The notes beneath the pieces are model-generated. The model saw nothing but the letters and a program-made list of their open reading frames with translations. It searched no databases and was not told the DNA's origin. A stretch of DNA of 64,000 nucleotides from assembly GCA_050298555.1 (NCBI GenBank), contig JBNKUL010000057.1:4229-68228 (forward strand), written 5' to 3'. This DNA comes from Thiohalomonadaceae bacterium. GTDB lineage: Bacteria; Pseudomonadota; Gammaproteobacteria; Thiohalomonadales; Thiohalomonadaceae. This document shows, one piece after another, positions 1 through 64,000 of the stretch. The stretch's first letter is position 1; the number at the start of each line of letters is the position of its first letter. A program made the position numbers and the translations under genes.

Positions 1-228
1 TTGCGGGCAAAGTCGAAGGCCATGCTCTCGCCAATGGGGAACAGTCCCATCTCCAGGCCGCGCACGAACAGGGTCAGCCCCATCACCACCATAAAGGTGC
101 CGTAGAGCAGCTTGCCCAGGTTGGGGATAGGCTGCTGCAGCACCACCAGCTGGAAAAAGCCAATCACCAGGATAATGGGCAGAAGATCGCGGATACTGTC
201 CAAAAATGGACGGAGAATGTCAGACACG
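1..228 (-). CDS. DUF1538-like integral membrane protein, N-terminal part (gene continues beyond the window start)
   Basis: My own minus-strand translation from GTG at 226-228 reads VSDILRPFLDSIRDLLPIILVIGFFQLVVLQQPIPNLGKLLYGTFMVVMGLTLFVRGLEMGLFPIGESMAFDFAR. It is open to the window edge, hydrophobic, and resembles the DUF1538 N-terminus. It is absent from the ORF track because it is truncated. Confidence 0.5.
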
Positions 229-326
229 GTGTTCTCTAGTTGTTGTGCGGGCTGTTTGTTGTCCGGTAGAGAGAAGTTACACCAACGGCCCGCCTGTGTT
301 AACCCAAAAAACGATATACTGCCGCG

Positions 327-845
327 ATGAGTTCGCCAGATGAAACCCGCCGCATCGGCCGCGGCATGATGATTGCCGCCTGGGCCGTTGCATTGGGGCT
401 GCTCAGCCTGCTGTTCGGCGACGTGCTGGAGCAGCAGCGCAATCCCAACCAGCAGCTGGCCGCTCTCCAGGGGGGCGATGTCACCGAGGTGCGGCTGCAA
501 CGCAATCGCTACGGCCACTACCTCGCCTCCGGCACCGTCAACGGCAAACCGGTGGAGTTCATGCTCGACACCGGCGCCAGCGATGTGGTGATACCCGCCG
601 GTGTGGCACAGCGCGTAGGGCTGCAGCGGGGCAGCCCCAGGTATTACGAGACCGCCAACGGTACCGTTAAGGCCTACGCCACCCTGCTGGAGAACGTCGG
701 GCTGGGGGGGCTGCAGCTGCAGCGGGTACGCGCCAGCATCAACCCCAGCATGGAGGGTGAGACTATCCTGCTGGGGATGAGCGTACTGAAACAGCTGGAG
801 TTTACCCAGCGTGGCGAGACCCTGATAATCCGCCAATACCGATAA
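327..845 (+). CDS. Retropepsin-like (clan AA) aspartic protease with an N-terminal membrane anchor
   Basis: N-terminal TM segment MMIAAWAVALGLLSLLF. Catalytic motif FMLDTGASDVVIP (D-T-G). Size (~170 aa) and layout are typical of the bacterial TIGR02281-type retropepsin family. Confidence 0.75.
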   Translation: MSSPDETRRIGRGMMIAAWAVALGLLSLLFGDVLEQQRNPNQQLAALQGGDVTEVRLQRNRYGHYLASGTVNGKPVEFMLDTGASDVVIPAGVAQRVGLQRGSPRYYETANGTVKAYATLLENVGLGGLQLQRVRASINPSMEGETILLGMSVLKQLEFTQRGETLIIRQYR

Positions 846-869
846 CGAATAACCAACAAAGGGGAAAGA

Positions 870-2207
870 ATGGAGACCATTAGCAGCCTTATAGGGCAAC
901 TCAACTCAATCGTCTGGGGCCCGGCAATGCTGGTGCTGATCCTCGGCACCGGCCTCTACCTGATGGCGGGTCTCAAGGCGATGCCGCTGCAGCGCATCGG
1001 TTACGGCTTTCGTATGCTGTGGGCCGGGCGCAAGTCCGAGGAAGAGGGTGATATTCCCCCGTTCCGCGCGCTAATGACCTCCCTCTCCGCCACCGTCGGT
1101 ACCGGCAACATCGCCGGTGTCGCCACCGCCATCGCCATGGGCGGCCCCGGCGCCCTGTTCTGGATGTGGTGCACCGCCCTGGTGGGCATGGCCACCAAGT
1201 ATGCCGAGGCGGTGCTGGCGGTCCACTACCGTGAGACCGACGCCAACGGCGACCACATCGGCGGCCCCATGTTCTATATCAAGAACGGCCTCAAGTCCCA
1301 CTGGGCCTGGCTCGGCACCGCCTTCGCCGTGTTCGGCGCCATCGCCGGCTTCGGTATCGGCAACACCATCCAGGCCCACTCGGTGGCCGACGCGCTGCAC
1401 AGCAGCTTCGCCATCTCCACCACCGCCACCGGCATCACCATGGCGGTACTGGCCGCACTGGTGCTGATTGGCGGTATCCGCCGCATCGCCACCGTCGCCA
1501 CCGTGCTGGTGCCGTTGATGGCAATCGGCTACATCATCGCCGGACTGGTGGTGCTGGTACTCAATCTCGGCGCCATCCCCGATGCCATCGCCCTTATCGT
1601 CAAACACGCCTTCACCCCGGTGGCGGCCACCGGCGGCTTTGCTGGCGCCGCGGTATGGGCGGCGATCCGCTTCGGCGTGGCGCGCGGCATCTTCTCCAAC
1701 GAGGCGGGCCTGGGCAGTGCCCCCATCGCCCACGCCGCCGCCCGAACCAGCAGCCCGGTACGCCAGGGCACCATCGCCATGCTCGGCACCTTCATCGATA
1801 CCCTGGTCATCTGCTCCATCACCGGACTGGCCATCGTCGTCACCGGGGTGTGGAGCGGCGGCGAGAACGGCGGACCGCTCACCGCCCTCGCCTTCGAGGC
1901 CGCCCTGCCGGGTATCGGCAACTACGTGGTGACCTTCGGCCTTGCGATCTTCGCCTTCACCACCCTGCTCGGCTGGAGCTTCTACGGCGAGAAGTGCGTG
2001 GAGTACCTGTTCGGCGTCAGGGCCATCGTCCCCTTCCGACTCCTCTGGATCATCGCCATCCCCATCGGGGCGGGCATGGACCTGAAATTCATCTGGCTGG
2101 TGGCCGACACCCTTAATGCGCTGATGGCCCTGCCCAACCTGCTGGCGCTGCTGCTGCTGAGCCCGGTGGTATTCAAGCTGACGCGGGACTATTTCAACGG
2201 GAAATAG
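870..2207 (+). CDS. Sodium:alanine (amino acid) symporter, AgcS family
   Basis: 445-aa polytopic membrane protein. Family-typical blocks are FRALMTSLSATVGTGNIAGVATAI and GIFSNEAGLGSAPIAHAAA. Confidence 0.9.
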   Translation: METISSLIGQLNSIVWGPAMLVLILGTGLYLMAGLKAMPLQRIGYGFRMLWAGRKSEEEGDIPPFRALMTSLSATVGTGNIAGVATAIAMGGPGALFWMWCTALVGMATKYAEAVLAVHYRETDANGDHIGGPMFYIKNGLKSHWAWLGTAFAVFGAIAGFGIGNTIQAHSVADALHSSFAISTTATGITMAVLAALVLIGGIRRIATVATVLVPLMAIGYIIAGLVVLVLNLGAIPDAIALIVKHAFTPVAATGGFAGAAVWAAIRFGVARGIFSNEAGLGSAPIAHAAARTSSPVRQGTIAMLGTFIDTLVICSITGLAIVVTGVWSGGENGGPLTALAFEAALPGIGNYVVTFGLAIFAFTTLLGWSFYGEKCVEYLFGVRAIVPFRLLWIIAIPIGAGMDLKFIWLVADTLNALMALPNLLALLLLSPVVFKLTRDYFNGK

Positions 2208-2358
2208 TGTTCGGCCCGAGGGCGGGCCTCCTACCTGTAGGAGCGCCGCCCCCGGCGCGAACCCCCCTCGAAACCTGAACGGTTTCATGCGATATTAACC
2301 ACCACTGTTTATTCCGGCCCACCGCTGCGTGGGCCGCTTTAATTATGGAGAGACAATC

Positions 2359-2703
2359 ATGAGCGAGATCACCACCGATTCCGGCCTGAAGTATGAAGAC
2401 AGCATCGTCGGCGACGGCGCCGAGGCCAGCGCGGGCCAGCAGGTCTCCGTGCACTACACCGGCTGGCTGGAGGATGGCAGCAAGTTCGACTCCAGCAAGG
2501 ATCGTAACGATCCCTTCCGCTTCAAGCTGGGCGCCGGCATGGTGATCCGTGGCTGGGACGAAGGCGTTCAGGGCATGAAGATCGGCGGCACCCGCAAGCT
2601 GACCATCCCCGCCGAGCTGGGCTACGGTACCCGCGGCGCCGGCGGCGTGATTCCCCCCAACGCCACCCTGATCTTCGAGGTTGAGCTGCTGGAGATCCTC
2701 TAA
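2359..2703 (+). CDS. FKBP-type peptidyl-prolyl cis-trans isomerase
   Basis: Motifs [49 protein letters not shown] and [17 protein letters not shown] prefer the ATG at 2359, preceded by GGAGAG, over the ORF-track start at 2329. Confidence 0.9.
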
Positions 2704-2706
2704 GCC

Positions 2707-3552
2707 GTGAGCGTCAGCAACCCTATCCCCCTCGAGGAGATCGCCGCCCAGGTGGCCGCGGCCCTGGCCGAGGACATCGGCGGTGGTGACCTCACCGCCG
2801 CCCTGATCCCCGAGCAGGCCCGCTCCGAGGCGACCATCATCAGCCGCGAGGAGGCGGTGCTCTGCGGCACCGAGTGGGTCAATCAGGTCTTCGCCCAGCT
2901 CGATAGTAGTATTGAGATTGAGTGGCAGGTGGCTGACGGCGACCGTGTAACGTCCAACCAGCTGCTCTGCACCCTCCGCGGCCCCTCCCGGGCGCTGCTC
3001 ACCGGCGAGCGTAGCGCGCTCAACTTCCTGCAGAGCCTCAGCGGCACCGCCACCTTCGCCTCGCGCTACGCCGCGGCGGTGGCCGGCACCGGGGTCAGGG
3101 TGCTCGATACCCGCAAGACCATTCCCGGCCTGCGGCGGGCACAGAAGTACGCCGTCAGCTGCGGCGGTTGCCACAACCACCGCATCGGCCTCTACGACGG
3201 GGTGTTGATCAAGGAGAACCACATCCTCGCCGCCGGCTCCATCGCCGCCGCGGTAGCAAAGGCGCGAGAGACCGCCCCGGCCGGTATCCCGGTCGAAGTG
3301 GAGGTGGAGAACCTGGATGAGGTGGCACAGGCACTGCAGGCCGGTGCCGATATCCTGCTGCTGGACAACATGCCGCCCGCGACCCTGCGCGAAGCGGTTG
3401 CGTTAAACGAGGGAAAGGCGAAGCTGGAGGCCTCCGGCAACGTCAACCTGGAGACCATCCGTACCATCGCCGAGACCGGGGTGGACTACATCTCGGTGGG
3501 AGAGCTGACCAAGCACCTGCGCGCGGTGGACCTCTCCATGCGCTTCGCCTAG
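2707..3552 (+). CDS. nadC: Nicotinate-nucleotide pyrophosphorylase (quinolinate phosphoribosyltransferase)
   Basis: Motifs [41 protein letters not shown] and LLLDNM. GTG start. Confidence 0.92.
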
Positions 3553-3561
3553 GCGGAAACG

Positions 3562-5532
3562 CTAAGGCCCTGCCGTGGCCTCGACGCTGAGCGAGTAGGT
3601 ACCGTAGCGGCCGATGTAGCCGTAGATAGAGACGTTGTTGTAGACGTAGTTAGTGGTCACTACCTGCAGGTAGACCGTCTCGTCTACAGTGGGTGTGTAG
3701 GTCAACTCTGAACTGAAATGGGTGCCGTTGTGCAGGGAAGGCTGGCAGCTGCCGCAGTCGGCAGCGTCGTCGTTTATTAAGTCGACCATTAACCCTGTAT
3801 CAGGGTCTAGCTCCTGCAACACATTCCCTGAAGCATCATAAAGCCCGATTACCGTATCGCCGCCGTTACGCAGGTTGTGGCTGTAGATTCGGTAGGTCAC
3901 ATTGGCCGAGAGGTTAAGGGCAATGTAGTCGCTGTCCTGCTGCTCTAGCCCATCCACTGGCCTCTGATACAGGTAGTGCTCTTCGGCGTCGACGCAGGTC
4001 AGCGGATAAGTCGCCCCCGCTGCCACGCTACAGTCCCGCGCCACCGCATCGGCCAGGGTGTCGTCCACCTCAAAGCTATCGCGCTTATAGTAGACCTCAC
4101 GCCCAGCCAGGATAGCCTGCCACTGGTACTCTTTACTGGGGGTGCGCTGGGGTAGAGTCAGCATGCCGTCCCAGAACGACTCCAGGGTGTCGGCAGTGGT
4201 GTTGGAGGTCATAGAGTTCGACAACACATCCCACACCGCTACCGCTCCCAGATCCGGCTGTTGATTGAACTGCCATAGCAGGTTGGCCACGGCCGTCTCA
4301 TTAGTTGAGTAAACGTATATAGGAGACCCATCAACAGAGTTAACCGTAGGTGCCGTGGCAAGATCAATCACGAGCGGCTCACCATACTCCACATTGTCGA
4401 TGTAGTAGCTACTAGCAACGAATGATGGCGTAGAAAGGCGTGCAAGAAGGTTGTTATCCAGCAACCATTTCTTCAACGCCGCCTGAAAGTAGTTGCCGTG
4501 CCCCTCGCTCCAGCTCAGGCGCAGATCGAGATAGTCTGCCGACAGAGTGTGGTAGCCGCCAGGCGAGTCGAAGTGGCCGAGGGAGAATTCGACAAAGTGG
4601 GCAAACTCATGCCACAGCACATCGTCATCGAACTCGTCAGTATCGCCTGACCCGACCGGGTCGCTCAGGACATAGATCCCTGCCCCATTACTGCAACTGC
4701 CGTTATCCAAGGCGCTACAGGTATAGGTGCCGGTGGAGTCTTTATAGGTCCAGAAGGCATTCAGCGCAGGAAGGGAAAGGTCGCCGTTGCTGATATCGGC
4801 GATAAATTCCGTAGCTGTGATATAGACATCATAGATATTGTAGGCCCCCGCCATCTTACTGGCACGGTCTATTCGTACATTGGCCACCGTGCTGTCGAGC
4901 GTGAGAGTCACGGCCTGCGAAACAGCATAGAGGTATCCCCTCTGGCTCTTGACCGCCACCTGATAACCGCTGTCACTGGCAGCCTCGGCATAGATATAGA
5001 GCGTGTAGTCGCCCACCGCCGTCTCGGCAAACTGGTAGTTGCCGTTGCCGTCACTGGCCGTGCTCTGCAGCAGGTTCCCCTCGGCATCGAGCAGTTCGAT
5101 CAGCGCATGGCGTACCGGCTTGTAGGGCTCGAGCCCGGTAAAACCGTTGCTGGCATATTGGCGGTCCTGGTACTCGACCTTACCCGACAGCAGCGTCGTG
5201 GGGAGGCAGGTGACCTGAACGTCGGTCACGTCCACACTCCCTGCGGTGCCGCTGCCGTTACTGACGCTACAGCTCTGCCCGCTAGGCGCGCTGGCCACGC
5301 TGACCTCGTAGCTGCTCCCCTCCGTTACCTTGCTGGAGAAGGTAAAGCTTCCGTCCGCATCCACTGTCAGGTCATCAGCGGCGTTGAGCTGCAGCACCAG
5401 ACCGCTGCCGTCCAGACCATTGACGCTGCCGCCGATGCCGACCTGTACGGAACCATCGGACGAGCTGCTGGAACAGCCGCCAAGGGCCAGCAGCCAGAGG
5501 CTGCAGAAGAGAAGACGAAGGTAGTAATTCAT
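3562..5532 (-). CDS. Lipoprotein with a carboxypeptidase-regulatory-like beta-sandwich, a gluzincin-type HExxH metalloprotease core and a PPC-like C-terminal domain
   Basis: Signal peptide plus lipobox (LLALGGC, then a Ser-rich tether) from the ATG at 5532. The GKVEYQD...GNGNYQF...GDYTLYIYA segment looks like a CarboxypepD_reg fold. HEFAH lies at 4597-4611, with a downstream WSEGHGNYF (Glu ligand as in MA-clan/M1-like enzymes). The C-terminal DSDYIALNL...YRIY...GLYDASGN pattern resembles a pre-peptidase C-terminal domain. Confidence 0.6.
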   Translation of the reverse strand: MNYYLRLLFCSLWLLALGGCSSSSSDGSVQVGIGGSVNGLDGSGLVLQLNAADDLTVDADGSFTFSSKVTEGSSYEVSVASAPSGQSCSVSNGSGTAGSVDVTDVQVTCLPTTLLSGKVEYQDRQYASNGFTGLEPYKPVRHALIELLDAEGNLLQSTASDGNGNYQFAETAVGDYTLYIYAEAASDSGYQVAVKSQRGYLYAVSQAVTLTLDSTVANVRIDRASKMAGAYNIYDVYITATEFIADISNGDLSLPALNAFWTYKDSTGTYTCSALDNGSCSNGAGIYVLSDPVGSGDTDEFDDDVLWHEFAHFVEFSLGHFDSPGGYHTLSADYLDLRLSWSEGHGNYFQAALKKWLLDNNLLARLSTPSFVASSYYIDNVEYGEPLVIDLATAPTVNSVDGSPIYVYSTNETAVANLLWQFNQQPDLGAVAVWDVLSNSMTSNTTADTLESFWDGMLTLPQRTPSKEYQWQAILAGREVYYKRDSFEVDDTLADAVARDCSVAAGATYPLTCVDAEEHYLYQRPVDGLEQQDSDYIALNLSANVTYRIYSHNLRNGGDTVIGLYDASGNVLQELDPDTGLMVDLINDDAADCGSCQPSLHNGTHFSSELTYTPTVDETVYLQVVTTNYVYNNVSIYGYIGRYGTYSLSVEATAGP

Positions 5533-5536
5533 GGGA

Positions 5537-6025
5537 CTACTGCTGCAGCGGCACCACCTGCAGGCGGCGACCGTTGTGCTCCACCTCACGGCCCAGAGGC
5601 CTTCCGGCCTTATTGGTCACGACACCAGCGGCCATCACCCCAAAGGCAAAACTGGCCCGCTGCGAGAAGCTGCCGCCAGCGCCAAGGTTCAGCACGGCAA
5701 TGGCGGCTATACGGTTTTCGTGCGTGGTAGAGAAGCGGCCGCTATAGGACAACTCTAACGGCTCACCGGCGGTAATTGCCCCCTGCCACATCAGCTCACC
5801 CTCCAGCAGCTCCATGTCCGCGGGCGGCTGTAGCATCACCCGCAGGTTGTTGCCGGAGACCCGGCTAGTGACCGTCACCACGAAGCTGACGACCTCGCCT
5901 CCGGTATCACCCTGCGGTTCGATGGTAATGCTCAACGGCCCCTGGGGCTTGGCGGTCTGTACCGCGGCGCAGTTCAGGGAGAAGAGTGCGAGAAGTAGTA
6001 ATATGAACAGTCTTGGTTTCAACAT
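5537..6025 (-). CDS. Small secreted protein of unknown function (162 aa)
   Basis: Clear signal peptide MLKPRLFILLLLALFSLNCAAV. Its stop lies 4 nt before the start of the downstream protease gene (operon-like). No recognisable motif. Confidence 0.5.
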   Translation of the reverse strand: MLKPRLFILLLLALFSLNCAAVQTAKPQGPLSITIEPQGDTGGEVVSFVVTVTSRVSGNNLRVMLQPPADMELLEGELMWQGAITAGEPLELSYSGRFSTTHENRIAAIAVLNLGAGGSFSQRASFAFGVMAAGVVTNKAGRPLGREVEHNGRRLQVVPLQQ

Positions 6026-6084
6026 AGCGCTTACTCTGTCTCAGTTCGATTCAACATAATGCTTACCCTGTCTCAATTCGACAG
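6021..6084 (-). repeat. Tandem ~32-nt imperfect direct duplication of the translation-initiation region of the 162-aa gene
   Basis: Plus strand: aacataGCgcttacTctgtctcaGttcgaTTC (6021-6052) versus aacataATgcttacCctgtctcaAttcgaCAG (6053-6084). Each copy contains an ATG on the minus strand (6025 and 6057). Confidence 0.65.
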
Positions 6085-6117
6085 AAAAAAAAGGGGGCGG
6101 TTCACACCGCCCCCTCC
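6085..6117 (-). terminator. Rho-independent terminator after the giant lipoprotein gene
   Basis: Minus strand reads GGGGGCGG-TGTGAA-CCGCCCCC followed by TTTTTTTT (8-bp GC stem, 8-T run). A second 7-bp hairpin at 6123-6140 lies directly after the stop codon. Confidence 0.65.
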
Positions 6118-6140
6118 TTTATCACTCCTGGAAAGGAGTG

Positions 6141-9100
6141 TTACTTCGCGCGGCGGGCTTCCGCACGCTTGTATGCCTTGTGGGCACGGCGCTTGGAGCT
6201 ACGCTCACGCTCAGCAGCCGCCTTGTCGGCAGTACTGGCGCCCGGCTTGTAGAAGGACTCAGTATTCCAGTCGCTGGTGCTGTTGACGTAGATGGTGTGA
6301 CCATGACAGCCATCCATACCACAGGCATCGACGCTGACACGGACATCCTCGGCGCCAACCGGCAAGTCTCCGCTTAAGCTGAAGTCACCAGTGCCCGCAT
6401 CGTAACTCATCGGCATGTCGCCCCACTGGTTCGGTGCGGTCAGGGAGGAGTCGAAGTAGCCGTACTCCCACATACCGGTGGTCGGGTCGAAGTACTCCAC
6501 ACTGGCCCAGACACTGTCTGCAACGAAGTTGGCGATATCCACCGAACCGGTTACGGTCTGGGTACCGGACAGACCGGTGGCACCGTGTGTCGGCGAGGTG
6601 ATGGTCACATACTGAGGCGGCATGATGCCGTTGGCGGTAGTGATATTGACGTTATACCAGTTCCAGTCCGCATCGTTGACCGAGACGTAGTTGTAACCGT
6701 TGTAGAGGCTGACATCGAAGCTGAATGCCCCACCCACGATCTCGAAGTTGCCCCAGCTATTACCGGTCCAGTACTCGCCCCAGCCATCGGAACCGGAAGT
6801 GGTGCCGCTGATAGTCACGGTAGTGGCGGTACCGGCATCCCAGTCGCTGTAGGCACAGCTACCCGACCAGCTATTGTCGGTAACACCCGCCGGTACCGTG
6901 AGGCTGATCGGCGCGTATGCCGGGGAATTGCTATCACTGGCAATAGTGACGCTGAGCCAGTTGTTACCATCGCTGATGTCGAACCACTGAGAGTCGTAGT
7001 AGCCATACATCGGGTCATAGGTAGCCGGGTCGCTGTCGTGCAGGTCGACGGTGGTATGCCAGTCGTAGGTGCCACTGGCATTAGCAACCGTATCGGCTAC
7101 CGCAACGATCTCCTCGCTACCGCCGCAGACACCGCTACTGATCTTGATGTTGCGACCGGGAACGGTGCTGGTACCCGAGATGATTACGGTGGGTGTAGTC
7201 ACCGGCATGATGCCGTAGGTGGCATCTGAGTAGCCGTACTCCCAGCCATCGCTTGTGAGCGCCACATTGTTGGCGTCGGTGATGCTATCGACGGTCAGCA
7301 TGGGAGCGACATAGGCACAGGTGGTATCGGTGGTCTGAAGCTCGATACCGACACTGGTCATGTTGGCATCATCCCAGATGTTCACCCAGTTGTAGCTGCC
7401 TGTACCACCAACGACGGGGAAGGTGACAGAGAACTGCTGATCCGGGTCAACACCGGCAACACCGCCACCGGGCAGGAGGAGCTCCTGATTCTCCCAGTAG
7501 TAACCGGTGCTATCGGAGCCGTTCCAGTCAGCCCACATGCTGGTGCTATTAGCCGGTGCGGTACCGGTGATGGTAGCGGTACAGCTATCAATCGATACCG
7601 GAGCAATCCAGCCATAGTTGTCAGCTACAACATCAGTTGTGTTGACTTTGGTAATGACCGGCTTCGGCACGCTCTGGCCGTTATCGGTGTAGATGTTGAG
7701 GCCGTACCAGTTACCGTTGCCGTCCTCGATGGAAATCCAGTTCCAGCCCTCGTAGAGGGTGATATCGAAGCTGAATACCCCACCAGTTGCGGTGAAGTTA
7801 ACAGAATCACTCCAGATGCCATCAGCACTGTGGTAGTACCAGCCGCTGGTGCTGCCATCCAATTCACCACTGACGGTGATCACACTGGTGGCAGTAGTGA
7901 CATCGGTAGCATTCCAGTCGGAACCCATGCCCCAGTCACCGGTAGAGGTAGCGGCACCCTCAGTAGTAGCAACAGAGGTGATGCTAACTGGCGGCACATA
8001 GGTCTGACCGGCCTCGGTGTAGATACCGAAGTTCGAACCGGTCCAGAGGTAGGTGTTGCCACCATCGCTACCATCGAAGTTGACGCTAATCCAGTTATCA
8101 CCCTGGTAGAGCGGCACACCGGTGATGGTAATCAGACCAAGACCATTAATAGTGTCGTAGTTCGGGTCAACCGTGATGTAACCGTTCTGGCTGGCACCCA
8201 TGGTCGGATCCCAGTAGTCGTTGACGTAGGCACCCGACTCATTGTTGAGCCACAGGTTGATACTAAACCAACCGCTGGTTGAGTTCATAATCGCACTGAT
8301 GTCGGCGTTATTCAGATCAACCGTAAACTGTGCGGTGAATGAACTTGCGGTCAGGGCATCGGCATGATTCCACGCACCGAGGTCGATGGCGTTACTGGCC
8401 TGGTCGGTCACGGAGAGCACTTCGATTGCCGGCGGGATACCACCGGTGGTCTTGACGCTGAAGCCGCGATAGAGGTCGGCACCGTCGTTCACATCAACCC
8501 AGTTCCAGCCCTGGAACAGGTTCACCGTAGCGGTAGCCGTGGCAGTACCGTCACCGTTATCGGTAAAGCTCAGCGGCTGATCGTCCCAGCCGCTCTCACT
8601 GTTCAGATAGAGCCAACCGCCGTTAGCCGCGGCAGTCGCGCCATTCGGGGAGGTTACGGTGATGGTGATGCTGTTCGCGTTATCGGCATCGTAACCGCCG
8701 ATCCACTCGCTGAAGGTCAGCGCACCCACGGTGTTACCGTCATCGGCCGCAACGGTGACACCGATATCCTTGCGTACACCGGGGTTCTTGACGCGCTTGA
8801 CGGCGCTGACGGCAGAGATATCGCGAACCATCTCTTTGACGCTCACATTGACGTCACCGTTGGTGTCGGGCAGGAAGTCGGCAGAGAGCTTGCTGCCCAG
8901 ACCGATAATCTCCCAAATGAACTCCTCACCTTCGCGCTCGATACCCCAGTCGACGTAGTTGCCCATTTCATCCTGGGTCTTGAAGCCGAAATAGTCGGAG
9001 ATATCAACGGCGCCGTTGGGCAGGCCCTGGGCCTCCGGAATGGTGAAGGTCAGGCGGCTCACGCCGTCAGTACCGGTCACGGTATCCAGGTTGGCCTTAT

Positions 9101-11174
9101 TGATGATCATCGCAAAGCCCAGCTCTTCCGGGTCACGGGTGTTGGCAATCATGAAGATGTAGCTCTGAACGCCGGTGGCATGCTCCCACTTGAAGGTCAG
9201 CGGGTCCATGTCACTCGGGATAGCGGCAAGGGTCGAGCCATTGGTCACAGGATCGGTATTGCCATTTTCATACATCTTCACATCGAGCAGGTCGAGGGAC
9301 ACCAGGGCGGTACCACGGTGGTCGGTCCCCTCGGAGAGACGCGAAACCTTCCAGGCGCCGTTGAGGTGCTTGACGCTAACGTAGAAGGTGTCTTCCGGCA
9401 TCGCATCACTACACTCTTTACTGGTGTTGGTGGTCGCGGCCGTGAAGTTGAAGGCGAAGTTAGCATTATCCGCATCCACCACATTGATGGTAGTGGCCGC
9501 GCCGGTGTCATCCGTGGCCAGGGCTGCACTCAGCTCAACGCTGCAGTTCGCCCACATGGTGGTGGCCATCTCCATCAGGCTCATGAACTCTTTCAGGCTG
9601 AGGCGACCGTTGCGGTTGACATCCTCCTCCATGAATTCGCCATAGTTGAGGTTGTACTCCATCACGAAGGTGGAGGTCATCAGGCTCTTCAGCAGGGTCA
9701 GGTTGCCATCGTTCATGGCCTGTACCCACTGACCAAAGAGCTCGAGCACCTCGGTCTGGGCGGCAATGGTATCTGCCGTACCCGTGGAGTCGATACCGTC
9801 GGCAGCGCCCACCGTGGTAAAGGTGCCGGTCAGGTCTGAGCTGGCGTTACCGGACAGGTCGCTGATGCCGCTGATGGTGTAGCTGTAGGTGCTATTCAGC
9901 TGCAGCGACTCGGTAAGGTCGAACTGGTAGAGATAGTTACCACTGGCATCCTGCCCCATGAACATCACGCCCGGCAGGTCGCCCACGCTGGGGGTGGAGG
10001 CAATACGCAGGGTATTGATGTCCAGCAGCTCATCGGAGCTCAGCTGCAGCGGTGTGGTGAGTGCCACATCGGTCGCACCGTTAGTGATGCTGAAGGTAGC
10101 GGTAGGACCGGAGCTGTCGCCAGCCACCGCGGTTACGGTACCCACTGCCTCGTAACCGGTGGTATTGCTGTAGACGTTGGCAACGGTTTCCGGGACGGTC
10201 ACGGTGTAGTCGCCTGCCGCCAGGTCGGTGTCAGGCTCGAAGGTCGCGGTCATCCAGTCGGCCGACAGCGCCCATTTACCAGCAACCGCACTACCATTTT
10301 CCACGGTGATGTTCTGCACACTACCGCGACTCATGGCCATATCGAAGGTCACCTGAATCGCCGCGTTGGCAGGCATCTCGCCGCCAGTCCAGGTCTTGGT
10401 GCCGTCGGTGTTCTTGTTGACGCCGAACATGGTGACCACGTTCGGGGTGACGTCGCTCGCCTCAGCACTGAGGTCATCGACGGTGACTGTACCGCCATCG
10501 GTGGTCGGCTCGGCCTTAAAGGCGGGCTGTACCGCAACGATCGGGTCGGTGGTGACACCGGCAACCGGGTCGAAGGTGGAGGGCTTGTAGACCAGCATGG
10601 TGTAGGTGCCGGAGGGGATGGGGTCACCATCTACGTATGCATCACCATTGGAGGCAGCAGTCGCACTACATTCAGCAGATGAAACACGGTCAGAGCACCC
10701 ATATACGTTCAGCGTATAAGCACCTGTACTATCTGTTACGTCTTGCGCCACGGGACTCAACCATTCAGGGTGATCCGCATCGTAGAGATAAACATAAGCG
10801 TTGGAGACAACATCACCGGCGGCAAACAGCGGCACGTCGGGGTTGCCGCCATTGATCATCGGCTTGTTGGCCACCCGGTAGCCCTTGCCGTTCGGACCGG
10901 GCTTCATCTTGGGTGCATGGGCCATGGCCTTGAGCTGGGCAGGTCCGGGCTTGGAGGAACCGGCAAGCAGGCTGGAGAGGGTCACCTTACCGGAAATGAC
11001 CGTAGCAACGGGGGTGGTACCGCCACCGGTGTCACCACCAGTATCGCCACCGGTGTCACCGCCAGTATCACCGGTAGTGGTGGTGCCACCGCCGCCGCCA
11101 CCACAGCCGACACTCACAAGTGCCAGCAGGGTGACGAGAAAAACTCTTCCAAACCGGTTTCTTAGCGAAGCCAT
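6141..11174 (-). CDS. Giant (1677 aa) multi-domain cell-envelope lipoprotein: Gly-rich tether, CarboxypepD_reg-like domain, two SbsA/Big_5-like Ig domains, NTF2-like domain with an EF-hand loop, about six Trp-rich beta-sandwich modules, Cys/His cluster and basic tail
   Basis: RBS GGAGAGGG lies 8 nt upstream of the ATG at 11174. Signal peptide ends in the lipobox-like LVSVGC. Uninterrupted 5,034-nt ORF with coding-like composition. Domain assignment is by eye from sequence patterns (see findings). Confidence 0.8.
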   Translation of the reverse strand: MASLRNRFGRVFLVTLLALVSVGCGGGGGGTTTTGDTGGDTGGDTGGDTGGGTTPVATVISGKVTLSSLLAGSSKPGPAQLKAMAHAPKMKPGPNGKGYRVANKPMINGGNPDVPLFAAGDVVSNAYVYLYDADHPEWLSPVAQDVTDSTGAYTLNVYGCSDRVSSAECSATAASNGDAYVDGDPIPSGTYTMLVYKPSTFDPVAGVTTDPIVAVQPAFKAEPTTDGGTVTVDDLSAEASDVTPNVVTMFGVNKNTDGTKTWTGGEMPANAAIQVTFDMAMSRGSVQNITVENGSAVAGKWALSADWMTATFEPDTDLAAGDYTVTVPETVANVYSNTTGYEAVGTVTAVAGDSSGPTATFSITNGATDVALTTPLQLSSDELLDINTLRIASTPSVGDLPGVMFMGQDASGNYLYQFDLTESLQLNSTYSYTISGISDLSGNASSDLTGTFTTVGAADGIDSTGTADTIAAQTEVLELFGQWVQAMNDGNLTLLKSLMTSTFVMEYNLNYGEFMEEDVNRNGRLSLKEFMSLMEMATTMWANCSVELSAALATDDTGAATTINVVDADNANFAFNFTAATTNTSKECSDAMPEDTFYVSVKHLNGAWKVSRLSEGTDHRGTALVSLDLLDVKMYENGNTDPVTNGSTLAAIPSDMDPLTFKWEHATGVQSYIFMIANTRDPEELGFAMIINKANLDTVTGTDGVSRLTFTIPEAQGLPNGAVDISDYFGFKTQDEMGNYVDWGIEREGEEFIWEIIGLGSKLSADFLPDTNGDVNVSVKEMVRDISAVSAVKRVKNPGVRKDIGVTVAADDGNTVGALTFSEWIGGYDADNANSITITVTSPNGATAAANGGWLYLNSESGWDDQPLSFTDNGDGTATATATVNLFQGWNWVDVNDGADLYRGFSVKTTGGIPPAIEVLSVTDQASNAIDLGAWNHADALTASSFTAQFTVDLNNADISAIMNSTSGWFSINLWLNNESGAYVNDYWDPTMGASQNGYITVDPNYDTINGLGLITITGVPLYQGDNWISVNFDGSDGGNTYLWTGSNFGIYTEAGQTYVPPVSITSVATTEGAATSTGDWGMGSDWNATDVTTATSVITVSGELDGSTSGWYYHSADGIWSDSVNFTATGGVFSFDITLYEGWNWISIEDGNGNWYGLNIYTDNGQSVPKPVITKVNTTDVVADNYGWIAPVSIDSCTATITGTAPANSTSMWADWNGSDSTGYYWENQELLLPGGGVAGVDPDQQFSVTFPVVGGTGSYNWVNIWDDANMTSVGIELQTTDTTCAYVAPMLTVDSITDANNVALTSDGWEYGYSDATYGIMPVTTPTVIISGTSTVPGRNIKISSGVCGGSEEIVAVADTVANASGTYDWHTTVDLHDSDPATYDPMYGYYDSQWFDISDGNNWLSVTIASDSNSPAYAPISLTVPAGVTDNSWSGSCAYSDWDAGTATTVTISGTTSGSDGWGEYWTGNSWGNFEIVGGAFSFDVSLYNGYNYVSVNDADWNWYNVNITTANGIMPPQYVTITSPTHGATGLSGTQTVTGSVDIANFVADSVWASVEYFDPTTGMWEYGYFDSSLTAPNQWGDMPMSYDAGTGDFSLSGDLPVGAEDVRVSVDACGMDGCHGHTIYVNSTSDWNTESFYKPGASTADKAAAERERSSKRRAHKAYKRAEARRAK
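11019..11072 (-). repeat. In-frame tandem repeat encoding (GDTGG)x4 in the lipoprotein tether
   Basis: DNA repeat with 15/30-nt periodicity: ggtgtcaccaccagtatcgccacc / ggtgtcaccgccagtatcaccggt. Confidence 0.7.
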
Positions 11175-11524
11175 AGTTTTACCCTCTCCAGTTCAAATAA
11201 CCGACTCGCTCGGTTTCTTAATAGTAATAATTTCCACAGTTGTGCCGCAGAAAATAGGCTAATCGCCAGCGGGATGCAAACCCTTTATAGAATTTGTCTA
11301 TTATTCCCCGAAGTATCAAAATGTCATCGTGATAAATTAAAGAACAACAGCACAATAGCTCGCTATCCTACTGTTTTAATTAATGATATGTGCGCCATCT
11401 CTTATGGACCCGCCCCCAATACACGCAATGGAACCAGGGGATATATGGAAGAGGGCAGCGCAATATTTTTTTTAAAACTGATATGTTGTTCACAAAAAGT
11501 CCGCCACCTTAGACCGGTATCGCA

Positions 11525-13702
11525 ATGAAACAACTGCTCAAACACAACAAGACGAATGCCGCCGCCCTAATCGCCCTAATTATTGGAATAGTGGTGAGCA
11601 GCCTATTCTATAGTGGTGCACTGGCTCGGCTGGAGTGGATCAGCTACGACCTGCGCATGCGTTACCACCAGGAGGAGAGCACGGTGCACCCGCAGGTAGC
11701 GGTGGTGCTGATCGACGAGGCCTCGCTGCAGGCGATGGATCCACTGGTCGGCCGCTGGCCCTGGCCGCGCTCCGTCTACTCGGAGCTGCTGGAGTTCTTC
11801 GCCATGGGTGGGGCGCGGGCTGTGGCCTTCGATATTCTGTTCCCCGAACGCGATACCCAGGGAGGAGTGACGGAAAACGGCTATGGCCCCAACGACCAGA
11901 GCTTCATCGATGCCACGGCGGCGGCTGGCAGCGTTATCCATGCGATGCAGGTGATGCGTGAGCTCGACAGTAGTGCGCACTCCACCACCCTAAACCGCCC
12001 GATACCCGAGGCCTTTGTACAGCAACACGCCATCAGCTCCGCCGTGGATTTTCCCGACTACGGCAATAACGACTATCTGCTGCCGATTGAGGGGTTGGCT
12101 CAGGCGGCGGCCGGCATCGGTATTGTGGAGATCGATCCTGATGACGACGGTGTCTACCGGCGTATTCGCCCCTTTAGTGTCTACCAGGGCAATGTCTTCC
12201 CTTCGCTGGGGATGGCACCGCTGTTCGATGGCGGCACGGTCCATTTTAACGGGGACCACATCACCACTGACAACGGCATGGTGCTACCCCTGGACGAGGA
12301 TGGCTTCTACCCCATCAAGATGGAGGGACGCTTCGAGCCCTACTCCATCAGCGGCATCCTCGCCACCATCCAGAACCTGAAGTCCGGCGATGTGGAGAAC
12401 CTGCTGGTGGATCCCTACGAGTTCGAGGACAAGGTGGTCTTTATCGGCGCCAGCGCCATCGGTGTGCAGGACATCAAGGCGACGCCGATGTCGGCCAAAA
12501 CACCCGGAGTGTTCCTGCACGCCTCAATGGCCAGCAGCCTGCTCAAGGGGGCCTCGCTACAGCCACCAAGTGCCACCGTAACGGTGCTGCTGATCATCGG
12601 ATTCACCCTGCTCACCACCGTGGGCATCCTGCTGTTCAGCCACAGCCATAGCTTCCAACAGGCGCTGCTGCCATTGATGCTGGCGGTTTGCTATGGCGGC
12701 TGGTCTATTTGGGAATTCGGCAACGGCCGGGTCTATGAGATGATTGCTCCGCTGCTCGCCATCGCCCTGAGCTGGCTTGGCAGCTCCTCCTACCTGGTCT
12801 TCACCGAGGGTAAGGACAAGCGCCGGGTGCGCAATATGCTGTCGCAATACGTCTCGCCCGCGGTACTCGCCACGGTGGTGGATAAATATGAGAACCAGAT
12901 CCAGGCCGAGGTCGGCAAGCGGGAGAATCTCACCATCCTCTTCTCCGACATTCGCGGTTTCACCGCCACCTCGGAAACCGTCGAGGCGGAAAGGGTGGTG
13001 GAGATGCTCAATACCTACTTCTCGGCGATGACCGATGTGATCTTCGACTACGAAGGGACACTGGATAAGTTCATCGGGGATGCCATCATGGCCTTCTGGG
13101 GGGCGCCAATCCTGCACGCCGACCACGCCGACCGCGGCGTGATGGCGGCCCTCACGATGCAGCGGGCACTGGTGAAGGTCAACGAGGAGCTTACCGCCAT
13201 CGGCCTGCCCAGCGTCACCATCGGCATCGGCCTTAACAGCGGCGACGTGATTTTGGGCAACATCGGTTCGGCGCGAAAGCTCGACTACACCATCATCGGC
13301 GACAACGTAAACCTGGCCTCCCGGCTGGAGGGGCTGACCAAGTATTACGGCGTACCGTTGATCATCTCGGAGAACACCCATGCCCAGCTGCAGCAATCCA
13401 TCCCCTGTGCGGTGGTCGATATGGTGCGGGTGAAGGGTAAGACGGTACCGATACGGCTATACTCACCCCTGGCGCTGCCCGATGATGATGAGGCGACTGT
13501 CCAAACGGCACGGCGCGTGGCAGAATTGAGCCATCAGGCCTTTGACAGCTACCTGGCGCAACGCTGGGATGATGCCATCGCCCTATACGAACAACTGCCA
13601 TATGAAACACTGAAAAAGGTGTTCATCACACGGTGCCAGGAATACCTCCTACACCCCCCGACAGAGGGATGGGACGGTGCGTACACCATGAATAGAAAAT
13701 AA
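11525..13702 (+). CDS. Receptor-type class III adenylate/guanylate cyclase with a periplasmic CHASE2 sensor domain
   Basis: N-terminal TM (ALIALIIGIVVSSLFYSGAL), a ~300-aa extracytoplasmic region, three TM helices, then the cyclase core with LTILFSDIRGFTATSE, KFIGDAIMAFWGAP and GLNSGDVILGNIGS...DYTIIGDNVNLASRLE. Confidence 0.87.
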   Translation: MKQLLKHNKTNAAALIALIIGIVVSSLFYSGALARLEWISYDLRMRYHQEESTVHPQVAVVLIDEASLQAMDPLVGRWPWPRSVYSELLEFFAMGGARAVAFDILFPERDTQGGVTENGYGPNDQSFIDATAAAGSVIHAMQVMRELDSSAHSTTLNRPIPEAFVQQHAISSAVDFPDYGNNDYLLPIEGLAQAAAGIGIVEIDPDDDGVYRRIRPFSVYQGNVFPSLGMAPLFDGGTVHFNGDHITTDNGMVLPLDEDGFYPIKMEGRFEPYSISGILATIQNLKSGDVENLLVDPYEFEDKVVFIGASAIGVQDIKATPMSAKTPGVFLHASMASSLLKGASLQPPSATVTVLLIIGFTLLTTVGILLFSHSHSFQQALLPLMLAVCYGGWSIWEFGNGRVYEMIAPLLAIALSWLGSSSYLVFTEGKDKRRVRNMLSQYVSPAVLATVVDKYENQIQAEVGKRENLTILFSDIRGFTATSETVEAERVVEMLNTYFSAMTDVIFDYEGTLDKFIGDAIMAFWGAPILHADHADRGVMAALTMQRALVKVNEELTAIGLPSVTIGIGLNSGDVILGNIGSARKLDYTIIGDNVNLASRLEGLTKYYGVPLIISENTHAQLQQSIPCAVVDMVRVKGKTVPIRLYSPLALPDDDEATVQTARRVAELSHQAFDSYLAQRWDDAIALYEQLPYETLKKVFITRCQEYLLHPPTEGWDGAYTMNRK

Positions 13703-13719
13703 TTATGGAGAGGGACGTT

Positions 13720-14193
13720 ATGAAGAGAACTCTGTTATTTGCCGCCCTGATGGCCGCATCCACGCTCAGCGCCGCGGAAACGCTCTACGTCCAGAGCAAC
13801 AAGGCCAAGCTTCTGGAGACACCCCAATTCAATGCCCCAGCTGTCGGCGAACTACAGAAGGGCAATGAAGTGAATGTACTGCAGCAGCAGAAGCGCTGGG
13901 TAGAGGTCGAGTATCAGGGCAACAGTGGCTGGCTTTCGCGCTTCCTGCTCTCCGACCACCCTCCCCTGAAGAAGGTGACGGTACTGGGTGATGGGGAAAC
14001 CCTGAAGCTAGAGGAGAACGCCCGGCGCAGGGCCTCCGCCGTGACCACCGCAGGTGCTGCCCGTGGCCTCTCCGCGGATGACCGCAAGCGTAGTAATAGC
14101 GGTGATAAGTCCGACTACTTCGCCCTGGAAAAGGTGGAAAACTACAAGGTCGAGGATAAGGCCGTCACTGAATTCATCGAGCAGGGTAAATAG
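13720..14193 (+). CDS. Periplasmic SH3b-domain protein
   Basis: Signal peptide MKRTLLFAALMAASTLSAAE. SH3_3-like core is LYVQSNKAKLLETPQFNAPAVGELQKGNEVNVLQQQKRWVEVEYQGNSGWLSRFLL. The ATG at 13720 follows GGAGAGGG. Confidence 0.7.
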   Translation: MKRTLLFAALMAASTLSAAETLYVQSNKAKLLETPQFNAPAVGELQKGNEVNVLQQQKRWVEVEYQGNSGWLSRFLLSDHPPLKKVTVLGDGETLKLEENARRRASAVTTAGAARGLSADDRKRSNSGDKSDYFALEKVENYKVEDKAVTEFIEQGK

Positions 14194-14195
14194 TA

Positions 14196-15041
14196 ATGAA
14201 AAGCGGCAAAGTCGCCACCAGGCTTCTGGGCATGGCCGCGGTCATGCTAATGGCATTCAACCTCCAGGCGGCGCAGGAATTCCGCCAGCGCATCCATGCG
14301 GTCAAGCTGGATGTAGAGGGCATCACCTCGGACGTCGAGGCGGAGATCGAGTTCGGCAGGGAGGTGGCCGCCCGCATCCTCGGCCGCTATTCACTGGATG
14401 ATAGCGAATCGATCAACCGCTATATCAACCTGGTCGGCCAGAGCGTGGTCCGGCACGCCGGACGACCGGAGTTGCAGTTCCACTTCGCCATGCTGGAGAG
14501 CGACGAGGTCAACGCCTACGCCGCCCCCGGTGGCTATATCTTTATAACCAGGGGGGCGCTAAAGCTGATGCGGGACGAGGCGGAGCTCGCCGCGGTACTG
14601 GCCCACGAGGTCGCCCACGTCACGCAGAAGCATATCGTCAAGGAGCTCAACATCCACGCCGCCGACGACTCCACCGAAGCGGGGCTGGCCGCCCTGCTCG
14701 GCGGTATGAGCGACCCGGCCCGGGTGGCCTTCCTGCAGGCCCTGGACAAGGCGGTAGAACTGCTGTTCTCCGCCGGCCTGAAGAAAGAGGACGAGTACGA
14801 GGCGGACCAGGTGGGAACCATGCTGAATGTCGCCAGCGGCTATGACGCCACCGCGCTGCACCGCTACCTGGACCGCGTCAAGCAGCAGAAGGGGGAGAAG
14901 ACCGCCATCCTCAGTCACACCCACCCCTCATTCTCCTCGCGCCTGACCTTGCTGCAAGGCCTGTTCCAGGAAGAGAAGCTGGAGCACGATGCAGACAAGA
15001 CGGTGAAGCAGCGCTTCGACACCCAAATCAGCCAACTGTGA
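14196..15041 (+). CDS. Periplasmic M48-family zinc metalloprotease
   Basis: Signal peptide present. NAYAAPGGYIFITRG, then the HExxH motif LAHEVAHV (14604-14618). Size is similar to the short M48 proteases of the YcaL/LoiP type. Confidence 0.85.
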   Translation: MKSGKVATRLLGMAAVMLMAFNLQAAQEFRQRIHAVKLDVEGITSDVEAEIEFGREVAARILGRYSLDDSESINRYINLVGQSVVRHAGRPELQFHFAMLESDEVNAYAAPGGYIFITRGALKLMRDEAELAAVLAHEVAHVTQKHIVKELNIHAADDSTEAGLAALLGGMSDPARVAFLQALDKAVELLFSAGLKKEDEYEADQVGTMLNVASGYDATALHRYLDRVKQQKGEKTAILSHTHPSFSSRLTLLQGLFQEEKLEHDADKTVKQRFDTQISQL

Positions 15042-15058
15042 ATTTAAGGAAGTGTGTA

Positions 15059-16318
15059 ATGAGCAATAATAAGAACACTTACCGTAGCGCTGTTCTGCTC
15101 TGCGGTCTGGCGACCTCTGGCCTCGCCGCTGCGGACGATTTCCACTACATCAATATGCAAATGGGCGATCGCGCCTCCGGCATGGCCGGCGCCTACACCG
15201 CGGTCTCCGACGACCCCTCCGGGCTGTTCTACAACCCGGCGGGCCTCACCTACATGGGCACCCGCAACCTCTCCGCCAGCATGAACGCCTACCACACCAC
15301 CAACCTCAAATATAAAGGGGTACTGGGTGGCGGTGACTGGAAACGCGAATCGGGCAACCTGGTGCCGAACTTTTTCGGTGTCGCACAACCCATGGGCATC
15401 GGGGTATTCGGCTTCTCCTATGCGGCCACCGATGCGATTGTGGAGAATCAGGACTCGGTCTTCTACAACGTGGGCACGCAAATAAAACAGTTCACCTTGA
15501 ACCTGAACAATGAGGAGAAGACCTACAAGATTGGTCCCTCCTTTGCCCTGGCGGTCAACGACGACCTCTCTGTGGGGATCACGCTTTATGCCCACCTACG
15601 CGACACCGAGACCATCTTCAACCAGAATATCATCCTCAATGACGATACCTACGAGTGGTCAAACAACTACACCCAAACCAGTGAGGTGGGGATAGAGCCG
15701 ATCATTGGCGTTATGTGGAGCCCGTTGGACAAGGTTTCATTCGGCCTGTCGGTCAGGACAACCCAGCTACTCAGCGCAGAGCAGACCATCCAGCAAGCCG
15801 TCTCGACTGACATCGGCTGCACCACCGGTACAGCATGCCCGTCCACGGTTCCGACCCCCACACTCATTAACGCTAGCGAAACACGCAGCTACCCGATTAG
15901 CACCTCTGTCGGTATCGCCTACTTCCCCAGCGATAAGCTGATCTACAGTATCGACTTCGATTATCACAGCACAGCGGACGGGGGAACCAAGCGCGCAAGC
16001 AACAAAACCGCAACCTGGAACGTGAAGGCCGGAATGGAGTATTACCTCTACAGCAACTGGGCACTTCGTGGCGGCATCTACACCAACAATGCCAACACCC
16101 CAGAAATCGATTCCAGCAAAACCGACCAGGATCAACATATCAACCTGTTAGGTTTCAGCCTCAGCGCCACGCGCTTTAGCCGTAACTCCTCCCTAAGCGT
16201 GGGCGTAAACTATGCGTCGGGCACCGGTGAGGCGCAGGTGATTAGCGGTACAACAGCCACCCAGGATGTCGATGCGAACAACCTCAGTCTCTTCCTCTCA
16301 ACCTCCTACAGCTACTAG
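15059..16318 (+). CDS. Outer-membrane beta-barrel protein, FadL/TodX-like
   Basis: Signal peptide AVLLCGLATSGLAAA. N-terminal plug-type motif GDRASGMAGAYTAVSDDPSGLFYNPAGL. Alternating amphipathic beta pattern throughout, and C-terminal ...LSTSYSY (aromatic terminus). Confidence 0.6.
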   Translation: MSNNKNTYRSAVLLCGLATSGLAAADDFHYINMQMGDRASGMAGAYTAVSDDPSGLFYNPAGLTYMGTRNLSASMNAYHTTNLKYKGVLGGGDWKRESGNLVPNFFGVAQPMGIGVFGFSYAATDAIVENQDSVFYNVGTQIKQFTLNLNNEEKTYKIGPSFALAVNDDLSVGITLYAHLRDTETIFNQNIILNDDTYEWSNNYTQTSEVGIEPIIGVMWSPLDKVSFGLSVRTTQLLSAEQTIQQAVSTDIGCTTGTACPSTVPTPTLINASETRSYPISTSVGIAYFPSDKLIYSIDFDYHSTADGGTKRASNKTATWNVKAGMEYYLYSNWALRGGIYTNNANTPEIDSSKTDQDQHINLLGFSLSATRFSRNSSLSVGVNYASGTGEAQVISGTTATQDVDANNLSLFLSTSYSY

Positions 16319-16440
16319 GACGTCGAATTCGTACGGCTTTGACCAAGCTCTCATAACTGCCGAATGCAGCTAGAATTATCATTCGAATTATCATAGGGTT
16401 GAGCCATTGATATGAACGACACGGGATACATGTTTGGGAT

Positions 16441-18171
16441 ATGGCGAGCTCTAGTATGAATGTCAGTTTGAGCGGCCTGGCTCGCAAGCTGGTCAATGAC
16501 GGCCTGCTGAGTGAAGAGGCGGCCGTCAAGGCCACCGAAACGGCACAACAGGAGAAGCGCCCCTTCGTCAGCTATGTGGTGGCGGAGGGACTTGTCGACT
16601 CCCTGGCATTGGCCTCCACCGCGGCGCAGGAGTTCGGCGTGCCGCTGTTCGATATCGACGTGGTCGAGCTCGATGATGAGGTCACCAAGCTCGTCGACGA
16701 AAAGCTGATACGCAGCCACCACGCCCTGCCCCTGTTCAAGCGCGGCAATCGCCTGTTTGTCGCCGTCTCCGACCCCACCAACCTGGCCGCCCTGGACAAC
16801 ATCAAGTTCCACGTGGGCGTCACCACCGAGGCTGTGCTGGTTCAGGAAGACAAGCTGACCCGGGTAATTGAAAAGGCGATGGAGGCGGGCAGTGCCGCCT
16901 CCCTCGGCGAGGGGCTGGACGATGCCGACCTCGACGGCCTGGAGGTCAGCGCCGAGGACGAGGACAAGGAAGACGAGGGGCTGGATAAGGAGATCGACGA
17001 CGCCCCGGTCGTGCGCTTCGTCAACAAGATCCTGCTCGACGCCATCAACAAGGGGGCGTCGGATATCCACTTCGAGCCGTATGAGAAGCGCTACCGCGTG
17101 CGCTTCCGCACCGACGGTATGCTCAAAGAGGTCGCCTCGCCGCCGATCCAGCTGGCCGGCAAGATCGCCGCCCGCGTCAAGGTCATGTCGCGCCTCGATA
17201 TCTCCGAGAAACGGGTACCGCAGGACGGCCGTATCAAGCTGACCCTGTCGAAGAACAAAGCGATCGACTTTCGTGTCAACACATGCCCTACCCTGTTCGG
17301 CGAGAAGATCGTACTGCGTATTCTCGACCCCTCCAGTGCCAAGCTGGGTATCGATGCCCTGGGTTATGAGCCGGAGCAGAAGCAGCTCTACATGGACAAC
17401 CTGGCAAAGCCTTACGGCATGATCCTGGTGACCGGCCCCACCGGTTCCGGTAAGACCGTATCGCTCTACACCGGCCTCAACATCCTCAACACCGAGGACG
17501 TCAACATCTCCACCGCAGAGGACCCGGCTGAGATCAATCTCGAGGGGATCAACCAGGTCAATGTGAACGATAAGGTGGGGCTGACCTTCGCCGCGGCACT
17601 TAAAGCGTTTTTGCGTCAGGACCCGGACATCATCATGGTGGGTGAGATCCGTGACATGGAGACGGCGGAGATCGCCGTCAAGGCGGCACAGACCGGCCAC
17701 ATGGTAATGTCCACCCTGCACACCAATGACGCGCCGCAGACTATCACCCGTCTGATGAACATCGGCATCCCGCCCTACAACATCGCCGCCGCGGTAAACC
17801 TGATCATCGCCCAGCGCCTGGGGCGCCGCCTCTGCAGCCACTGCAAGGAGGTCGACGATGCGCCGAAGGAGGCCCTGCTGGAGGAGGGCTTCAGCGAGGA
17901 GGAGATCGATGCGGGGATGAATATCTACAAGGCCAACCACGAGGGTTGCGATCAATGCTCCGGTGGCTACAAGGGGCGGGTCGGCATCTACCAGGTCATG
18001 CCCATGTCCGAGGAGATGGGGCGCCTCATCATGAAGGGCAACGCCACCTCCTATGACATCGCCGATCAGGCGGCGAAAGAGGGTATTCCGGATATCCGCC
18101 AGTCTGCACTGAAAAAGGTAAAGAACGGCCTCACCAGCCTGGAAGAAGCCAACCGCGTGACTAAGGACTAA
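16441..18171 (+). CDS. pilB: Type IV pilus assembly ATPase
   Basis: GspE/PilB family. Walker A GPTGSGKT, MVGEIRD, and the tetracysteine CSHC...CDQC. Confidence 0.95.
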   Translation: MASSSMNVSLSGLARKLVNDGLLSEEAAVKATETAQQEKRPFVSYVVAEGLVDSLALASTAAQEFGVPLFDIDVVELDDEVTKLVDEKLIRSHHALPLFKRGNRLFVAVSDPTNLAALDNIKFHVGVTTEAVLVQEDKLTRVIEKAMEAGSAASLGEGLDDADLDGLEVSAEDEDKEDEGLDKEIDDAPVVRFVNKILLDAINKGASDIHFEPYEKRYRVRFRTDGMLKEVASPPIQLAGKIAARVKVMSRLDISEKRVPQDGRIKLTLSKNKAIDFRVNTCPTLFGEKIVLRILDPSSAKLGIDALGYEPEQKQLYMDNLAKPYGMILVTGPTGSGKTVSLYTGLNILNTEDVNISTAEDPAEINLEGINQVNVNDKVGLTFAAALKAFLRQDPDIIMVGEIRDMETAEIAVKAAQTGHMVMSTLHTNDAPQTITRLMNIGIPPYNIAAAVNLIIAQRLGRRLCSHCKEVDDAPKEALLEEGFSEEEIDAGMNIYKANHEGCDQCSGGYKGRVGIYQVMPMSEEMGRLIMKGNATSYDIADQAAKEGIPDIRQSALKKVKNGLTSLEEANRVTKD

Positions 18172-18174
18172 ACC

Positions 18175-19404
18175 ATGGCTGAAAAAGCAAAACTCGACAC
18201 CTTTGTCTGGGAGGGGACGGACAAGCGGGGCGCCAAAAAGGGCGGCGAGATGCCCGGCCAGAGCGTATCCATGATTCGCGCGGAGCTGCGCAAGCTTGGC
18301 ATCACCCCCATTAAGGTAAAAAAGAAGCCCAAGGCCATCTTTGGCGGCGGTGGCCCCAAGGGAAAGAAGATCATCCCCAAGGACATCGCCATTTTCTCCC
18401 GCCAGATGGCGGTGATGATGTCCTCGGGGGTACCACTGGTGCAGTCCTTCGACATCATGGGTAAGGGTGCGGAGAACCCCAACATGCGTGCCCTGATCTA
18501 CGCCATTAAGGGCGACGTCGAGGGCGGTGCCACCCTGGCAGAGGCGTTCAGGAAACACCCGCAGCACTTCGATGACCTTACCTGCAACCTGGTCCATGCC
18601 GGTGAGCAGGCGGGTATCCTGGAGAGCCTGCTGGACAAGATTGCCACCTACAAGGAGAAGACCGAGGCCCTGAAGGGCAAGATCAAGAAGGCACTGTTTT
18701 ACCCAACAGCAGTACTTGTCGTCGCCTTTATTATCACCGCAGTGCTACTGATCTTCGTTATCCCCCAGTTCGAGGCGCTGTTCTCCGGCTTCGGTGCCGA
18801 CCTGCCGGCGCTCACCGCCTTCGTGGTGAAACTGTCGAAATTCTTTCAGGAGCAGTGGTTCTTCATCTTCGCTGGCATCGGTGCAATCGTATACAGCTTC
18901 AAACAGGCAAAACAGCGTTCAAAAGCCTTCCGCGAGGGCATTGAGCGCATGTCGCTGAAGGCACCGGTCATCGGCGAGTTGCTCAACAAGGCGGCCATTG
19001 CCCGCTTCTCCCGTACCCTCTCCACCATGTTCGCCGCCGGCGTCCCCCTGGTTGAGGCAATGGAGTCGGTAGCCGGCGCCGTGGGTAACGTGGTCTACCG
19101 TGAGGCGGTGCTGGGTATGCGCGATGATATCTCCACCGGTACCTCGATCACCGCGAGTATGGAACAGGCCGGGATCTTCCCCAACATGGTAACTCAGATG
19201 ACCTCTATCGGTGAGGAGGCGGGCTCGCTCGATACCATGCTGGGAAAGGTGGCCGATTTCTACGAGCAGGAGGTGGACGACGCCGTGGACGCCCTCACCA
19301 GCCTGCTGGAGCCGCTGATCATGGCCTTCCTCGGTGTCGTTGTCGGCGGCCTGGTACTCGCCATGTACCTGCCTATCTTCAAGATGGGCGATGCGGTTCT
19401 GTAA
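18175..19404 (+). CDS. pilC: Type IV pilus inner-membrane platform protein
   Basis: GspF/PilC duplicated domains, three TM segments, and a position between pilB and pilD. Confidence 0.95.
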   Translation: MAEKAKLDTFVWEGTDKRGAKKGGEMPGQSVSMIRAELRKLGITPIKVKKKPKAIFGGGGPKGKKIIPKDIAIFSRQMAVMMSSGVPLVQSFDIMGKGAENPNMRALIYAIKGDVEGGATLAEAFRKHPQHFDDLTCNLVHAGEQAGILESLLDKIATYKEKTEALKGKIKKALFYPTAVLVVAFIITAVLLIFVIPQFEALFSGFGADLPALTAFVVKLSKFFQEQWFFIFAGIGAIVYSFKQAKQRSKAFREGIERMSLKAPVIGELLNKAAIARFSRTLSTMFAAGVPLVEAMESVAGAVGNVVYREAVLGMRDDISTGTSITASMEQAGIFPNMVTQMTSIGEEAGSLDTMLGKVADFYEQEVDDAVDALTSLLEPLIMAFLGVVVGGLVLAMYLPIFKMGDAVL

Positions 19405-19424
19405 CGCCCCACTCCTGAGTCACT

Positions 19425-20303
19425 ATGTTTAACAACCTGATATCTCTGCTGCAGGCCGAACCCGGCCTGCTCACCTTCTGCTGTGGCCTGCTGGGGCTGA
19501 TTATCGGCAGCTTCCTCAATGTGGTGATCTACCGCCTGCCGGTGATGATGCAGCGCTCCTGGCGTCAGCAGTGCCAGGAGTTGCTGGAGCTGGAAGCAGA
19601 ACAGGAGCAGGAGCGCTTCAATCTGGCGACCCCTGCCTCACGCTGTCCCGGCTGCGGCCACAAGATTGGCGCGCTGGAGAACATCCCCGTGCTTAGCTTT
19701 CTGCTGCAAAAGGGACGCTGTAAGCACTGCGGCATCAAGATCTCGCCGCGTTACCCCGCCATCGAACTGCTAAGCGCCCTTATCAGTGCCGCGGTAGCCT
19801 GGCAGCTGGGCTTCGGCCTGCCGCTCGCCTTCGCCCTGCTGCTGAGCTGGGCGCTTATCGCACTGACCTTCATCGACTTCGATCACCAACTGCTGCCCGA
19901 CGACATCACCCTGCCACTGCTGTGGCTGGGGCTGCTGCTGAGCACCGTCAACGTCTTTACCGACATGCAGTCGAGCATTATCGGCGCGGCGGCCGGTTAC
20001 CTCTCCCTGTGGACGGTCTACCAGCTGTTTAAGCTCATTACCGGCAAGGAGGGGATGGGTTACGGCGACTTCAAGCTGCTCGCCGTATTCGGCGCCTGGT
20101 TCGGCTGGCAGGCACTACCGATGGTGATCCTGCTCTCCTCCCTGGTCGGCGCGGTTGTCGGCATCTCCCTGATCCTGATGCTCGGTCGAGACCGCCAGCT
20201 ACCCATCCCCTTCGGTCCCTATCTCGCCGCCGCCGGCTGGATCGCCATGCTGTGGGGCGACACCATCATCAGCGGCTACTGGCGCTTTATGGTGCAGGGC
20301 TAG
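19425..20303 (+). CDS. pilD: Prepilin leader peptidase / N-methyltransferase
   Basis: Motifs CPGCGHKI...CKHCG and the catalytic GYGDFKLL. Polytopic. Confidence 0.95.
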   Translation: MFNNLISLLQAEPGLLTFCCGLLGLIIGSFLNVVIYRLPVMMQRSWRQQCQELLELEAEQEQERFNLATPASRCPGCGHKIGALENIPVLSFLLQKGRCKHCGIKISPRYPAIELLSALISAAVAWQLGFGLPLAFALLLSWALIALTFIDFDHQLLPDDITLPLLWLGLLLSTVNVFTDMQSSIIGAAAGYLSLWTVYQLFKLITGKEGMGYGDFKLLAVFGAWFGWQALPMVILLSSLVGAVVGISLILMLGRDRQLPIPFGPYLAAAGWIAMLWGDTIISGYWRFMVQG

Positions 20304-20311
20304 GCTCCACT

Positions 20312-20905
20312 GTGCTGCGCATCGGCCTGACCGGCGGCATCGGCAGCGGCAAGAGTGCCGTCTGCGAGCGCTTTACGAAACTGGGCGCGCCCGTCATCGA
20401 CACCGATACCATCGCCCGTGACCTGGTCAAACCAGGAGAGCCCGCGTTGCTGCAAATCGCCGAACTCTTCGGCGAAGAGGTCATACAGGCTAACGGCAGC
20501 CTGGATCGCGCCCGCATGCGCGAGCTGGTATTCATTGATGAGGCAAAACGGGCACAGCTTGAGGCCCTGCTCCACCCCCTGATCCGCCAGGAGATGCAGC
20601 GCCAGATCGCGCTTCTGAAAACCCCTTACGTCATCCTCGCCATCCCGCTGCTAATAGAAAAGGGGTGGCAACAGCAGCTGGACCGGGTACTAGTGGTCGA
20701 TTGCAGCGAAGCACTACAGCGCGAACGGGCTCTCAAGCGTGACGGCAGCTCGCCGCAGACCATCGACGCCATCATCGCCAGCCAGGTTGGGCGCGACGAG
20801 CGCCTCGCCGCTGCAGACGATATTATCGACAACAACGGCAGCATCGAAGCACTGCAGGGGCAGGTAGAAGCGCTGCACCGCCACTACCTTGCCCTGAACA
20901 ACTGA
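20312..20905 (+). CDS. coaE: Dephospho-CoA kinase
   Basis: VLRIGLTGGIGSGKS P-loop at the N-terminus. I prefer the GTG at 20312, just after the pilD stop, over the ORF-track start at 20252, which lies inside pilD. Confidence 0.9.
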   Translation: MLRIGLTGGIGSGKSAVCERFTKLGAPVIDTDTIARDLVKPGEPALLQIAELFGEEVIQANGSLDRARMRELVFIDEAKRAQLEALLHPLIRQEMQRQIALLKTPYVILAIPLLIEKGWQQQLDRVLVVDCSEALQRERALKRDGSSPQTIDAIIASQVGRDERLAAADDIIDNNGSIEALQGQVEALHRHYLALNN

Positions 20906-20966
20906 TCCCCCAACTGCGGATTAGGCTTATAATGTGTCGACAGCCCAAAACCAATAGCGCAGCCTA

Positions 20967-21737
20967 ATGACGAAACCCGCACAGATCATCTACGAGCACC
21001 CGCTGCACGAGCGCGTCCGTACCATGCTGCGCCTGGAGCACCTGTTTCGTCTCGCCGCACACTACCTGAAGGGACAGAGCAACTGGGACAGCCGCATCTT
21101 CATCAACACCCTTATCGACATCCTAGATATCTTCTCCCGCGGTGACCTGAAGAACGAGTTGATCAAGGAGCTGGAGCGCTCTGCCGCCACCCTTAACAGC
21201 CTGATAGAGAACCCGCAGGTCGACAGTAGCCGCCTCACCACCATCCTTAAGGCGATGGAGCGGCTGATCGACAACCTGCACGGTATGAAGTACCAGCCTG
21301 GGCATGAACTGCGCGAGGACGAATTCCTCAGCGCGGTGCGCCAGCGCAGCACCATCCCCGGCGGCACCTGCGACTTCGATCTGCCCGCCTACCACCGTTG
21401 GCTGGAGCGGCCCTGGGAGGAGAGGGAGCGTGAACAGAAGGCGTGGTTTGCCCAGCTCGACCCGATCCGTCAGGCCATTGAGCTGCTGTTAAAGATGGTC
21501 CGCAACAGCGCCGACCCGGTGGCGGCCGAGAGCCCGGACGGCGGTTACCAGCAAAATCTCGACAGCAGCCTGCCTTACCAGCTGCTGCGGGTGAGCCTGC
21601 CCGCCGACTCGCCCTACTACGCCGAGATTAGCGGCAGTCGTCACCGCTTCACCATTCGCTTCCTGCGTCCCACCAAGGAACGGCCGAAACTGGCTGGCGA
21701 GCCCGTCTCCTTCAAGATCACCTGTTGCAGCCTGTGA
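20967..21737 (+). CDS. zapD: Cell division protein ZapD (FtsZ-associated)
   Basis: The N-terminus [21 protein letters not shown] matches the E. coli ZapD pattern (FEHPLNEKMRTWLRIE). Conserved coaE-zapD-yacG order. Confidence 0.85.
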
Positions 21738-21919
21738 GCAAACCCAGCGTCGTCAAGTGTCCCACCTGCGGTAAGCCGGTGGAGTGGTCGGAGAAGAGCC
21801 CGTGGCGCCCCTTCTGCAGCGAGCGCTGCCGCCTCATTGATTTGGGGGAGTGGGCCGACGAGGGGCACCGCATAGCGGGTGAGCCACACTTCCCGCCGGA
21901 AGAGGATGAAAGGTATTAG
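21725..21919 (+). CDS. yacG: DNA gyrase inhibitor YacG (zinc finger)
   Basis: Motif [10 protein letters not shown]...[16 protein letters not shown]. Start is uncertain (TTG at 21725 or GTG at 21734). Confidence 0.85.
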
Positions 21920-22341
21920 TGTTCCGCGCTAAAGGGGAAGCGTATCCGATAGTCGGTACCGTCACGGCGGTATTCCAGGATGGCGACCCAGTCACTGCGT
22001 GAGGCGGTACAGACCGGCAGAGTGACCTTTCCGTGCCATGCCCCCTCCGCGCGAAGCAGGCGGTAGCGATTGATCCCCATCTCCATACCAACCATCTGAA
22101 AGTCGATCAACAGCTGCTCGATGTCTGCACCATCCTCGAACACCGCGCGCGCGGCAAAGGGCTGCAGCGCCTTCACCCCGGGGCCGAGCGTCAGCTCCAC
22201 CTCACTCCCCTCGACAGTGACGCGGCAACTCATGCGCGCCGCATCGCAGCCGGAGGCCTCTGCCTGCACCACCCTGCCCGTCTCCTCCGAGCCGCAGGCG
22301 GCCAACATAACCAACAGCAGCCCCATCAACAATCGTCTCAT
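21916..22341 (-). CDS. Small lipoprotein of unknown function
   Basis: [20 protein letters not shown] (lipobox) from the ATG at 22341. This ATG overlaps the stop of the upstream mutT-thiE-like gene (ATGA). The gene's 3' end overlaps yacG convergently by 4 nt. Confidence 0.5.
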
Positions 22342-23288
22342 CCACACTCTCCTGCGCCGTCCCACAATGCACGTATCGCCGCTATCCCCTGGGCGCCATG
22401 GCGCCACGCCTCAGCCAAATCCTCGGGCGACATGCCGCCGAGGGCATAAAGCGGCACTGTGCACTGCTCAGCCAGCTCCTGGAACGCCCGCCACCCCATC
22501 GCCTGCGCCCCCGGATGGGAGGCGGTCGGCTTCACCGGCGAGAGCAGCGCGAAATCGACGCCGATGCGCTCCGCCTGTTGCAGCTCCTGAATAGTGTGGC
22601 AGGAGGCGGCAAGCAGCTTGTCCTCCCCTATTGGTCGCTCGCTACACGCCATCAGGCGGTGCGAGTTGAGGTGGATGCCCGCCGCCCCGCTATCATCAAG
22701 TAAACCGGGATCGGCATTGAGCAGCAGCCGGGCACCGTATCGTTCACACAACTCCACGGCTTGATGCACCAGTCCAGGGTCCAGGTTACTGCTGCGCAGC
22801 TGCAGCAGGGAGATCCCGGCCTCCAGCGAGCGCCGTAGTTGCGGCAAGAATCCATCACCCGGTTCCGGGGTGATCAGATAGCAGGGAGGCAGTTGTGCCG
22901 CACGGATGATGGGGCCGTTGGCGGCGGGGAATTCATACTCCCCCAGCCGAGGCTTTTCGACCCACAATATGGGTTGCCCCTCGGCCCCATGCGGCTCGCC
23001 GTCAAACTGACTGACCAGCCAGACGTCGAGCAGCACCTTACGATCAGCATAGTCGTGGGGGATACGGATCAGCGGCCGGGCCTGGCGTAGCGCTATGGAG
23101 AGCTCCTCGCGCAGTTCACGCGCCAGGGCAGCCTCCACCGTCTCGCCCGGCTCCACCTTGCCACCGGGAAACTCCCACAGCCCCCCCTGATGGAGGTGAG
23201 CGTGGCGTTTGGCGATCAGCACCTCGCCCTTGCCGTTGTCGATGACGGCGACGACTACGTGGAGGGTATCAGGTGCGGTACTCGGCAT
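22338..23288 (-). CDS. Fusion protein: N-terminal MutT/Nudix hydrolase plus C-terminal ThiE/TenI-like (thiamine-phosphate synthase fold) domain
   Basis: The Nudix box is [31 protein letters not shown]. The C-terminal half (LRSSNLD..., GIHLNS..., ASCHT..., [14 protein letters not shown]..., PLYALGGM) looks like a TMP-TENI domain. The start at 23288 overlaps the argJ 3' end by 20 nt. Confidence 0.8.
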
Positions 23289-24483
23289 TAATGCGCACGT
23301 AGTCGTAGGAGAAGTCGCAGGTCCACAGCACCGCCTGCGACTCACCACGCGCCAGCTCGACCCGAATGGTGATCTCGTCATGATCCATCACCGTCTGCCC
23401 CAGCTCCTCACGGTAGTCGGGGTCGCGGCCACCATCGCGCACGATACAGACATCGCCCAGGTGGATGGTGAGCGCCTCCAGGTCCAGGTCGGTGATACCG
23501 GCACGCCCCACCGCGGCGAGGATACGCCCCCAGTTGGGGTCGCTGGCGAACAGCGCCGTCTTCACCAACGGCGAGTGGGCGATGGTGTAGGCTACCTGCT
23601 CGCACTCCTCCTCGTCGCGGCCGCCGTTGACCTCGATGGAGATGAACTTGGTCGCCCCCTCACCGTCACGCACGATGAGCTGTGCCAGCTGTTGGCAGAC
23701 TTCGCTGAGCGCGGCTGCAAATTGCGCGTACCCCTCGCTACCCTCTTCGATGCGGACACCACTCTGTCCGCTCGCCACCAGGACACAGGCGTCGTTAGTG
23801 GAGGTATCGCCGTCGACGGTAATGCGGTTAAAGGAGCTATTCACCGCCTCGTTGAGGCACTGCTGCAGCAGCGGCTGGGCCACCTCCGCATCGGTGGCCA
23901 CATAGGCGAGCATGGTCGCCATATCTGGCCGGATCATGCCGGAGCCCTTGGAGATACCGGTAATGGTGACCGTCTTGCCGTCCAGCTCCAGCTGGCGACT
24001 CGCCCCCTTGGCCACGGTGTCGGTGGTCATGATGCCGTGGGCGGCATCCTCCCAGCCGTCCGCATCCAGGGCGGCGGGAAACCCGGACAGGGTGTCGAGG
24101 ATCTTCGCCATCGGCAGCGGCTCACCAATCACCCCGGTGGAAAAGGGCAATACCTCTTCGGCCTCACACCCCATCACCTCGGCAAGGCGGGCGCAGCTTT
24201 CGCGGGCATCACGCATTCCCACCTCGCCGGTGCCGGCATTGGCGTTGCCGGTATTGACCAGCAGGTATCGGGGAGAGCCCTTTTCCAGGTGCTCCCGCGC
24301 CACCACTACCGGTGCGGCGCAGAAGGCGTTACGGGTAAAGACCGCCGCCACGCTGCTGCCCGGCTGTAGCGAGAACAGCACCAGGTCACGCCGGCCTGGC
24401 TTCTTGATGCCGGCACTGAGCGTCGCCACCTCAACACCCGCCACCGGCTGAAGCCGTGGCAAGCCCTGATAACCTACCGCCAT
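23269..24483 (-). CDS. argJ: Bifunctional ornithine acetyltransferase / N-acetylglutamate synthase
   Basis: Full-length ArgJ with the autoprocessing site ...[13 protein letters not shown] and C-terminal NAEYRT. Confidence 0.95.
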
Positions 24484-24515
24484 TGTTTCTATCTCCTCAA
24501 ATTAATGCCAGCCGC

Positions 24516-27239
<2,724 letters not shown>

Positions 27240-27352
27240 TGATCGTTCTAATCCTGTCTACATCGTCGGGCGTATGCCCAATACTCCATCACCGGTCCAG
27301 GCCGGACAATAATGGAGCCTTATTCTACCTGAGAGGTCGCTGTGATGCGCGA

Positions 27353-28579
27353 CTATGGCGAGGCGCCAAGGCTGGCCGTGGCGGCCGCAGAGGGTTTGAT
27401 GCTGAGGTGGCCGTCATCGGCAATGAGGAGGCGGCCCTGGGGGAAGTCCTGCTCGGTCAGGTCGCGTATCAGCCGTGCGGCCTGGTGTTTGGAATCGGGA
27501 ATAGGGCCGTAGGGGCGCTTCTGGATATTGGAGTGGATTTGGCCGGAGACAAAGCGCCCCTCCTCATCCAGGGTGGCGAGCAGGATCGGTGCCAGCCCGT
27601 TGACGCCACGCACATTGATTCCCCAATAGGTGGCAAAGTTTCCCAGGCTGTAGGCGATCAGGCGTCCCTGATGGAGTTCCATGGCGCGCGGCACGTGGGG
27701 GCCGTGGCCGATCACCAGGTCGGCGCCCGCCTCCACCGCCATGCGGCCGAAGGCCACCACATCGCCGCGCTGCTCACCGTGGAAGGTCTCCATCGCAAAG
27801 GGCAGACGCGTCTTCTCGGCCCCCTCGGCACCGCCGTGGAAGGAGACCAGCAGGATGTCACTCTGGGAGGCGAGCCGTTCGATCAGTGAACGCCCCGCCT
27901 CCATATCATTCATGTCGTGCGAACCGCCAAAGGGTGCAAAGGCCACCATCGCCATCTTCAGGCCACCCTGATCCCAGGTGGCGATATCACCAACACGGCC
28001 GCTGTGGCGGATGCCCGCCTGCTGCAGGGCGCGCATGGAGGCGTCACGCCCCTCCTCACCGAAGTCGCGGGCGTGGTTATTGCCCAGGCTCATTACATCG
28101 AAGCCGGCCCCGGCCAGAGTGGCGGCATAGGACTCGGGTGAGCGGAACAGGTAACAGCGCGAGGGGTTGCTACAGCGCTTGCGCGGCTCACCGCCGTCCA
28201 GCAACACCCCCTCAAGATTACCGAAGGTGATATCGGCCTGCTGCAGCACCGGCGCCACCGGCGACAGCAGGGCCGCTGCATCATCGGCAAGGCGATATTG
28301 GGGATAATCGCTGCCGAGCATAATATCGCCCACCGCGGCAAAGGTGATCTGCCGTGGCGGCTGGGGCTCAGCTGGGGGGATAGGAGTGGTAGAGGGGGAA
28401 GCGGCGTCGATGACCGATGCCGCCCTGTGCGCATCGAGCGCCTTTGTCTGCTCATCGGCCACGTCGGGCCGGGTAGCAACCCCGCTGCAGGCCGCCTGAA
28501 TCAGCGTGGCACACAACAGCGCCACCCTGCCCAGGGCACGACGAGGGGCGATATCAGAGAGTGTTCGCGGGGTGTTCAT
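27353..28579 (-). CDS. CapA/PGA_cap-family metallophosphatase-like lipoprotein
   Basis: Lipobox LIQAACSG. Motifs FAAVGDIMLG, NLEGVL and SLGNNHARDFG. I prefer the ATG at 28579, because the ORF-track start at 28603 lies inside a hairpin. Confidence 0.75.
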   Translation of the reverse strand: MNTPRTLSDIAPRRALGRVALLCATLIQAACSGVATRPDVADEQTKALDAHRAASVIDAASPSTTPIPPAEPQPPRQITFAAVGDIMLGSDYPQYRLADDAAALLSPVAPVLQQADITFGNLEGVLLDGGEPRKRCSNPSRCYLFRSPESYAATLAGAGFDVMSLGNNHARDFGEEGRDASMRALQQAGIRHSGRVGDIATWDQGGLKMAMVAFAPFGGSHDMNDMEAGRSLIERLASQSDILLVSFHGGAEGAEKTRLPFAMETFHGEQRGDVVAFGRMAVEAGADLVIGHGPHVPRAMELHQGRLIAYSLGNFATYWGINVRGVNGLAPILLATLDEEGRFVSGQIHSNIQKRPYGPIPDSKHQAARLIRDLTEQDFPQGRLLIADDGHLSIKPSAAATASLGASP

Positions 28580-28590
28580 ACTGCCTAATG

Positions 28591-28617
28591 AAAAAAGCCG
28601 CACCAGAAGGTGCGGCT
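28591..28617 (-). terminator. Hairpin plus T-run after the M23 peptidase gene (terminator or intercistronic attenuator)
   Basis: Minus strand reads AGCCGCACC-TTCT-GGTGCGGCT followed by TTTTTT. It lies only ~12 nt upstream of the CapA-like start, so termination may be partial. Confidence 0.4.
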
Positions 28618-28632
28618 CGTCGCGGCCGACCC

Positions 28633-29556
28633 TTAGCGGGATGCCTGAATGTACTTTAGGGGGTCGACGGTCTTGCCGTTGGCCCAGACTTCGAAGTGGA
28701 CATGGGGTCCGGTGGAACGTCCGGTATTACCCATCAGCGCGACCGTCTGTCCCTTCTTCACCGTCTCACCCACCTTCACCAACAACTCCTTGGCATGACC
28801 GTAGCGGGTCACGTAGCCGTTGCCATGGGTGATCTCGACCAGGTTGCCGTAGCCATAACGCTTACCCGACCAGGAGACGACACCGGCGGCCACAGAGATG
28901 ATGTCACTGCCCTCCTTGCCGGCCAGGTCGACCCCCTTGTGGAAGTCGGGCTTACCGGTGAAGGGGTCGTTACGGGTACCGTATTTGGAGGAGAGCCAGC
29001 CCTTCTTGATGGGACGTCCAGCCGGGAAGACCTCGTCATTGAGGTTGCGGCTCATCAGCAGGTTCTCCAGCACATTGAGCTGCTGCTCACGGTCCTCCAG
29101 CTGCAGGGAAAGCTCATCGAGCTGGCTCATGAAATCGGGGATCTCTGTGCTCTCGCTCGCGCCACCGCTTTGCGGACCACCCTGGGCCGGGGGATTGGAG
29201 AAATCGAATTCGCCCTTGTCGAGGTCGGCCATGCGGGTCAGCCGCTGCCCCAGGGCATCGAGGCGAATAACGTGGGCCTGCATCTGACCCAGGCGCAGGG
29301 TCAGGGCATTGAGGTTCTCCTCGGCGCTGCGCTTGGCCTCGCTGATCTCAGCAAGTTGTTGATCCAGCTGCTGATTCATCACCGTGGTGACCTCATCGGC
29401 ACTCATTGCGCCGCCGCCGCTGCCGTAGCGGTAACCCGCATAGACGCTAAGGGCGGGGAGCACGATAAAGAGCGACATGGCAGCGGCGATCAACTTACCC
29501 CTGTTCAGGCAGAGACAGGATGAGCCGAAGCGTTTTGATACCAGCAGGACATTCAT
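28633..29556 (-). CDS. M23-family murein metalloendopeptidase with an N-terminal anchor and coiled coil
   Basis: Motif FHKGVDLAGKEGSDI...GYGNLVEITHGNGYVTRYGH...GNTGRSTGPHVHFEV. Confidence 0.88.
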   Translation of the reverse strand: MNVLLVSKRFGSSCLCLNRGKLIAAAMSLFIVLPALSVYAGYRYGSGGGAMSADEVTTVMNQQLDQQLAEISEAKRSAEENLNALTLRLGQMQAHVIRLDALGQRLTRMADLDKGEFDFSNPPAQGGPQSGGASESTEIPDFMSQLDELSLQLEDREQQLNVLENLLMSRNLNDEVFPAGRPIKKGWLSSKYGTRNDPFTGKPDFHKGVDLAGKEGSDIISVAAGVVSWSGKRYGYGNLVEITHGNGYVTRYGHAKELLVKVGETVKKGQTVALMGNTGRSTGPHVHFEVWANGKTVDPLKYIQASR

Positions 29557-29622
29557 TATACTTGCCTTAAGTATTTTTCGTTTTGTAATCAGCGATTTGG
29601 ATTTGTATCACACATCATCTAT

Positions 29623-30060
29623 ATGGACAAGCCCAGCCCCCTCACCGAGCTACTGCGCCAGGCAGGAACCCCCACCGGCGGATTGCTGCAACGGGGCCAC
29701 TTCCTACAGCGCCTCAACAAGCTGCTGCAGTCGCTGCTGGACGATAACCTCAAGCTACATTGCCAGGTCGGCAATATCCGTGATGGTGTCCTCATCCTCT
29801 ATAGCGACTCCACCGCCTGGGCATCGCGCCTGCGCTACCAGTGCCCTGCACTGCTCAAGCAGCTGCAACAGCGCCGCGGGCTGGCAGAGCTGCGGCAGAT
29901 AGAGGTAAAGGTGCAGCCCAAACAGCACAAGGAAACCCAGCACAAGCCTGCGACGCTGAGCGAGCAGGCCTCCTCCTGCCTGAGCGTCTGTGCCGACACG
30001 GTGGCCGACGAAAAGCTGAGCCGGGCACTGCTACGGCTGGCCTCGCACCACAAAGGCTAA
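29623..30060 (+). CDS. dciA: DUF721 / DciA-like protein (putative replicative helicase operator)
   Basis: DUF721 pattern ...CQVGNIRDGVLILYSDSTAWASRLRYQCPALLKQL...IEVKVQP. It sits between the M23 peptidase gene and lpxC, as in pseudomonads. Confidence 0.6.
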   Translation: MDKPSPLTELLRQAGTPTGGLLQRGHFLQRLNKLLQSLLDDNLKLHCQVGNIRDGVLILYSDSTAWASRLRYQCPALLKQLQQRRGLAELRQIEVKVQPKQHKETQHKPATLSEQASSCLSVCADTVADEKLSRALLRLASHHKG

Positions 30061-30130
30061 CGCATCCCCAGATACGAAAACGCCGCACTACATAGAGCGC
30101 GGCGTCATCGCAGGAATATCCCGTTCGCCA

Positions 30131-31045
30131 TCAGCTGGTGGCGCCCACCGGCTGTACGTAGGAGATGGGGGCCACCTGTTCGTCCTCAAAGGTCACCAGC
30201 TCCCACGACTCCTGCTCGGCGAGCAGGGTACGCAGCAGCTGATTATTGAGGGCATGGCCCGACTTGTAGCCGCTGAAGGCACCGATCAGGCTGTGGCCCA
30301 GCAGGTAGAGGTCGCCAATGGCATCGAGCACCTTGTGCTTAACGAATTCGTCCTCGTAACGCAGGCCGTCTTCATTGAGCACCCGGTAGTCATCGACCAC
30401 GATGGCATTGTCCAGGCTGCCGCCCAGGGCCAGGTTGCGGGCACGCAACATCTCCAGCTGGCTCATGAAACCGAAGGTACGGGCACGGCTCACCTCCTTG
30501 ACGAAGGAGGTGGTGGAGAAGTCGATCTCGCACTCCTGCTTGCGGCCATGGAAGGCGGGGTGGTCAAAGTCGATACCGAGCTTGACCTTGAAACCGTCAA
30601 AGGGCTCGAACTGCACCCACTTGTCACCGTCCTCGACGCGTACCGGGCGCTTAATACGGATAAAGCGTTTGGGGGCATTCTGCTCTTCGATCCCGGCAGA
30701 CTGCACCAGGAAGACGAAGGGGCCGGCGCTGCCGTCCATGATCGGTACCTCGGCGGCACTCAGGTCGACATAGGCGTTGTCGATTCCCAGCCCCGCCAGG
30801 GCCGAAAGCAGGTGTTCCACGGTAGAGATGCGCACGTCGCCAAGGGAGAGCGTGGAGGAGAGTGTGGTATCGCCAACATTCTCCGCTTTGGCAGGCACCT
30901 CTACGGGTGGGTCGAGGTCAACGCGGCGGAAAATAATCCCGGCGTCGACAGGCGCGGGTCGCAAGGTGAGGTAAACCTTGTCCCCGGTATGCAATCCAAC
31001 GCCGGTGGCGCGGATGACATTTTTCAGTGTTCTCTGCCGAATCAT
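30131..31045 (-). CDS. lpxC: UDP-3-O-acyl-N-acetylglucosamine deacetylase
   Basis: The N-terminus [21 protein letters not shown] matches the E. coli LpxC N-terminus. [10 protein letters not shown] is present. Confidence 0.96.
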
Positions 31046-31194
31046 CTTCCTAACCCTTTGTTTTCCCAAGGCGAACTGCCGTAATTGGGCGGCATATTAA
31101 CACACGCCCGATACAGCTGCCTAGAGACCGGTTTCACACAACTGCAACAATAACCCGCCCCATTATGGGGCATTGCCGCACCCGTTTGCGTTTC

Positions 31195-32346
31195 CTAATC
31201 TGCCTGGCGACGCAGGAAGGCCGGAATATCGAGGTATTCCATGTTGACCTCACCGCCGACGGCCTCGTCGCTCTTCGGCTTATTGCGCAGCACGGTGGGG
31301 CGGTCGTAGTCGATATCCACTTCCACACTTGCCGGTTTTTCGTTGTTGACCACCACCTGAACAGGCTGGTCGGCAATCACCTCTTCACCACGGCCCAGGC
31401 CAGTGGCGACCACGGTGACGCGCAGCTCGTCGCTCAGCTCCGGGTCGATAACGGTGCCGACCACCACGGTGGCGTTCTCGGAGGCGAACTCCTTAATGGT
31501 GTTACCCACCTCCTCGAACTCACCGATGGACATATCGAGACCGGCGGTAACATTGACCAGGATGCCGCGGGCACCGGAGAGGTCGATGTTATCCAACAGC
31601 GGGCTGGATACGGCACGCTCGGCGGCCTCACGGGCACGGTCCTCACCCTTGGCAGAGCCGCTGCCCATCATCGCCATGCCCATCTCCGACATCACAGTGC
31701 GTACGTCGGCGAAGTCGACGTTAATCAGACCGGGACGGGTGATGAGGTCGGCAATGCCCTGTACCGCACCGAGCAGCACATCGTTGGCCGCCTTAAAGGC
31801 GTCCAGCAGGGTCATCTGCTTACCCAGCACACTGAGCAGCTTCTCGTTGGGGATGGTGATGAGGGAGTCTACGTGTTTCTTCAGCTCCTCCATCCCCTGC
31901 TCGGCGATGTCCATGCGCTTCTTGCCCTCGAAGGGGAAGGGCTTGGTGACGACCGCCACGGTAAGGATACCCAGCTCCTTCGCCACCTGGGCGACGATGG
32001 GGGCACCACCGGTGCCGGTGCCGCCGCCCATGCCCGCGGTGATGAAGACCATGTCGGCACCGCCCAGCACCTCTTCGATGCGGTCACGATCCTCCATCGC
32101 CGCCTGGCGGCCGATCTCCGGATTGGCGCCCGCACCCAGACCCTTGGTGATATGGGTACCGATCTGAATCACGGTACGGCTGGAGGCTCGCTCCAGCGCC
32201 TGGGCATCGGTATTGGCACAGACGAAGTCCACACCCTCGATGGTCTCCTCGCACACCATGTGCTCCACGGCGTTGCCGCCACCTCCGCCGACGCCGACGA
32301 CCTTAATCACCGCGCTTTGGCTATTGTTATCCATCAGTTCAAACAT
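31195..32346 (-). CDS. ftsZ: Cell division GTPase FtsZ
   Basis: [10 protein letters not shown] tubulin signature and the C-terminal [11 protein letters not shown]. Confidence 0.98.
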
Positions 32347-32396
32347 TCCACACCTCCTCGTTAACTTGGGGCGAACCCCACAGCGATACCAATTTT

Positions 32397-33632
32397 TTAG
32401 AAATTACCTTGAAACCAACTTTTCATTCGTTGCAACACGCTCTTGAAACCGCCTTTCTCGCTATTCTCGACAAAGCCGCTATCTCGGTTGTGCTGCCCAA
32501 ACAGCAACAATCCCACGCCGGTGGCGTAGATGGGATTGCGTACCACATCGACCAGACCGGAGACCCCCTCGGGCATCCCCAGCCTGACCGGCATGTGGAA
32601 AATCTCTTCTGCCAGGTCGACCACCCCTTCCATCTTTGAGGTGCCGCCGGTCAGTACGATGCCGGCGGCACAGATATCCTCAAAGCCGCTACGGCGCAGC
32701 TCCGCCTGTACCAGGGTAAAGAGCTCCTCGTAACGCGGCTCCACCACCTCGGCCAGGGTCTGGCGCGCCAGGCGGCGCGGCGGCCGGTCGCCCACGCTCG
32801 GTACCTCGATACTCTCGTCGGCATTGGCCAACTGGGTAAGGGCACAGGCGTACTTAATCTTGATGTCCTCGGCGTGCTGGGTCGGGGTGCGCATCGCCAC
32901 CGCGATGTCATTGGTCACCTGATCGCCGGCGATGGGGATAACCGCGGTATGGCGAATCGCCCCCTCGCTGAATACGGCGATGTCTGTAGTACCGCCGCCG
33001 ATGTCGACCAGACAGACACCCAACTCCTTCTCATCCTCGGAAAGCACCGCGAAGGAAGAGGCGAGCTGCTCCAGAATCACGTCATCCACCTCCAGGCCGC
33101 AGCGGCGCACGCACTTAATAATGTTCTGCGCTGCGCTCACCGCACCGGTCACCAGGTGCACCTTCGACTCCAGGCGAACCCCGGACATGCCTACCGGCTC
33201 GCGTATTCCCTCCTGGTTGTCGATGATGAACTCCTGCGGCAGCACGTGGAGGATGCGCTGGTCGGCGGGGATGGCGACGGCACGCGCCGCATCGATCACC
33301 CGCTCCACATCACCGTGGGTCACCTCCTTGTCGCGAATCGCCACGATGCCGTGGGAGTTGAGGCTCTTGATATGGCTGCCCGCGATACCGGCATAGACCG
33401 AGTGGATCTGGCAACCGGCCATCAGCTCCGCCTCCTCCACCGCGCGCTGAATCGACTGCACCGTCGACTCGATATTCACCACCACGCCCTTCTTCAGGCC
33501 GCGCGAGGGGTGGGAGCCGATACCGATAATCTCGATATCGTTCTCCGCGTTTATCTCACCGACGATCGCCACCACTTTGGAGGTGCCGATATCCAGCGCA
33601 ACAATCAGGTTCTTTTCCATCTTCTTTGACAT
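32397..33632 (-). CDS. ftsA: Cell division protein FtsA
   Basis: [18 protein letters not shown]. Actin-like fold. The start at 33632 lies just after the ftsQ stop. Confidence 0.95.
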
Positions 33633-33642
33633 AGCTCCAGTC

Positions 33643-34416
33643 CTATACCGATGACGGCTCAAAACCGTCACGCCAACGCACGGCAAGGCCGTTGGTATAA
33701 CGCAGGTCGATACTGTCTATCGCCTCCAGCCGCGGCGCCAATGCCTGCGGATAGACCCTTACGAAACGCACCAGGCGCCTCGCGGTATGCTGCCTTCCCA
33801 GCCCCAGCTGCAGGCCGTTGTCCAGCCTCACAGAGAGGGCGCGCCGCTCATTCAGCGACAGGTGGGTAATCCCCAGCCCGAGCGGCTTGAGCAGCCCCAA
33901 CATCACCCGGTACTGCTCGGCCACCATGCGACTGGTCTGCCGCGGGCCGCGCAGCAGCGGCAGCTGTTTCCACGCCCCGGTTTGCTGCGGGAAGAACAGC
34001 TCACCGTGAACATTCACCAGCGCCTCATTGCCCCAGCGCGCCAGCGGCTGCTGCTCACTGATGTTGATCACCAGCTTGTCGGGCCAGGCGCGGCGCACAC
34101 TGGCCTGATAGACCCAGGGCAGCTGCAGCAGACTGTCGCGTACCGCATCCACATCGACACCGACAAAACCGGCCTCCGCATGGGGCCGCACCCGCTCGCG
34201 AACCGCCTGTTGCGAAACATTTTTCAGCGGACTCTCGATACGTACCGTATGCACCGGTAAGCGCGCCGGGTCGAGTACGCTTTGGGTACCCCAGGCCACT
34301 GCGCCTATCGCCAGCACCACACCCAGCAACTTCAGCGCAACCGTCACGGCGGCACTGGGGCCGGCATCACGCTGCTGATGCAGAGGGGTCGCGCCGCGGG
34401 CCTTCTTCTTAGCCAC
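33643..34416 (-). CDS. ftsQ: Cell division protein FtsQ
   Basis: TM segment plus POTRA region ([18 protein letters not shown]...). Position between ddl and ftsA. Start is uncertain (GTG at 34416 is preferred; the ORF track gives 34461). Confidence 0.85.
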
Positions 34417-35338
34417 CGGCCACCTCCAGGGTGCCAAGCAGGATGCGCCAAACCAGCTCATCGAATTCGATACCGGCCGCCCTCGCCGCCATCGGCACCA
34501 GGCTGTGGTCGGTCATGCCGGGCACCGTATTGGCCTCCAGCAGGTAGGGCTCACCTTCTTCGTCCAGCAGCACATCGATACGTCCCCAACCACGCGCATC
34601 GAGCACGTTAAAGGCCTGCAGCGCCAGTGCCTGCATCCGCGCCACCTGCTCGTCGTTCAAACCACAGGGGCAGAGGTAGCGGGTATCGTCCTGCAGGTAC
34701 TTGGCCGAATAGTCGTAATACTCGTTGGCCGGGACGATCTTTACCGGCGGCAACGGCTGACCGTTCAAAATGGCGACAGTAAACTCGCCACCGCCCATGT
34801 ATCTCTCCGCCAGCACCAGCGAGTCAAACCTGGCGGCCTCTTCATAGGCGGCCTGCAGCTCTCCCGCCTGCTTCACCATGGTGATACCGACACTGGAACC
34901 CTCGTTCGCCGGTTTCACGAACAGCGGCAGGTCAAACATCTTCTCCAGCAGATTAAAGTCACTCTGCTCGGTCAGCAGTACACACTCCGGTACCGGCAGT
35001 CCGGCTGCCTGCCACAACAGCTTGCTGCGCCACTTGTCCATACCGATGCTGGAGGCCTTCACACCGCTGCCGGTATAGGGCAGCCCCATTAGCTCCAGCG
35101 CCCCCTGCAGGGTGCCGTTCTCACCAATGCCGCCGTGCAGGATGTTAAAGACACGGTCAAAGCCACCGTCACGCAGCGCCGCCAGCGGGTCACCACCGAC
35201 ATCGACACCGTGGGCATCGACACCGCGCTGCTGCAACGCCGCCAGCACCGCCGCGCCGCTCTTTAGCGACACCTCGCGCTCGGCAGAGACGCCGCCCATC
35301 AATACCGCCACCTTGCCGAAATCCACCGCCTTAACCAT
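34409..35338 (-). CDS. ddl: D-alanine--D-alanine ligase
   Basis: Motifs [36 protein letters not shown] and [10 protein letters not shown]. Confidence 0.95.
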
Positions 35339-36236
35339 GGGCCACCTCACCGACAATGTGCACCTCGCGCCTAAGCTCGACACCGTGCTGCTGTTTCACC
35401 TCTGCCTCTACCTCGTCGATCAGCGCCTCGATATCCGCGGCGCTTGCGCCACCGAGATTGACGATAAAATTGGCATGCTTCTCCGATACCTGTGCCTTGC
35501 CGACAGTGCGCCCCTTGAGGCCGGCGCTCTCGATAAGACGCGCGGCGAAATCGCCTTGCGGGTTGCGGAACACCGAACCGGCGTTGGCTTGCTGGGTCGG
35601 CTGACTGGCACCGCGTTTCTCCAGCAGCTTCTTGTTCGCCTCCAGCAGCCCCTGGGCATCGCCCTTCGCCAGCTTCAGGGTGGCAGAAACAAACCACTCG
35701 CCCGCCGGACCGCTGACGTGGCGATAGCCCACTTCGAACTCCTCGGCACTACGGCTCTGCAGACGTCCTTCGCGGTCCAGGGTCTCCACCGACTCGACCA
35801 GCTTCCAGGTCTCACCGCCAAAGCAACCGGCATTCATCGCCAGCGCCCCGCCCATGGTGCCGGGGATGCCGCAGAGGAACTCGGCCCCGGCCAGCCCCTC
35901 GCGGGCGCAGAAGCGGGCCACCTTGGCGCAGGCAACACCGCTCTCCACTCGCACCCGCTCGTCATCAATCCGTTCCATTTCGTTCAGCATGCCGCTGGTG
36001 GCGATCACGGTGCCGCGGATGCCGCCGTCGCGCACCAGCAGGTTGCTGCCCAGCCCCAGCCAGAACAGCGGCTCCTCAAGGGGCAGCTGTGACAGGAACA
36101 GCGCCAGGTCGGCCACATCAGCGGGCTGGTAGTAGCGCTCGGCCGGGCCGCCGACACGCCAGGTGGTATGGCGCGCCATCGGCTCATCATGCAACAGGGT
36201 GCCGCGCAACGGCTGTTGTGCCTGCGCCGCCATCAT
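35331..36236 (-). CDS. murB: UDP-N-acetylenolpyruvoylglucosamine reductase
   Basis: Motifs [21 protein letters not shown] and GSVFRNP. Confidence 0.95.
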
Positions 36237-37651
36237 CCCTGTGCCTCCAGTTGTTGTGGCAGTGCCTGTGCCGCCGCGCCGATATCGCCGGCCCCCATGG
36301 TGATCACCACATCCCCACCCTGCAGCACGGCGCTAAGGGTCTCGGGCAGGTCGGCAATCTCGCCGACGAAGACCGGGTCGACCTTGCCGCGGGCACGGAT
36401 GGCTCGGCAGAGGTCACGGCTTCCGGCGCCGGCGACCTGCTCCTCGCCGGCGGCATAGACCTCCAGCACCAGCAGGGCGTCGACCTCGCTCAATACCTCG
36501 GTGAAGTCTTCAAACAGGTCGCGGGTACGGCTGTAACGGTGCGGCTGGAAGGCCACCACCAGGCGGCGCTCCGGCCAGGCGGCACGGGCCGCCTGGATGG
36601 TGGCCGCCACCTCGCGCGGATGGTGACCGTAGTCGTCCACCAGCTGCACCTTGCCATTGGCGGTCTCCACCTCGGCGGTAAGGGTGAAGCGACGCCCCAC
36701 CCCGGTGAACTGCTCCAGACCGCGGCAGATCGCCTCGTCGCTGACGCCGACCTCATGGGCCACGGCGATGGAGGCCAGCGCATTCAAAACGTTGTGACGC
36801 CCCGGCATATGCAGGGTCACCTGCAGCCACTCGGGCTCGTCGGGGCGGCTGACGGTAAAGTGGGTATAGAGGCCATCCTGGCGCAGGTTGGTGGCGCGGA
36901 TATCGGCCTCCTCACTGTCGATGCCGTAGGTGACCACCTGACGGCTCACCTCGGGCAGGATGCCGCGCACCTCCGCATCGTCCAGGCACATCACCGCAAT
37001 GCCGTAAAAGGGCAGGTGGTGCAGGAAGTCGATAAAGGTCTGGCGCAGCTTGTTGAAGTCACCGCCGTAGGTGGCCATGTGGTCGGCGTCGATATTGGTC
37101 ACCACCGCGGTCATCGGCTGCAGGTAGAGGAAGGAGGCATCGCTCTCGTCCGCCTCGGCCACCAGGAAGTGGCCACTGCCGAGGCGCGCATTGGTGCCGG
37201 CGCTGTTGAGGCGGCCGCCGATGACGAAGGTGGGGTCCAGCTCTCCCTCGGCCATCAGGCTGGCGATAAGGCTGGTGGTGGTGGTCTTGCCGTGGGTGCC
37301 GGCCACCGCGATACCGTGGCGGAAGCGCATAATCTCGGCCAGCATCTCGGCACGCGGCACCACCGGGATGCGCTGGGCACGCGCCGCCCTTACCTCCGGG
37401 TTCGCCTCGTTCACCGCCGAGGAGGTGACCACCACGTCGCAATCACTCACATTGGACTCGTCGTGGCCGATGTGGACGGTGGCACCCATGTCACTGAGGC
37501 GCTGGGTCACTGCGTTGCAACGCAGGTCGGAACCGCTCACCTGGTAACCGAGATTCAGCAGCACCTCGGCGATGCCGCCCATACCGGAGCCGCCGATACC
37601 GATCATATGAATATGGCGGATACGCCCCATCGCACGGTGCTGCGCCTTCAT
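36233..37651 (-). CDS. murC: UDP-N-acetylmuramate--L-alanine ligase
   Basis: Motifs [18 protein letters not shown] and [13 protein letters not shown]. Confidence 0.96.
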
Positions 37652-38757
37652 GCCTTTACCTCTCTCTTAATACCGGCCGCGGCCAGGCATGTTGCGGCCA
37701 CCTCGGCGGTCGCTTCGGGTTTTGCCAGACGGCGGGCGCTCTGCGCCATCGCCACCAATTTTTTTCTGCCTGCCTCAACGTCGCCGCAGTAACCACCGAG
37801 CAGTGCGGCCAGCGACTCGGCACTCATGTCGCGCTGCTGCACCATCTCGGCCGCCCCCTGCTCCACCAGGTAGCCGCCATTGGCGCTCTGGTGGTCATCC
37901 ACCGCGAAGGGATAGGGCACCAGCACGCTAGCGACCCCGGCCAGGGCAAGCTCGCTGACGGTCAGCGCACCGGCGCGGCAGATCACCAGGTCGGCCCACG
38001 CGTACTGCGCCGCCATGTCATCGATAAAGGGCATCACCTCGCCCTGCACCCCCGCCTCCTGGTAGGCGTCGCGGGTCAGCTCAAAGTGGCGTTTGCCGCA
38101 CTGGTGGTGTACCTCGGGGCATAGCGCCTCGGGCAGTCGCGCCAGCGCCTGCGGGATGGTCTCGTTCAGCGCCAGGGCGCCGAGGCTGCCGCCGACCACC
38201 AGCAGGCGCAGGCGCCCCGAGCGTCCGGCGAAACGCTGCTCGGGGGCGGCCAGGGCGGCAATATCTTTTCTTACCGGGTTACCGGTGTGGCTCACCTTGT
38301 CGCCTTCAAAGGTAGCGGGGAAGGCCTCCATCACCCGTCCGGCAATGCGCGACAGCAATTTATTGGTCAGCCCGGCGATGGCGTTCTGCTCGTGGATCAG
38401 CAGCGGCACACCGCTCAGCTTCGCCGCCACGCCGCCGGGACCGGTGACAAAACCGCCCATCCCCAGCACCGCCTGCGGACGACGGCGACGCATTACGCCT
38501 AGCGCCTGAATGATGGCGCGGCTGATGCGTAACGGCGCGGCAAGCCAACCGAGCAGGCCGTTGCCGCGCAGCCCAGCGATGGAGATGTAGTCGATTTCGA
38601 AACCGTTGGCGGGCACCAGCTCCGACTCCATGCCGCGGCGGGTACCGAGCCAGCTGACGCTGTGGCCGTGCTCGGCCAGGTAGTGGGCCACCGCCAGCGC
38701 CGGGAAGACGTGACCCCCGGTACCGCCTGCCATGATCAGGATACGCGCGCCGCTCAT
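37648..38757 (-). CDS. murG: Undecaprenyldiphospho-muramoylpentapeptide beta-N-acetylglucosaminyltransferase
   Basis: [19 protein letters not shown]. The ATG at 38757 overlaps the ftsW stop (ATGA). The longer ORF-track N-terminus is probably not translated. Confidence 0.95.
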
Positions 38758-39944
38758 GCCGCCCTCCTCTGGGTGACGCCGCGCTTCGGCGTCTCCAGCG
38801 AGACGCGCAGCACCAGTGCGATGGCGGTACACATCACCAGGATGCTGCTGCCGCCGTAGCTCATCAGCGGCAGGGTCAGCCCCTTGGTGGGAAGCAGCCC
38901 CATATTCACGCCCATGTTGATAAAGGCCTGCATCGCAAACCACAGCGCCGTGCCGTAGCAGAGGTGGGCGCCGAAGTGCAGTCCCGCCTCCGCGGCATTG
39001 CGGCCGATGCGGAAGATGCGTGCAATCAGGAGTACGAACAGCAGCACCACGACGCTGGCGCCCAGGGTGCCCAGCTCCTCGGCCAGTACCGCGTAGACAA
39101 AATCGGTATGCGCCTCAGGCAGGTAGAAGAGTTTCTGCACACTGCTGCCGAGGCCGACGCCGAACCACTCGCCGCGGCCGAAGGCGATCAACGCCTGGGT
39201 CAGCTGGAAGCCGCTGTTGAAGGGGTCAGCCCAGGGGTTGAGGAAGGCGGTGAGGCGTTCCATGCGATAGGGCGAGGAGATCGCCAGCAGGGCGAAGGCG
39301 CTCAATGCCATCCCCACCAGCACGCCGAACAGCCACAGCCTGACGCCGCCGAGGAACATCATCCCCAGGGCGGTGGCCATCAGCACCACGGTGGCGCCGA
39401 AGTCGGGCTCGGTCAGCAGCAACACACCGAACAGCAGCACCAGCGCCATCGGCTTGAGGAAACCGCCCACGGTGGTACGTACCTCCTCGCCTCGGCGCAC
39501 CAGGTAACCGGCCAGGTAGATGATCATGGAGAACTTCACCAGCTCCGAGACCTGCAGGTTGAAGGGACCGAGCCTGAGCCAGCGGGTGGAGCCGTTAACG
39601 GTCTGGCCCACGCCGGGGATAAACAACGCTACCAGCAGCACCAGCGAGGCGATGATCAGCATCGGCCCGAACTGCTCCCAGATAGAGAGCGGCAGGCGCC
39701 AGGCGATCCAGGCGCAGGTGGTACCGATGCCGACGTAGAGCAGCTGGCGGATGAGGTAGTAGCCGGGCTCGCCCACCTGGCGCTCGGCGATGCCGACCGA
39801 GGCGGAGGCGATCATCACCAGCCCCAGCCCCAGCAGGGCCACGGTGGTGGTCAGCAGGATCCAGTCGACCGACTGCGGCACCGAGTCGCGGCGCACCGCC
39901 TCCGGCAGCACCGGGCGCAGCATCATCTGTACCCAGGCACTCAT
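38754..39944 (-). CDS. ftsW: Peptidoglycan glycosyltransferase FtsW (SEDS family)
   Basis: Ten-TM SEDS protein with QLSELVKF-like and PEAHTDFV motifs. dcw position. Confidence 0.95.
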   Translation of the reverse strand: MSAWVQMMLRPVLPEAVRRDSVPQSVDWILLTTTVALLGLGLVMIASASVGIAERQVGEPGYYLIRQLLYVGIGTTCAWIAWRLPLSIWEQFGPMLIIASLVLLVALFIPGVGQTVNGSTRWLRLGPFNLQVSELVKFSMIIYLAGYLVRRGEEVRTTVGGFLKPMALVLLFGVLLLTEPDFGATVVLMATALGMMFLGGVRLWLFGVLVGMALSAFALLAISSPYRMERLTAFLNPWADPFNSGFQLTQALIAFGRGEWFGVGLGSSVQKLFYLPEAHTDFVYAVLAEELGTLGASVVVLLFVLLIARIFRIGRNAAEAGLHFGAHLCYGTALWFAMQAFINMGVNMGLLPTKGLTLPLMSYGGSSILVMCTAIALVLRVSLETPKRGVTQRRAA

Positions 39945-41299
39945 GCCTCACCTCCCTGCACCGCGGCGACGAAGGCCTCGCCCCGCTCGATGTAGTTGCG
40001 GAACATGTCGAAGCTGGCACAGGCCGGTGACAGCAGTACGCTGTCACCCGGCTTTGCCAGACGGCGCGCCTTGGTCACCGCATCACTCATGTCGCTGGCC
40101 ATCACCAGCGGCGCGGCACGCAGCAGGGACTGCTCAATCAGTTTTGCATCCTCGCCGATCAGCACCACGGCTCGGGCACGCTGCTCGACCACCGGACGCA
40201 GCGGTGCGAACTCCTGTCCCTTGGCCTGGCCGCCGACGATCAACACCACCTTCGCCCCCGGCAATCCCTCCAGTGCCGCCAGGGTGGCGCCCACATTGGT
40301 GCCCTTGGAGTCCTCGTAGTAGTTGACCCCCTCCTGCTCGGCCACCCACTGGCAGCGGTGCGGCAGGCCGGGGAAGTCACGCAGCACCTGCAGCATGGCA
40401 TTCATCTCGAGACCGACCGCCTCGCCCAGCGCCAGGGCGGCCAGGGCGTTGGACCAGTTGTGGCGGCCCGGCATCTTCATCTCGGCGGTATTGAGCAGCG
40501 CCTCCCCATCTTTGGCGAGGAAGGTCTCATCACCGCGCTGCAGCAGGCCATAACCGTTCGCGCTATCGAGGCCGAAGGTGACCACATTACGCCCACTCGG
40601 CTGCATCGCCATCACCAGGGCATCGTCACGGTTGAGCAGCACGACACCGTCGCCGTGATAGATGGTCTGCTTGATCGCCGCGTAGTGCGCGAGCGAGCCG
40701 TGGCGGTCGAGGTGATCCTCGCTGATGTTGAGCACCACCGCGGCAGCGGCGTTGAGTGAGGTGGTCACCTCGAGCTGGAAGCTGGAGAGCTCCAGCACAT
40801 AGAGGTCGGGGGCCTCGCCTTCGAGCAGCGCCAACGCCGGGGTGCCGAGGTTGCCGCCGACGCGCACCTCCTTGCCGGCCGCCTTCGCCATCTCACCCAC
40901 CAGGGTGGTGACGGTGCTCTTGCCGTTGGAACCGGTGATCGCCACCACCGGGGCTTTGGCGTGGCGGGCAAAGAGTTCGATATCTCCCAGCACCTCGACA
41001 CCGGCCTCGATGGCGGCGGCAATGGCCGGCTGCTGCGGCGCCACACCGGGGCTGAGCAGCAGGCGCTTGGCGCTCTGCAGCAGCACCTCGTCGAACTCGC
41101 CGCAGTGGCACTCAACCTCGGGCAGCTCCTGTTTCAGCTCGTCGATGCCGGGGGGAATATCGCGGCTGTCGGCCACGGCAAAGCGCTCGCCCTGTGCGGC
41201 GAGGAATCGCGCGCAGGACAAACCGGTCTGCCCCAGTCCGACGACCAGGGTATCCAGTTTTGCCTGCTCTACGCTTGCCTGTGTCACAGCCAGTCCCAT
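39941..41299 (-). CDS. murD: UDP-N-acetylmuramoylalanine--D-glutamate ligase
   Basis: VVGLGQTGLS and ITGSNGKSTVT. The ATG at 41299 lies after the mraY stop. Confidence 0.95.
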   Translation of the reverse strand: MGLAVTQASVEQAKLDTLVVGLGQTGLSCARFLAAQGERFAVADSRDIPPGIDELKQELPEVECHCGEFDEVLLQSAKRLLLSPGVAPQQPAIAAAIEAGVEVLGDIELFARHAKAPVVAITGSNGKSTVTTLVGEMAKAAGKEVRVGGNLGTPALALLEGEAPDLYVLELSSFQLEVTTSLNAAAAVVLNISEDHLDRHGSLAHYAAIKQTIYHGDGVVLLNRDDALVMAMQPSGRNVVTFGLDSANGYGLLQRGDETFLAKDGEALLNTAEMKMPGRHNWSNALAALALGEAVGLEMNAMLQVLRDFPGLPHRCQWVAEQEGVNYYEDSKGTNVGATLAALEGLPGAKVVLIVGGQAKGQEFAPLRPVVEQRARAVVLIGEDAKLIEQSLLRAAPLVMASDMSDAVTKARRLAKPGDSVLLSPACASFDMFRNYIERGEAFVAAVQGGEA

Positions 41300-41304
41300 A
41301 TTCC

Positions 41305-42387
41305 TTAACGCAGTTTCAGGGTCGAAAGACCGATTAGCACCAGGATCACGGTAATGATCCAGAAACGGACGATGACCCGGGGCTCGGGCCATCCCTTCAA
41401 TTCAAAGTGGTGATGCAACGGCGCCATGCGGAAGATGCGCCGACCGGTCAGCTTGTAGGAGCCGACCTGCAGAATGACCGAGATGGTCTCCATCACGAAG
41501 ACACCGCCCATGATCACCAGCACCAGCTCCTGGCGTGTCACTACCGCGACAATCCCCAGCGCCGCCCCCAGGCCGAGTGCGCCCACGTCGCCCATGAAGA
41601 CCTGAGCCGGGTAGGTGTTGAACCAGAGGAAACCGAGACCGGCGCCGACCAGGGCACCGCAGAAGACCACCACCTCGCCAACGCCGGGGACGAAGGGGAT
41701 GCCGAGATAGGCAGAGAAGTTGGCGTTACCGGTAACGTAGGCGAAGATACCCAGCGCACCGCCGACCATCACCGTCGGCATGATGGCGAGGCCGTCGAGG
41801 CCATCGGTGAGGTTGACCGCATTGCTGGTGCCGACGATGACGAAATAGGTGAGGACGATAAAGAAGGCACCCATCGGGATCGCTATATCCTTAAAGAAGG
41901 GCACGATCAGCTCCAGCTCCGCCGGCACCTGCGCGGTGTAGTAGAGGAAGAGGGCGGCGCCGAGACCGAAGAGGGTCTGCAGCAGGTACTTGTGTTTCGC
42001 CCGCAGCCCCATGGACTGCTTCTTGATCAGCTTTTTGTAGTCGTCGATCCAGCCGATGGCGCCGAAGGCAACGGTCACCGCCACCACCACCCAGATGTAG
42101 CGGTTGGAGAGGTCGGCCCACAGCAGGGTGGAGAGGACGATGGCGGCAAGGATCAGCGCCCCGCCCATGGTGGGGGTGCCCGCCTTGGAGAGGTGCGACT
42201 CGGGGCCGTCGTCACGCACGAACTGGCCCACCTGGTAGTGGCTCAGCTTGCGGATCATCAGCGGCCCCAGCAGCAGGGAGATGAGCAGTGCACTCAGGGC
42301 CCCGAGGATGGCGCGCATAGTGAGGTACTGAAAGACGTGAAAGCCGCTTGCAAATTGGCTCAGGTAATCGGCGAGGTAGAGCAGCAT
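41305..42387 (-). CDS. mraY: Phospho-N-acetylmuramoyl-pentapeptide transferase
   Basis: Motifs [22 protein letters not shown] and HHHFE. Confidence 0.97.
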
Positions 42388-42388
42388 G

Positions 42389-43747
42389 TTACTTCTCCCC
42401 CCCGGCGCAGAGCGCCTCGACCACGCGTTCCATGCGACTGCTGCGTGATCCCTTCACCAGTACGGTTACATCACTCTTCATCTCGGGAAGCAGTGCCTCA
42501 ATCAGTTGTTGTTGTTGTGCGAAGAAGTGGCCCTGCTCGCCGAAGGCCTCGGCGGCAGCGTGGCTCAGCTCGCCACAGGCGTAGAGGCGGTCGATACCGG
42601 CATCGCGTGCCGCATCGCCCACCTGACGGTGCAACTCAGCGGCCTCCCCGCCCAGCTCGCCCATATCGCCCAGGGCGAGGTAGCGCTGGCCACGGCACTC
42701 GGCGAGCACCTTGATCCCAGCACCCATCGAGGCGGGGTTGGCGTTATAGCTGTCGTCCAGCACGGTGGCACCGTTAATGCCGCGGCGTGCCTGCAGCCGA
42801 CCGCCGACCGCCTGCATCGACTCCAGCCCCCGCACGATCTGCTCGTTATCGATATTGAGCGCGGTGGTCGCGGCGATCGCCGCCAGGGCGTTCATCACGT
42901 TGTGGCGCCCCGGCAGCGCAAGGTCGATCTGCAGCTCAGCCACCGGCGTCGTCACCTCCAGGCGACTGCCGAATACATCGCCCTGCCAGCGGGCAGTGAC
43001 GTCGGCCTTCTGCTCCAGGCCGAAGGTGATCACCTGATGCCCAGCGCTCAGCTCGCGCCACAGCGGGGCGAAGCTGTCGTCGGCATTGATAATCGCGACA
43101 CCGTTCTGTGCCAGCCCCTCGAAGATCTCCCCCTTGGCCCGGGCTACCCCCTCCAGCGAGCCGAAGCCCTCGAGGTGGGCGGCGGCAGCATTATTGAGGA
43201 TCGCCACCTGCGGGCGGGTGGTAGCGGTGAGGTAACTGATCTCGCCGGGGTGGTTGGCACCCATCTCGATCACACCGAACTGGTGGCCCCGCTCCAGCCG
43301 CAGCAGGGTCAGCGGCACACCGATGTCATTGTTAAGGTTGCCGCGGGTCGCCAGGGTGGTACCGGCCTGGGAGAGGATCGCCGCGCACATCTCCTTCACC
43401 GTGGTCTTGCCGTTGGAGCCGGTGACCGCCAGCAGCGGCGTGCCCAGCTCATTGCGCCAGGCGTGGGCCAGTTGACCGAGGGCGAGGCGAGTGTCGTCGA
43501 CGATGAGCTGCGGAATCACGCAGTCGACCGGGTGCTCCACCAGGGCGGCCACGGCGCCCGCCTCGGCGGCGGCAGCCACGTGTTGATGGCCGTCGTGATT
43601 GGGACCGCGCAGGGCGATAAAGAGGCTGCCGGAGTCGACCTGGCGCGAGTCGCTGCAGACACCGTTAATGGCGATGTCCTGGCCGATCATGCGCCCCGCC
43701 AGCCAGCGGGCGGCGGTGGAGAGCATGGTGGCGATCCCCTCAGCCAT
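42389..43747 (-). CDS. murF: UDP-N-acetylmuramoyl-tripeptide--D-alanyl-D-alanine ligase
   Basis: [17 protein letters not shown] and [12 protein letters not shown]. Start is uncertain (43747 is preferred; the ORF track gives 43762). Confidence 0.92.
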
Positions 43748-45251
43748 GGGCCACCTCCCCAAGCAGTCGGGCTACCGTCTCGCGGTCGCTATAGGGGACG
43801 CGCTCATGGCCAATCACCTGCTCACGCTCGTGGCCCTTACCGGCCACCAGGATCACGTCATTCAACGAGGCCAGGGCGAGGGTGCGCTCGATGGCCGCGG
43901 CACGGTCGCGGTTGATGTAGACCGCGTCGGGGTTGAGCATCTCGCTGGTGATGTCTTCGATGATGTTGATGGCATTCTCGCGGCGCGGGTTATCGTCGGT
44001 GACGATGACGCTATCGGCGTACTGCTCGGCGATGCAGCCCATCAGCGGGCGCTTCTCGGTATCGCGCTCACCGCCGCAGCCGAAGATGCACCAGAGGCGC
44101 CCTTTGGTGTGCTCACGCAGCGCCTTCAATACCTGCTCCAGGGCATCTGGGGTGTGGGCAAAATCGACCACGACCATGGGGTGATTCGTGCCGCCGAAAC
44201 GCTCCATGCGCCCCGGCACCGTGGTGACGCCGTTAATGCGCGCCAGGGCATCGTCAAATTCGAGCCCCTGCAGCAGCAGCGCACCCAGCGCCGCCAACAG
44301 ATTGGAGGCGTTGAAGCGGCCCAGCAGCGGGCTATCGACCCGCCCCTCGCCCCAGCGGCTCTGTACCTCGAAGCTAAGGCCGCCGCTGTTCAGCTTCAGG
44401 CCATCACCGCCGATGTCGGGCTGGCGGGCGCTATCCAGGCCGTAGCTCACCATCTCCACCCCTTTCGGCGGATTGGCCAGCCACTCGCGGCCCACCTCAT
44501 CGTCGCTGTTGATGAGTGCGTAGCTCAGGCCCGGCATCTCCAGCAGGCGGCGCTTGGCACCGGCGTAGCTGAGCATGTCGCCGTGGTAATCGAGGTGTTC
44601 GTGGCTGAGGTTGGTGAAGATCGCCGTATCGAAGGCGATGGCGTTGACCCGCCCCTGGTCCAGGGCGTGGGAGGAGACCTCCATCACCACCGCGCGCGCC
44701 CCTTCACCGCTCATCTTTGCCAGTTCCGCCTGCATCACCACCGCATCGGGGGTGGTGTGGCCGGTATCGTGCAGCTTGCCGTAGAGGCCGCTGCCCAGGG
44801 TGCCGACCAGGCCGCAGGGGACGGTGCTGTTGAGCGCCTGGGCAACGAACTGGCTTACCGAGGTCTTGCCGTTGGTGCCGGTGATGCCGGTGGTCTGCAT
44901 CTTGTGCGAGGGGTGGCCGTAGAAGCGCCCGGCCAGTTCGCTGACCAGGGTGTGCAGCCGCTCCACCGGGAACACCGGTATCGCGTATTGCTCGTAATCG
45001 AAGCCCTCGGTCTCGTCGGCGGGCTCCAGCGCGACGGCGCGAGCCCCGTTTTCAATCGCCTGCTCGATGAAGCGCACACCGTGGCGCACGGTGCCGGCGC
45101 AGGCGAGGAACAGCCAGCCGTCGTGCATGTCGCGGCTATCCAGGCTAAGGCCCTCGATATCCAGCTCGGGCAGCAGCTGGATATCGGTCAGCCCGGCGAA
45201 CAACTGCTGCAGGCCGATGCCACTACCGTTATGGTTCAGCGCCACGTTCAT
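43740..45251 (-). CDS. murE: UDP-N-acetylmuramoyl-L-alanyl-D-glutamate--2,6-diaminopimelate ligase
   Basis: ITGTNGKTSV and the DNPR motif (VTDDNPRRE). Confidence 0.95.
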   Translation of the reverse strand: MNVALNHNGSGIGLQQLFAGLTDIQLLPELDIEGLSLDSRDMHDGWLFLACAGTVRHGVRFIEQAIENGARAVALEPADETEGFDYEQYAIPVFPVERLHTLVSELAGRFYGHPSHKMQTTGITGTNGKTSVSQFVAQALNSTVPCGLVGTLGSGLYGKLHDTGHTTPDAVVMQAELAKMSGEGARAVVMEVSSHALDQGRVNAIAFDTAIFTNLSHEHLDYHGDMLSYAGAKRRLLEMPGLSYALINSDDEVGREWLANPPKGVEMVSYGLDSARQPDIGGDGLKLNSGGLSFEVQSRWGEGRVDSPLLGRFNASNLLAALGALLLQGLEFDDALARINGVTTVPGRMERFGGTNHPMVVVDFAHTPDALEQVLKALREHTKGRLWCIFGCGGERDTEKRPLMGCIAEQYADSVIVTDDNPRRENAINIIEDITSEMLNPDAVYINRDRAAAIERTLALASLNDVILVAGKGHEREQVIGHERVPYSDRETVARLLGEVAHG

Positions 45252-46969
45252 CGCGCCCCCCCATGTAGTGCCACCTGCATCCCCTTCAGGGAGTCGAGGT
45301 CGTCGGGGGAGATATCCATCAATCGCAACGCCCCCTCCATCACACGGGAGAAGACCGGGGCGGCCACCACGCCGCCGTAGTATTCGCCGTCATCGGGGCG
45401 GTCCACCACCACCACCATCGCCAGCCGCGGGCGGCTGGCCGGGGCGAAACCGGCGAACAGGGAGAGGTAGTTGTCCTCTTCATAACCACCGCGCCCGACC
45501 CGGCGCGAGGTACCGGTCTTGCCGGCGACGCGGTAGCCGGTAATCGCGGCACGGGTACCGGTACCGCCTTTTGCCACCACCTTTTCCAGCATCGCGGTGA
45601 CCGCGTGGGAGACCTCGGGGGTGATCACCTGCTGCCCCTCGGGCACCACCCCCTCCTCCAGTTTGAGGAAGCTGGCAGGACGCAGTACCCCGCCGGCGGC
45701 CAGCGCCGCATAGGCGCGGGTCAGTTGCAGAGCGGTAACGGAGAGGCCATAGCCGTAGGAGACCGTGGCCTGCTCGGCCCGGCCCCAGTCCTGGTAGGCG
45801 TTCATCAGACCGGCCGCCTCGCCGGGGAAACCGCTGGCGGTGTCGTAACCGAAACCGAAGCGCACAAAACGGTCCCACAGCTGCTCCGGCGGCAGCGACA
45901 GGGCGATACGGCTGGCGCCGACGTTGCTCGACTTCTGGATCACGGTGGCCAGGTCTATCTTGCCGTAATTGCGGTGGTCCCGAATGGTGAAGTTGGCAAG
46001 CCTGAGGCTGCCGGGTGAGGTGTCGATCACCGTCTCGGGGCGGTATTTGCCACTCTCCAGTGCCGTGGCGATGGTAAAGGGCTTCACCGTTGAGCCGGGC
46101 TCGAACAGGTCGGTGACGGCGCGGTTGCGCAGCTTGGCGGCCGTCAGATTGCTACGGTTGTTGGGATTGAAGGAGGGCTGGTTGACCATCGCCAACACCT
46201 CACCGGTGCGCACATCCATCACCACCGCGGAACCGCCCTTGGCCTTGTGGCGCTGCACCGCGCCGAGCAGTTCGCGATAGGCGAGGTACTGGATACGGCG
46301 GTCGATGCTCAGCACCAGGTCACGACCAGGGCGCGGCTCGCGGATGCTCTCCACGTTCTCGACGATACGGCCGAGGCGGTCCTTAATCACGCGCTTGGCA
46401 CCGGGGGTACCGCGTAGCGACTCCTCCATCATCAACTCGACGCCCTCCTGCCCCGCATCGTCGATGTTGGTGAAGCCGACCACGTGGGAGGCCACCTCGC
46501 CGAGCGGGTAGTAGCGGCGATACTCGCGCTGCAGTGAAACACCGGGGATGGCCAAAGCCATCACCTGGTCACCCAGCTCGGGGGTGACCTGGCGCTTGAG
46601 GTAGACGAACTCCTTGTCCATGCGCGCCCCAAGCTTGCGCTCTAGCTGGGAGACCTTGATCTCCAGCAGCCTGGCCAGCTCGGGCCAGCGTTCGCGGGCG
46701 GTGGCGAGGTCAGAGGGGTTGGCCCACACCGACTCCACCGGGGCACTGATCGCCAGCGGCTCGCCGTGACGGTCGGTGATCACGCCGCGGTCAGCGGGGA
46801 TGGTAATGTCACGCAGGTAGCGCGCATCGCCCTGGTGCTGCAGGAACTCACGCTGGTTGATGTTGAGGTCGACCATGCGCCACAACAGGGCGACAACGCC
46901 CAGCAGCAGCATGGCGAATACAAAGCGCCGCCGCTGTGGGTAGTCGTAACTGTCGTTCTTCTTCTTCAT
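45248..46969 (-). CDS. ftsI: Peptidoglycan D,D-transpeptidase FtsI (PBP3)
   Basis: SxxK (GSTVKPF), SSN (KSSNVG) and KTG (AGKTGT) motifs. N-terminal TM. Confidence 0.96.
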   Translation of the reverse strand: MKKKNDSYDYPQRRRFVFAMLLLGVVALLWRMVDLNINQREFLQHQGDARYLRDITIPADRGVITDRHGEPLAISAPVESVWANPSDLATARERWPELARLLEIKVSQLERKLGARMDKEFVYLKRQVTPELGDQVMALAIPGVSLQREYRRYYPLGEVASHVVGFTNIDDAGQEGVELMMEESLRGTPGAKRVIKDRLGRIVENVESIREPRPGRDLVLSIDRRIQYLAYRELLGAVQRHKAKGGSAVVMDVRTGEVLAMVNQPSFNPNNRSNLTAAKLRNRAVTDLFEPGSTVKPFTIATALESGKYRPETVIDTSPGSLRLANFTIRDHRNYGKIDLATVIQKSSNVGASRIALSLPPEQLWDRFVRFGFGYDTASGFPGEAAGLMNAYQDWGRAEQATVSYGYGLSVTALQLTRAYAALAAGGVLRPASFLKLEEGVVPEGQQVITPEVSHAVTAMLEKVVAKGGTGTRAAITGYRVAGKTGTSRRVGRGGYEEDNYLSLFAGFAPASRPRLAMVVVVDRPDDGEYYGGVVAAPVFSRVMEGALRLMDISPDDLDSLKGMQVALHGGAR

Positions 46970-47229
46970 GGTCGGATAATCACCACTGCCCCGGGGGGCG
47001 GAATCACCATATCGAGTTGTTCGTTTGCTATCTTTTCAATCCGTCCGTGGGTGGCCCAGGTGCTCTGCTCCAGCTGCAAGCGCCCCCACTGGGTGTTCAT
47101 CTCATCGCGCGACTTCTGCAGCCCCTGCAGCTCGACGAACAGGCGCCGCGCCTGATGGGTGCTGAAGACCACGCCCAGCGAGCTGGCAAACAGCGCCAGC
47201 GCCAGCAGCGCGACGAGCAGCTTGGCCAT
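46966..47229 (-). CDS. ftsL: Cell division protein FtsL
   Basis: 87-aa bitopic protein with a TM segment plus leucine-zipper-like helix. Position between rsmH and ftsI. Confidence 0.85.
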   Translation of the reverse strand: MAKLLVALLALALFASSLGVVFSTHQARRLFVELQGLQKSRDEMNTQWGRLQLEQSTWATHGRIEKIANEQLDMVIPPPGAVVIIRP

Positions 47230-48167
47230 CAGGCCACCTTCTCCGCCACCCGCAATACCGCACTGCGGGCGCGGGGGTTCTCGGTCAGTTCCGCCTTGCC
47301 CGCCTTGATCGCCTTGCCCACCGCCTTGAGACGGCGCTTGAGCTGGCTATCCAGCACCGGCAGGTCGGGCGGAAAGTCGTCGCCCCTGGCCTGCTCGCGG
47401 ATAAAACGCTTCACTCGGCGGTCTTCCAGCGAGTGGAAGCTGATAATCGCCAGGCGCCCGCCCGGTGCCAGCAGCTCCACCGCCTGCGCCAGAAAATCAT
47501 CCAGGTCACCCAGCTCGCGATTGATAAAGATACGAATCGCCTGAAAACTGCGCGTCGCCGGGTGCTTGTCGCGCTCCCACTTGGGGTTCGCCTCGGAGAC
47601 GATCTTCGACAGCTGCGCCGTGGTCGCGATAGAGCCGTGCTCCTCACAATATTTCACGATGGCCCCGGCAATACGCTTGGCAAAGCGCTCCTCGCCATAC
47701 TCCTTGAGCACCTCGGCGATCTCGCTCTGCTTCGCCGTGGCCAGCCACTCGGCGGCGCTCACCCCGCTCTCCGGGTCCATCCGCATGTCGAGCGGACCGT
47801 CCTGCATAAAACTGAAACCGCGCCCGGCATCATCGAGCTGCGGTGAGGAGACGCCGAGGTCGAGCAGGATGCCGTCCACCCTGCCGTGCCAGCCGCGCTG
47901 CTCCGCCTCCTGCGCCAGCTGGGTAAAGCTGCCGCGTACGATGGTGAAACGCTCGTCGCCACCGAAACGCTGCTCCGCGGTGGCGATTGCCTGCGGGTCC
48001 TTGTCGGTGGCCAGCAGGCGACCCTCCTCACCCAGCTGCTGCAGGATCCCCGCACTGTGGCCGCCACGACCGAAGGTGCCGTCGAGGTAGATGCCGTCGG
48101 CACGGATCTGCAGGGAGTCCAGCACCTCATCAAACAGTACCGGACGATGTTCCATCTGCTCGGTCAT
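47229..48167 (-). CDS. rsmH: 16S rRNA (cytosine1402-N4)-methyltransferase
   Basis: [20 protein letters not shown] and [10 protein letters not shown]. Confidence 0.96.
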
Positions 48168-48169
48168 CG

Positions 48170-48628
48170 TTACAGTGACAGGGTTTGCAGCTCGGCGGGC
48201 AGGGGCTCGTCACCCACCGTCTCTTCCGCCAACCAGTCGTCGCGGCGCTCGTTCCACACCGCGGCATCCCATAGTTCGAATTTCTTGCCCTGGCCGATCA
48301 GGACCACGTGTTTATCCAGACCGGCGTACTGGCGCAGGGGGGGCGGCAGCAGCAGTCGGCCGTTGTTGTCCATGTCGGAATCGGTGGCGTGGCCCATCAG
48401 GAGGCGCTGAACGCGGCGGGCCTGGGCGTTAAAGCTGGGCAGGGCGTCGAGCTTGCGCTCGATGTTCTCCCATTCGGGCAGGGGGTAGAGCAGCAGGCAA
48501 CGCTCATCGGTGTCGATGGTGACGACAAGACGCCCCGCGCAGCGCTCATTGAGGCGCTCGCGATAACGCGTCGGCATCGTCATACGACCCTTGGCATCGA
48601 GATTAAGCTCAGCTACTCCACGGAACAA
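48170..48628 (-). CDS. mraZ: Transcriptional regulator MraZ
   Basis: [24 protein letters not shown] and the duplicated SpoVT-AbrB-like halves. Confidence 0.95.
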
Positions 48629-48660
48629 TTATTGTTACCCCCCAGTTCGGATGTCCTTTT

Positions 48661-48695
48661 CCCACATTGATCCACTTCTACCCACTTTTCCACAC
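48661..48695 (-). promoter_or_regulatory. Putative MraZ operator: four GTG(G/T)(G/A) boxes at exact 10-bp phasing
   Basis: Plus strand has cccac(48661) tccac(48671) cccac(48681) cacac(48691). Minus strand reads GTGTG-N5-GTGGG-N5-GTGGA-N5-GTGGG, 33-67 nt upstream of the mraZ ATG. This matches the GTGGG-N5 repeat operator known for E. coli MraZ. Confidence 0.55.
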
Positions 48696-48723
48696 TATAG
48701 GGAAGCAAGGCACTTTCTGTCAA
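48694..48723 (-). promoter_or_regulatory. Putative sigma70 promoter of the dcw cluster (Pmra)
   Basis: Minus strand reads TTGACA (48718-48723), an 18-nt spacer, then TATAGT (48694-48699). It lies immediately upstream of, and abuts, the MraZ boxes. Confidence 0.5.
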
Positions 48724-48913
48724 GAAAAAACAGGGGTGTAAAAGTGAAATTCTTTCTTATATGACAAGGACTTAGCGAAGGTGGTGGAAGGTGGGAGAGA
48801 GGTCTAAATTCTAACCTCCAATAGCTGTTTTTTTATCAATTTGTTGAGTTACGAAGTTAATGTAGAACTTTAAGTTCTGGGGATTGTTTTGAGGGGGGCT
48901 GTGGATAAAAAAA

Positions 48914-49264
48914 GGGGGAGCCGGCCGGTAAGCCGGGTTCTGTCGTGGACAGTCATTCATCTGCGATGCCCGTCACCGGACACCTGTAGCAACCTACCCG
49001 GGAGCAGTGCGGGCCACACCGATGCTCCCCTATTTGGTCTTGCTCCGAGTGGGGTTTACCATGCCGCGGCGTGTTACCACCCGCGCGGTGCGCTCTTACC
49101 GCACCATTTCAACCTTACCTGTGACCTCGAAAGGCCCATCGGCGGTATATTTTCTGCTGCACTTTCCGTCGGCTCGCGCCGCCCAGACGTTATCTGGCAC
49201 CCTGCCCTATGGAGCCCGGACTTTCCTCCCTACCCGAAGGTAGAGCGACTGCCTGGCCGACTCC
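48914..49264 (-). ncRNA. rnpB: RNase P RNA, bacterial type A
   Basis: Minus strand contains the universally conserved GGGAGGAAAGTCCGGGCTCCATAGGGCAGGGTGCCAGATAACGTCTGGG (about 49190-49240). The 3' region ACGACAGAACCCGGCTTACCGGCCGGCTCC pairs with the 5' GGAGTCGGCCAGG (P1) and is followed by a T-run. Same position (mraZ-rnpB-rsmI) as in pseudomonads. Ends are good to about +/-10 nt. Confidence 0.92.
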
Positions 49265-49304
49265 CGGCGGGTAAGATACCTGTTTTTGCTGAAAGTTCAA
49301 TCAG

Positions 49305-50147
49305 TTATTCACGCTCAAGGAGGAATTTATAGATCGCGTTCTTCTTCTCGCCGCTAATCTTCGCCGCCAGGGCGGCGGCCTGCTTCACCGACAGCTCCTC
49401 GGCGAGCAGCGTGGCGATGCGTTGCGTCTCCCCGTCCAGACCGGCGGACTCCTCGTCCGCCGCCCCCTCCACCAGCAGCACGAACTCGCCCTTACGCTGG
49501 TTGGCGTCCTGCGCCACCCAGGCGGCCAGCTCACCCAGGGTGGCGTGACGTATCGTCTCAAAGGTCTTGGTCAGCTCGCGGGCCAGGGTGGCGGGGCGCC
49601 CCTCGCCGAGCGTCTCCGCCATATCGGCCAGGCTCTCCTCGATGCGGTGGGGCGATTCGTAGAAGGCGAGGGTGCGCGGCTCATCCGCCAGCGCCTGCAG
49701 CGCCTTGCGCCGCGCCCCCGACTTGGCGGGGAGGAAACCCTCGAAGCAGAAGCGATCGGTGGCCAGGCCACTGGCCGAGAGGGCGGCAATCAGGGCGCTG
49801 GGGCCGGGCAGCGGTACCACCCTGATGCCGGTGCGGTGTGCCTCGCGTACCAGGAAGTAGCCGGGATCGCTGATCAGCGGGGTGCCGGCATCGGAGATCA
49901 GGGCCAGCGACTCGCCGCCCTGCAGATAGCCCAGCACCTGCTCCGCCTTGTGGCGCTCGTTGTGCTCGTGCAGGGCGAACATCGGCGTGTCGATGGCAAA
50001 GTGGCGCAGCAACGCAGCGCTGTGGCGGGTGTCCTCGGCGGCGATACGATCCACCTTCTGCAGCACCTCCAGCGCCCGCGCCGAGATATCCCCCAGGTTA
50101 CCGATAGGGGTCGCTACTATATAAAGAATGCCCGCTTCGATTGACAC
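49305..50147 (-). CDS. rsmI: 16S rRNA (cytidine1402-2'-O)-methyltransferase
   Basis: [17 protein letters not shown] and [14 protein letters not shown] prefer the GTG at 50147 (281 aa) over the ORF-track start at 50360. Confidence 0.9.
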
Positions 50148-50223
50148 GTACTCACCCCGCCCAGATACTGTGTGGTCTAATTGCCCTATGGGCCGAATAA
50201 ATAAGCATTCTACCGCACTCTTT

Positions 50224-52093
50224 ATGCAAAAGACCCTGACACTAGCTGCACTACTGCTGTTTCTACTCGCCGGATGTGCCGAGGCGCCGCAGCGCCCGCC
50301 CCAACAAGCCCCGCACAAGGACAACACCGCGATGGCGGCCGACGCGCTGCAGCGCGGCAACTACCAGCAGGCGGCACAGCTCTACGCGCAGCTGGCCGAT
50401 AGCAGCGCCCCGCCGCAGCAATACGAATACCGTTACCTCGCGGCCCTGGCGATGTTCCGCGCCGGGCTCGCGATACAGGCGAACCAGAGCCTGCAGCAGC
50501 TACCGCTGGCCCAGCTGCCGCTGGAGCTGCTGCTCAAGCGCCAGCTGCTGCAGGCGGAGATCGTGCTACGCCGCGACCCGGAGCAGGCGCTGGAATTATT
50601 GTTACAGCCGGCGGTCAACGACAGCCTGCTGCCCGAGCAGAACGCCCTCTTCGCCCGCTACCACCAGCTGCGCGGTCGCGCCTATGCCCTCATGGGCAAC
50701 CACCTGGAGACGGCACGCGAATATATCCTGCGCGAGTTCTACCTCACCGAGGAGGGGCCGATCCACTCCAATCAGGTGGCGATCTGGCAGGCGCTCTCCA
50801 TGCTCAGCGCCAACGCGCTGGTGCAGTTGCGCCTGCAGCCGCCACCCGACGCCCTGAGCGGCTGGATGGAGCTGGTGGCCATTGCCAAGGACTACAGCCT
50901 CAGCCCCAGTGAGGTGAGCCAGAAACTCGCCGACTGGCGCGCCCGCTATATCGGCCACCCGGCAAGCCAGCAGCTGCTCTCCTCCCTGCTACAGCGCAGC
51001 GTGGAGCTGGCGGAACGCCCCGCCCACATCGCCCTGCTGCTGCCCCTCTCCGGCCAGTACGCCAAGGCGGGAGAGGCGCTGCAGGACGGCATCCTCGCCG
51101 CCTACTACAACGACTCGCAGCGCGGCACCATCACCCTGCGCAGCTACGACATCGGTGGACGGGCGGAGCAGGTAACGCAACTCTACCAGCAGGCAGTGAA
51201 TGACGGCGCCGAACTGGTAATCGGCCCGCTCGACAAGGGAGCGGTCGCCACCCTGGCGGCGGCCGAGACGCTGCCGGTACCGACCCTGGCCCTCAACTAT
51301 GCCGGTCAGGCGCTTAACGACAATCTCTACCAGTTCAGTCTCGCCCCCGAGGACGAGGCACGCGAGGTGGCCGAGCGCGCCTGGATGGAGGGATACAGCC
51401 AGGCCGCGGTGCTGGTGCCCGACAACCAGTTGGGCGAACGCCTCTCCCTCGCCTTCAGCGAGCGTTGGCAGGAGCTGGGGGGCCTTGTGGTCTCCGAGAG
51501 CAGCTACCCTGACGACAAGAACGACTTCAGCACCGCGATTAAGGGCTTGCTCAACATCGACGACAGCGAGAAGCGCAAGCAGCGGCTGCGCTGGATGGTG
51601 GGCGAGAAGCTGGAGTTCATCCCACGCCGCCGTCAGGACATCGACTTCGTCTTCCTCGCCGCCAATCCGCGACAGGCGCGCCTGATCCGCCCGCAGATGA
51701 AGTTCCACCACGCCGGCGACCTGCCGCTTCTCGCCACCTCGCATCTCTACGGCGGCAAGCCCAACCGCTCGCAGGACCGCGATATGGACGACATCCTGTT
51801 CTGCGACATGCCCTGGACCCTGGGCGCCCCCAGCGCACAGCAGGAACTCAAGACTAGCCAGGCCGAAGCCTTCAAGCCCCACGTGGGCCAGCTGCAGCGC
51901 CTGCTGGCGATGGGCATCGACGCCTACCAGCTGGTGCCGCTGCTGCCGGTGCTGGAGGGCCACCCCTACGAGGAGTACCGTGGCGAGACCGGCAGCCTGC
52001 GTGTCACCGAGGGACGGCGCATCGGCCGCCGTCTGCAGTGGGCGCGCTTCAAGCGCGGTATCGCCCGCCTGGAAAAAGAGAGCGTCACGGACG

Positions 52094-52122
<29 letters not shown>
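50224..52122 (+). CDS. lpoA: Penicillin-binding protein activator LpoA
   Basis: Lipobox LLFLLAGC from the ATG at 50224. N-terminal TPR-like half and C-terminal periplasmic-binding-protein-like half. Divergent from rsmI, as in E. coli and Pseudomonas. Confidence 0.85.
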
Positions 52123-53051
<929 letters not shown>

Positions 53052-53066
53052 GCCTCCCCCGCCCGC

Positions 53067-54470
53067 TTGAGCGCCTTGTCCGACACCCAACTACCACAGC
53101 CCTTTCTCGACGCCGTCACCGCACAGTTCAGTGGTGACGAGCTGCTGAGCGCGGAGGCCGAGCGCTACGCCTACGGCTACGACAACAGCCGCCGCCAGGC
53201 CACCCCCTCGCTGGTGGTGCGCCCCTCCTCCAGCGAACAGGTGCAGCAACTGCTGAGCCTCTGTCACCAATACCAGATCCCGCTGGTCGCCCGCGGCAGC
53301 GGCACCGGCACCGCCGGCGCGGCGGTGCCGCTACAGGGGGCCGTGGCCCTCTCCACCGAGCGGCTCAACAGGATCCTCAGCATCGACCCGGACAACCGGG
53401 CGATCGTGGTCGAGCCCGGCGTCACCAACGCAGAGGTACAACAGGCCGCCGCCGAGCACGGCTTCTTCTGGCCCCCCGACCCCACCAGCAACGCCGTCTG
53501 CACCATCGGCGGCAACCTCGCCTGCAACGCCGCAGGTCCCCATGCGGTGAAGTACGGCACGCCACGCGAGAACGTACTGGGGCTGAAGGCGGTCACCGCC
53601 GACGGTCATCTTCTGAAGACCGGCAGCTATACCACCAAGGGCGTGGTGGGCTACGACCTCACCCGCCTGTTAATTGGATCAGAAGGGACGCTGGCGGTAA
53701 TCACCGAGGCGACCCTCAAGCTCACCCCGCTGCCGGAGCAGCGCATCACCCTGCGCGCCCTCTACGCCGACATCGACAGCGCGGCCCGCGCGGTCTCCGC
53801 CATCATGGCGCAACCGATCACCCCCTCGACCCTGGAGTTCATGGACGGCCAGGCGCTGACGATGATCCGCAACGCCAGGGAGACCGACCTGCCGGAGAGC
53901 GCGCAGGCGCTGCTAATGATCGAGGTCGACGGCTCCGCCGCCAGCATCGAACAGGACGCACAAAAGGTCGCCGAGGCGGCACAACGCCACGGCTGCATCG
54001 AGGTGATGGTGGCCGACACCGAAGCGAAGGTCGCCGCCCTGTGGGCCCTGCGCAAGGCCCTCTCCCCCACCCTGCGCACCGTGGCGCCGAAGAAGATCAA
54101 CGAAGACGTGGTGGTCCCCGTCTCGCGCATGCCGCAACTGATCAACGGCCTGCAGCAACTCGGCGACAAACACGCCATCACCATCGTCAACTTCGGCCAC
54201 GCCGGCAACGGCAACATCCACGTCAATCTATTGGTGAACCCCGACGACGCCGAAGAGATGGCGCGCGCCGACGCCTGCCTGGCCGAGGTGTTTGCGCTGA
54301 CATTAAAACTCGACGGCACCCTCTCCGGTGAGCATGGCATCGGCATGGTGAAGCGCGAGTATGTCTCGCTGGAGATCGACCCGGTGACGCTGGAGTTGAT
54401 GCAGAGGATTAAGCGGCAGTTTGATCCTCACGGGATCCTCAACCCCGGAAAAAAACTCCCCGGTATTTAA
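53067..54470 (+). CDS. FAD-linked oxidase (GlcD / D-lactate dehydrogenase-like)
   Basis: FAD_binding_4-type N-terminal half (PLVARGSGTGTAGAAVP, VEPGV) and C-terminal GTLSGEHGIGMVKREY. TTG start as in the ORF track, so the start is uncertain. Confidence 0.85.
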   Translation: MSALSDTQLPQPFLDAVTAQFSGDELLSAEAERYAYGYDNSRRQATPSLVVRPSSSEQVQQLLSLCHQYQIPLVARGSGTGTAGAAVPLQGAVALSTERLNRILSIDPDNRAIVVEPGVTNAEVQQAAAEHGFFWPPDPTSNAVCTIGGNLACNAAGPHAVKYGTPRENVLGLKAVTADGHLLKTGSYTTKGVVGYDLTRLLIGSEGTLAVITEATLKLTPLPEQRITLRALYADIDSAARAVSAIMAQPITPSTLEFMDGQALTMIRNARETDLPESAQALLMIEVDGSAASIEQDAQKVAEAAQRHGCIEVMVADTEAKVAALWALRKALSPTLRTVAPKKINEDVVVPVSRMPQLINGLQQLGDKHAITIVNFGHAGNGNIHVNLLVNPDDAEEMARADACLAEVFALTLKLDGTLSGEHGIGMVKREYVSLEIDPVTLELMQRIKRQFDPHGILNPGKKLPGI

Positions 54471-54501
54471 TCTTTATCGACTGGTTATACGGAGGTAACT
54501 G

Positions 54502-54993
54502 ATGATTGAAGTCATACAAGCCGACATAACCACCCTGGAAGTCGACGCCATCGTCAACGCCGCCAACAACTCCCTGCTCGGCGGCGGCGGCGTCGACGGC
54601 GCCATCCACCGAGCCGCCGGTCCCGAGTTATTAGAAGCCTGCCGACCACTCAACGGCTGCGAAACCGGCGACGCCAAGATCACCCCCGGCTTTAACCTTC
54701 CTGCACGTTTTGTCATTCATACCGTTGGGCCCGTTTATCATGGCGGTGAAACCGAGGCGGCGTTATTGGCATCGTGTTACCGGCGGAGTTTTGAAGTGGC
54801 GTTGGAGAATGGGGTTCGGTCTATTGCCTTTCCCGCTATTTCTACGGGGGTGTACGGGTATCCTAAGGATGAGGCGGCCAGGATTGCTTTGGGGGTTATG
54901 GGGGAGTTTGGGGGGCGGTTTTCTAGGATTATTGCCTGTCTTCATAGCGAGACAGATTTGGAACTTTATCGGGAAATAATGGATGGGGTGTAG
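54502..54993 (+). CDS. Stand-alone macro-domain protein (O-acetyl-ADP-ribose deacetylase, YmdB-like)
   Basis: Motifs [33 protein letters not shown] and [13 protein letters not shown]. Confidence 0.9.
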
Positions 54994-55061
54994 GGTGTGA
55001 TAGCGGAGTGTAACCCGCCGTTTTATATTGATGGGTTTCGCTGGGGCTCTACCCACCCTAC
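54990..55061. repeat. REP-like inverted pair (two ~30-nt units in opposite orientation around a 10-nt AT-rich spacer)
   Basis: The left arm is gtagggtgtgatagcggagtgtaacccgcc. The right arm is gatgggtttcgctggggctctacccaccctac. The reverse complement of the left arm aligns with the right arm (GGCGGGTTACACT-CCGCTATCACACCCTAC versus GATGGGTTTCGCTGGGGCTCTACCCACCCTAC). Only one copy is present in the window. Confidence 0.5.
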
Positions 55062-55066
55062 GTGCT

Positions 55067-55477
55067 CTATGGGTTAGCTCCAATATATGAAAAGTATGTG
55101 TTAATTAACAAAGCTAACGTAGAAACAAATAGTGCAGCAGCAGCCCAATATGTTGCACTTCTTGAAGATGCTCTTGCCTCCATTAACTCATCATGCTCCA
55201 TTAACCTAAACCTGTCATTTGCGGATAATGCAAGCATAGGCTCAGGCTCATCCCTTCCCTGAGTAACAGCATTCTCCCAACCTCTTTGCTGCCCTTCAAA
55301 TAGGGGATGAGGGTAGAAAAACAAATCATTGTTGTCGACATGCACACAAAACAATTTAGACAATCTAGTCCTCTCTTCACCGTGTACATTAAGGTGGTCA
55401 AGCAATTGGCTCAGTGTGAATGTTTTTTGTGAATAGGCAAACCGTATAGCCTTTATGTACATATCTTCTTCGGACAT
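55067..55477 (-). CDS. Orphan low-GC ORF (136 aa) with a C-terminal transmembrane helix
   Basis: The ATG at 55477 is preceded by AAGGAA. My count on two 60-nt lines gives 37-47% GC, against well above 60% in the flanks. The C-terminal segment is YWAAAALFVSTLALLINTYFSYI. No recognisable motif. Confidence 0.45.
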   Translation of the reverse strand: MSEEDMYIKAIRFAYSQKTFTLSQLLDHLNVHGEERTRLSKLFCVHVDNNDLFFYPHPLFEGQQRGWENAVTQGRDEPEPMLALSANDRFRLMEHDELMEARASSRSATYWAAAALFVSTLALLINTYFSYIGANP

Positions 55478-55570
55478 TATTATTCCTTGTCTGATTATGA
55501 ACTTGAGTAATGAATATCGATAAACAGGCACAAAAGAAAAAGGGCCCCAAAAGGCCCTTTTCCACATCCA

Positions 55571-55954
55571 CTACTTCACCACCCTCAAAGAAGGCCGCTT
55601 AGCCTCCTCCTTCTCCGGCTCCGGCGGCGGCTGATCCCCACCACCGTCTTCCTCAGTGAAGACCATGCCCTTGCCATTCTCCCTGGCGTAGATCGCCATC
55701 ACCGACATCACCGGCACGGAGACGTGCATCGGCTGGCCGCTGAAGCGGGCATCGAGCTCGACGAACTCATTACCCAACTGCAGGTTCTGCACTGCGCTGG
55801 GGTTGATGTTGAGCAGGATGCGACCGTCCTCGACGTATTGCTGCGGCACCACGACACGCTCGTCGGCAACGTCGACGAGGATGTAGGGGGTCATGCCGTT
55901 GTCGAGGATCCAGTCGTAGAGGGCACGAATGAGGTAGGGGCGGCTGGGGGTCAT
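55571..55954 (-). CDS. sspB: Stringent starvation protein B (ClpXP adaptor)
   Basis: RPYLIRALYDWILDNGMTPYILV and the C-terminal ...RPSLRVVK (ClpX-binding tail). Confidence 0.92.
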   Translation of the reverse strand: MTPSRPYLIRALYDWILDNGMTPYILVDVADERVVVPQQYVEDGRILLNINPSAVQNLQLGNEFVELDARFSGQPMHVSVPVMSVMAIYARENGKGMVFTEEDGGGDQPPPEPEKEEAKRPSLRVVK

Positions 55955-55988
55955 GCTTTCGATCTCGTTTGCTGCGGATGGCTAAGGC

Positions 55989-56612
55989 TTAGCGCATCTC
56001 CCGCTCGAGTTCGGTGAGGCTCTCCTGGAACGACTCACGGGCAAAGATACGCTCGGCGTAGTCCAGCAGTGGCTGGGCCTGTTTGGGCAGGGCGATGTTG
56101 AGCTTGGGCAGGCGCCACAGCAGCGGGGCCAGGTAGCAGTCGACCAGGCTGAACTCGTCGCTCATGAAGAAGGGCTTGACCTCGAATACCGGGCTGATGG
56201 CAGTGAGGTTGTCCTTGATCACCTTGCGCGCCTTGGTGGCGGCCTTTTCAGTGCCGTTCATGATGATGTCGAGCTGGTTGTAGAGGTCCAGTTCAATACG
56301 GTAGACGTAGAGGCGGTTGTTGGCGCGTGACACCGGGTCCACCGGCATCAGCGGCGGGTGGGGGAAGCGCTCGTCCAGGTACTCCATGATCACCTGGGAG
56401 CTGTAGAGTACCAGCTCGCGGTCCACCAGGGTGGGTACGGAACCGTAGGGGTTGAGGTCGATCAGGTCCTCGGGCAGGTTACCTGCCTCAACAGGGACGA
56501 TATCGACATTAATCCCCTTCTCGGCCAGTACCAGACGTGCACGGTGGCTATATACGTCGGTATCACCGGAAAACAGTGTCATTACTGAGCGTCGGTTGGC
56601 GACGGCACCCAT
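55989..56612 (-). CDS. sspA: Stringent starvation protein A (GST-like)
   Basis: MGAVANRRSVMTLFSGDTDVYSHRARLVLAEKG is nearly identical in pattern to the E. coli SspA N-terminus. Confidence 0.95.
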   Translation of the reverse strand: MGAVANRRSVMTLFSGDTDVYSHRARLVLAEKGINVDIVPVEAGNLPEDLIDLNPYGSVPTLVDRELVLYSSQVIMEYLDERFPHPPLMPVDPVSRANNRLYVYRIELDLYNQLDIIMNGTEKAATKARKVIKDNLTAISPVFEVKPFFMSDEFSLVDCYLAPLLWRLPKLNIALPKQAQPLLDYAERIFARESFQESLTELEREMR

Positions 56613-56635
56613 ATCAAGCTCTCCTAAAAAAATCT

Positions 56636-56675
56636 TTCACAAAATAAAAGAGGGGGCCATCAAGGCCCCCTCTTT
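56636..56675 (-). terminator. Rho-independent terminator after petC
   Basis: Perfect 12-bp stem AAAGAGGGGGCC / GGCCCCCTCTTT with a 5-nt loop, followed on the minus strand by TATTTTGTGAAAGATTTTTTT. Confidence 0.55.
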
Positions 56676-56753
56676 ATGAATCATGTCGTAGCGGTTTTTA
56701 CCCCACTACGATGGACCGGTCGCCTATTCTACCACAACCGGCCACACTCATGA

Positions 56754-57482
56754 TTAGTGTACGTCTTTCCAGTACTCTTTCTTCAGCATGTAGGCGATGA
56801 TGAAGAAGACGAACAGGAACAGCAGTACATAAACACCGAGCTGCTGACGCTTCAGCTGCACCGGCTCACCGGTGTAGACGAGGAAGTTGGTCAGGTCGCG
56901 GGCGGCCTGGTCATACTCATCAGCGCTCATCTTGCCCGGCTTGACCATCTCGTAACCGGTGATCACGGTGGTACCGTGCTCGTCGGTCTTCTTGACCGCC
57001 TTCTTCATACCTTCCAGCTCCCACAGTACGTGGGGCATACCAACGTCGGGGAATACCGCGTTGTTAACACCGAAGGGGCGCTTCTCGTCGATGTAGAAGG
57101 TCTTGAAGTAGGTGTAGAGGTAGTCCGCGCCACGAGCACGAGCAATTACGCTCAGGTCGGGCGGAGGGTTACCGAACCACTTCTTCGCGCCGCCCTGGGG
57201 CATGGCGATGGTCATGGTGTCACCCACCTTATCTGATGCCAGCATCAGGTTAGCCTTTACCTGGTCATCAGTCAGACCGATGTCCTTACCCATGCGGTTG
57301 TAACGCTGGTAGGCGGCCGAGTGGCAGCTCAGGCAGTAGTTGACGAACAGCTTGGCGCCGCGCTGCAGCGAAGCGTTATCGTGCAGGTCGATGTTGGCCT
57401 TATCCAGGTGCGGACCCGCACCGGAAGCCATGCCCAGTACGGGCAGGGCGGCAAGTACAAATGCAACGATTAGTTTTTTCAT
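56754..57482 (-). CDS. petC: Cytochrome c1 of the bc1 complex
   Basis: Signal peptide, heme motif CLSCHS, and a C-terminal TM anchor. Confidence 0.92.
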   Translation of the reverse strand: MKKLIVAFVLAALPVLGMASGAGPHLDKANIDLHDNASLQRGAKLFVNYCLSCHSAAYQRYNRMGKDIGLTDDQVKANLMLASDKVGDTMTIAMPQGGAKKWFGNPPPDLSVIARARGADYLYTYFKTFYIDEKRPFGVNNAVFPDVGMPHVLWELEGMKKAVKKTDEHGTTVITGYEMVKPGKMSADEYDQAARDLTNFLVYTGEPVQLKRQQLGVYVLLFLFVFFIIAYMLKKEYWKDVH

Positions 57483-58714
57483 CCTGTAACCCTCTCCGGT
57501 ACTGGCTTGGTCTTCTCGAACTTCGGAATGATGGCCAAAGCGATGAAGAATACGAAGTAGTAGATGGTGCCGATTTGCGCGATCAGAGTCAGCAGTGCGG
57601 TGGACGGCTTCATACCGAGGTAACCCAGTACGATGAAGTCAACCACGAACACCATCAGCAGTACCTTGTAGCACAGGCCACGATAGCGGATGGACTTGAC
57701 CGGGCTGCGATCCAGCCAGGGCAGGAAGAACAGAATGACAACCGCGGCACCCATTACGACGACACCGGGGAATGCAGAACCGGCAATAGACGGTACCGCA
57801 CGCAGCATGGCGTAGAACGGGGTGAAGTACCATACCGGCGCAATGTGCGGCGGGGTCTTCAGGGCGTTGGCCGGCTCAAAGTTGGGGTGCTCGATAAAGA
57901 AGCCGCCCATCTCCGGTGCGAAGAACAGAATCGCGCAGAAGACGATAAGGAAGCCGATAACACCGACGATGTCCTTCACGGTGTAGTAGGGGTGGAAGGG
58001 AATGCCATCCAGCGGGATGCCGTTCTCGTCCTTGTTCTTCTTGATCTCAACGCCGTCGGGGTTGTTGGAGCCAACCTCGTGCAGTGCGATGATGTGCGCA
58101 ACCACCAGACCCAGCAGAACGATCGGCAGGGCGATAACGTGGAAGGCGAAGAAGCGGTTCAGGGTGGCGTCGGAGACGACGTAGTCACCACGAATCCAGA
58201 TGGAGAGGTCCTCACCGACGAACGGCACGGCGGCGAACAGGTTAACGATAACCTGGGCACCCCAGTAGGACATCTGGCCCCAGGGCAGCAGGTAGCCGAA
58301 GAAGGCCTCGGCCATCAGCGCCAGGTAGATGAGGCAGCCGAAGATCCAGATCAGCTCGCGCGGCGCCTTGTACGAACCGTACATCAGGCCACGGAACATG
58401 TGGAGGTAGACCACGGCGAAGAACGCGGATGCACCGGTGGAGTGCATGTAGCGAATCAGCCAGCCCCAGTCGACATCACGCATGATGTACTCGACCGAAC
58501 CGAAGGCCAAGGCGCCGTCGGGCTTGTAGTTCATGGTCAGAAGGATGCCGGAGACGATCTGGATAACCAGAACCAGCAGAGCCAGGGAACCGAAGAAGTA
58601 CCAGAAGTTGAAGTTCTTCGGCGCGTAGTACTCGGAAAGGTGCTCTTTCCACATCTTGGTCAGGGGGAAGCGCGCGTCCACCCAGCCAAGAAGTTGCGTC
58701 ATCTTATCGCTCAT
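57479..58714 (-). CDS. petB: Cytochrome b of the bc1 complex
   Basis: WGWLIRYMHSTGASAFF and the PEWY-type region (IAPVWYFTPFYA). Polytopic. Confidence 0.96.
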   Translation of the reverse strand: MSDKMTQLLGWVDARFPLTKMWKEHLSEYYAPKNFNFWYFFGSLALLVLVIQIVSGILLTMNYKPDGALAFGSVEYIMRDVDWGWLIRYMHSTGASAFFAVVYLHMFRGLMYGSYKAPRELIWIFGCLIYLALMAEAFFGYLLPWGQMSYWGAQVIVNLFAAVPFVGEDLSIWIRGDYVVSDATLNRFFAFHVIALPIVLLGLVVAHIIALHEVGSNNPDGVEIKKNKDENGIPLDGIPFHPYYTVKDIVGVIGFLIVFCAILFFAPEMGGFFIEHPNFEPANALKTPPHIAPVWYFTPFYAMLRAVPSIAGSAFPGVVVMGAAVVILFFLPWLDRSPVKSIRYRGLCYKVLLMVFVVDFIVLGYLGMKPSTALLTLIAQIGTIYYFVFFIALAIIPKFEKTKPVPERVTG

Positions 58715-59310
58715 TATGCAACTCCTTCGTCATCACCGACCAGGATGGTGGTGTCGGTCAGGAACTTGTAGGGCGGAACCTGCAGGTTCTTCGGAGCCGG
58801 TACACCGGCGAATACGCGGCCGGCCAGGTCGAAGCGCGAGCCGTGGCAGGGGCAGAAGAAGCCGCCCTTCCAGTCTGCGCCCAGGTCGGCCGGGGCGATG
58901 TCCGGGCGATAGGTCGGGGAGCAACCGAGGTGGGTACAGATACCTACCAGTACCACATACTCTTCACGCTGAGCACGGGTGGGGTTCTTGGCCCACTCGG
59001 GCTGCTGCCCGGTGTTATCGGAGTTCGGGTCCAGCAGCCTGGGGTCGTTCGAGGGCAGATCCTTCAGGTTCTGCTCGGTACGACGCACCACCCATACGGG
59101 TTTACCGCGCCACTCTACGGTCATCATCTGACCGGGCTCCAGCTTGCTCACGTCCGCCTCTACCGGTGCACCGGCAGCTTGGGCGCGAGCACTGGGCTGC
59201 ATGGACAATACGAACGGGGCAACAACTGCCGCTGCACCTGCCGCGCCCACCACACTGGTGGCCGCGGTCAGGAAGCGGCGTCGACCCTTATCTACGCCTT
59301 GTGTGCTCAT
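58714..59310 (-). CDS. petA: Ubiquinol-cytochrome c reductase Rieske iron-sulfur subunit
   Basis: Tat-type signal KGRRRFLTAA from the ATG at 59310. Cluster ligands are CTHLGC and CPCHGS. Confidence 0.95.
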   Translation of the reverse strand: MSTQGVDKGRRRFLTAATSVVGAAGAAAVVAPFVLSMQPSARAQAAGAPVEADVSKLEPGQMMTVEWRGKPVWVVRRTEQNLKDLPSNDPRLLDPNSDNTGQQPEWAKNPTRAQREEYVVLVGICTHLGCSPTYRPDIAPADLGADWKGGFFCPCHGSRFDLAGRVFAGVPAPKNLQVPPYKFLTDTTILVGDDEGVA

Positions 59311-59342
59311 TAAGCCTCTCCCAACAATAAATGTAAGACTTT

Positions 59343-59404
59343 GGATAAAAAACCGTGCCGGCAAAAAGCCGGCGCCGCCATGTCCACGGGAGGGGACATG
59401 GCGG
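59343..59404 (-). terminator. Tandem hairpins plus T-run downstream of the Nif3-family gene
   Basis: Minus strand reads CCGCCATGTCC-N8-GGACATGGCGG, then GCCGGC-TTTTT-GCCGGC, followed by ACGGTTTTTT. Confidence 0.45.
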
Positions 59405-59504
59405 AAAAATTCAACGTATCAGGAAATTCTAAATTTCCAGCGCAATGATAGCCGGGCATTCTCTTATAAAGGGGCTCTTCAGGTCAAGTTGCTCGACCTT
59501 ATGG

Positions 59505-60263
59505 TTACACCGGATTGGCGATATCAACGAATTGATTTTCCAGAGCAAAATGGTCGGCTAAATGACTCCCCAGTGCCCTGGCACCGTAGCGTTCGGTGGC
59601 ATGGTGGCCGGCGGCAATATAGTGGATACCCAGCTCACGGGCGAGGTGCACCGTAGGCTCGGAGATCTCACCGCTGATGTAGGCGTCGAGCCCCAGCGCC
59701 GCCGCCTGCTCGATATAGCCCTGGGCACCGCCACTGCACCAGCCGACACGGCGGATGGGGTGGTCCCCCCCCTCTATCAACAGCGGCTCCCTCCCCAGCT
59801 TCTGTCCGACCACCTCAGCAAGTGAGTGCGCACTCACTTTCATATCGAGACTGCCGTGCATGGCGATGCCGCCATCGGGGCCGTGACCGAAGCGCCCCTC
59901 TACCGGGATACCGAACAGCTGCCCCAGCTGGGCGTTATTGCCCAGCTCGGCGTGGCCGTCCAGCGGCAGGTGGTAGGCGAGCAGGGAGATATCGTGGTCC
60001 AGCAGCGCCTTAATGCGGCGCTGCTTCATCCCGGTAATGGTGGGGGACTCCCCCTTCCAGAAGTAGCCGTGGTGTACCAGCAGCAGGTCCGCCTGCTGCT
60101 CGATGGCCACGTCGATCAGCGCCTGGCAGGCGGTCACCCCGCTGACGATGCGCCGCACCTCGCCCCTCCCCTCCACCTGCAGGCCGTTGGGGGCGTAGTC
60201 CTGATACTCGCCAACGCCGAGAAGGGTGTCACAGTAATCGATGATCTGCTGCAGGCTCGCCAT
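59505..60263 (-). CDS. Nif3-family dinuclear metal centre protein (YbgI-like)
   Basis: Motifs PNGLQVEG, LLLVHHGYFWKG, AYHLPLDGH and AAGHHATERYG. Confidence 0.87.
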   Translation of the reverse strand: MASLQQIIDYCDTLLGVGEYQDYAPNGLQVEGRGEVRRIVSGVTACQALIDVAIEQQADLLLVHHGYFWKGESPTITGMKQRRIKALLDHDISLLAYHLPLDGHAELGNNAQLGQLFGIPVEGRFGHGPDGGIAMHGSLDMKVSAHSLAEVVGQKLGREPLLIEGGDHPIRRVGWCSGGAQGYIEQAAALGLDAYISGEISEPTVHLARELGIHYIAAGHHATERYGARALGSHLADHFALENQFVDIANPV

Positions 60264-60326
60264 GCGGTTCGCATCTCCTTGGGTTAAGATTGCCACTTCT
60301 TTAAACAGTCACAGAGTATACGGGAT

Positions 60327-61487
60327 ATGAAGCCTTTTCAGCCGGTCGTTTTCCTCTTCCAGGCGGTCACCATCGGTCTGGCCATCGCCTTTCTGGTGCT
60401 GGTATGGCAGCCCGAGCTGCTGGACAACGGAAAAAAGGTGGTGGAGTTCGTCGAGAGCAGCACGACCAGGGCACCCGCCGCTGGCCTCGGCAACGGCCCC
60501 GTCTCCTACGCCGATGCGGTGGCGATCGCCGCCCCGTCGGTGGTCAACATCCACACCCGCAAGACCGTGGTGCAGCAGGCCAGTCCCCTGTTCGACGACC
60601 CCTTCTTCCGCCGCTTCTTCGGTGACGCCCTCGGCCCGCGCGAGCGCGAGGAGACCTCACTCGGCTCCGGCGTCATCGTCAGCGCCAAGGGTTACATCCT
60701 CACCAACAACCATGTGATCGAGGGGGCCGATGAGATTCAGGTCGCCCTGCGCGACGGGCGCACCACCCCGGCCAAAGTGGTGGGGAGCGACCCGGAGGCC
60801 GACCTGGCGGTGCTCAAGGTGGAACTGGAGGCATTGCCGGCGATCACCCTCGGCGATGCCGAGGCGCTGCGTGTCGGCGACGTGGTGCTGGCCATCGGCA
60901 ACCCCTTCGGCGTCGGCCAAACCGTCACCCTCGGCATCGTCAGCGCCACCGGCCGCAGCTCGCTCGGCATCAACACCTACGAGAACTTCATCCAGACCGA
61001 CGCGGCGATCAACCCCGGCAACTCCGGTGGCGCCCTCATCACCGCCCGCGGCGAGCTTATCGGCATCAACACCGCCATCTTCTCCAAGTCGGGCGGCTCC
61101 CAGGGGATCGGCTTCGCCATCCCCATGAGCCTGGCGAAGAACTCGATGGCGCAGATCGTCGAAAAGGGCTACGTCAGCCGCGGCTGGATGGGGGTAGAGG
61201 CGCAGGCCCTCACCCCGCAGCTGGCCGAGTCCTTTAACGTCGGCCATACACGGGGGATCATCATCGCCGGTGTGCTGCGCGGCGGCCCCGCCGACCGCGG
61301 CGGCCTCAAGCCGGGCGATGTGGTGTTCCGCATTAACGGCAAGGAGACGCTGGACGCCAACGACGCCCTCAACCTGATCGGCCAGACCAAGCCGGGAGAG
61401 ATGATTGCGATTGAAGGCCAGCGCGATGGTAAGGCGCTGGCGTTGAAGATTGAAGTGGGGGAACGGCCTCCCCAGGAGAGGCAATAA
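60327..61487 (+). CDS. degS: Periplasmic serine endoprotease, DegS/AlgW type (S1C, single PDZ)
   Basis: N-terminal TM. Catalytic triad context is TNNHV, DLAVLK and GNSGGAL. One PDZ domain (GIIIAGVLRGGPADRGGLKPGDVV). Confidence 0.87.
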   Translation: MKPFQPVVFLFQAVTIGLAIAFLVLVWQPELLDNGKKVVEFVESSTTRAPAAGLGNGPVSYADAVAIAAPSVVNIHTRKTVVQQASPLFDDPFFRRFFGDALGPREREETSLGSGVIVSAKGYILTNNHVIEGADEIQVALRDGRTTPAKVVGSDPEADLAVLKVELEALPAITLGDAEALRVGDVVLAIGNPFGVGQTVTLGIVSATGRSSLGINTYENFIQTDAAINPGNSGGALITARGELIGINTAIFSKSGGSQGIGFAIPMSLAKNSMAQIVEKGYVSRGWMGVEAQALTPQLAESFNVGHTRGIIIAGVLRGGPADRGGLKPGDVVFRINGKETLDANDALNLIGQTKPGEMIAIEGQRDGKALALKIEVGERPPQERQ

Positions 61488-61493
61488 CCTATG

Positions 61494-61515
61494 GGCTGGG
61501 CATTGCTGCCCAGCC
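61494..61515. terminator. Hairpin between the convergent degS-like and hisC genes (possible bidirectional terminator)
   Basis: GGCTGGGCA-TTGC-TGCCCAGCC, a 9-bp perfect stem. No clear T-run on either side. Confidence 0.35.
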
Positions 61516-62597
61516 TACAGTGACGCCTTTAACGCTGCCAGGAAGGCCCCGTTCTCTTCCGCCGTCCCCACGGTCACCCGCAGGCAGTCGGCCAACGGCC
61601 CCTCGCTCGCCTTCATGTTCTTAATCAACACGCCGCGCTGCTTGATGCCGTCGAAGATGGCGTTGGCGCACCCGGCCGGTACGCGGAACAGAATGAAGTT
61701 GGCGGCGGAGGGGTAGAGAGTAAGGCCGTCGAGCTTGCCCATCTCCTCGAACAGGCGCGAACGCTCCTCGCGGATCAGGCGGGTCTGCTCGTCGAACACC
61801 TCGATGTGTTTGAGGGCGAACTCGGCGGCGGCCTGGGTCATCACGTTAATGTTGTAGGGCAGGCGCACCTTGTCGAACTCGTTGAGCCAGGCATTGGGGC
61901 CGGCCAGCAGGCCGAGGCGCAGCCCGGCGAGGCCGAGCTTGGAGACGGTGCGCATCACCAGCAGGTTGTCGAACTCGCCGAGTCGGCTCATAAAGCTCTT
62001 GCCGGCGAAGGCGTGGTAGGCCTCGTCCACCACCACCAGGCCGTTGGCCATCTTCAGGATCGCCTCGATCTCCCCCTCATCGAACAGGTTACCGGTGGGG
62101 TTGTTGGGATAGGCCAGATAGATCACCGCCGGTTCGTACTGCTGGATCGCCTGCTCCATCGCCGCCATGTCGAGGGAGAAGTCCTCCTTCAGCGGCACGC
62201 CCACATACTCCAGGCCGCTGAAGCTGGCGATCATCTTGTACATCACAAAGCTCGGTTCGGGGGCCAGCACCACCCGCTTGGCACCGCCCAGGGCAAGGGC
62301 GAGGATTTGGATGATCTCGTCGGAGCCGTTGCCCAGCATCACGCCCATATCTTCCGGCACGCCCATCGCCTTGCGCAGCTCGACGGTGAGGGCCTTTGCC
62401 GCCGGGTCCGGGTAGCGGTTGACCGGCAGCCCCCGCACCATCCCCTGCCACTCATCCAGCATCTCTGCGGGCCAGGTGTAGGGGTTCTCCATCGCATCGA
62501 GCTTAATCAGCTCGCCCGGGGCGGGCACGTGGTAGGCGGCGATGTCGCGAATGTCGGGGCGGACCCAGTGTTCCACCAGTTGTTCGATACCACTCAT
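61515..62597 (-). CDS. hisC: Histidinol-phosphate aminotransferase
   Basis: Class II aminotransferase. Motifs YPNNPTGN, VVVDEAY and the PLP lysine context RTVSKLGLAGLRLG. Confidence 0.92.
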   Translation of the reverse strand: MSGIEQLVEHWVRPDIRDIAAYHVPAPGELIKLDAMENPYTWPAEMLDEWQGMVRGLPVNRYPDPAAKALTVELRKAMGVPEDMGVMLGNGSDEIIQILALALGGAKRVVLAPEPSFVMYKMIASFSGLEYVGVPLKEDFSLDMAAMEQAIQQYEPAVIYLAYPNNPTGNLFDEGEIEAILKMANGLVVVDEAYHAFAGKSFMSRLGEFDNLLVMRTVSKLGLAGLRLGLLAGPNAWLNEFDKVRLPYNINVMTQAAAEFALKHIEVFDEQTRLIREERSRLFEEMGKLDGLTLYPSAANFILFRVPAGCANAIFDGIKQRGVLIKNMKASEGPLADCLRVTVGTAEENGAFLAALKASL

Positions 62598-62660
62598 GGT
62601 CTCTCTCACTTCGATGCAGACGGGGCGGGCATTGTACCGGCTACAGGCTGGAATAAAAGG

Positions 62661-63434
62661 CTACAATTTGCCCTTAAAGTTAAGCGGGTAGTTGCCCTGC
62701 GAATCGGCACGGCCCAACAGCGCCAGGCTGCTGCGCAGCTCCTTGGGGGCCGACTCCCGCGCACTCACCTTACCTTTCAGGTTGTAGCCGCCATCTGCCT
62801 GCAGGGTAAGGGTCGCATTCAGCTGCATCGGTCCACCGCTGTCGCTAATGCGCCCCTCGATAACGCCCTCCTCTGCGGTAGTCAGGCTCAACTGCAGGTC
62901 ACCAAAGGCGAGCGGCTGCGGCGCGGTGACCCCCGCCTGGTGCCAGACGATGCGTCCCTCGGCCCGCTGCAGGCGCCCCTCTGAGCTGAGCTCCAGCTGC
63001 TGCAGCTTGAGCGAAACGACACCGTCAAGCGGCAGGGGGATCATCGGCAGGAACGGCTGGATGGTCGGCAACGGCAGGCGCCCCTCCAGCTCGGAGAGGG
63101 CAAGCTCCTCACCACTGATGGGGGCCCGGGCCTCGCTCTGCAGGTAGGCGTCACCCTGTACCAGGCGAAGGTCGCCGCCCACACGCCCCAGCAGCAGTCC
63201 CCAGAGTGAGAGGCGCCAATCGACGGCACCGACGACCCGCTTACGGTACTGCAGCTGCTGTGCCGCGCCGCTCCAGACGGTGCCGTGAACCCCGGCCAGG
63301 CCGACCTCCCCGATCTCACTGGCCAGCCCCTCGGCAGCGATGCCGTAGGCCGTGGTGGCAGGCATGCGCCACACCATGAATAGCAGCCAGGCGAGGAGGC
63401 CGAGCAGCAGATAGTGCCACCACTTTTTCATCAC
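62661..63434 (-). CDS. gspN: Type II secretion system protein N
   Basis: ~250-aa protein with a single N-terminal TM (WHYLLLGLLAWLLFMVW), located immediately downstream of and overlapping gspM. Confidence 0.68.
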   Translation of the reverse strand: MMKKWWHYLLLGLLAWLLFMVWRMPATTAYGIAAEGLASEIGEVGLAGVHGTVWSGAAQQLQYRKRVVGAVDWRLSLWGLLLGRVGGDLRLVQGDAYLQSEARAPISGEELALSELEGRLPLPTIQPFLPMIPLPLDGVVSLKLQQLELSSEGRLQRAEGRIVWHQAGVTAPQPLAFGDLQLSLTTAEEGVIEGRISDSGGPMQLNATLTLQADGGYNLKGKVSARESAPKELRSSLALLGRADSQGNYPLNFKGKL

Positions 63435-63910
63435 GCCCCCCTCTCCAGCACCACCGAGGCGTTGACCTTGCCCGCCTCATCCAGCCGCTCCAGGTTGAGG
63501 CTGCTCACGCCTACCCCGTGCTCGCTGTCGAGGCGCCCCAGCCAGCGCAACATATCGTCGAAGCCCGCCTGCTCGAAACGCAGACGCACCCCGTTGCCCT
63601 CCGGCTTGACCTGCTTGAGCGCAGCGCCGAGGCCGTTGCGCTTGGCACTGCTGTCCACAAGGCTCAACAGCGACTTGCCGGAGGAGCGCTTGGCGCCGCC
63701 GCTACGGCGCAGCGCCTCGACCTGGGCCGCCGACTGCTCCATCCACACCAGCAGCTCGCGGTCGCTCACCACCCGCTGCTCCAGCTGCGCCATCTTCTGG
63801 GTGAAGGGGTCGATCACCAGGGCGTAGATCCCCAGCAGCAGCGCCGCCACGGCACCGAGCAACAGGGTGCGCTGCTCGCGCGCCTGCAGGTTGTTCCAGT
63901 ACTGCATCAT
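63431..63910 (-). CDS. gspM: Type II secretion system protein M
   Basis: WNNLQAREQRTLLLGAVAALLLGIYALVIDP matches the GspM/EpsM N-terminal pattern. 159 aa. Confidence 0.78.
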   Translation of the reverse strand: MMQYWNNLQAREQRTLLLGAVAALLLGIYALVIDPFTQKMAQLEQRVVSDRELLVWMEQSAAQVEALRRSGGAKRSSGKSLLSLVDSSAKRNGLGAALKQVKPEGNGVRLRFEQAGFDDMLRWLGRLDSEHGVGVSSLNLERLDEAGKVNASVVLERGA

Positions 63911-64000
63911 GATCCCGTCCCCCTCACCGCCAGACGCCCCTCGACCCGATTATCGCGGCTGCTGGCGTTGCGGATATCGACCTCCAGCCCCTTCTCCTGC
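63907..64000 (-). CDS. gspL: Type II secretion system protein L, C-terminal fragment (gene continues beyond the window end)
   Basis: My own minus-strand translation ...QEKGLEVDIRNASSRDNRVEGRLAVRGTGS* is open to the window edge. Its stop overlaps the gspM ATG (ATGA). Assignment is by synteny only. Confidence 0.4.
   Translation of the reverse strand, partial: QEKGLEVDIRNASSRDNRVEGRLAVRGTGS

Follow-up and report, generated by a model that had tools for sequence, protein, structure and literature searches.

The closest known counterpart of the locus studied here is the variable pilin island of Pseudomonas aeruginosa (Kus et al. 2004; Giltner et al. 2011), which reportedly runs nadC-tRNA-Thr-tfp accessory genes-pilA-pilB-pilC-pilD-coaE, with pilA and pilB divergently oriented. 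The status of this island and primers for it are mentioned in two papers (PMC2841157, PMC5174107). The gammaproteobacterial locus studied here shares its flanks, nadC to the left and pilB-pilC-pilD-coaE to the right, and likewise varies in content among relatives. Unlike the P. aeruginosa locus, however, it holds no pilA, tRNA or pilin-modification genes; its variable content is a seven-gene envelope/cyclase module unrelated to pilins, and in close relatives the slot is empty instead of holding other pilin alleles. An assignment to the P. aeruginosa type of pilin island was therefore rejected: the flanks agree, whereas the divergent pilA and the tRNA-Thr with its accessory genes are missing.

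Two described groups of cyclases come closest to the one encoded here. The CyaD1/CyaD2/CyaK-type enzymes of Sinorhizobium meliloti combine, as it does, a CHASE2 sensor with a class III cyclase domain (PMC13001267), and its catalytic domain aligns with those of solved adenylate cyclases including P. aeruginosa CyaB (PDB 3r5g). Unlike these proteins, the cyclase here heads a fixed four-gene operon with SH3b, M48 and FadL-like barrel genes, and a minority of genomes pair this operon with a second one encoding a giant lipoprotein. A limited literature search found no description of this association.

Gene content and soundness of the interval

The window, that is, the whole 64-kb stretch of DNA analysed, covers positions 4229-68228 of contig C57. 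Gene calls bear out the sequence-only reading that seven genes, arranged as two divergent operons, occupy the space from the nadC stop at 3552 to the pilB start at 16441 (Table 1). PilB (16441-18171) scores 871 bits against TIGR02538, for which the cut-off is 676, and is followed by pilC, pilD and coaE; pilBCD synteny holds across 80 loci. The PilC (T2SSF) and PilD (Peptidase_A24) families, which complete a type IVa pilBCD set, were found on a second public assembly that is 99.99% identical. The NCBI gene call in that assembly starts pilB 15 nt later, and calls there also supply the start of the FadL-like barrel and the 656-aa length of the lipoprotein.

As the genome was recovered from a metagenome as a draft in 89 contigs, the block might owe its place between nadC and pilB to a mis-join, which we regard as highly improbable. 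The same gene order is found on a 128-kb contig of the second assembly (GCA_050297915.1), with three mismatches in 22,178 bp; both junctions are internal to our 76-kb contig; and each is seen independently, the FadL-pilB junction in metagenome contig L116 and nadC-module junctions in three genomes (G015, G012 and G021).

Table 1. Features of the nadC-pilB interval and its flanks (positions in the window)
Feature	Position	Strand	Remarks
nadC	2707..3552	+	quinolinate phosphoribosyltransferase; TIGR00078, 328 bits, over cut-off; left flank of the slot
656-aa lipoprotein, left operon gene 3	3562..5532 (alternative start 5589)	-	CarboxypepD_reg/SdrD_B
162-aa signal-peptide protein, left operon middle gene	5537..6025	-	
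1677-aa Big_5 surface lipoprotein (giant gene), left operon gene 1	6141..11174	-	
AT-rich divergent spacer between the operons	11175..11524	.	41% GC
CHASE2 sensor-class III cyclase fusion, probably an adenylate cyclase	11525..13702	+	
Periplasmic SH3b-domain protein	13720..14193 (alternative start 13705)	+	Pfam SH3_3/SH3_4
Secreted M48 zinc metalloprotease	14196..15041	+	Pfam Peptidase_M48
FadL/Toluene_X-like outer-membrane beta-barrel, right operon last gene	15059..16318 (alternative start 15038)	+	
Conserved pilB upstream region	16340..16440	+	TGACCAA..CATAACT..GCTAGAAnTAT..ATCATAnGGTT; intact right of the block
pilB-pilC-pilD	16441..20303	+	type IVa pilus assembly ATPase, platform protein, prepilin peptidase; right flank of the slot

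Each gene of the left operon codes for an exported product: a surface lipoprotein, a small secreted protein and a lipoprotein resembling a zinc protease. The first of these, the giant protein, carries a Pfam Big_5 domain and a lipobox, and a search of 5.8 billion proteins found only 32 homologues; the closest come from a metagenome (51% identity) and from Gynuella sunshinyii (50%), with its same-family counterpart in G021 at only 37%. The 162-aa protein matched no Pfam or NCBIfam family, and homologues of roughly 150-185 aa occupy the same position in loci L126, L140 and L143 (30-34% identity). The 656-aa lipoprotein, whose gene stops 9 bp from the nadC stop, combines a prealbumin-like domain, a HEFAH zinc-protease-like motif and a PPC-like C-terminus, judging from its sequence and Pfam matches. 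A search of PDB sequences returned no match for it; homologues with 31-45% identity lie downstream of the giant gene in Gynuella, L126, L128, L140, L143 and G021.

The divergent spacer, which presumably carries the promoters of both operons, contains one sigma-70-like match on the minus strand (11327-11300); its counterpart in L143 is 284 bp long with 28.5% GC. To its right, the cyclase matches both Pfam domains of the CHASE2-class III type, CHASE2 at 173 bits (gathering threshold 26.3) and Guanylate_cyc at 86.9 bits (21.9), and its best solved relatives are the adenylate cyclases 6fht, 2w01 and 3r5g (CyaB). Its Lys within DKFIGD and its Thr within YTIIGD probably represent the class IIIb adenine-specifying pattern. 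An SH3b gene follows the cyclase in every examined orthologous locus that extends beyond it. The M48 protein has a BepA-like protease domain without TPR (Peptidase_M48, 110 bits; NF052400 also 110 bits, far under its cut-off of 570), and the barrel protein matches Toluene_X (40 bits) and, weakly, PorV_fam.

One recurrent module and its possible role

The seven genes are one recurrent, conserved module, not two unrelated cassettes. In L143, an unrelated contig of 39% GC, FadL, M48, SH3b and cyclase genes run in one direction and the giant, 149-aa and 651-aa genes in the other, in the same divergent layout. All seven are homologous to ours (33-54% identity), and the module there lies between glmS and dsrE/merC. 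The divergent cyclase/giant arrangement recurs in L128 and L129, all seven genes are collinear in L140, and in L142 the giant gene precedes the cyclase operon.

The domain content of these proteins suggests a probable function in which a cue from the surface or periplasm is sensed through CHASE2 and answered with cAMP; the cue might perhaps be a proteolytic product of the giant lipoprotein. As a recurrent unit found in distant genomes at different positions, the module is a defined candidate for an uncharacterised surface-to-cAMP signalling system that is open to testing. A broader and rather unlikely reading joins this to the history of the slot: giant and zinc-protease lipoproteins would act through the M48 protein, SH3b protein and FadL-like channel on the cyclase as an undescribed envelope signalling system, and the pilin-less gap would be a replacement slot. 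Two divergent versions of the system, A and B after clades of the giant-protein tree, would be swapped there or lost by way of the conserved flanks.

The neighbouring pilus genes raise the question of functional coupling. In P. aeruginosa, CyaB and Vfr control type IV pili, and CyaB is among the close matches to the catalytic domain in solved structures. In two lineages, this genome and L116, the cyclase operon is also the immediate upstream neighbour of pilB, and adjacency might have been selected if cAMP regulated pilus biogenesis here. Most orthologous operons, however, are found away from pilus genes (L117, L140, L141, L142, L143, G011, G018 and G021), seven relatives keep pilBCD without the module, and in 80 other pilB loci the 10 kb preceding pilB never contain these genes. 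On this analysis we consider such coupling improbable.

The slot in relatives and the origin of the module

The content of the interval is variable and accessory, as the sequence-only reading had supposed; the seven genes are far from universal among relatives, and no prepilin ORF lies among them. In seven relatives, comprising all four assessable congeners (G001, G003, G004 and G005) and three sister-clade genomes (G013, G019 and G020), nadC and pilB are direct neighbours separated by 126-224 bp, and both pilA and the block are missing. In the four congeners, the nadC that abuts pilB is 73-77% identical to the one here. The giant gene and an orthologous cyclase were absent from all five congeners searched; the giant gene was present in two of 41 genomes searched, and the complete seven-gene version occupied the slot in this genome only (1 of 41).

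Parts of the module do occur beside nadC or beside pilB in other members of the family. In G015 the whole cyclase operon follows nadC, in G012 a cyclase does (the only module gene detected there), and in G021 the gene designated g675 and the giant gene follow nadC in the orientation seen here. On L116 the cyclase operon precedes pilB; trees place the pilB of this contig as sister to G020 pilB, and its cyclase as sister to the one in this genome. The region just upstream of pilB aligns with the corresponding sequence of six empty sites (G001, G003, G005, G013, G019 and G020), and visual inspection showed its motif in L116 and in the spacer of G004 as well. The module sits between the nadC stop and this upstream region, both intact, so that expression of pilBCD is probably unaffected. 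Such a natural presence/absence series among close relatives should be useful for comparative or genetic work.

Composition gives a mixed picture. The giant gene and spacer do fall below nadC and pilB in GC, as spot counts had indicated, but at 58.3% and 41% rather than about 53% and 30%. The block as a whole has 57.9% GC, against 67.7% for nadC and 60.9% for both pilB and the genome; it is just 3 points under the genome value, and its 5-kb windows rank at the 14th-19th percentile for GC genome-wide. A windowed profile, proposed as a check by the same reading, found atypical tetranucleotide usage in the left half (95th-98th percentile of distance), but only mildly low GC and an ordinary cyclase operon (about the 50th percentile). 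All long genes of the block have ordinary codon usage (RSCU distance at the 29th-58th percentile, GC3 0.72-0.86), and because it is native-like the composition-based case for foreign origin is weak. ARAGORN found no tRNA in the 64-kb window, and searches found no integrase or transposase domains (Pfam, NCBIfam) and no repeats flanking the block. With these hallmarks missing, codon usage native-like and GC only 3 points low, an integrative genomic island was rejected.

We lean towards the view that the interval is a self-contained, dispensable module, long tied to this slot and lost from most relatives. The cyclase operon would probably have been near nadC and pilB for a long time and have disappeared from most of the relatives sampled. 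All cyclases of the family fall in one starred clade of the tree, and the ratio of operon to pilB distance is 1.9 between this genome and L116, against 2.3-2.65 for other pairs, roughly what vertical descent would give. An ancestral module would need at least four independent clean deletions (in G004, in the G001/G003/G005 group, in G020 and in G013/G019), and the genus-level tree, an unresolved star, leaves the count of losses uncertain.

A recent gain would need one event in place of at least four losses. It is possible, though less probable, that the genus ancestor had an empty junction and that this species obtained the whole module from a related donor with a similar GC content, perhaps when the flanking nadC and pilB sequences recombined homologously. 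The seven empty sites, which include every congener that could be assessed, fit this, as do the occurrence of the module at unrelated genomic positions elsewhere, which shows that it moves, and the atypical tetranucleotides of the left half. The giant operon is also nearest to sequences from outside the family: the giant protein groups with those of Gynuella, Reinekea and others, not with that of the same-family G021, and an AU test rejects a clade of the two same-family proteins (p = 6.6e-5), for a group named after the tree was seen. This gives the left operon, at least, a lateral component. Recent gain of the whole module, however, would require independent arrivals beside nadC or pilB in G015, G012, G021 and L116, with no targeting mechanism seen in the form of tRNA, integrase or repeats. 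Further, nadC in this genome is not anomalous relative to congeners, codon usage is native-like, and the cyclase is no nearer to any outside donor than to family members.

The pilin gene and its location

It is tempting to read the block as a replacement for a pilin cassette, as the sequence-only reading did, but this appealing story is wrong: the block did not displace the pilin gene. The empty slots hold neither pilA nor a pilin remnant in their 126-224-bp spacers, and displacement was rejected on these grounds. As pilin is missing from the slot in relatives without the block too, its absence is clade-wide and independent of the block. The expected nadC-pilA-pilB order, with pilA divergent, does hold in deeper lineages, at Oceanospirillales- or Pseudomonadales-like loci (L064, L069, L080, L087 and L090), but not in this clade, whether or not the block is present. 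The separation of pilA from pilBCD, correctly noted from the sequence, is common to the clade and predates the presence or absence of the block.

The claim that the window holds no prepilin gene also stood: no ORF there has a prepilin leader motif, and a genome-wide N_methyl search gave 18 matches over cut-off, none in the window. The nearest, pseudopilins of the T2SS type, are at C57:70297-72255, 2 kb past its end. A short, Geobacter-like pilin of 59 aa, encoded on contig C46 beside pilSR and behind a sigma-54 promoter, is the major pilin. Its precursor (N_methyl, 43 bits) has 81-95% identity in four congeners, and the order pilS-pilR-short pilin comes with a conserved TGGCAC-N5-TGC promoter; pilS-pilR-pilA is the usual pilA locus of the family. 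PilQ and PilT/PilU are encoded elsewhere in the genome. We infer that pilA left the nadC-pilB slot of this gammaproteobacterial family long ago for its place beside pilSR, and that the remaining gap would since have been empty or held the module or its parts.

The short pilin resembles PilA-N of the split pilin of Geobacter sulfurreducens (PilA-N, GSU1496; PilA-C, GSU1497; PDB 2m7g, 6vk9). Among solved structures it matches 'Geopilin domain 1' chains best (E = 1e-16 to 1e-13). As in the Geobacter type, it is a helix-only type IVa pilin; it has a prepilin leader and is about 60 aa long. Gene adjacency of the split-pilin kind has been described (PMC5174107), and here too a secreted, beta-rich protein of 155 aa is encoded directly downstream, with pilSR adjacent. 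This partner is 41-51% identical within the genus and has no detectable sequence similarity to PilA-C and no Pfam or PDB sequence match; its AlphaFold model (pLDDT 54) is too poor for structural comparison. The mature pilin has three aromatics in 52 residues (F1, F24 and Y27), a density of 5.8%, below the threshold of at least 9.8% given for e-pilins (bioRxiv 10.1101/668343). In that survey, truncated e-pilins were reported as limited to the Deltaproteobacteria cluster (bioRxiv 10.1101/668343). The host here, unlike Geobacter, is a gammaproteobacterium, and a by-product of this analysis is that its genus carries a putative split short pilin of the Geobacter kind.

The nadC–pilB slot and its contents

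Taken together, our analysis describes variable content in the classical pilin slot between nadC and pilB, here emptied of its pilin and holding an uncharacterised seven-gene module of 12.9 kb. Gene calls and domain searches confirmed the arrangement first seen in the bare sequence, with seven genes in two divergent operons. Although the genome is a draft (2.80 Mb in 89 contigs, 60.9% GC), this arrangement is not a mis-join, as the gene order recurs in a second public assembly, GCA_050297915.1, which differs by 3 mismatches in 22 kb. The window corresponds to positions 4229-68228 of contig C57. nadC and the gene for the protease-like lipoprotein converge, their stop codons lying just 9 bp apart (3553-3561) with no terminator-like hairpin between them.

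Features of the slot (window coordinates) and of the short-pilin cassette elsewhere in the genome
Feature	Position	Strand	Comment
nadC	2707-3552	+	equivalog HMM match, secure
656-aa lipoprotein, prealbumin-like domain and HEFAH motif	3562-5532	-	left operon
162-aa protein with signal peptide	5537-6025	-	left operon
Giant 1677-aa Big_5 lipoprotein	6141-11174	-	left operon
CHASE2 and class III cyclase	11525-13702	+	right operon
SH3b protein, then M48 protease, then FadL/Toluene_X-like barrel	barrel end 16318	+	right operon
pilB	16441-18171	+	equivalog HMM match, secure
Short-pilin cassette, from pilS-pilR to ABC-transporter genes	G000:C46:43852-46453 = L115 5853-8454		outside the window

We located pilB and nadC in 40 related genomes and excised their neighbourhoods for comparison. 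In four congeners (G001, G003, G004 and G005) and three genomes of the sister clade (G013, G019 and G020), nadC is followed directly by pilB at a distance of 126-224 bp, and these spacers contain no pilin gene, no pilin motif or remnant and no similarity to the block genes. A fifth congener, G002, was left out, as a search of its 70%-complete assembly recovered neither nadC nor pilB. The classical order of nadC, divergent pilA and pilB occurs in loci of Oceanospirillales- and Pseudomonadales-like organisms, and most other gammaproteobacterial loci carry one or two pilin genes immediately upstream of pilB. We conclude that the slot formerly held pilA. The sequence-only reading, in which a surface-protein and signalling cassette stands where the pilin would be expected, is thus partly supported: the content of the slot is variable and the pilin is absent, but the loss of pilA is common to the whole clade and not tied to the 12.9-kb block.

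The empty-site genomes share about 100 bp of conserved sequence upstream of pilB, which is intact in the genome under study (G000), directly to the right of the FadL-like gene. This stretch (16340-16440; TGACCAA..CATAACT..GCTAGAAnTAT..ATCATAnGGTT) is conserved over two genera and a metagenome contig, L116, whether the block is present or absent. It is probably a promoter or operator of pilB; scoring its plus strand against the sigma-70 consensus gave no match.

On the other side of the slot, nadC shows unusual divergence between members of the genus: its amino-acid identity is 73-83%, compared with 82-90% for its left neighbours, an alanine/sodium symporter and an FKBP isomerase, and 85-90% for pilB. 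This divergence reflects either relaxed selection on nadC or recombination at the slot edge. A recombination footprint in nadC itself was considered and rejected, as the G000 gene differs from those of its congeners by no more than they differ among themselves.

Spot counts from the sequence alone (~53% GC in the giant gene, ~30% in the central spacer) had set the block below nadC and pilB but were too low: the values are 57.9% for the block, 58.3% for the giant gene and 41% for the spacer, with 67.7% for nadC and 60.9% for pilB. Compared with all 5-kb windows of the genome, the GC of the block lies at the 14th-19th percentile, and tetranucleotide distance is high for its left half only (95th-98th percentile). 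Because codon usage is ordinary in every long block gene (RSCU distance at the 29th-58th percentile), the left half probably deviates because its amino-acid composition is odd and not because its codon usage is foreign. A search for a tRNA, an integrase and flanking direct or inverted repeats found none for the block, so nothing points to a site-specific mechanism.

Pilin genes elsewhere in the genome

The expectation that the window lacks a prepilin gene was borne out, as an N_methyl HMM search combined with a leader-motif scan found 18 prepilin-type genes genome-wide and none inside the window. One set lies on contig C46, where pilS and pilR are followed by a 59-aa prepilin (N-terminus MKKMQKG|FTLIEL...), a 155-aa secreted Cys-rich protein, a 61-aa prepilin and ABC-transporter genes. 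This short-pilin cassette is conserved in four congeners; the 59-aa pilin shares 93-95% identity with its counterparts in G002, G003 and G004 and 81-82% with those in G005 and the sister-clade genome G013, while in G001 a full-length pilin occupies this position. A sigma-54 promoter (TGGCAC-N5-TGC) lies ~85 bp upstream of the 59-aa pilin and is conserved in three congeners. In most family members the best pilin match adjoins pilR, and in one of them (G007) the order is pilR-pilA-pilB. The C46 cassette looks like the genus's true variable pilin locus. PilQ and PilT/PilU are encoded at other sites in G000.

The short pilin is Geobacter-like: its closest solved relatives are Geobacter "Geopilin domain 1" chains (9egp, 7tgg and 2m7g/6vk9), which rank before any full-length pilin. 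Its 155-aa partner has no Pfam match and no PDB sequence match, and its AlphaFold model has a pLDDT of 54, too low for a fold search.

The N_methyl matches nearest to the window are pseudopilin genes 2 kb past its end (G000:C57:70297-76080), where four tandem genes with prepilin leaders are followed by a GspE-like ATPase gene and a secretin-like gene in what looks like a type II secretion cluster. A second pilus-type cluster (G000:C7:29748-39537) encodes a PilB paralogue (37% identity) and several prepilins, among them a 135-aa MshA-like pilin; the frame of one minor pilin there contains an internal TAG.

A recurrent module and its history

The two operons differ greatly in abundance. Operons of the cyclase-SH3-M48-barrel type are widespread: more than 1,700 homologues of the cyclase were found at E<=1e-50. 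The giant protein is rare, as 5.8 billion proteins yielded 32 homologues of it, and the small protein and the protease-like lipoprotein always accompany it. The giant unit and the cyclase operon are adjacent in 5 of the 8 contexts examined. A 39%-GC contig, L143, has the exact divergent seven-gene layout between glmS and dsrE/merC, with all seven proteins homologous to those of the block; L128/L129 share the divergent junction, all seven genes run collinearly in L140, and in L142 the cyclase operon comes after the giant gene. Given this recurrent adjacency, the 12.9 kb is a single recurrent unit able to occupy different chromosomal positions.

Parts of the module also adjoin nadC or pilB in four further lineages. 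In three family members, nadC is followed by the entire cyclase operon (G015), by the cyclase gene, the only gene of the operon detected there (G012), or by the protease-like lipoprotein and giant genes, oriented as in G000, with the cyclase operon elsewhere in the genome (G021); mapping the flanks of all three onto G000 revealed no simple rearrangement. In L116, a gene similar to that of the protease-like lipoprotein and the cyclase operon are followed by pilB and pilC. The pilB tree places L116 as sister to G020, within a clade in which nadC and pilB adjoin directly in all three genomes, and groups G000, on partial sequence, with G004. The cyclase tree pairs L116 with G000 as sisters and gathers all family cyclases into one starred clade; the L116 lipoprotein fragment is at roughly equal distance from all homologues. 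Between G000 and L116, the cyclase operon has diverged about as much as pilB predicts, and the ratio of operon to pilB distances (1.9 for this pair versus 2.3-2.65 for the others) is only suggestive of cassette age, as the dynamic range of pilB is too small for it to serve as a clock.

The simplest explanation of these observations is that the cyclase operon became associated with the nadC/pilB neighbourhood long ago and was then lost repeatedly. A purely vertical history of the block would require at least four clean deletions, and the genus tree from a seven-protein concatenate is an unresolved star, so there is no root from which to count losses. The giant protein also argues against such a history, as that of G000 clusters with Gynuella, Reinekea and other sequences from outside the family and that of G021 groups instead with L140 and L142; an AU test rejects pairing the two (p = 6.6e-5, the pair having been named after seeing the tree). 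However, an AU test on the cyclase does not reject a topology that matches the giant tree (p = 0.13), and chimerism of the G000 block is therefore unproven.

Likely function

The best alignments of the cyclase's catalytic domain are to adenylate cyclases of solved structure, among them P. aeruginosa CyaB, and the Lys in DKFIGD and Thr in YTIIGD presumably mark it as a class IIIb adenylate cyclase. Judging from its domains, the right operon would bring together a CHASE2 sensor located in the periplasm, two further periplasmic proteins, of which one is a zinc protease, and an outer-membrane barrel. To these the left operon would add the very large lipoprotein at the surface and a second zinc-protease-like protein, the 656-aa lipoprotein; a search for PDB sequence relatives of the 656-aa protein found none. 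The most economical reading of this domain content is that a surface or proteolysis signal may be relayed to cAMP synthesis. The module is unlikely to be linked specifically to pilus regulation, as most orthologous operons are not near pilus genes.

In Gynuella sunshinyii (CP007142.1; L125 6390-17306), a 1099-aa PAS-GGDEF protein precedes the giant triplet on the same strand in place of the CHASE2 cyclase operon, putting a different nucleotide-second-messenger enzyme in the equivalent position.

Follow-up and report, generated by a model that had tools for sequence, protein, structure and literature searches.

A conserved four-gene module encoding a CHASE2 cyclase, an SH3b protein, a BepA-like M48 protease and a FadL-fold barrel

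Among bacterial sensor domains, CHASE2 is widespread and occurs joined to cyclases, diguanylate cyclases and kinases. The CHASE2 cyclases of Sinorhizobium meliloti (CyaD1, CyaD2 and CyaK) need the outer-membrane protein NsrA, as a first-pass annotation of the locus described here had correctly stated (PMC7529298, PMC13001267), and the signal that these NsrA-dependent cyclases sense is proteinaceous, a plant protein (PMC7529298). This is the sole CHASE2 input that we found reported. Here we describe a different setting, in which the gene for a CHASE2 cyclase is accompanied by genes for an SH3b protein, an M48 protease and a FadL-fold barrel. We found no published description of this four-gene module in the literature; it is real, conserved and uncharacterised.

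The module lies in a window of 64,000 nucleotides (the whole stretch of DNA analysed) from a Thiohalomonadaceae bacterium, in a wider context of housekeeping genes (nadC, pilBCD, coaE, zapD). Its four forward-strand ORFs, at positions 11525-16318, encode in order an inner-membrane CHASE2 receptor with a predicted class IIIb adenylate cyclase (gene 1, 11525-13702, 725 aa), a putatively secreted SH3b protein whose C-terminal tail is conserved (gene 2, 13720-14193, 157 aa), a putatively secreted BepA-like M48 zinc metalloprotease consisting of the protease domain only (gene 3, 14196-15041, 281 aa) and an outer-membrane beta-barrel of the FadL fold, the N-terminal hatch of which is highly conserved (gene 4, 15059-16318, 419 aa). 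The ORF calls bear out the spacings of 17, 2 and 17 nt that had been reported for these genes. The spacings are computed from ATG starts that were also chosen by NCBI's gene caller; the longest ORF of gene 2 begins at 13705 and that of gene 4 at 15038, with GTG. Shine-Dalgarno-like sequences lie upstream of 13720 (GGAGAGGG) and of 15059 (AAGGAA). An AT-rich intergenic region (11175-11524; GC 0.47 vs about 0.60 in the flanks) separates the module from a divergent 1677-aa gene and is presumed to be the promoter region for both. The sole sigma-70-like match in this region is on the minus strand (11327-11300), a promoter-motif scan of 11175-11524 identified no plus-strand promoter, and a CRP-like half-match at 11479-11494 was no better than chance level.

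A Pfam scan of the four module products and four flanking products, at curated cut-offs, agreed with the identities first proposed for the four genes, all five matches lying above their cut-offs, and every motif that had been quoted was located in the translated products. Gene 1 matches CHASE2 (PF05226) over residues 20-363 (1.1e-50, 173 bits vs a cut-off of 26.3) and Guanylate_cyc over residues 465-640 (1.6e-24). An AF2 model of residues 1-452 (pLDDT 88) places helices at 2-30, 350-370, 376-399 and 407-442, in agreement with the suggested layout of one transmembrane helix, about 300 periplasmic residues, three transmembrane helices and a cyclase. The CHASE2 domain, between the predicted membrane helices at 2-30 and 350-442, is modelled as a well-folded alpha/beta domain, for which we found no resembling solved structure. 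The cyclase carries the motifs FSDIRGFT (473-480), DKFIGDAIMAFWGAP (514-528) and GDNVNLASRLE (inside 587-602), and there is a conserved C-terminal extension of about 85 aa. Its catalytic residues are intact: by what is established for class III cyclases, D475 and D519 are the metal-binding aspartates, K515 and T589 specify the substrate, and N595 and R599 act in the transition state. Across 57 orthologues, the motifs that hold them show about 90-100% conservation. Because of the Lys515/Thr589 pair we predict an adenylate-specific class IIIb cyclase with cAMP as its output, rather than the cAMP/cGMP first suggested.

Gene 2 matches SH3_3 (PF08239) over residues 36-79 (1.6e-9, 38.3 bits vs a cut-off of 27), and its C-terminal 75 residues match no Pfam family. 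Outside any Pfam domain, this tail bears a motif, RRRASxxTxAAAARGL...DRxR...DYxAL, that is strongly conserved in 77 family members. Homologues form 450 representative clusters at E<=1e-10 and are mostly full length (155-170 aa). Of about 70 loci, 50 have a 4-nt overlap between the stop of gene 2 and the start of gene 3, suggesting that the two proteins are synthesised in a fixed ratio. The N-termini of products 2-4 resemble signal peptides when read by eye (positive start, hydrophobic core, Ala-rich end), in keeping with the signal peptides claimed for all three.

Gene 3 matches Peptidase_M48 (2.1e-31, 109.6 bits vs a cut-off of 20.3) and contains NAYAAPGGY (106-114), HEVAHV (137-142), with the zinc motif H137-E138-x-x-H141, and DEYEAD (199-204). 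Judged from its sequence, with HEXXH, the downstream Glu ligand and a profile match above the cut-off, it is an M48 protease, and HEXXH, DExxAD and THP...R are conserved at 90% or more in 82 members. Its closest characterised relative is BepA (E. coli YfgC), which provides the best NCBIfam model (1.2e-31) and a structural counterpart in the PDB (6sar, 7e-23); the HEXXH, Glu ligand and HP motifs are kept, and BepA is periplasmic, as gene 3 is predicted to be. Assignment to the BepA equivalog (NF052400) was rejected at 110 bits vs the 570 needed, over profile positions 43-251 of 483 only. Whereas BepA has 487 aa and a TPR domain, gene 3 ends after the protease domain, has no TPR and is paired with the SH3b protein instead.

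Gene 4 matches Toluene_X (PF03349; 2.1e-10, 40.1 bits vs a cut-off of 29.7), contains GMAGAYTAVSDDPSGLFYNPAGL at 41-63 and has an aromatic C-terminus (SYSY). AF2 models a barrel (pLDDT about 80, pTM 0.72) with E. coli FadL (E 1e-14, TM 0.61), BamG chains, TodX and TbuX as its top Foldseek matches, and in the family profile the hatch corresponds to residues 10-48 of FadL, NPA included, which in gene 4 lies at 59-61. By profile, modelled fold and an NPA-containing hatch, gene 4 is a member of the FadL/TodX family; with FadL/TodX and with PorV and BamG it shares the FadL-like barrel, by structural match, and the N-terminal hatch with NPA. Residues 1-67 have a pLDDT below 50, so the model places the hatch within the barrel at low confidence only; the analysis bears out the barrel and the hatch motif of the plugged FadL-type barrel described earlier, with the placement of the plug as a low-confidence part of the model. 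Two more specific identities were rejected: the FadL long-chain fatty acid transporter (NF007988; 18.6 bits vs 585, residues 317-389 only) and PorV/PorQ (NF033709; 35.3 bits vs 90, residues 31-79 only, which is the shared hatch motif). Gene 4 differs from these families in being only about 13-15% identical to any solved member (13% for BamG, a resemblance at fold level only) and in being genetically linked with an SH3b protein, a protease and a cyclase, a linkage unreported for those families. In the family alignment, conservation of the barrel peaks in the hatch and mature N-terminus, the termini are highly conserved, and at least one long loop region (columns about 270-330) is highly variable; a highly conserved N-terminus is also a feature of BamG (PMC12578637).

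Relatives of gene 4 are present in at least 478 species genomes from about seven phyla. We surveyed the best 80 barrel loci with HMMs built from the module's own family; these are the closest barrel relatives (39-54% identity), and the figures refer to them. All four genes are present in 63 loci, 6 have the SH3b-M48-barrel trio only, and in 11 a contig end truncates the locus, which puts the full set in 63 of the 69 informative loci (91%), a strongly positive outcome for the neighbourhood check that had been proposed. The genes are colinear in 49 of the surveyed loci, and several independent permutations still keep them together. Searches from the cyclase side found the trio in five of five cases, and searches from the barrel side found the cyclase in three of three. 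Flanking genes are heterogeneous, with no universal fifth gene. Since 63 of 69 loci are complete while their flanks differ, these comparisons support a conserved self-contained unit. The 6 loci without an adjacent cyclase mean that the trio may act alone or with a distant partner.

Some neighbours recur. Genes related to cyclic nucleotides adjoin the module in places (6 loci have a class II cAMP phosphodiesterase, 4 have GAF-HD, and Natronospira has cNMP_binding-EAL), and a large secreted protein (Big_5, S8 subtilase/PKD, TPS, Calx-beta) adjoins it in about a quarter of loci. In the window, a possibly associated divergent operon (3562-11174, minus strand) comprises three genes, for the 1677-aa Big_5 protein (6141-11174), a 162-aa protein (5537-6025) and a 656-aa putative lipoprotein (3562-5532). 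Homologues of all three adjoin the module in Saccharospirillum, upstream on the same strand, and six Nitrospirota loci have two or all three of them downstream in the same orientation. Most other module loci lack them, and this operon therefore appears to be an accessory association and not a core part.

We lean towards the view that the four genes encode one envelope-spanning signalling device, with an outward barrel, a periplasmic relay pair, a CHASE2 receiver and a cAMP output, and we prefer a version with a proteolytic relay. The FadL-fold barrel would be the outward-facing component, where a cue, either some event at the surface or a ligand of hydrophobic or amphipathic character, would shift the conserved, periplasm-facing N-terminal hatch. 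The translationally coupled periplasmic pair, with the SH3b-tail protein as adaptor for the protease, would relay the state of the barrel, and cleavage in the hatch, the SH3b tail or the conserved flexible CHASE2 loop 313-329 would switch the cyclase. The periplasmic CHASE2 domain would act as receiver, and the cytoplasmic class IIIb cyclase domain would then alter cAMP output. In favour of one device we count the persistent linkage, the conserved catalytic motifs, hatch and SH3b tail, the cyclic-nucleotide genes among the neighbours, and the precedents of NsrA and of FadL-fold proteins with roles other than transport; on the other side, the classical members of the FadL family transport and are not receptors, and 6 loci have the trio alone. 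What the analysis establishes is which genes make up the module, how they are ordered, that they are conserved across phyla, which folds they have and that the catalytic motifs are intact; that the products interact physically, which way information flows, what the cue is and what the protease cuts are our inferences. A bolder version, which we hold to be rather unlikely, is that CHASE2 domains are not small-molecule receptors but are switched by a dedicated proteolytic relay in the periplasm, in which the BepA-like protease and SH3b adaptor read the state of a FadL-fold sentinel in the outer membrane and make or remove a protein or peptide ligand. If true, it would provide the first mechanistic model for CHASE2, the input of which has been unknown since the domain's description, and would represent a new class of second-messenger signalling across the envelope.

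The first-pass annotation had favoured ligand import: the barrel would let in some small molecule, possibly a hydrophobic one, which the protease and the SH3b protein would bind or trim in the periplasm, and the product would be the direct CHASE2 ligand. The FadL fold and NPA hatch of gene 4, the predicted periplasmic location of all the partners and a CHASE2 model that could hold a ligand are compatible with this, and the large secreted proteases and Ig-like proteins that are frequent neighbours could supply peptide signals. We nevertheless consider import unlikely. FadL-type channels release their substrates sideways into the membrane and not as periplasmic solutes. A hydrophobic small molecule would be an unexpected substrate for a protease, polypeptides do not fit through a plugged barrel of 14 strands, and a conserved hatch and N-terminus with a variable loop suit a surface for interaction better than a route for transport. 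PorV and BamG, the latter a BAM-associated FadL homologue, are FadL-fold proteins with non-transport roles (PMC12578637). Because FadL releases sideways and these two relatives do not transport, relays other than import appear at least as plausible.

Unassembled porins trigger the sigma-E response, and a similar surveillance of envelope integrity could be built from these parts: the barrel would be a sentinel substrate for beta-barrel assembly, the BepA-like protease, aided by the SH3b protein, would degrade it when unassembled, and fragments or freed partners would activate the cyclase. Gene 3 is indeed closest to the protease domain of BepA, known for quality control of stalled outer-membrane proteins, and the barrel, with its highly conserved termini, is modelled like the BAM-associated BamG (PMC12578637). 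This reading is unlikely, however, as gene 3 is without the TPR domain by which BepA docks on BAM, the neighbourhood census gave no link to bam, sigma-E or other stress genes, and the BamG similarity is confined to the fold.

We regard it as very unlikely that the trio serves primarily in surface-protein handling or uptake, the barrel holding or shuttling large secreted proteins like PorV, the protease maturing them and the cyclase regulating or reporting. The match of the barrel's N-terminal region to the PorV/PorQ model (9e-9) hints at such a role, as do the quarter or so of loci with an adjacent large secreted protein, the recurrence of the 1677/162/656-aa operon in two phyla and the 6 loci with the trio alone. 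Yet the PorV match falls under the curated cut-off and covers the shared hatch motif only, most loci have no such neighbour, type IX secretion genes were found neither in the annotated window neighbourhood nor among the commonest neighbour families of related loci, and the cyclase is linked in nearly all informative loci. Finally, a Pycsar-type anti-phage cyclic-nucleotide system is scarcely credible, as the match of the cyclase domain to PADLOC PycC models (best 1.8e-30) reflects only shared class III cyclase ancestry and, despite a class II phosphodiesterase/Apyc1-like gene adjoining some loci, genes 2-4 match no PADLOC defence model and the module has a periplasmic sensor, an adenylate-type Lys/Thr pair, no internal nucleotide-binding effector and a housekeeping context, while chance adjacency is ruled out by the recurrence of the four families in more than 60 genomes, with an identical order in dozens of unrelated ones.

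The module offers a second and much more widespread genetic handle on CHASE2, with three defined partners in about seven phyla, cultured bacteria included, and what activates CHASE2 becomes directly testable through it. The device that we prefer would give the FadL fold and BepA-like proteases a further role, in signalling, and would link outer-membrane events to cAMP and possibly, to judge from neighbouring genes, to c-di-GMP turnover. Its overall logic would parallel that of FecA-FecR-FecI signalling, in which an outer-membrane barrel carries a periplasmic signalling element at its N-terminus and acts through a proteolytic periplasmic and inner-membrane relay on a cytoplasmic output. In contrast to that system, the module has no TonB-dependent transducer, anti-sigma factor or ECF sigma factor, its predicted output is a second messenger, and its protease belongs to another family.

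The closest described counterpart is NsrA with CyaK, CyaD1 and CyaD2, which likewise combines an inner-membrane CHASE2 class III cyclase, an outer-membrane barrel protein encoded next to it and a cAMP output (PMC7529298, PMC13001267). These cyclases are homologous to that of gene 1, with 27-30% identity over 80-94% of the protein. The partners differ: NsrA is a single protein of about 1200 aa that combines FecR and TPR parts with a barrel at its C-terminus (upstream of cyaK lies an ORF for 1219 aa with this architecture), whereas the module has a FadL-like barrel, to which the NsrA barrel shows no similarity (hhalign probability 4.5%). FecR-domain proteins precede the three alphaproteobacterial cyclases examined, which have no SH3b or M48 genes beside them, and the four module products and four flanking products scanned contain no FecR or TPR Pfam families. 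Because NsrA is a different protein, of FecR, TPR and barrel, the sequence comparisons identify the module as a partner set for CHASE2 distinct from the NsrA type.

The four plus-strand genes at 11525-16318 form a real and conserved module that has yet to be characterised. Good support for the prediction that their products act jointly and end in cAMP synthesis comes from genome comparison and from the conservation of their motifs; how a signal would pass through them is what we infer. The genes encode a CHASE2 receptor cyclase (gene 1, 11525-13702), an SH3b protein (gene 2, 13720-14193), an M48 protease (gene 3, 14196-15041) and a FadL-fold outer-membrane barrel (gene 4, 15059-16318). Their coordinates bear out the gaps of 17, 2 and 17 nt read in the first-pass annotation, counted from ATG starts that the NCBI gene caller also assigns on this contig (GCA_050297915.1, JBNKTF010000008.1). 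Shine-Dalgarno-like sequences lie 5' of genes 2 and 4, and no terminator-like site above chance level was found within the cluster. The domain families and motifs first recognized by eye are all present, each family scoring above its curated Pfam cut-off: CHASE2 (1.1e-50) and Guanylate_cyc (1.6e-24) in gene 1, SH3_3 (1.6e-9) in gene 2, Peptidase_M48 (2.1e-31) in gene 3 and Toluene_X (2.1e-10) in gene 4.

The strongest evidence for a functional unit is the linkage of these families across genomes. Searches with gene 4 recovered a large, well-conserved subfamily, and three relatives at 45-50% identity (from a Nitrospirota MAG, a metagenome contig in ENA and a further NCBI assembly) each sit in an identically ordered set of these four families, between unrelated flanks. 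A scan with each species represented by a single genome found barrel relatives in at least 478 genomes. We surveyed the loci of the best 80, the closest relatives at 39-54% identity, running HMMs for five domains built from the family itself on every ORF. These loci come from Gammaproteobacteria (Thiotrichaceae, Natronospira, Saccharospirillum, Acidiferrobacteraceae, Ectothiorhodospiraceae), from Gallionellaceae, Sideroxydans, Nitrosomonadales, Aquabacterium and Dongiaceae, from Nitrospirota, Nitrospinota, Aquificaceae and Hydrogenothermaceae, and from Geobacteraceae, Desulfuromonadales, Desulfobulbales and Desulfobacterales. All four families were found together in 63 of the 80 loci, a sample in which a few loci share one MAG or stem from closely related MAGs; 11 loci are cut by contig ends, and six, with 3 kb or more of sequence to either side, hold only the SH3b-M48-barrel trio. 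The order cyclase, SH3b, M48, barrel is colinear in 49 of the 63 complete loci. The barrel is convergent with the other three genes in six (Gallionellaceae, Sideroxydans, Aquabacterium), and a few others show different permutations. Linkage that outlasts both rearrangement and changed context points to a functional unit. Starting from the cyclase, the trio was found in five of five look-ups, which include the cultured Oceanospirillum sanctuarii, Desulfurispira natronophila (from a different phylum) and Natronospira proteinivora. Among 102 upstream and 74 downstream neighbours no family recurs in more than six loci, so we take the unit to comprise four genes.

Some loci depart from this composition. 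Two tandem M48 genes or two barrel genes occur in single loci (L043, 6030-7896; L064, 3620-9266), and one MAG carries two copies of the module (L047 and L059). In the six trio-only loci (L010, L027, L036, L039, L076, L081) no CHASE2 cyclase lies within the 5.6-6.6 kb upstream and 3.5-8 kb downstream that are available, and we rejected the neighbouring large ORFs as alternative sensors, these being housekeeping enzymes or secreted Ig-like/TPS proteins.

The cyclase has the residues expected of an active enzyme: the metal-binding D475 and D519, the transition-state N595 and R599, and the Lys515 and Thr589 pair are all intact, in motifs that are about 90-100% conserved among 57 orthologues. In class III cyclases a Lys/Thr pair is the mark of adenylate cyclases of subclass IIIb, and Lys515/Thr589 thus marks cAMP as the predicted output. 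Residues 1-452 (11525-12880) give a confident AF2 model (pLDDT 88, pTM 0.84) in which one membrane helix at the N-terminus is followed by a periplasmic alpha/beta domain and then by three more helices; Foldseek found no structural neighbour of the CHASE2 region in the PDB (best E 0.32). The sole poorly modelled part is the loop 312-326, where the sequence is nonetheless kept (G313, D316, K318, T320, P327, G328). Beyond the cyclase domain lies a conserved C-terminal extension of about 85 aa (residues ~641-725, 13445-13702) that matches no family and retains Y, W, RC, WDG and a terminal K.

Gene 4 was first read as a plugged FadL barrel, of which the barrel stands. Residues 70-418 model as a beta-barrel (pLDDT ~80) whose closest structural counterparts are E. 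coli FadL (E 1e-14, TM 0.61), BamG, the BAM-associated FadL homologue of Bacteroidota (TM 0.63-0.67), TodX, TbuX and CymD. The family profile aligns the hatch, including its NPA motif, to FadL residues 10-48, but the plug itself is modelled at low confidence. Conservation within the protein peaks at its mature N-terminus and hatch (ADDxHYxNxxxGDRAxGxxGAYTAxxDxxxGxxxNPAG), and at least one long loop region is highly variable (alignment columns ~270-330). The first-pass annotation proposed that a ligand enters through the barrel, is processed by the products of genes 2 and 3 and is sensed by CHASE2. We favour a proteolytic relay as the carrier of the signal, since one would hardly expect a protease to accompany a small hydrophobic ligand, and FadL channels release their substrates into the membrane, not the periplasm. 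A relay is also favoured by the existence of FadL-fold proteins with protein-binding roles, PorV and BamG (PMC12578637).

The two periplasmic components further favour the proteolytic relay, because their genes are translationally coupled: in 50 of some 70 cases the SH3b stop and M48 start share a 4-nt overlap. The SH3b core of gene 2 is followed by an unannotated tail with a strongly conserved motif outside known domains (residues 102-140, 14023-14139; RRRASxxTxAAAARGL...DRxR...DYxAL), which could serve as a substrate or pseudo-substrate of a protease, or as a docking peptide. The family that carries this tail comprises 450 representative clusters at E<=1e-10, most of 155-170 aa and aligned end to end. 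A further point for the relay is that the conserved surfaces, namely hatch, SH3b tail and CHASE2 loop, all face the periplasm. In gene 3 the HEXXH, the DExxAD Glu motif and THP...R are each at least 90% conserved. Among characterised proteins the BepA protease domain is nearest to it (NCBIfam 1.2e-31; PDB 6sar 7e-23), and by analogy with BepA the module might instead survey outer-membrane protein assembly; gene 3 ends ahead of the TPR domain, and its score falls far short of the BepA equivalog cut-off. The Geobacter M48 crystal structure 3c37 was rejected as an orthologue of the module protease and is a paralogue, as its match to a Geobacter module protease reaches just E 3e-23, much like that of E. 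coli BepA to the latter (1.6e-22).

Alternatively, the trio may have a role in surface-protein handling. Large secreted proteins often neighbour the module, and the window's divergent upstream operon recurs beside it in Saccharospirillum and six Nitrospirota loci. This minus-strand operon encodes a 1677-aa Big_5 protein (6141-11174), a 162-aa protein (5537-6025) and a 656-aa putative lipoprotein (3562-5532) with weak SdrD_B/CarboxypepD_reg matches. Homologues of all three adjoin the module in Saccharospirillum (L078) and of two or three in the Nitrospirota loci (L020, L024, L046, L053, L080, L067), in three differing arrangements. We rejected a reading of the module as Pycsar-type anti-phage defence.

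Genes directly adjoining the module in several lineages fit a cyclic-nucleotide output. They encode class II cAMP phosphodiesterases (L086, 1907-2686; L074, 2901-3686; L039; L048; L041; and L090 of O. sanctuarii), GAF-HD proteins (L073; L075, 2096-3930; L082, 9160-11021; and again L090, where the cyclic-nucleotide genes lie at 5538-7988), cNMP_binding-EAL proteins in Natronospira (L016; L045; L094, 3063-5874) and small cNMP-binding proteins. It is possible that these neighbours are local effectors. A tie to c-di-GMP turnover and surface behaviour is suggestive only; the window's module itself adjoins pilBCD. Across a gap of 137 nt (16319-16455) comes the stretch 16456-20303 with pilB-pilC-pilD, then coaE and zapD. 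No intrinsic terminator was found 3' of gene 4, so read-through into pilB is possible. One candidate cAMP-receptor-protein site, TGATATGTTGTTCACA at 11479-11494 within the promoter region, carries two mismatches; with 14 such matches in the window where 19.7 are expected, it was dismissed as a chance match.

The claim that no system of this four-part composition has been characterised agrees with our search of the full-text literature, a body that leaves most subscription journals outside its coverage, in which no paper joined CHASE2 or adenylate cyclase with M48, SH3 or FadL. The module offers a tractable route to learning how CHASE2 domains are activated. In kind it is already known, a receptor cyclase dependent on envelope accessory proteins: as the first-pass annotation correctly stated, CyaK, CyaD1 and CyaD2 of S. 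meliloti require the outer-membrane protein NsrA (PMC13001267, PMC7529298), whose barrel comprises residues 600-1200 (PMC7529298). On pSymB, a 1219-aa ORF with FecR and TPR domains lies directly upstream of the CyaK homologue. Judged by its size and position, this ORF is probably nsrA; gene 4 is not similar to it, and no homology of gene 4 with the NsrA barrel was found. A FecR-domain protein also precedes each of two further alphaproteobacterial CHASE2 cyclases. On a Shinella plasmid (L088, 1-14070), a distant CHASE2 cyclase and its FecR-domain partner sit within an NHLP bacteriocin export cluster with a C39 peptidase, a secretion protein and ABC exporters, which hints at a peptide as the signal in that system. 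CHASE2 cyclases therefore have two or more partner sets that are unrelated to each other, and the set described here is distinct from the FecR-type one of the alphaproteobacterial enzymes.
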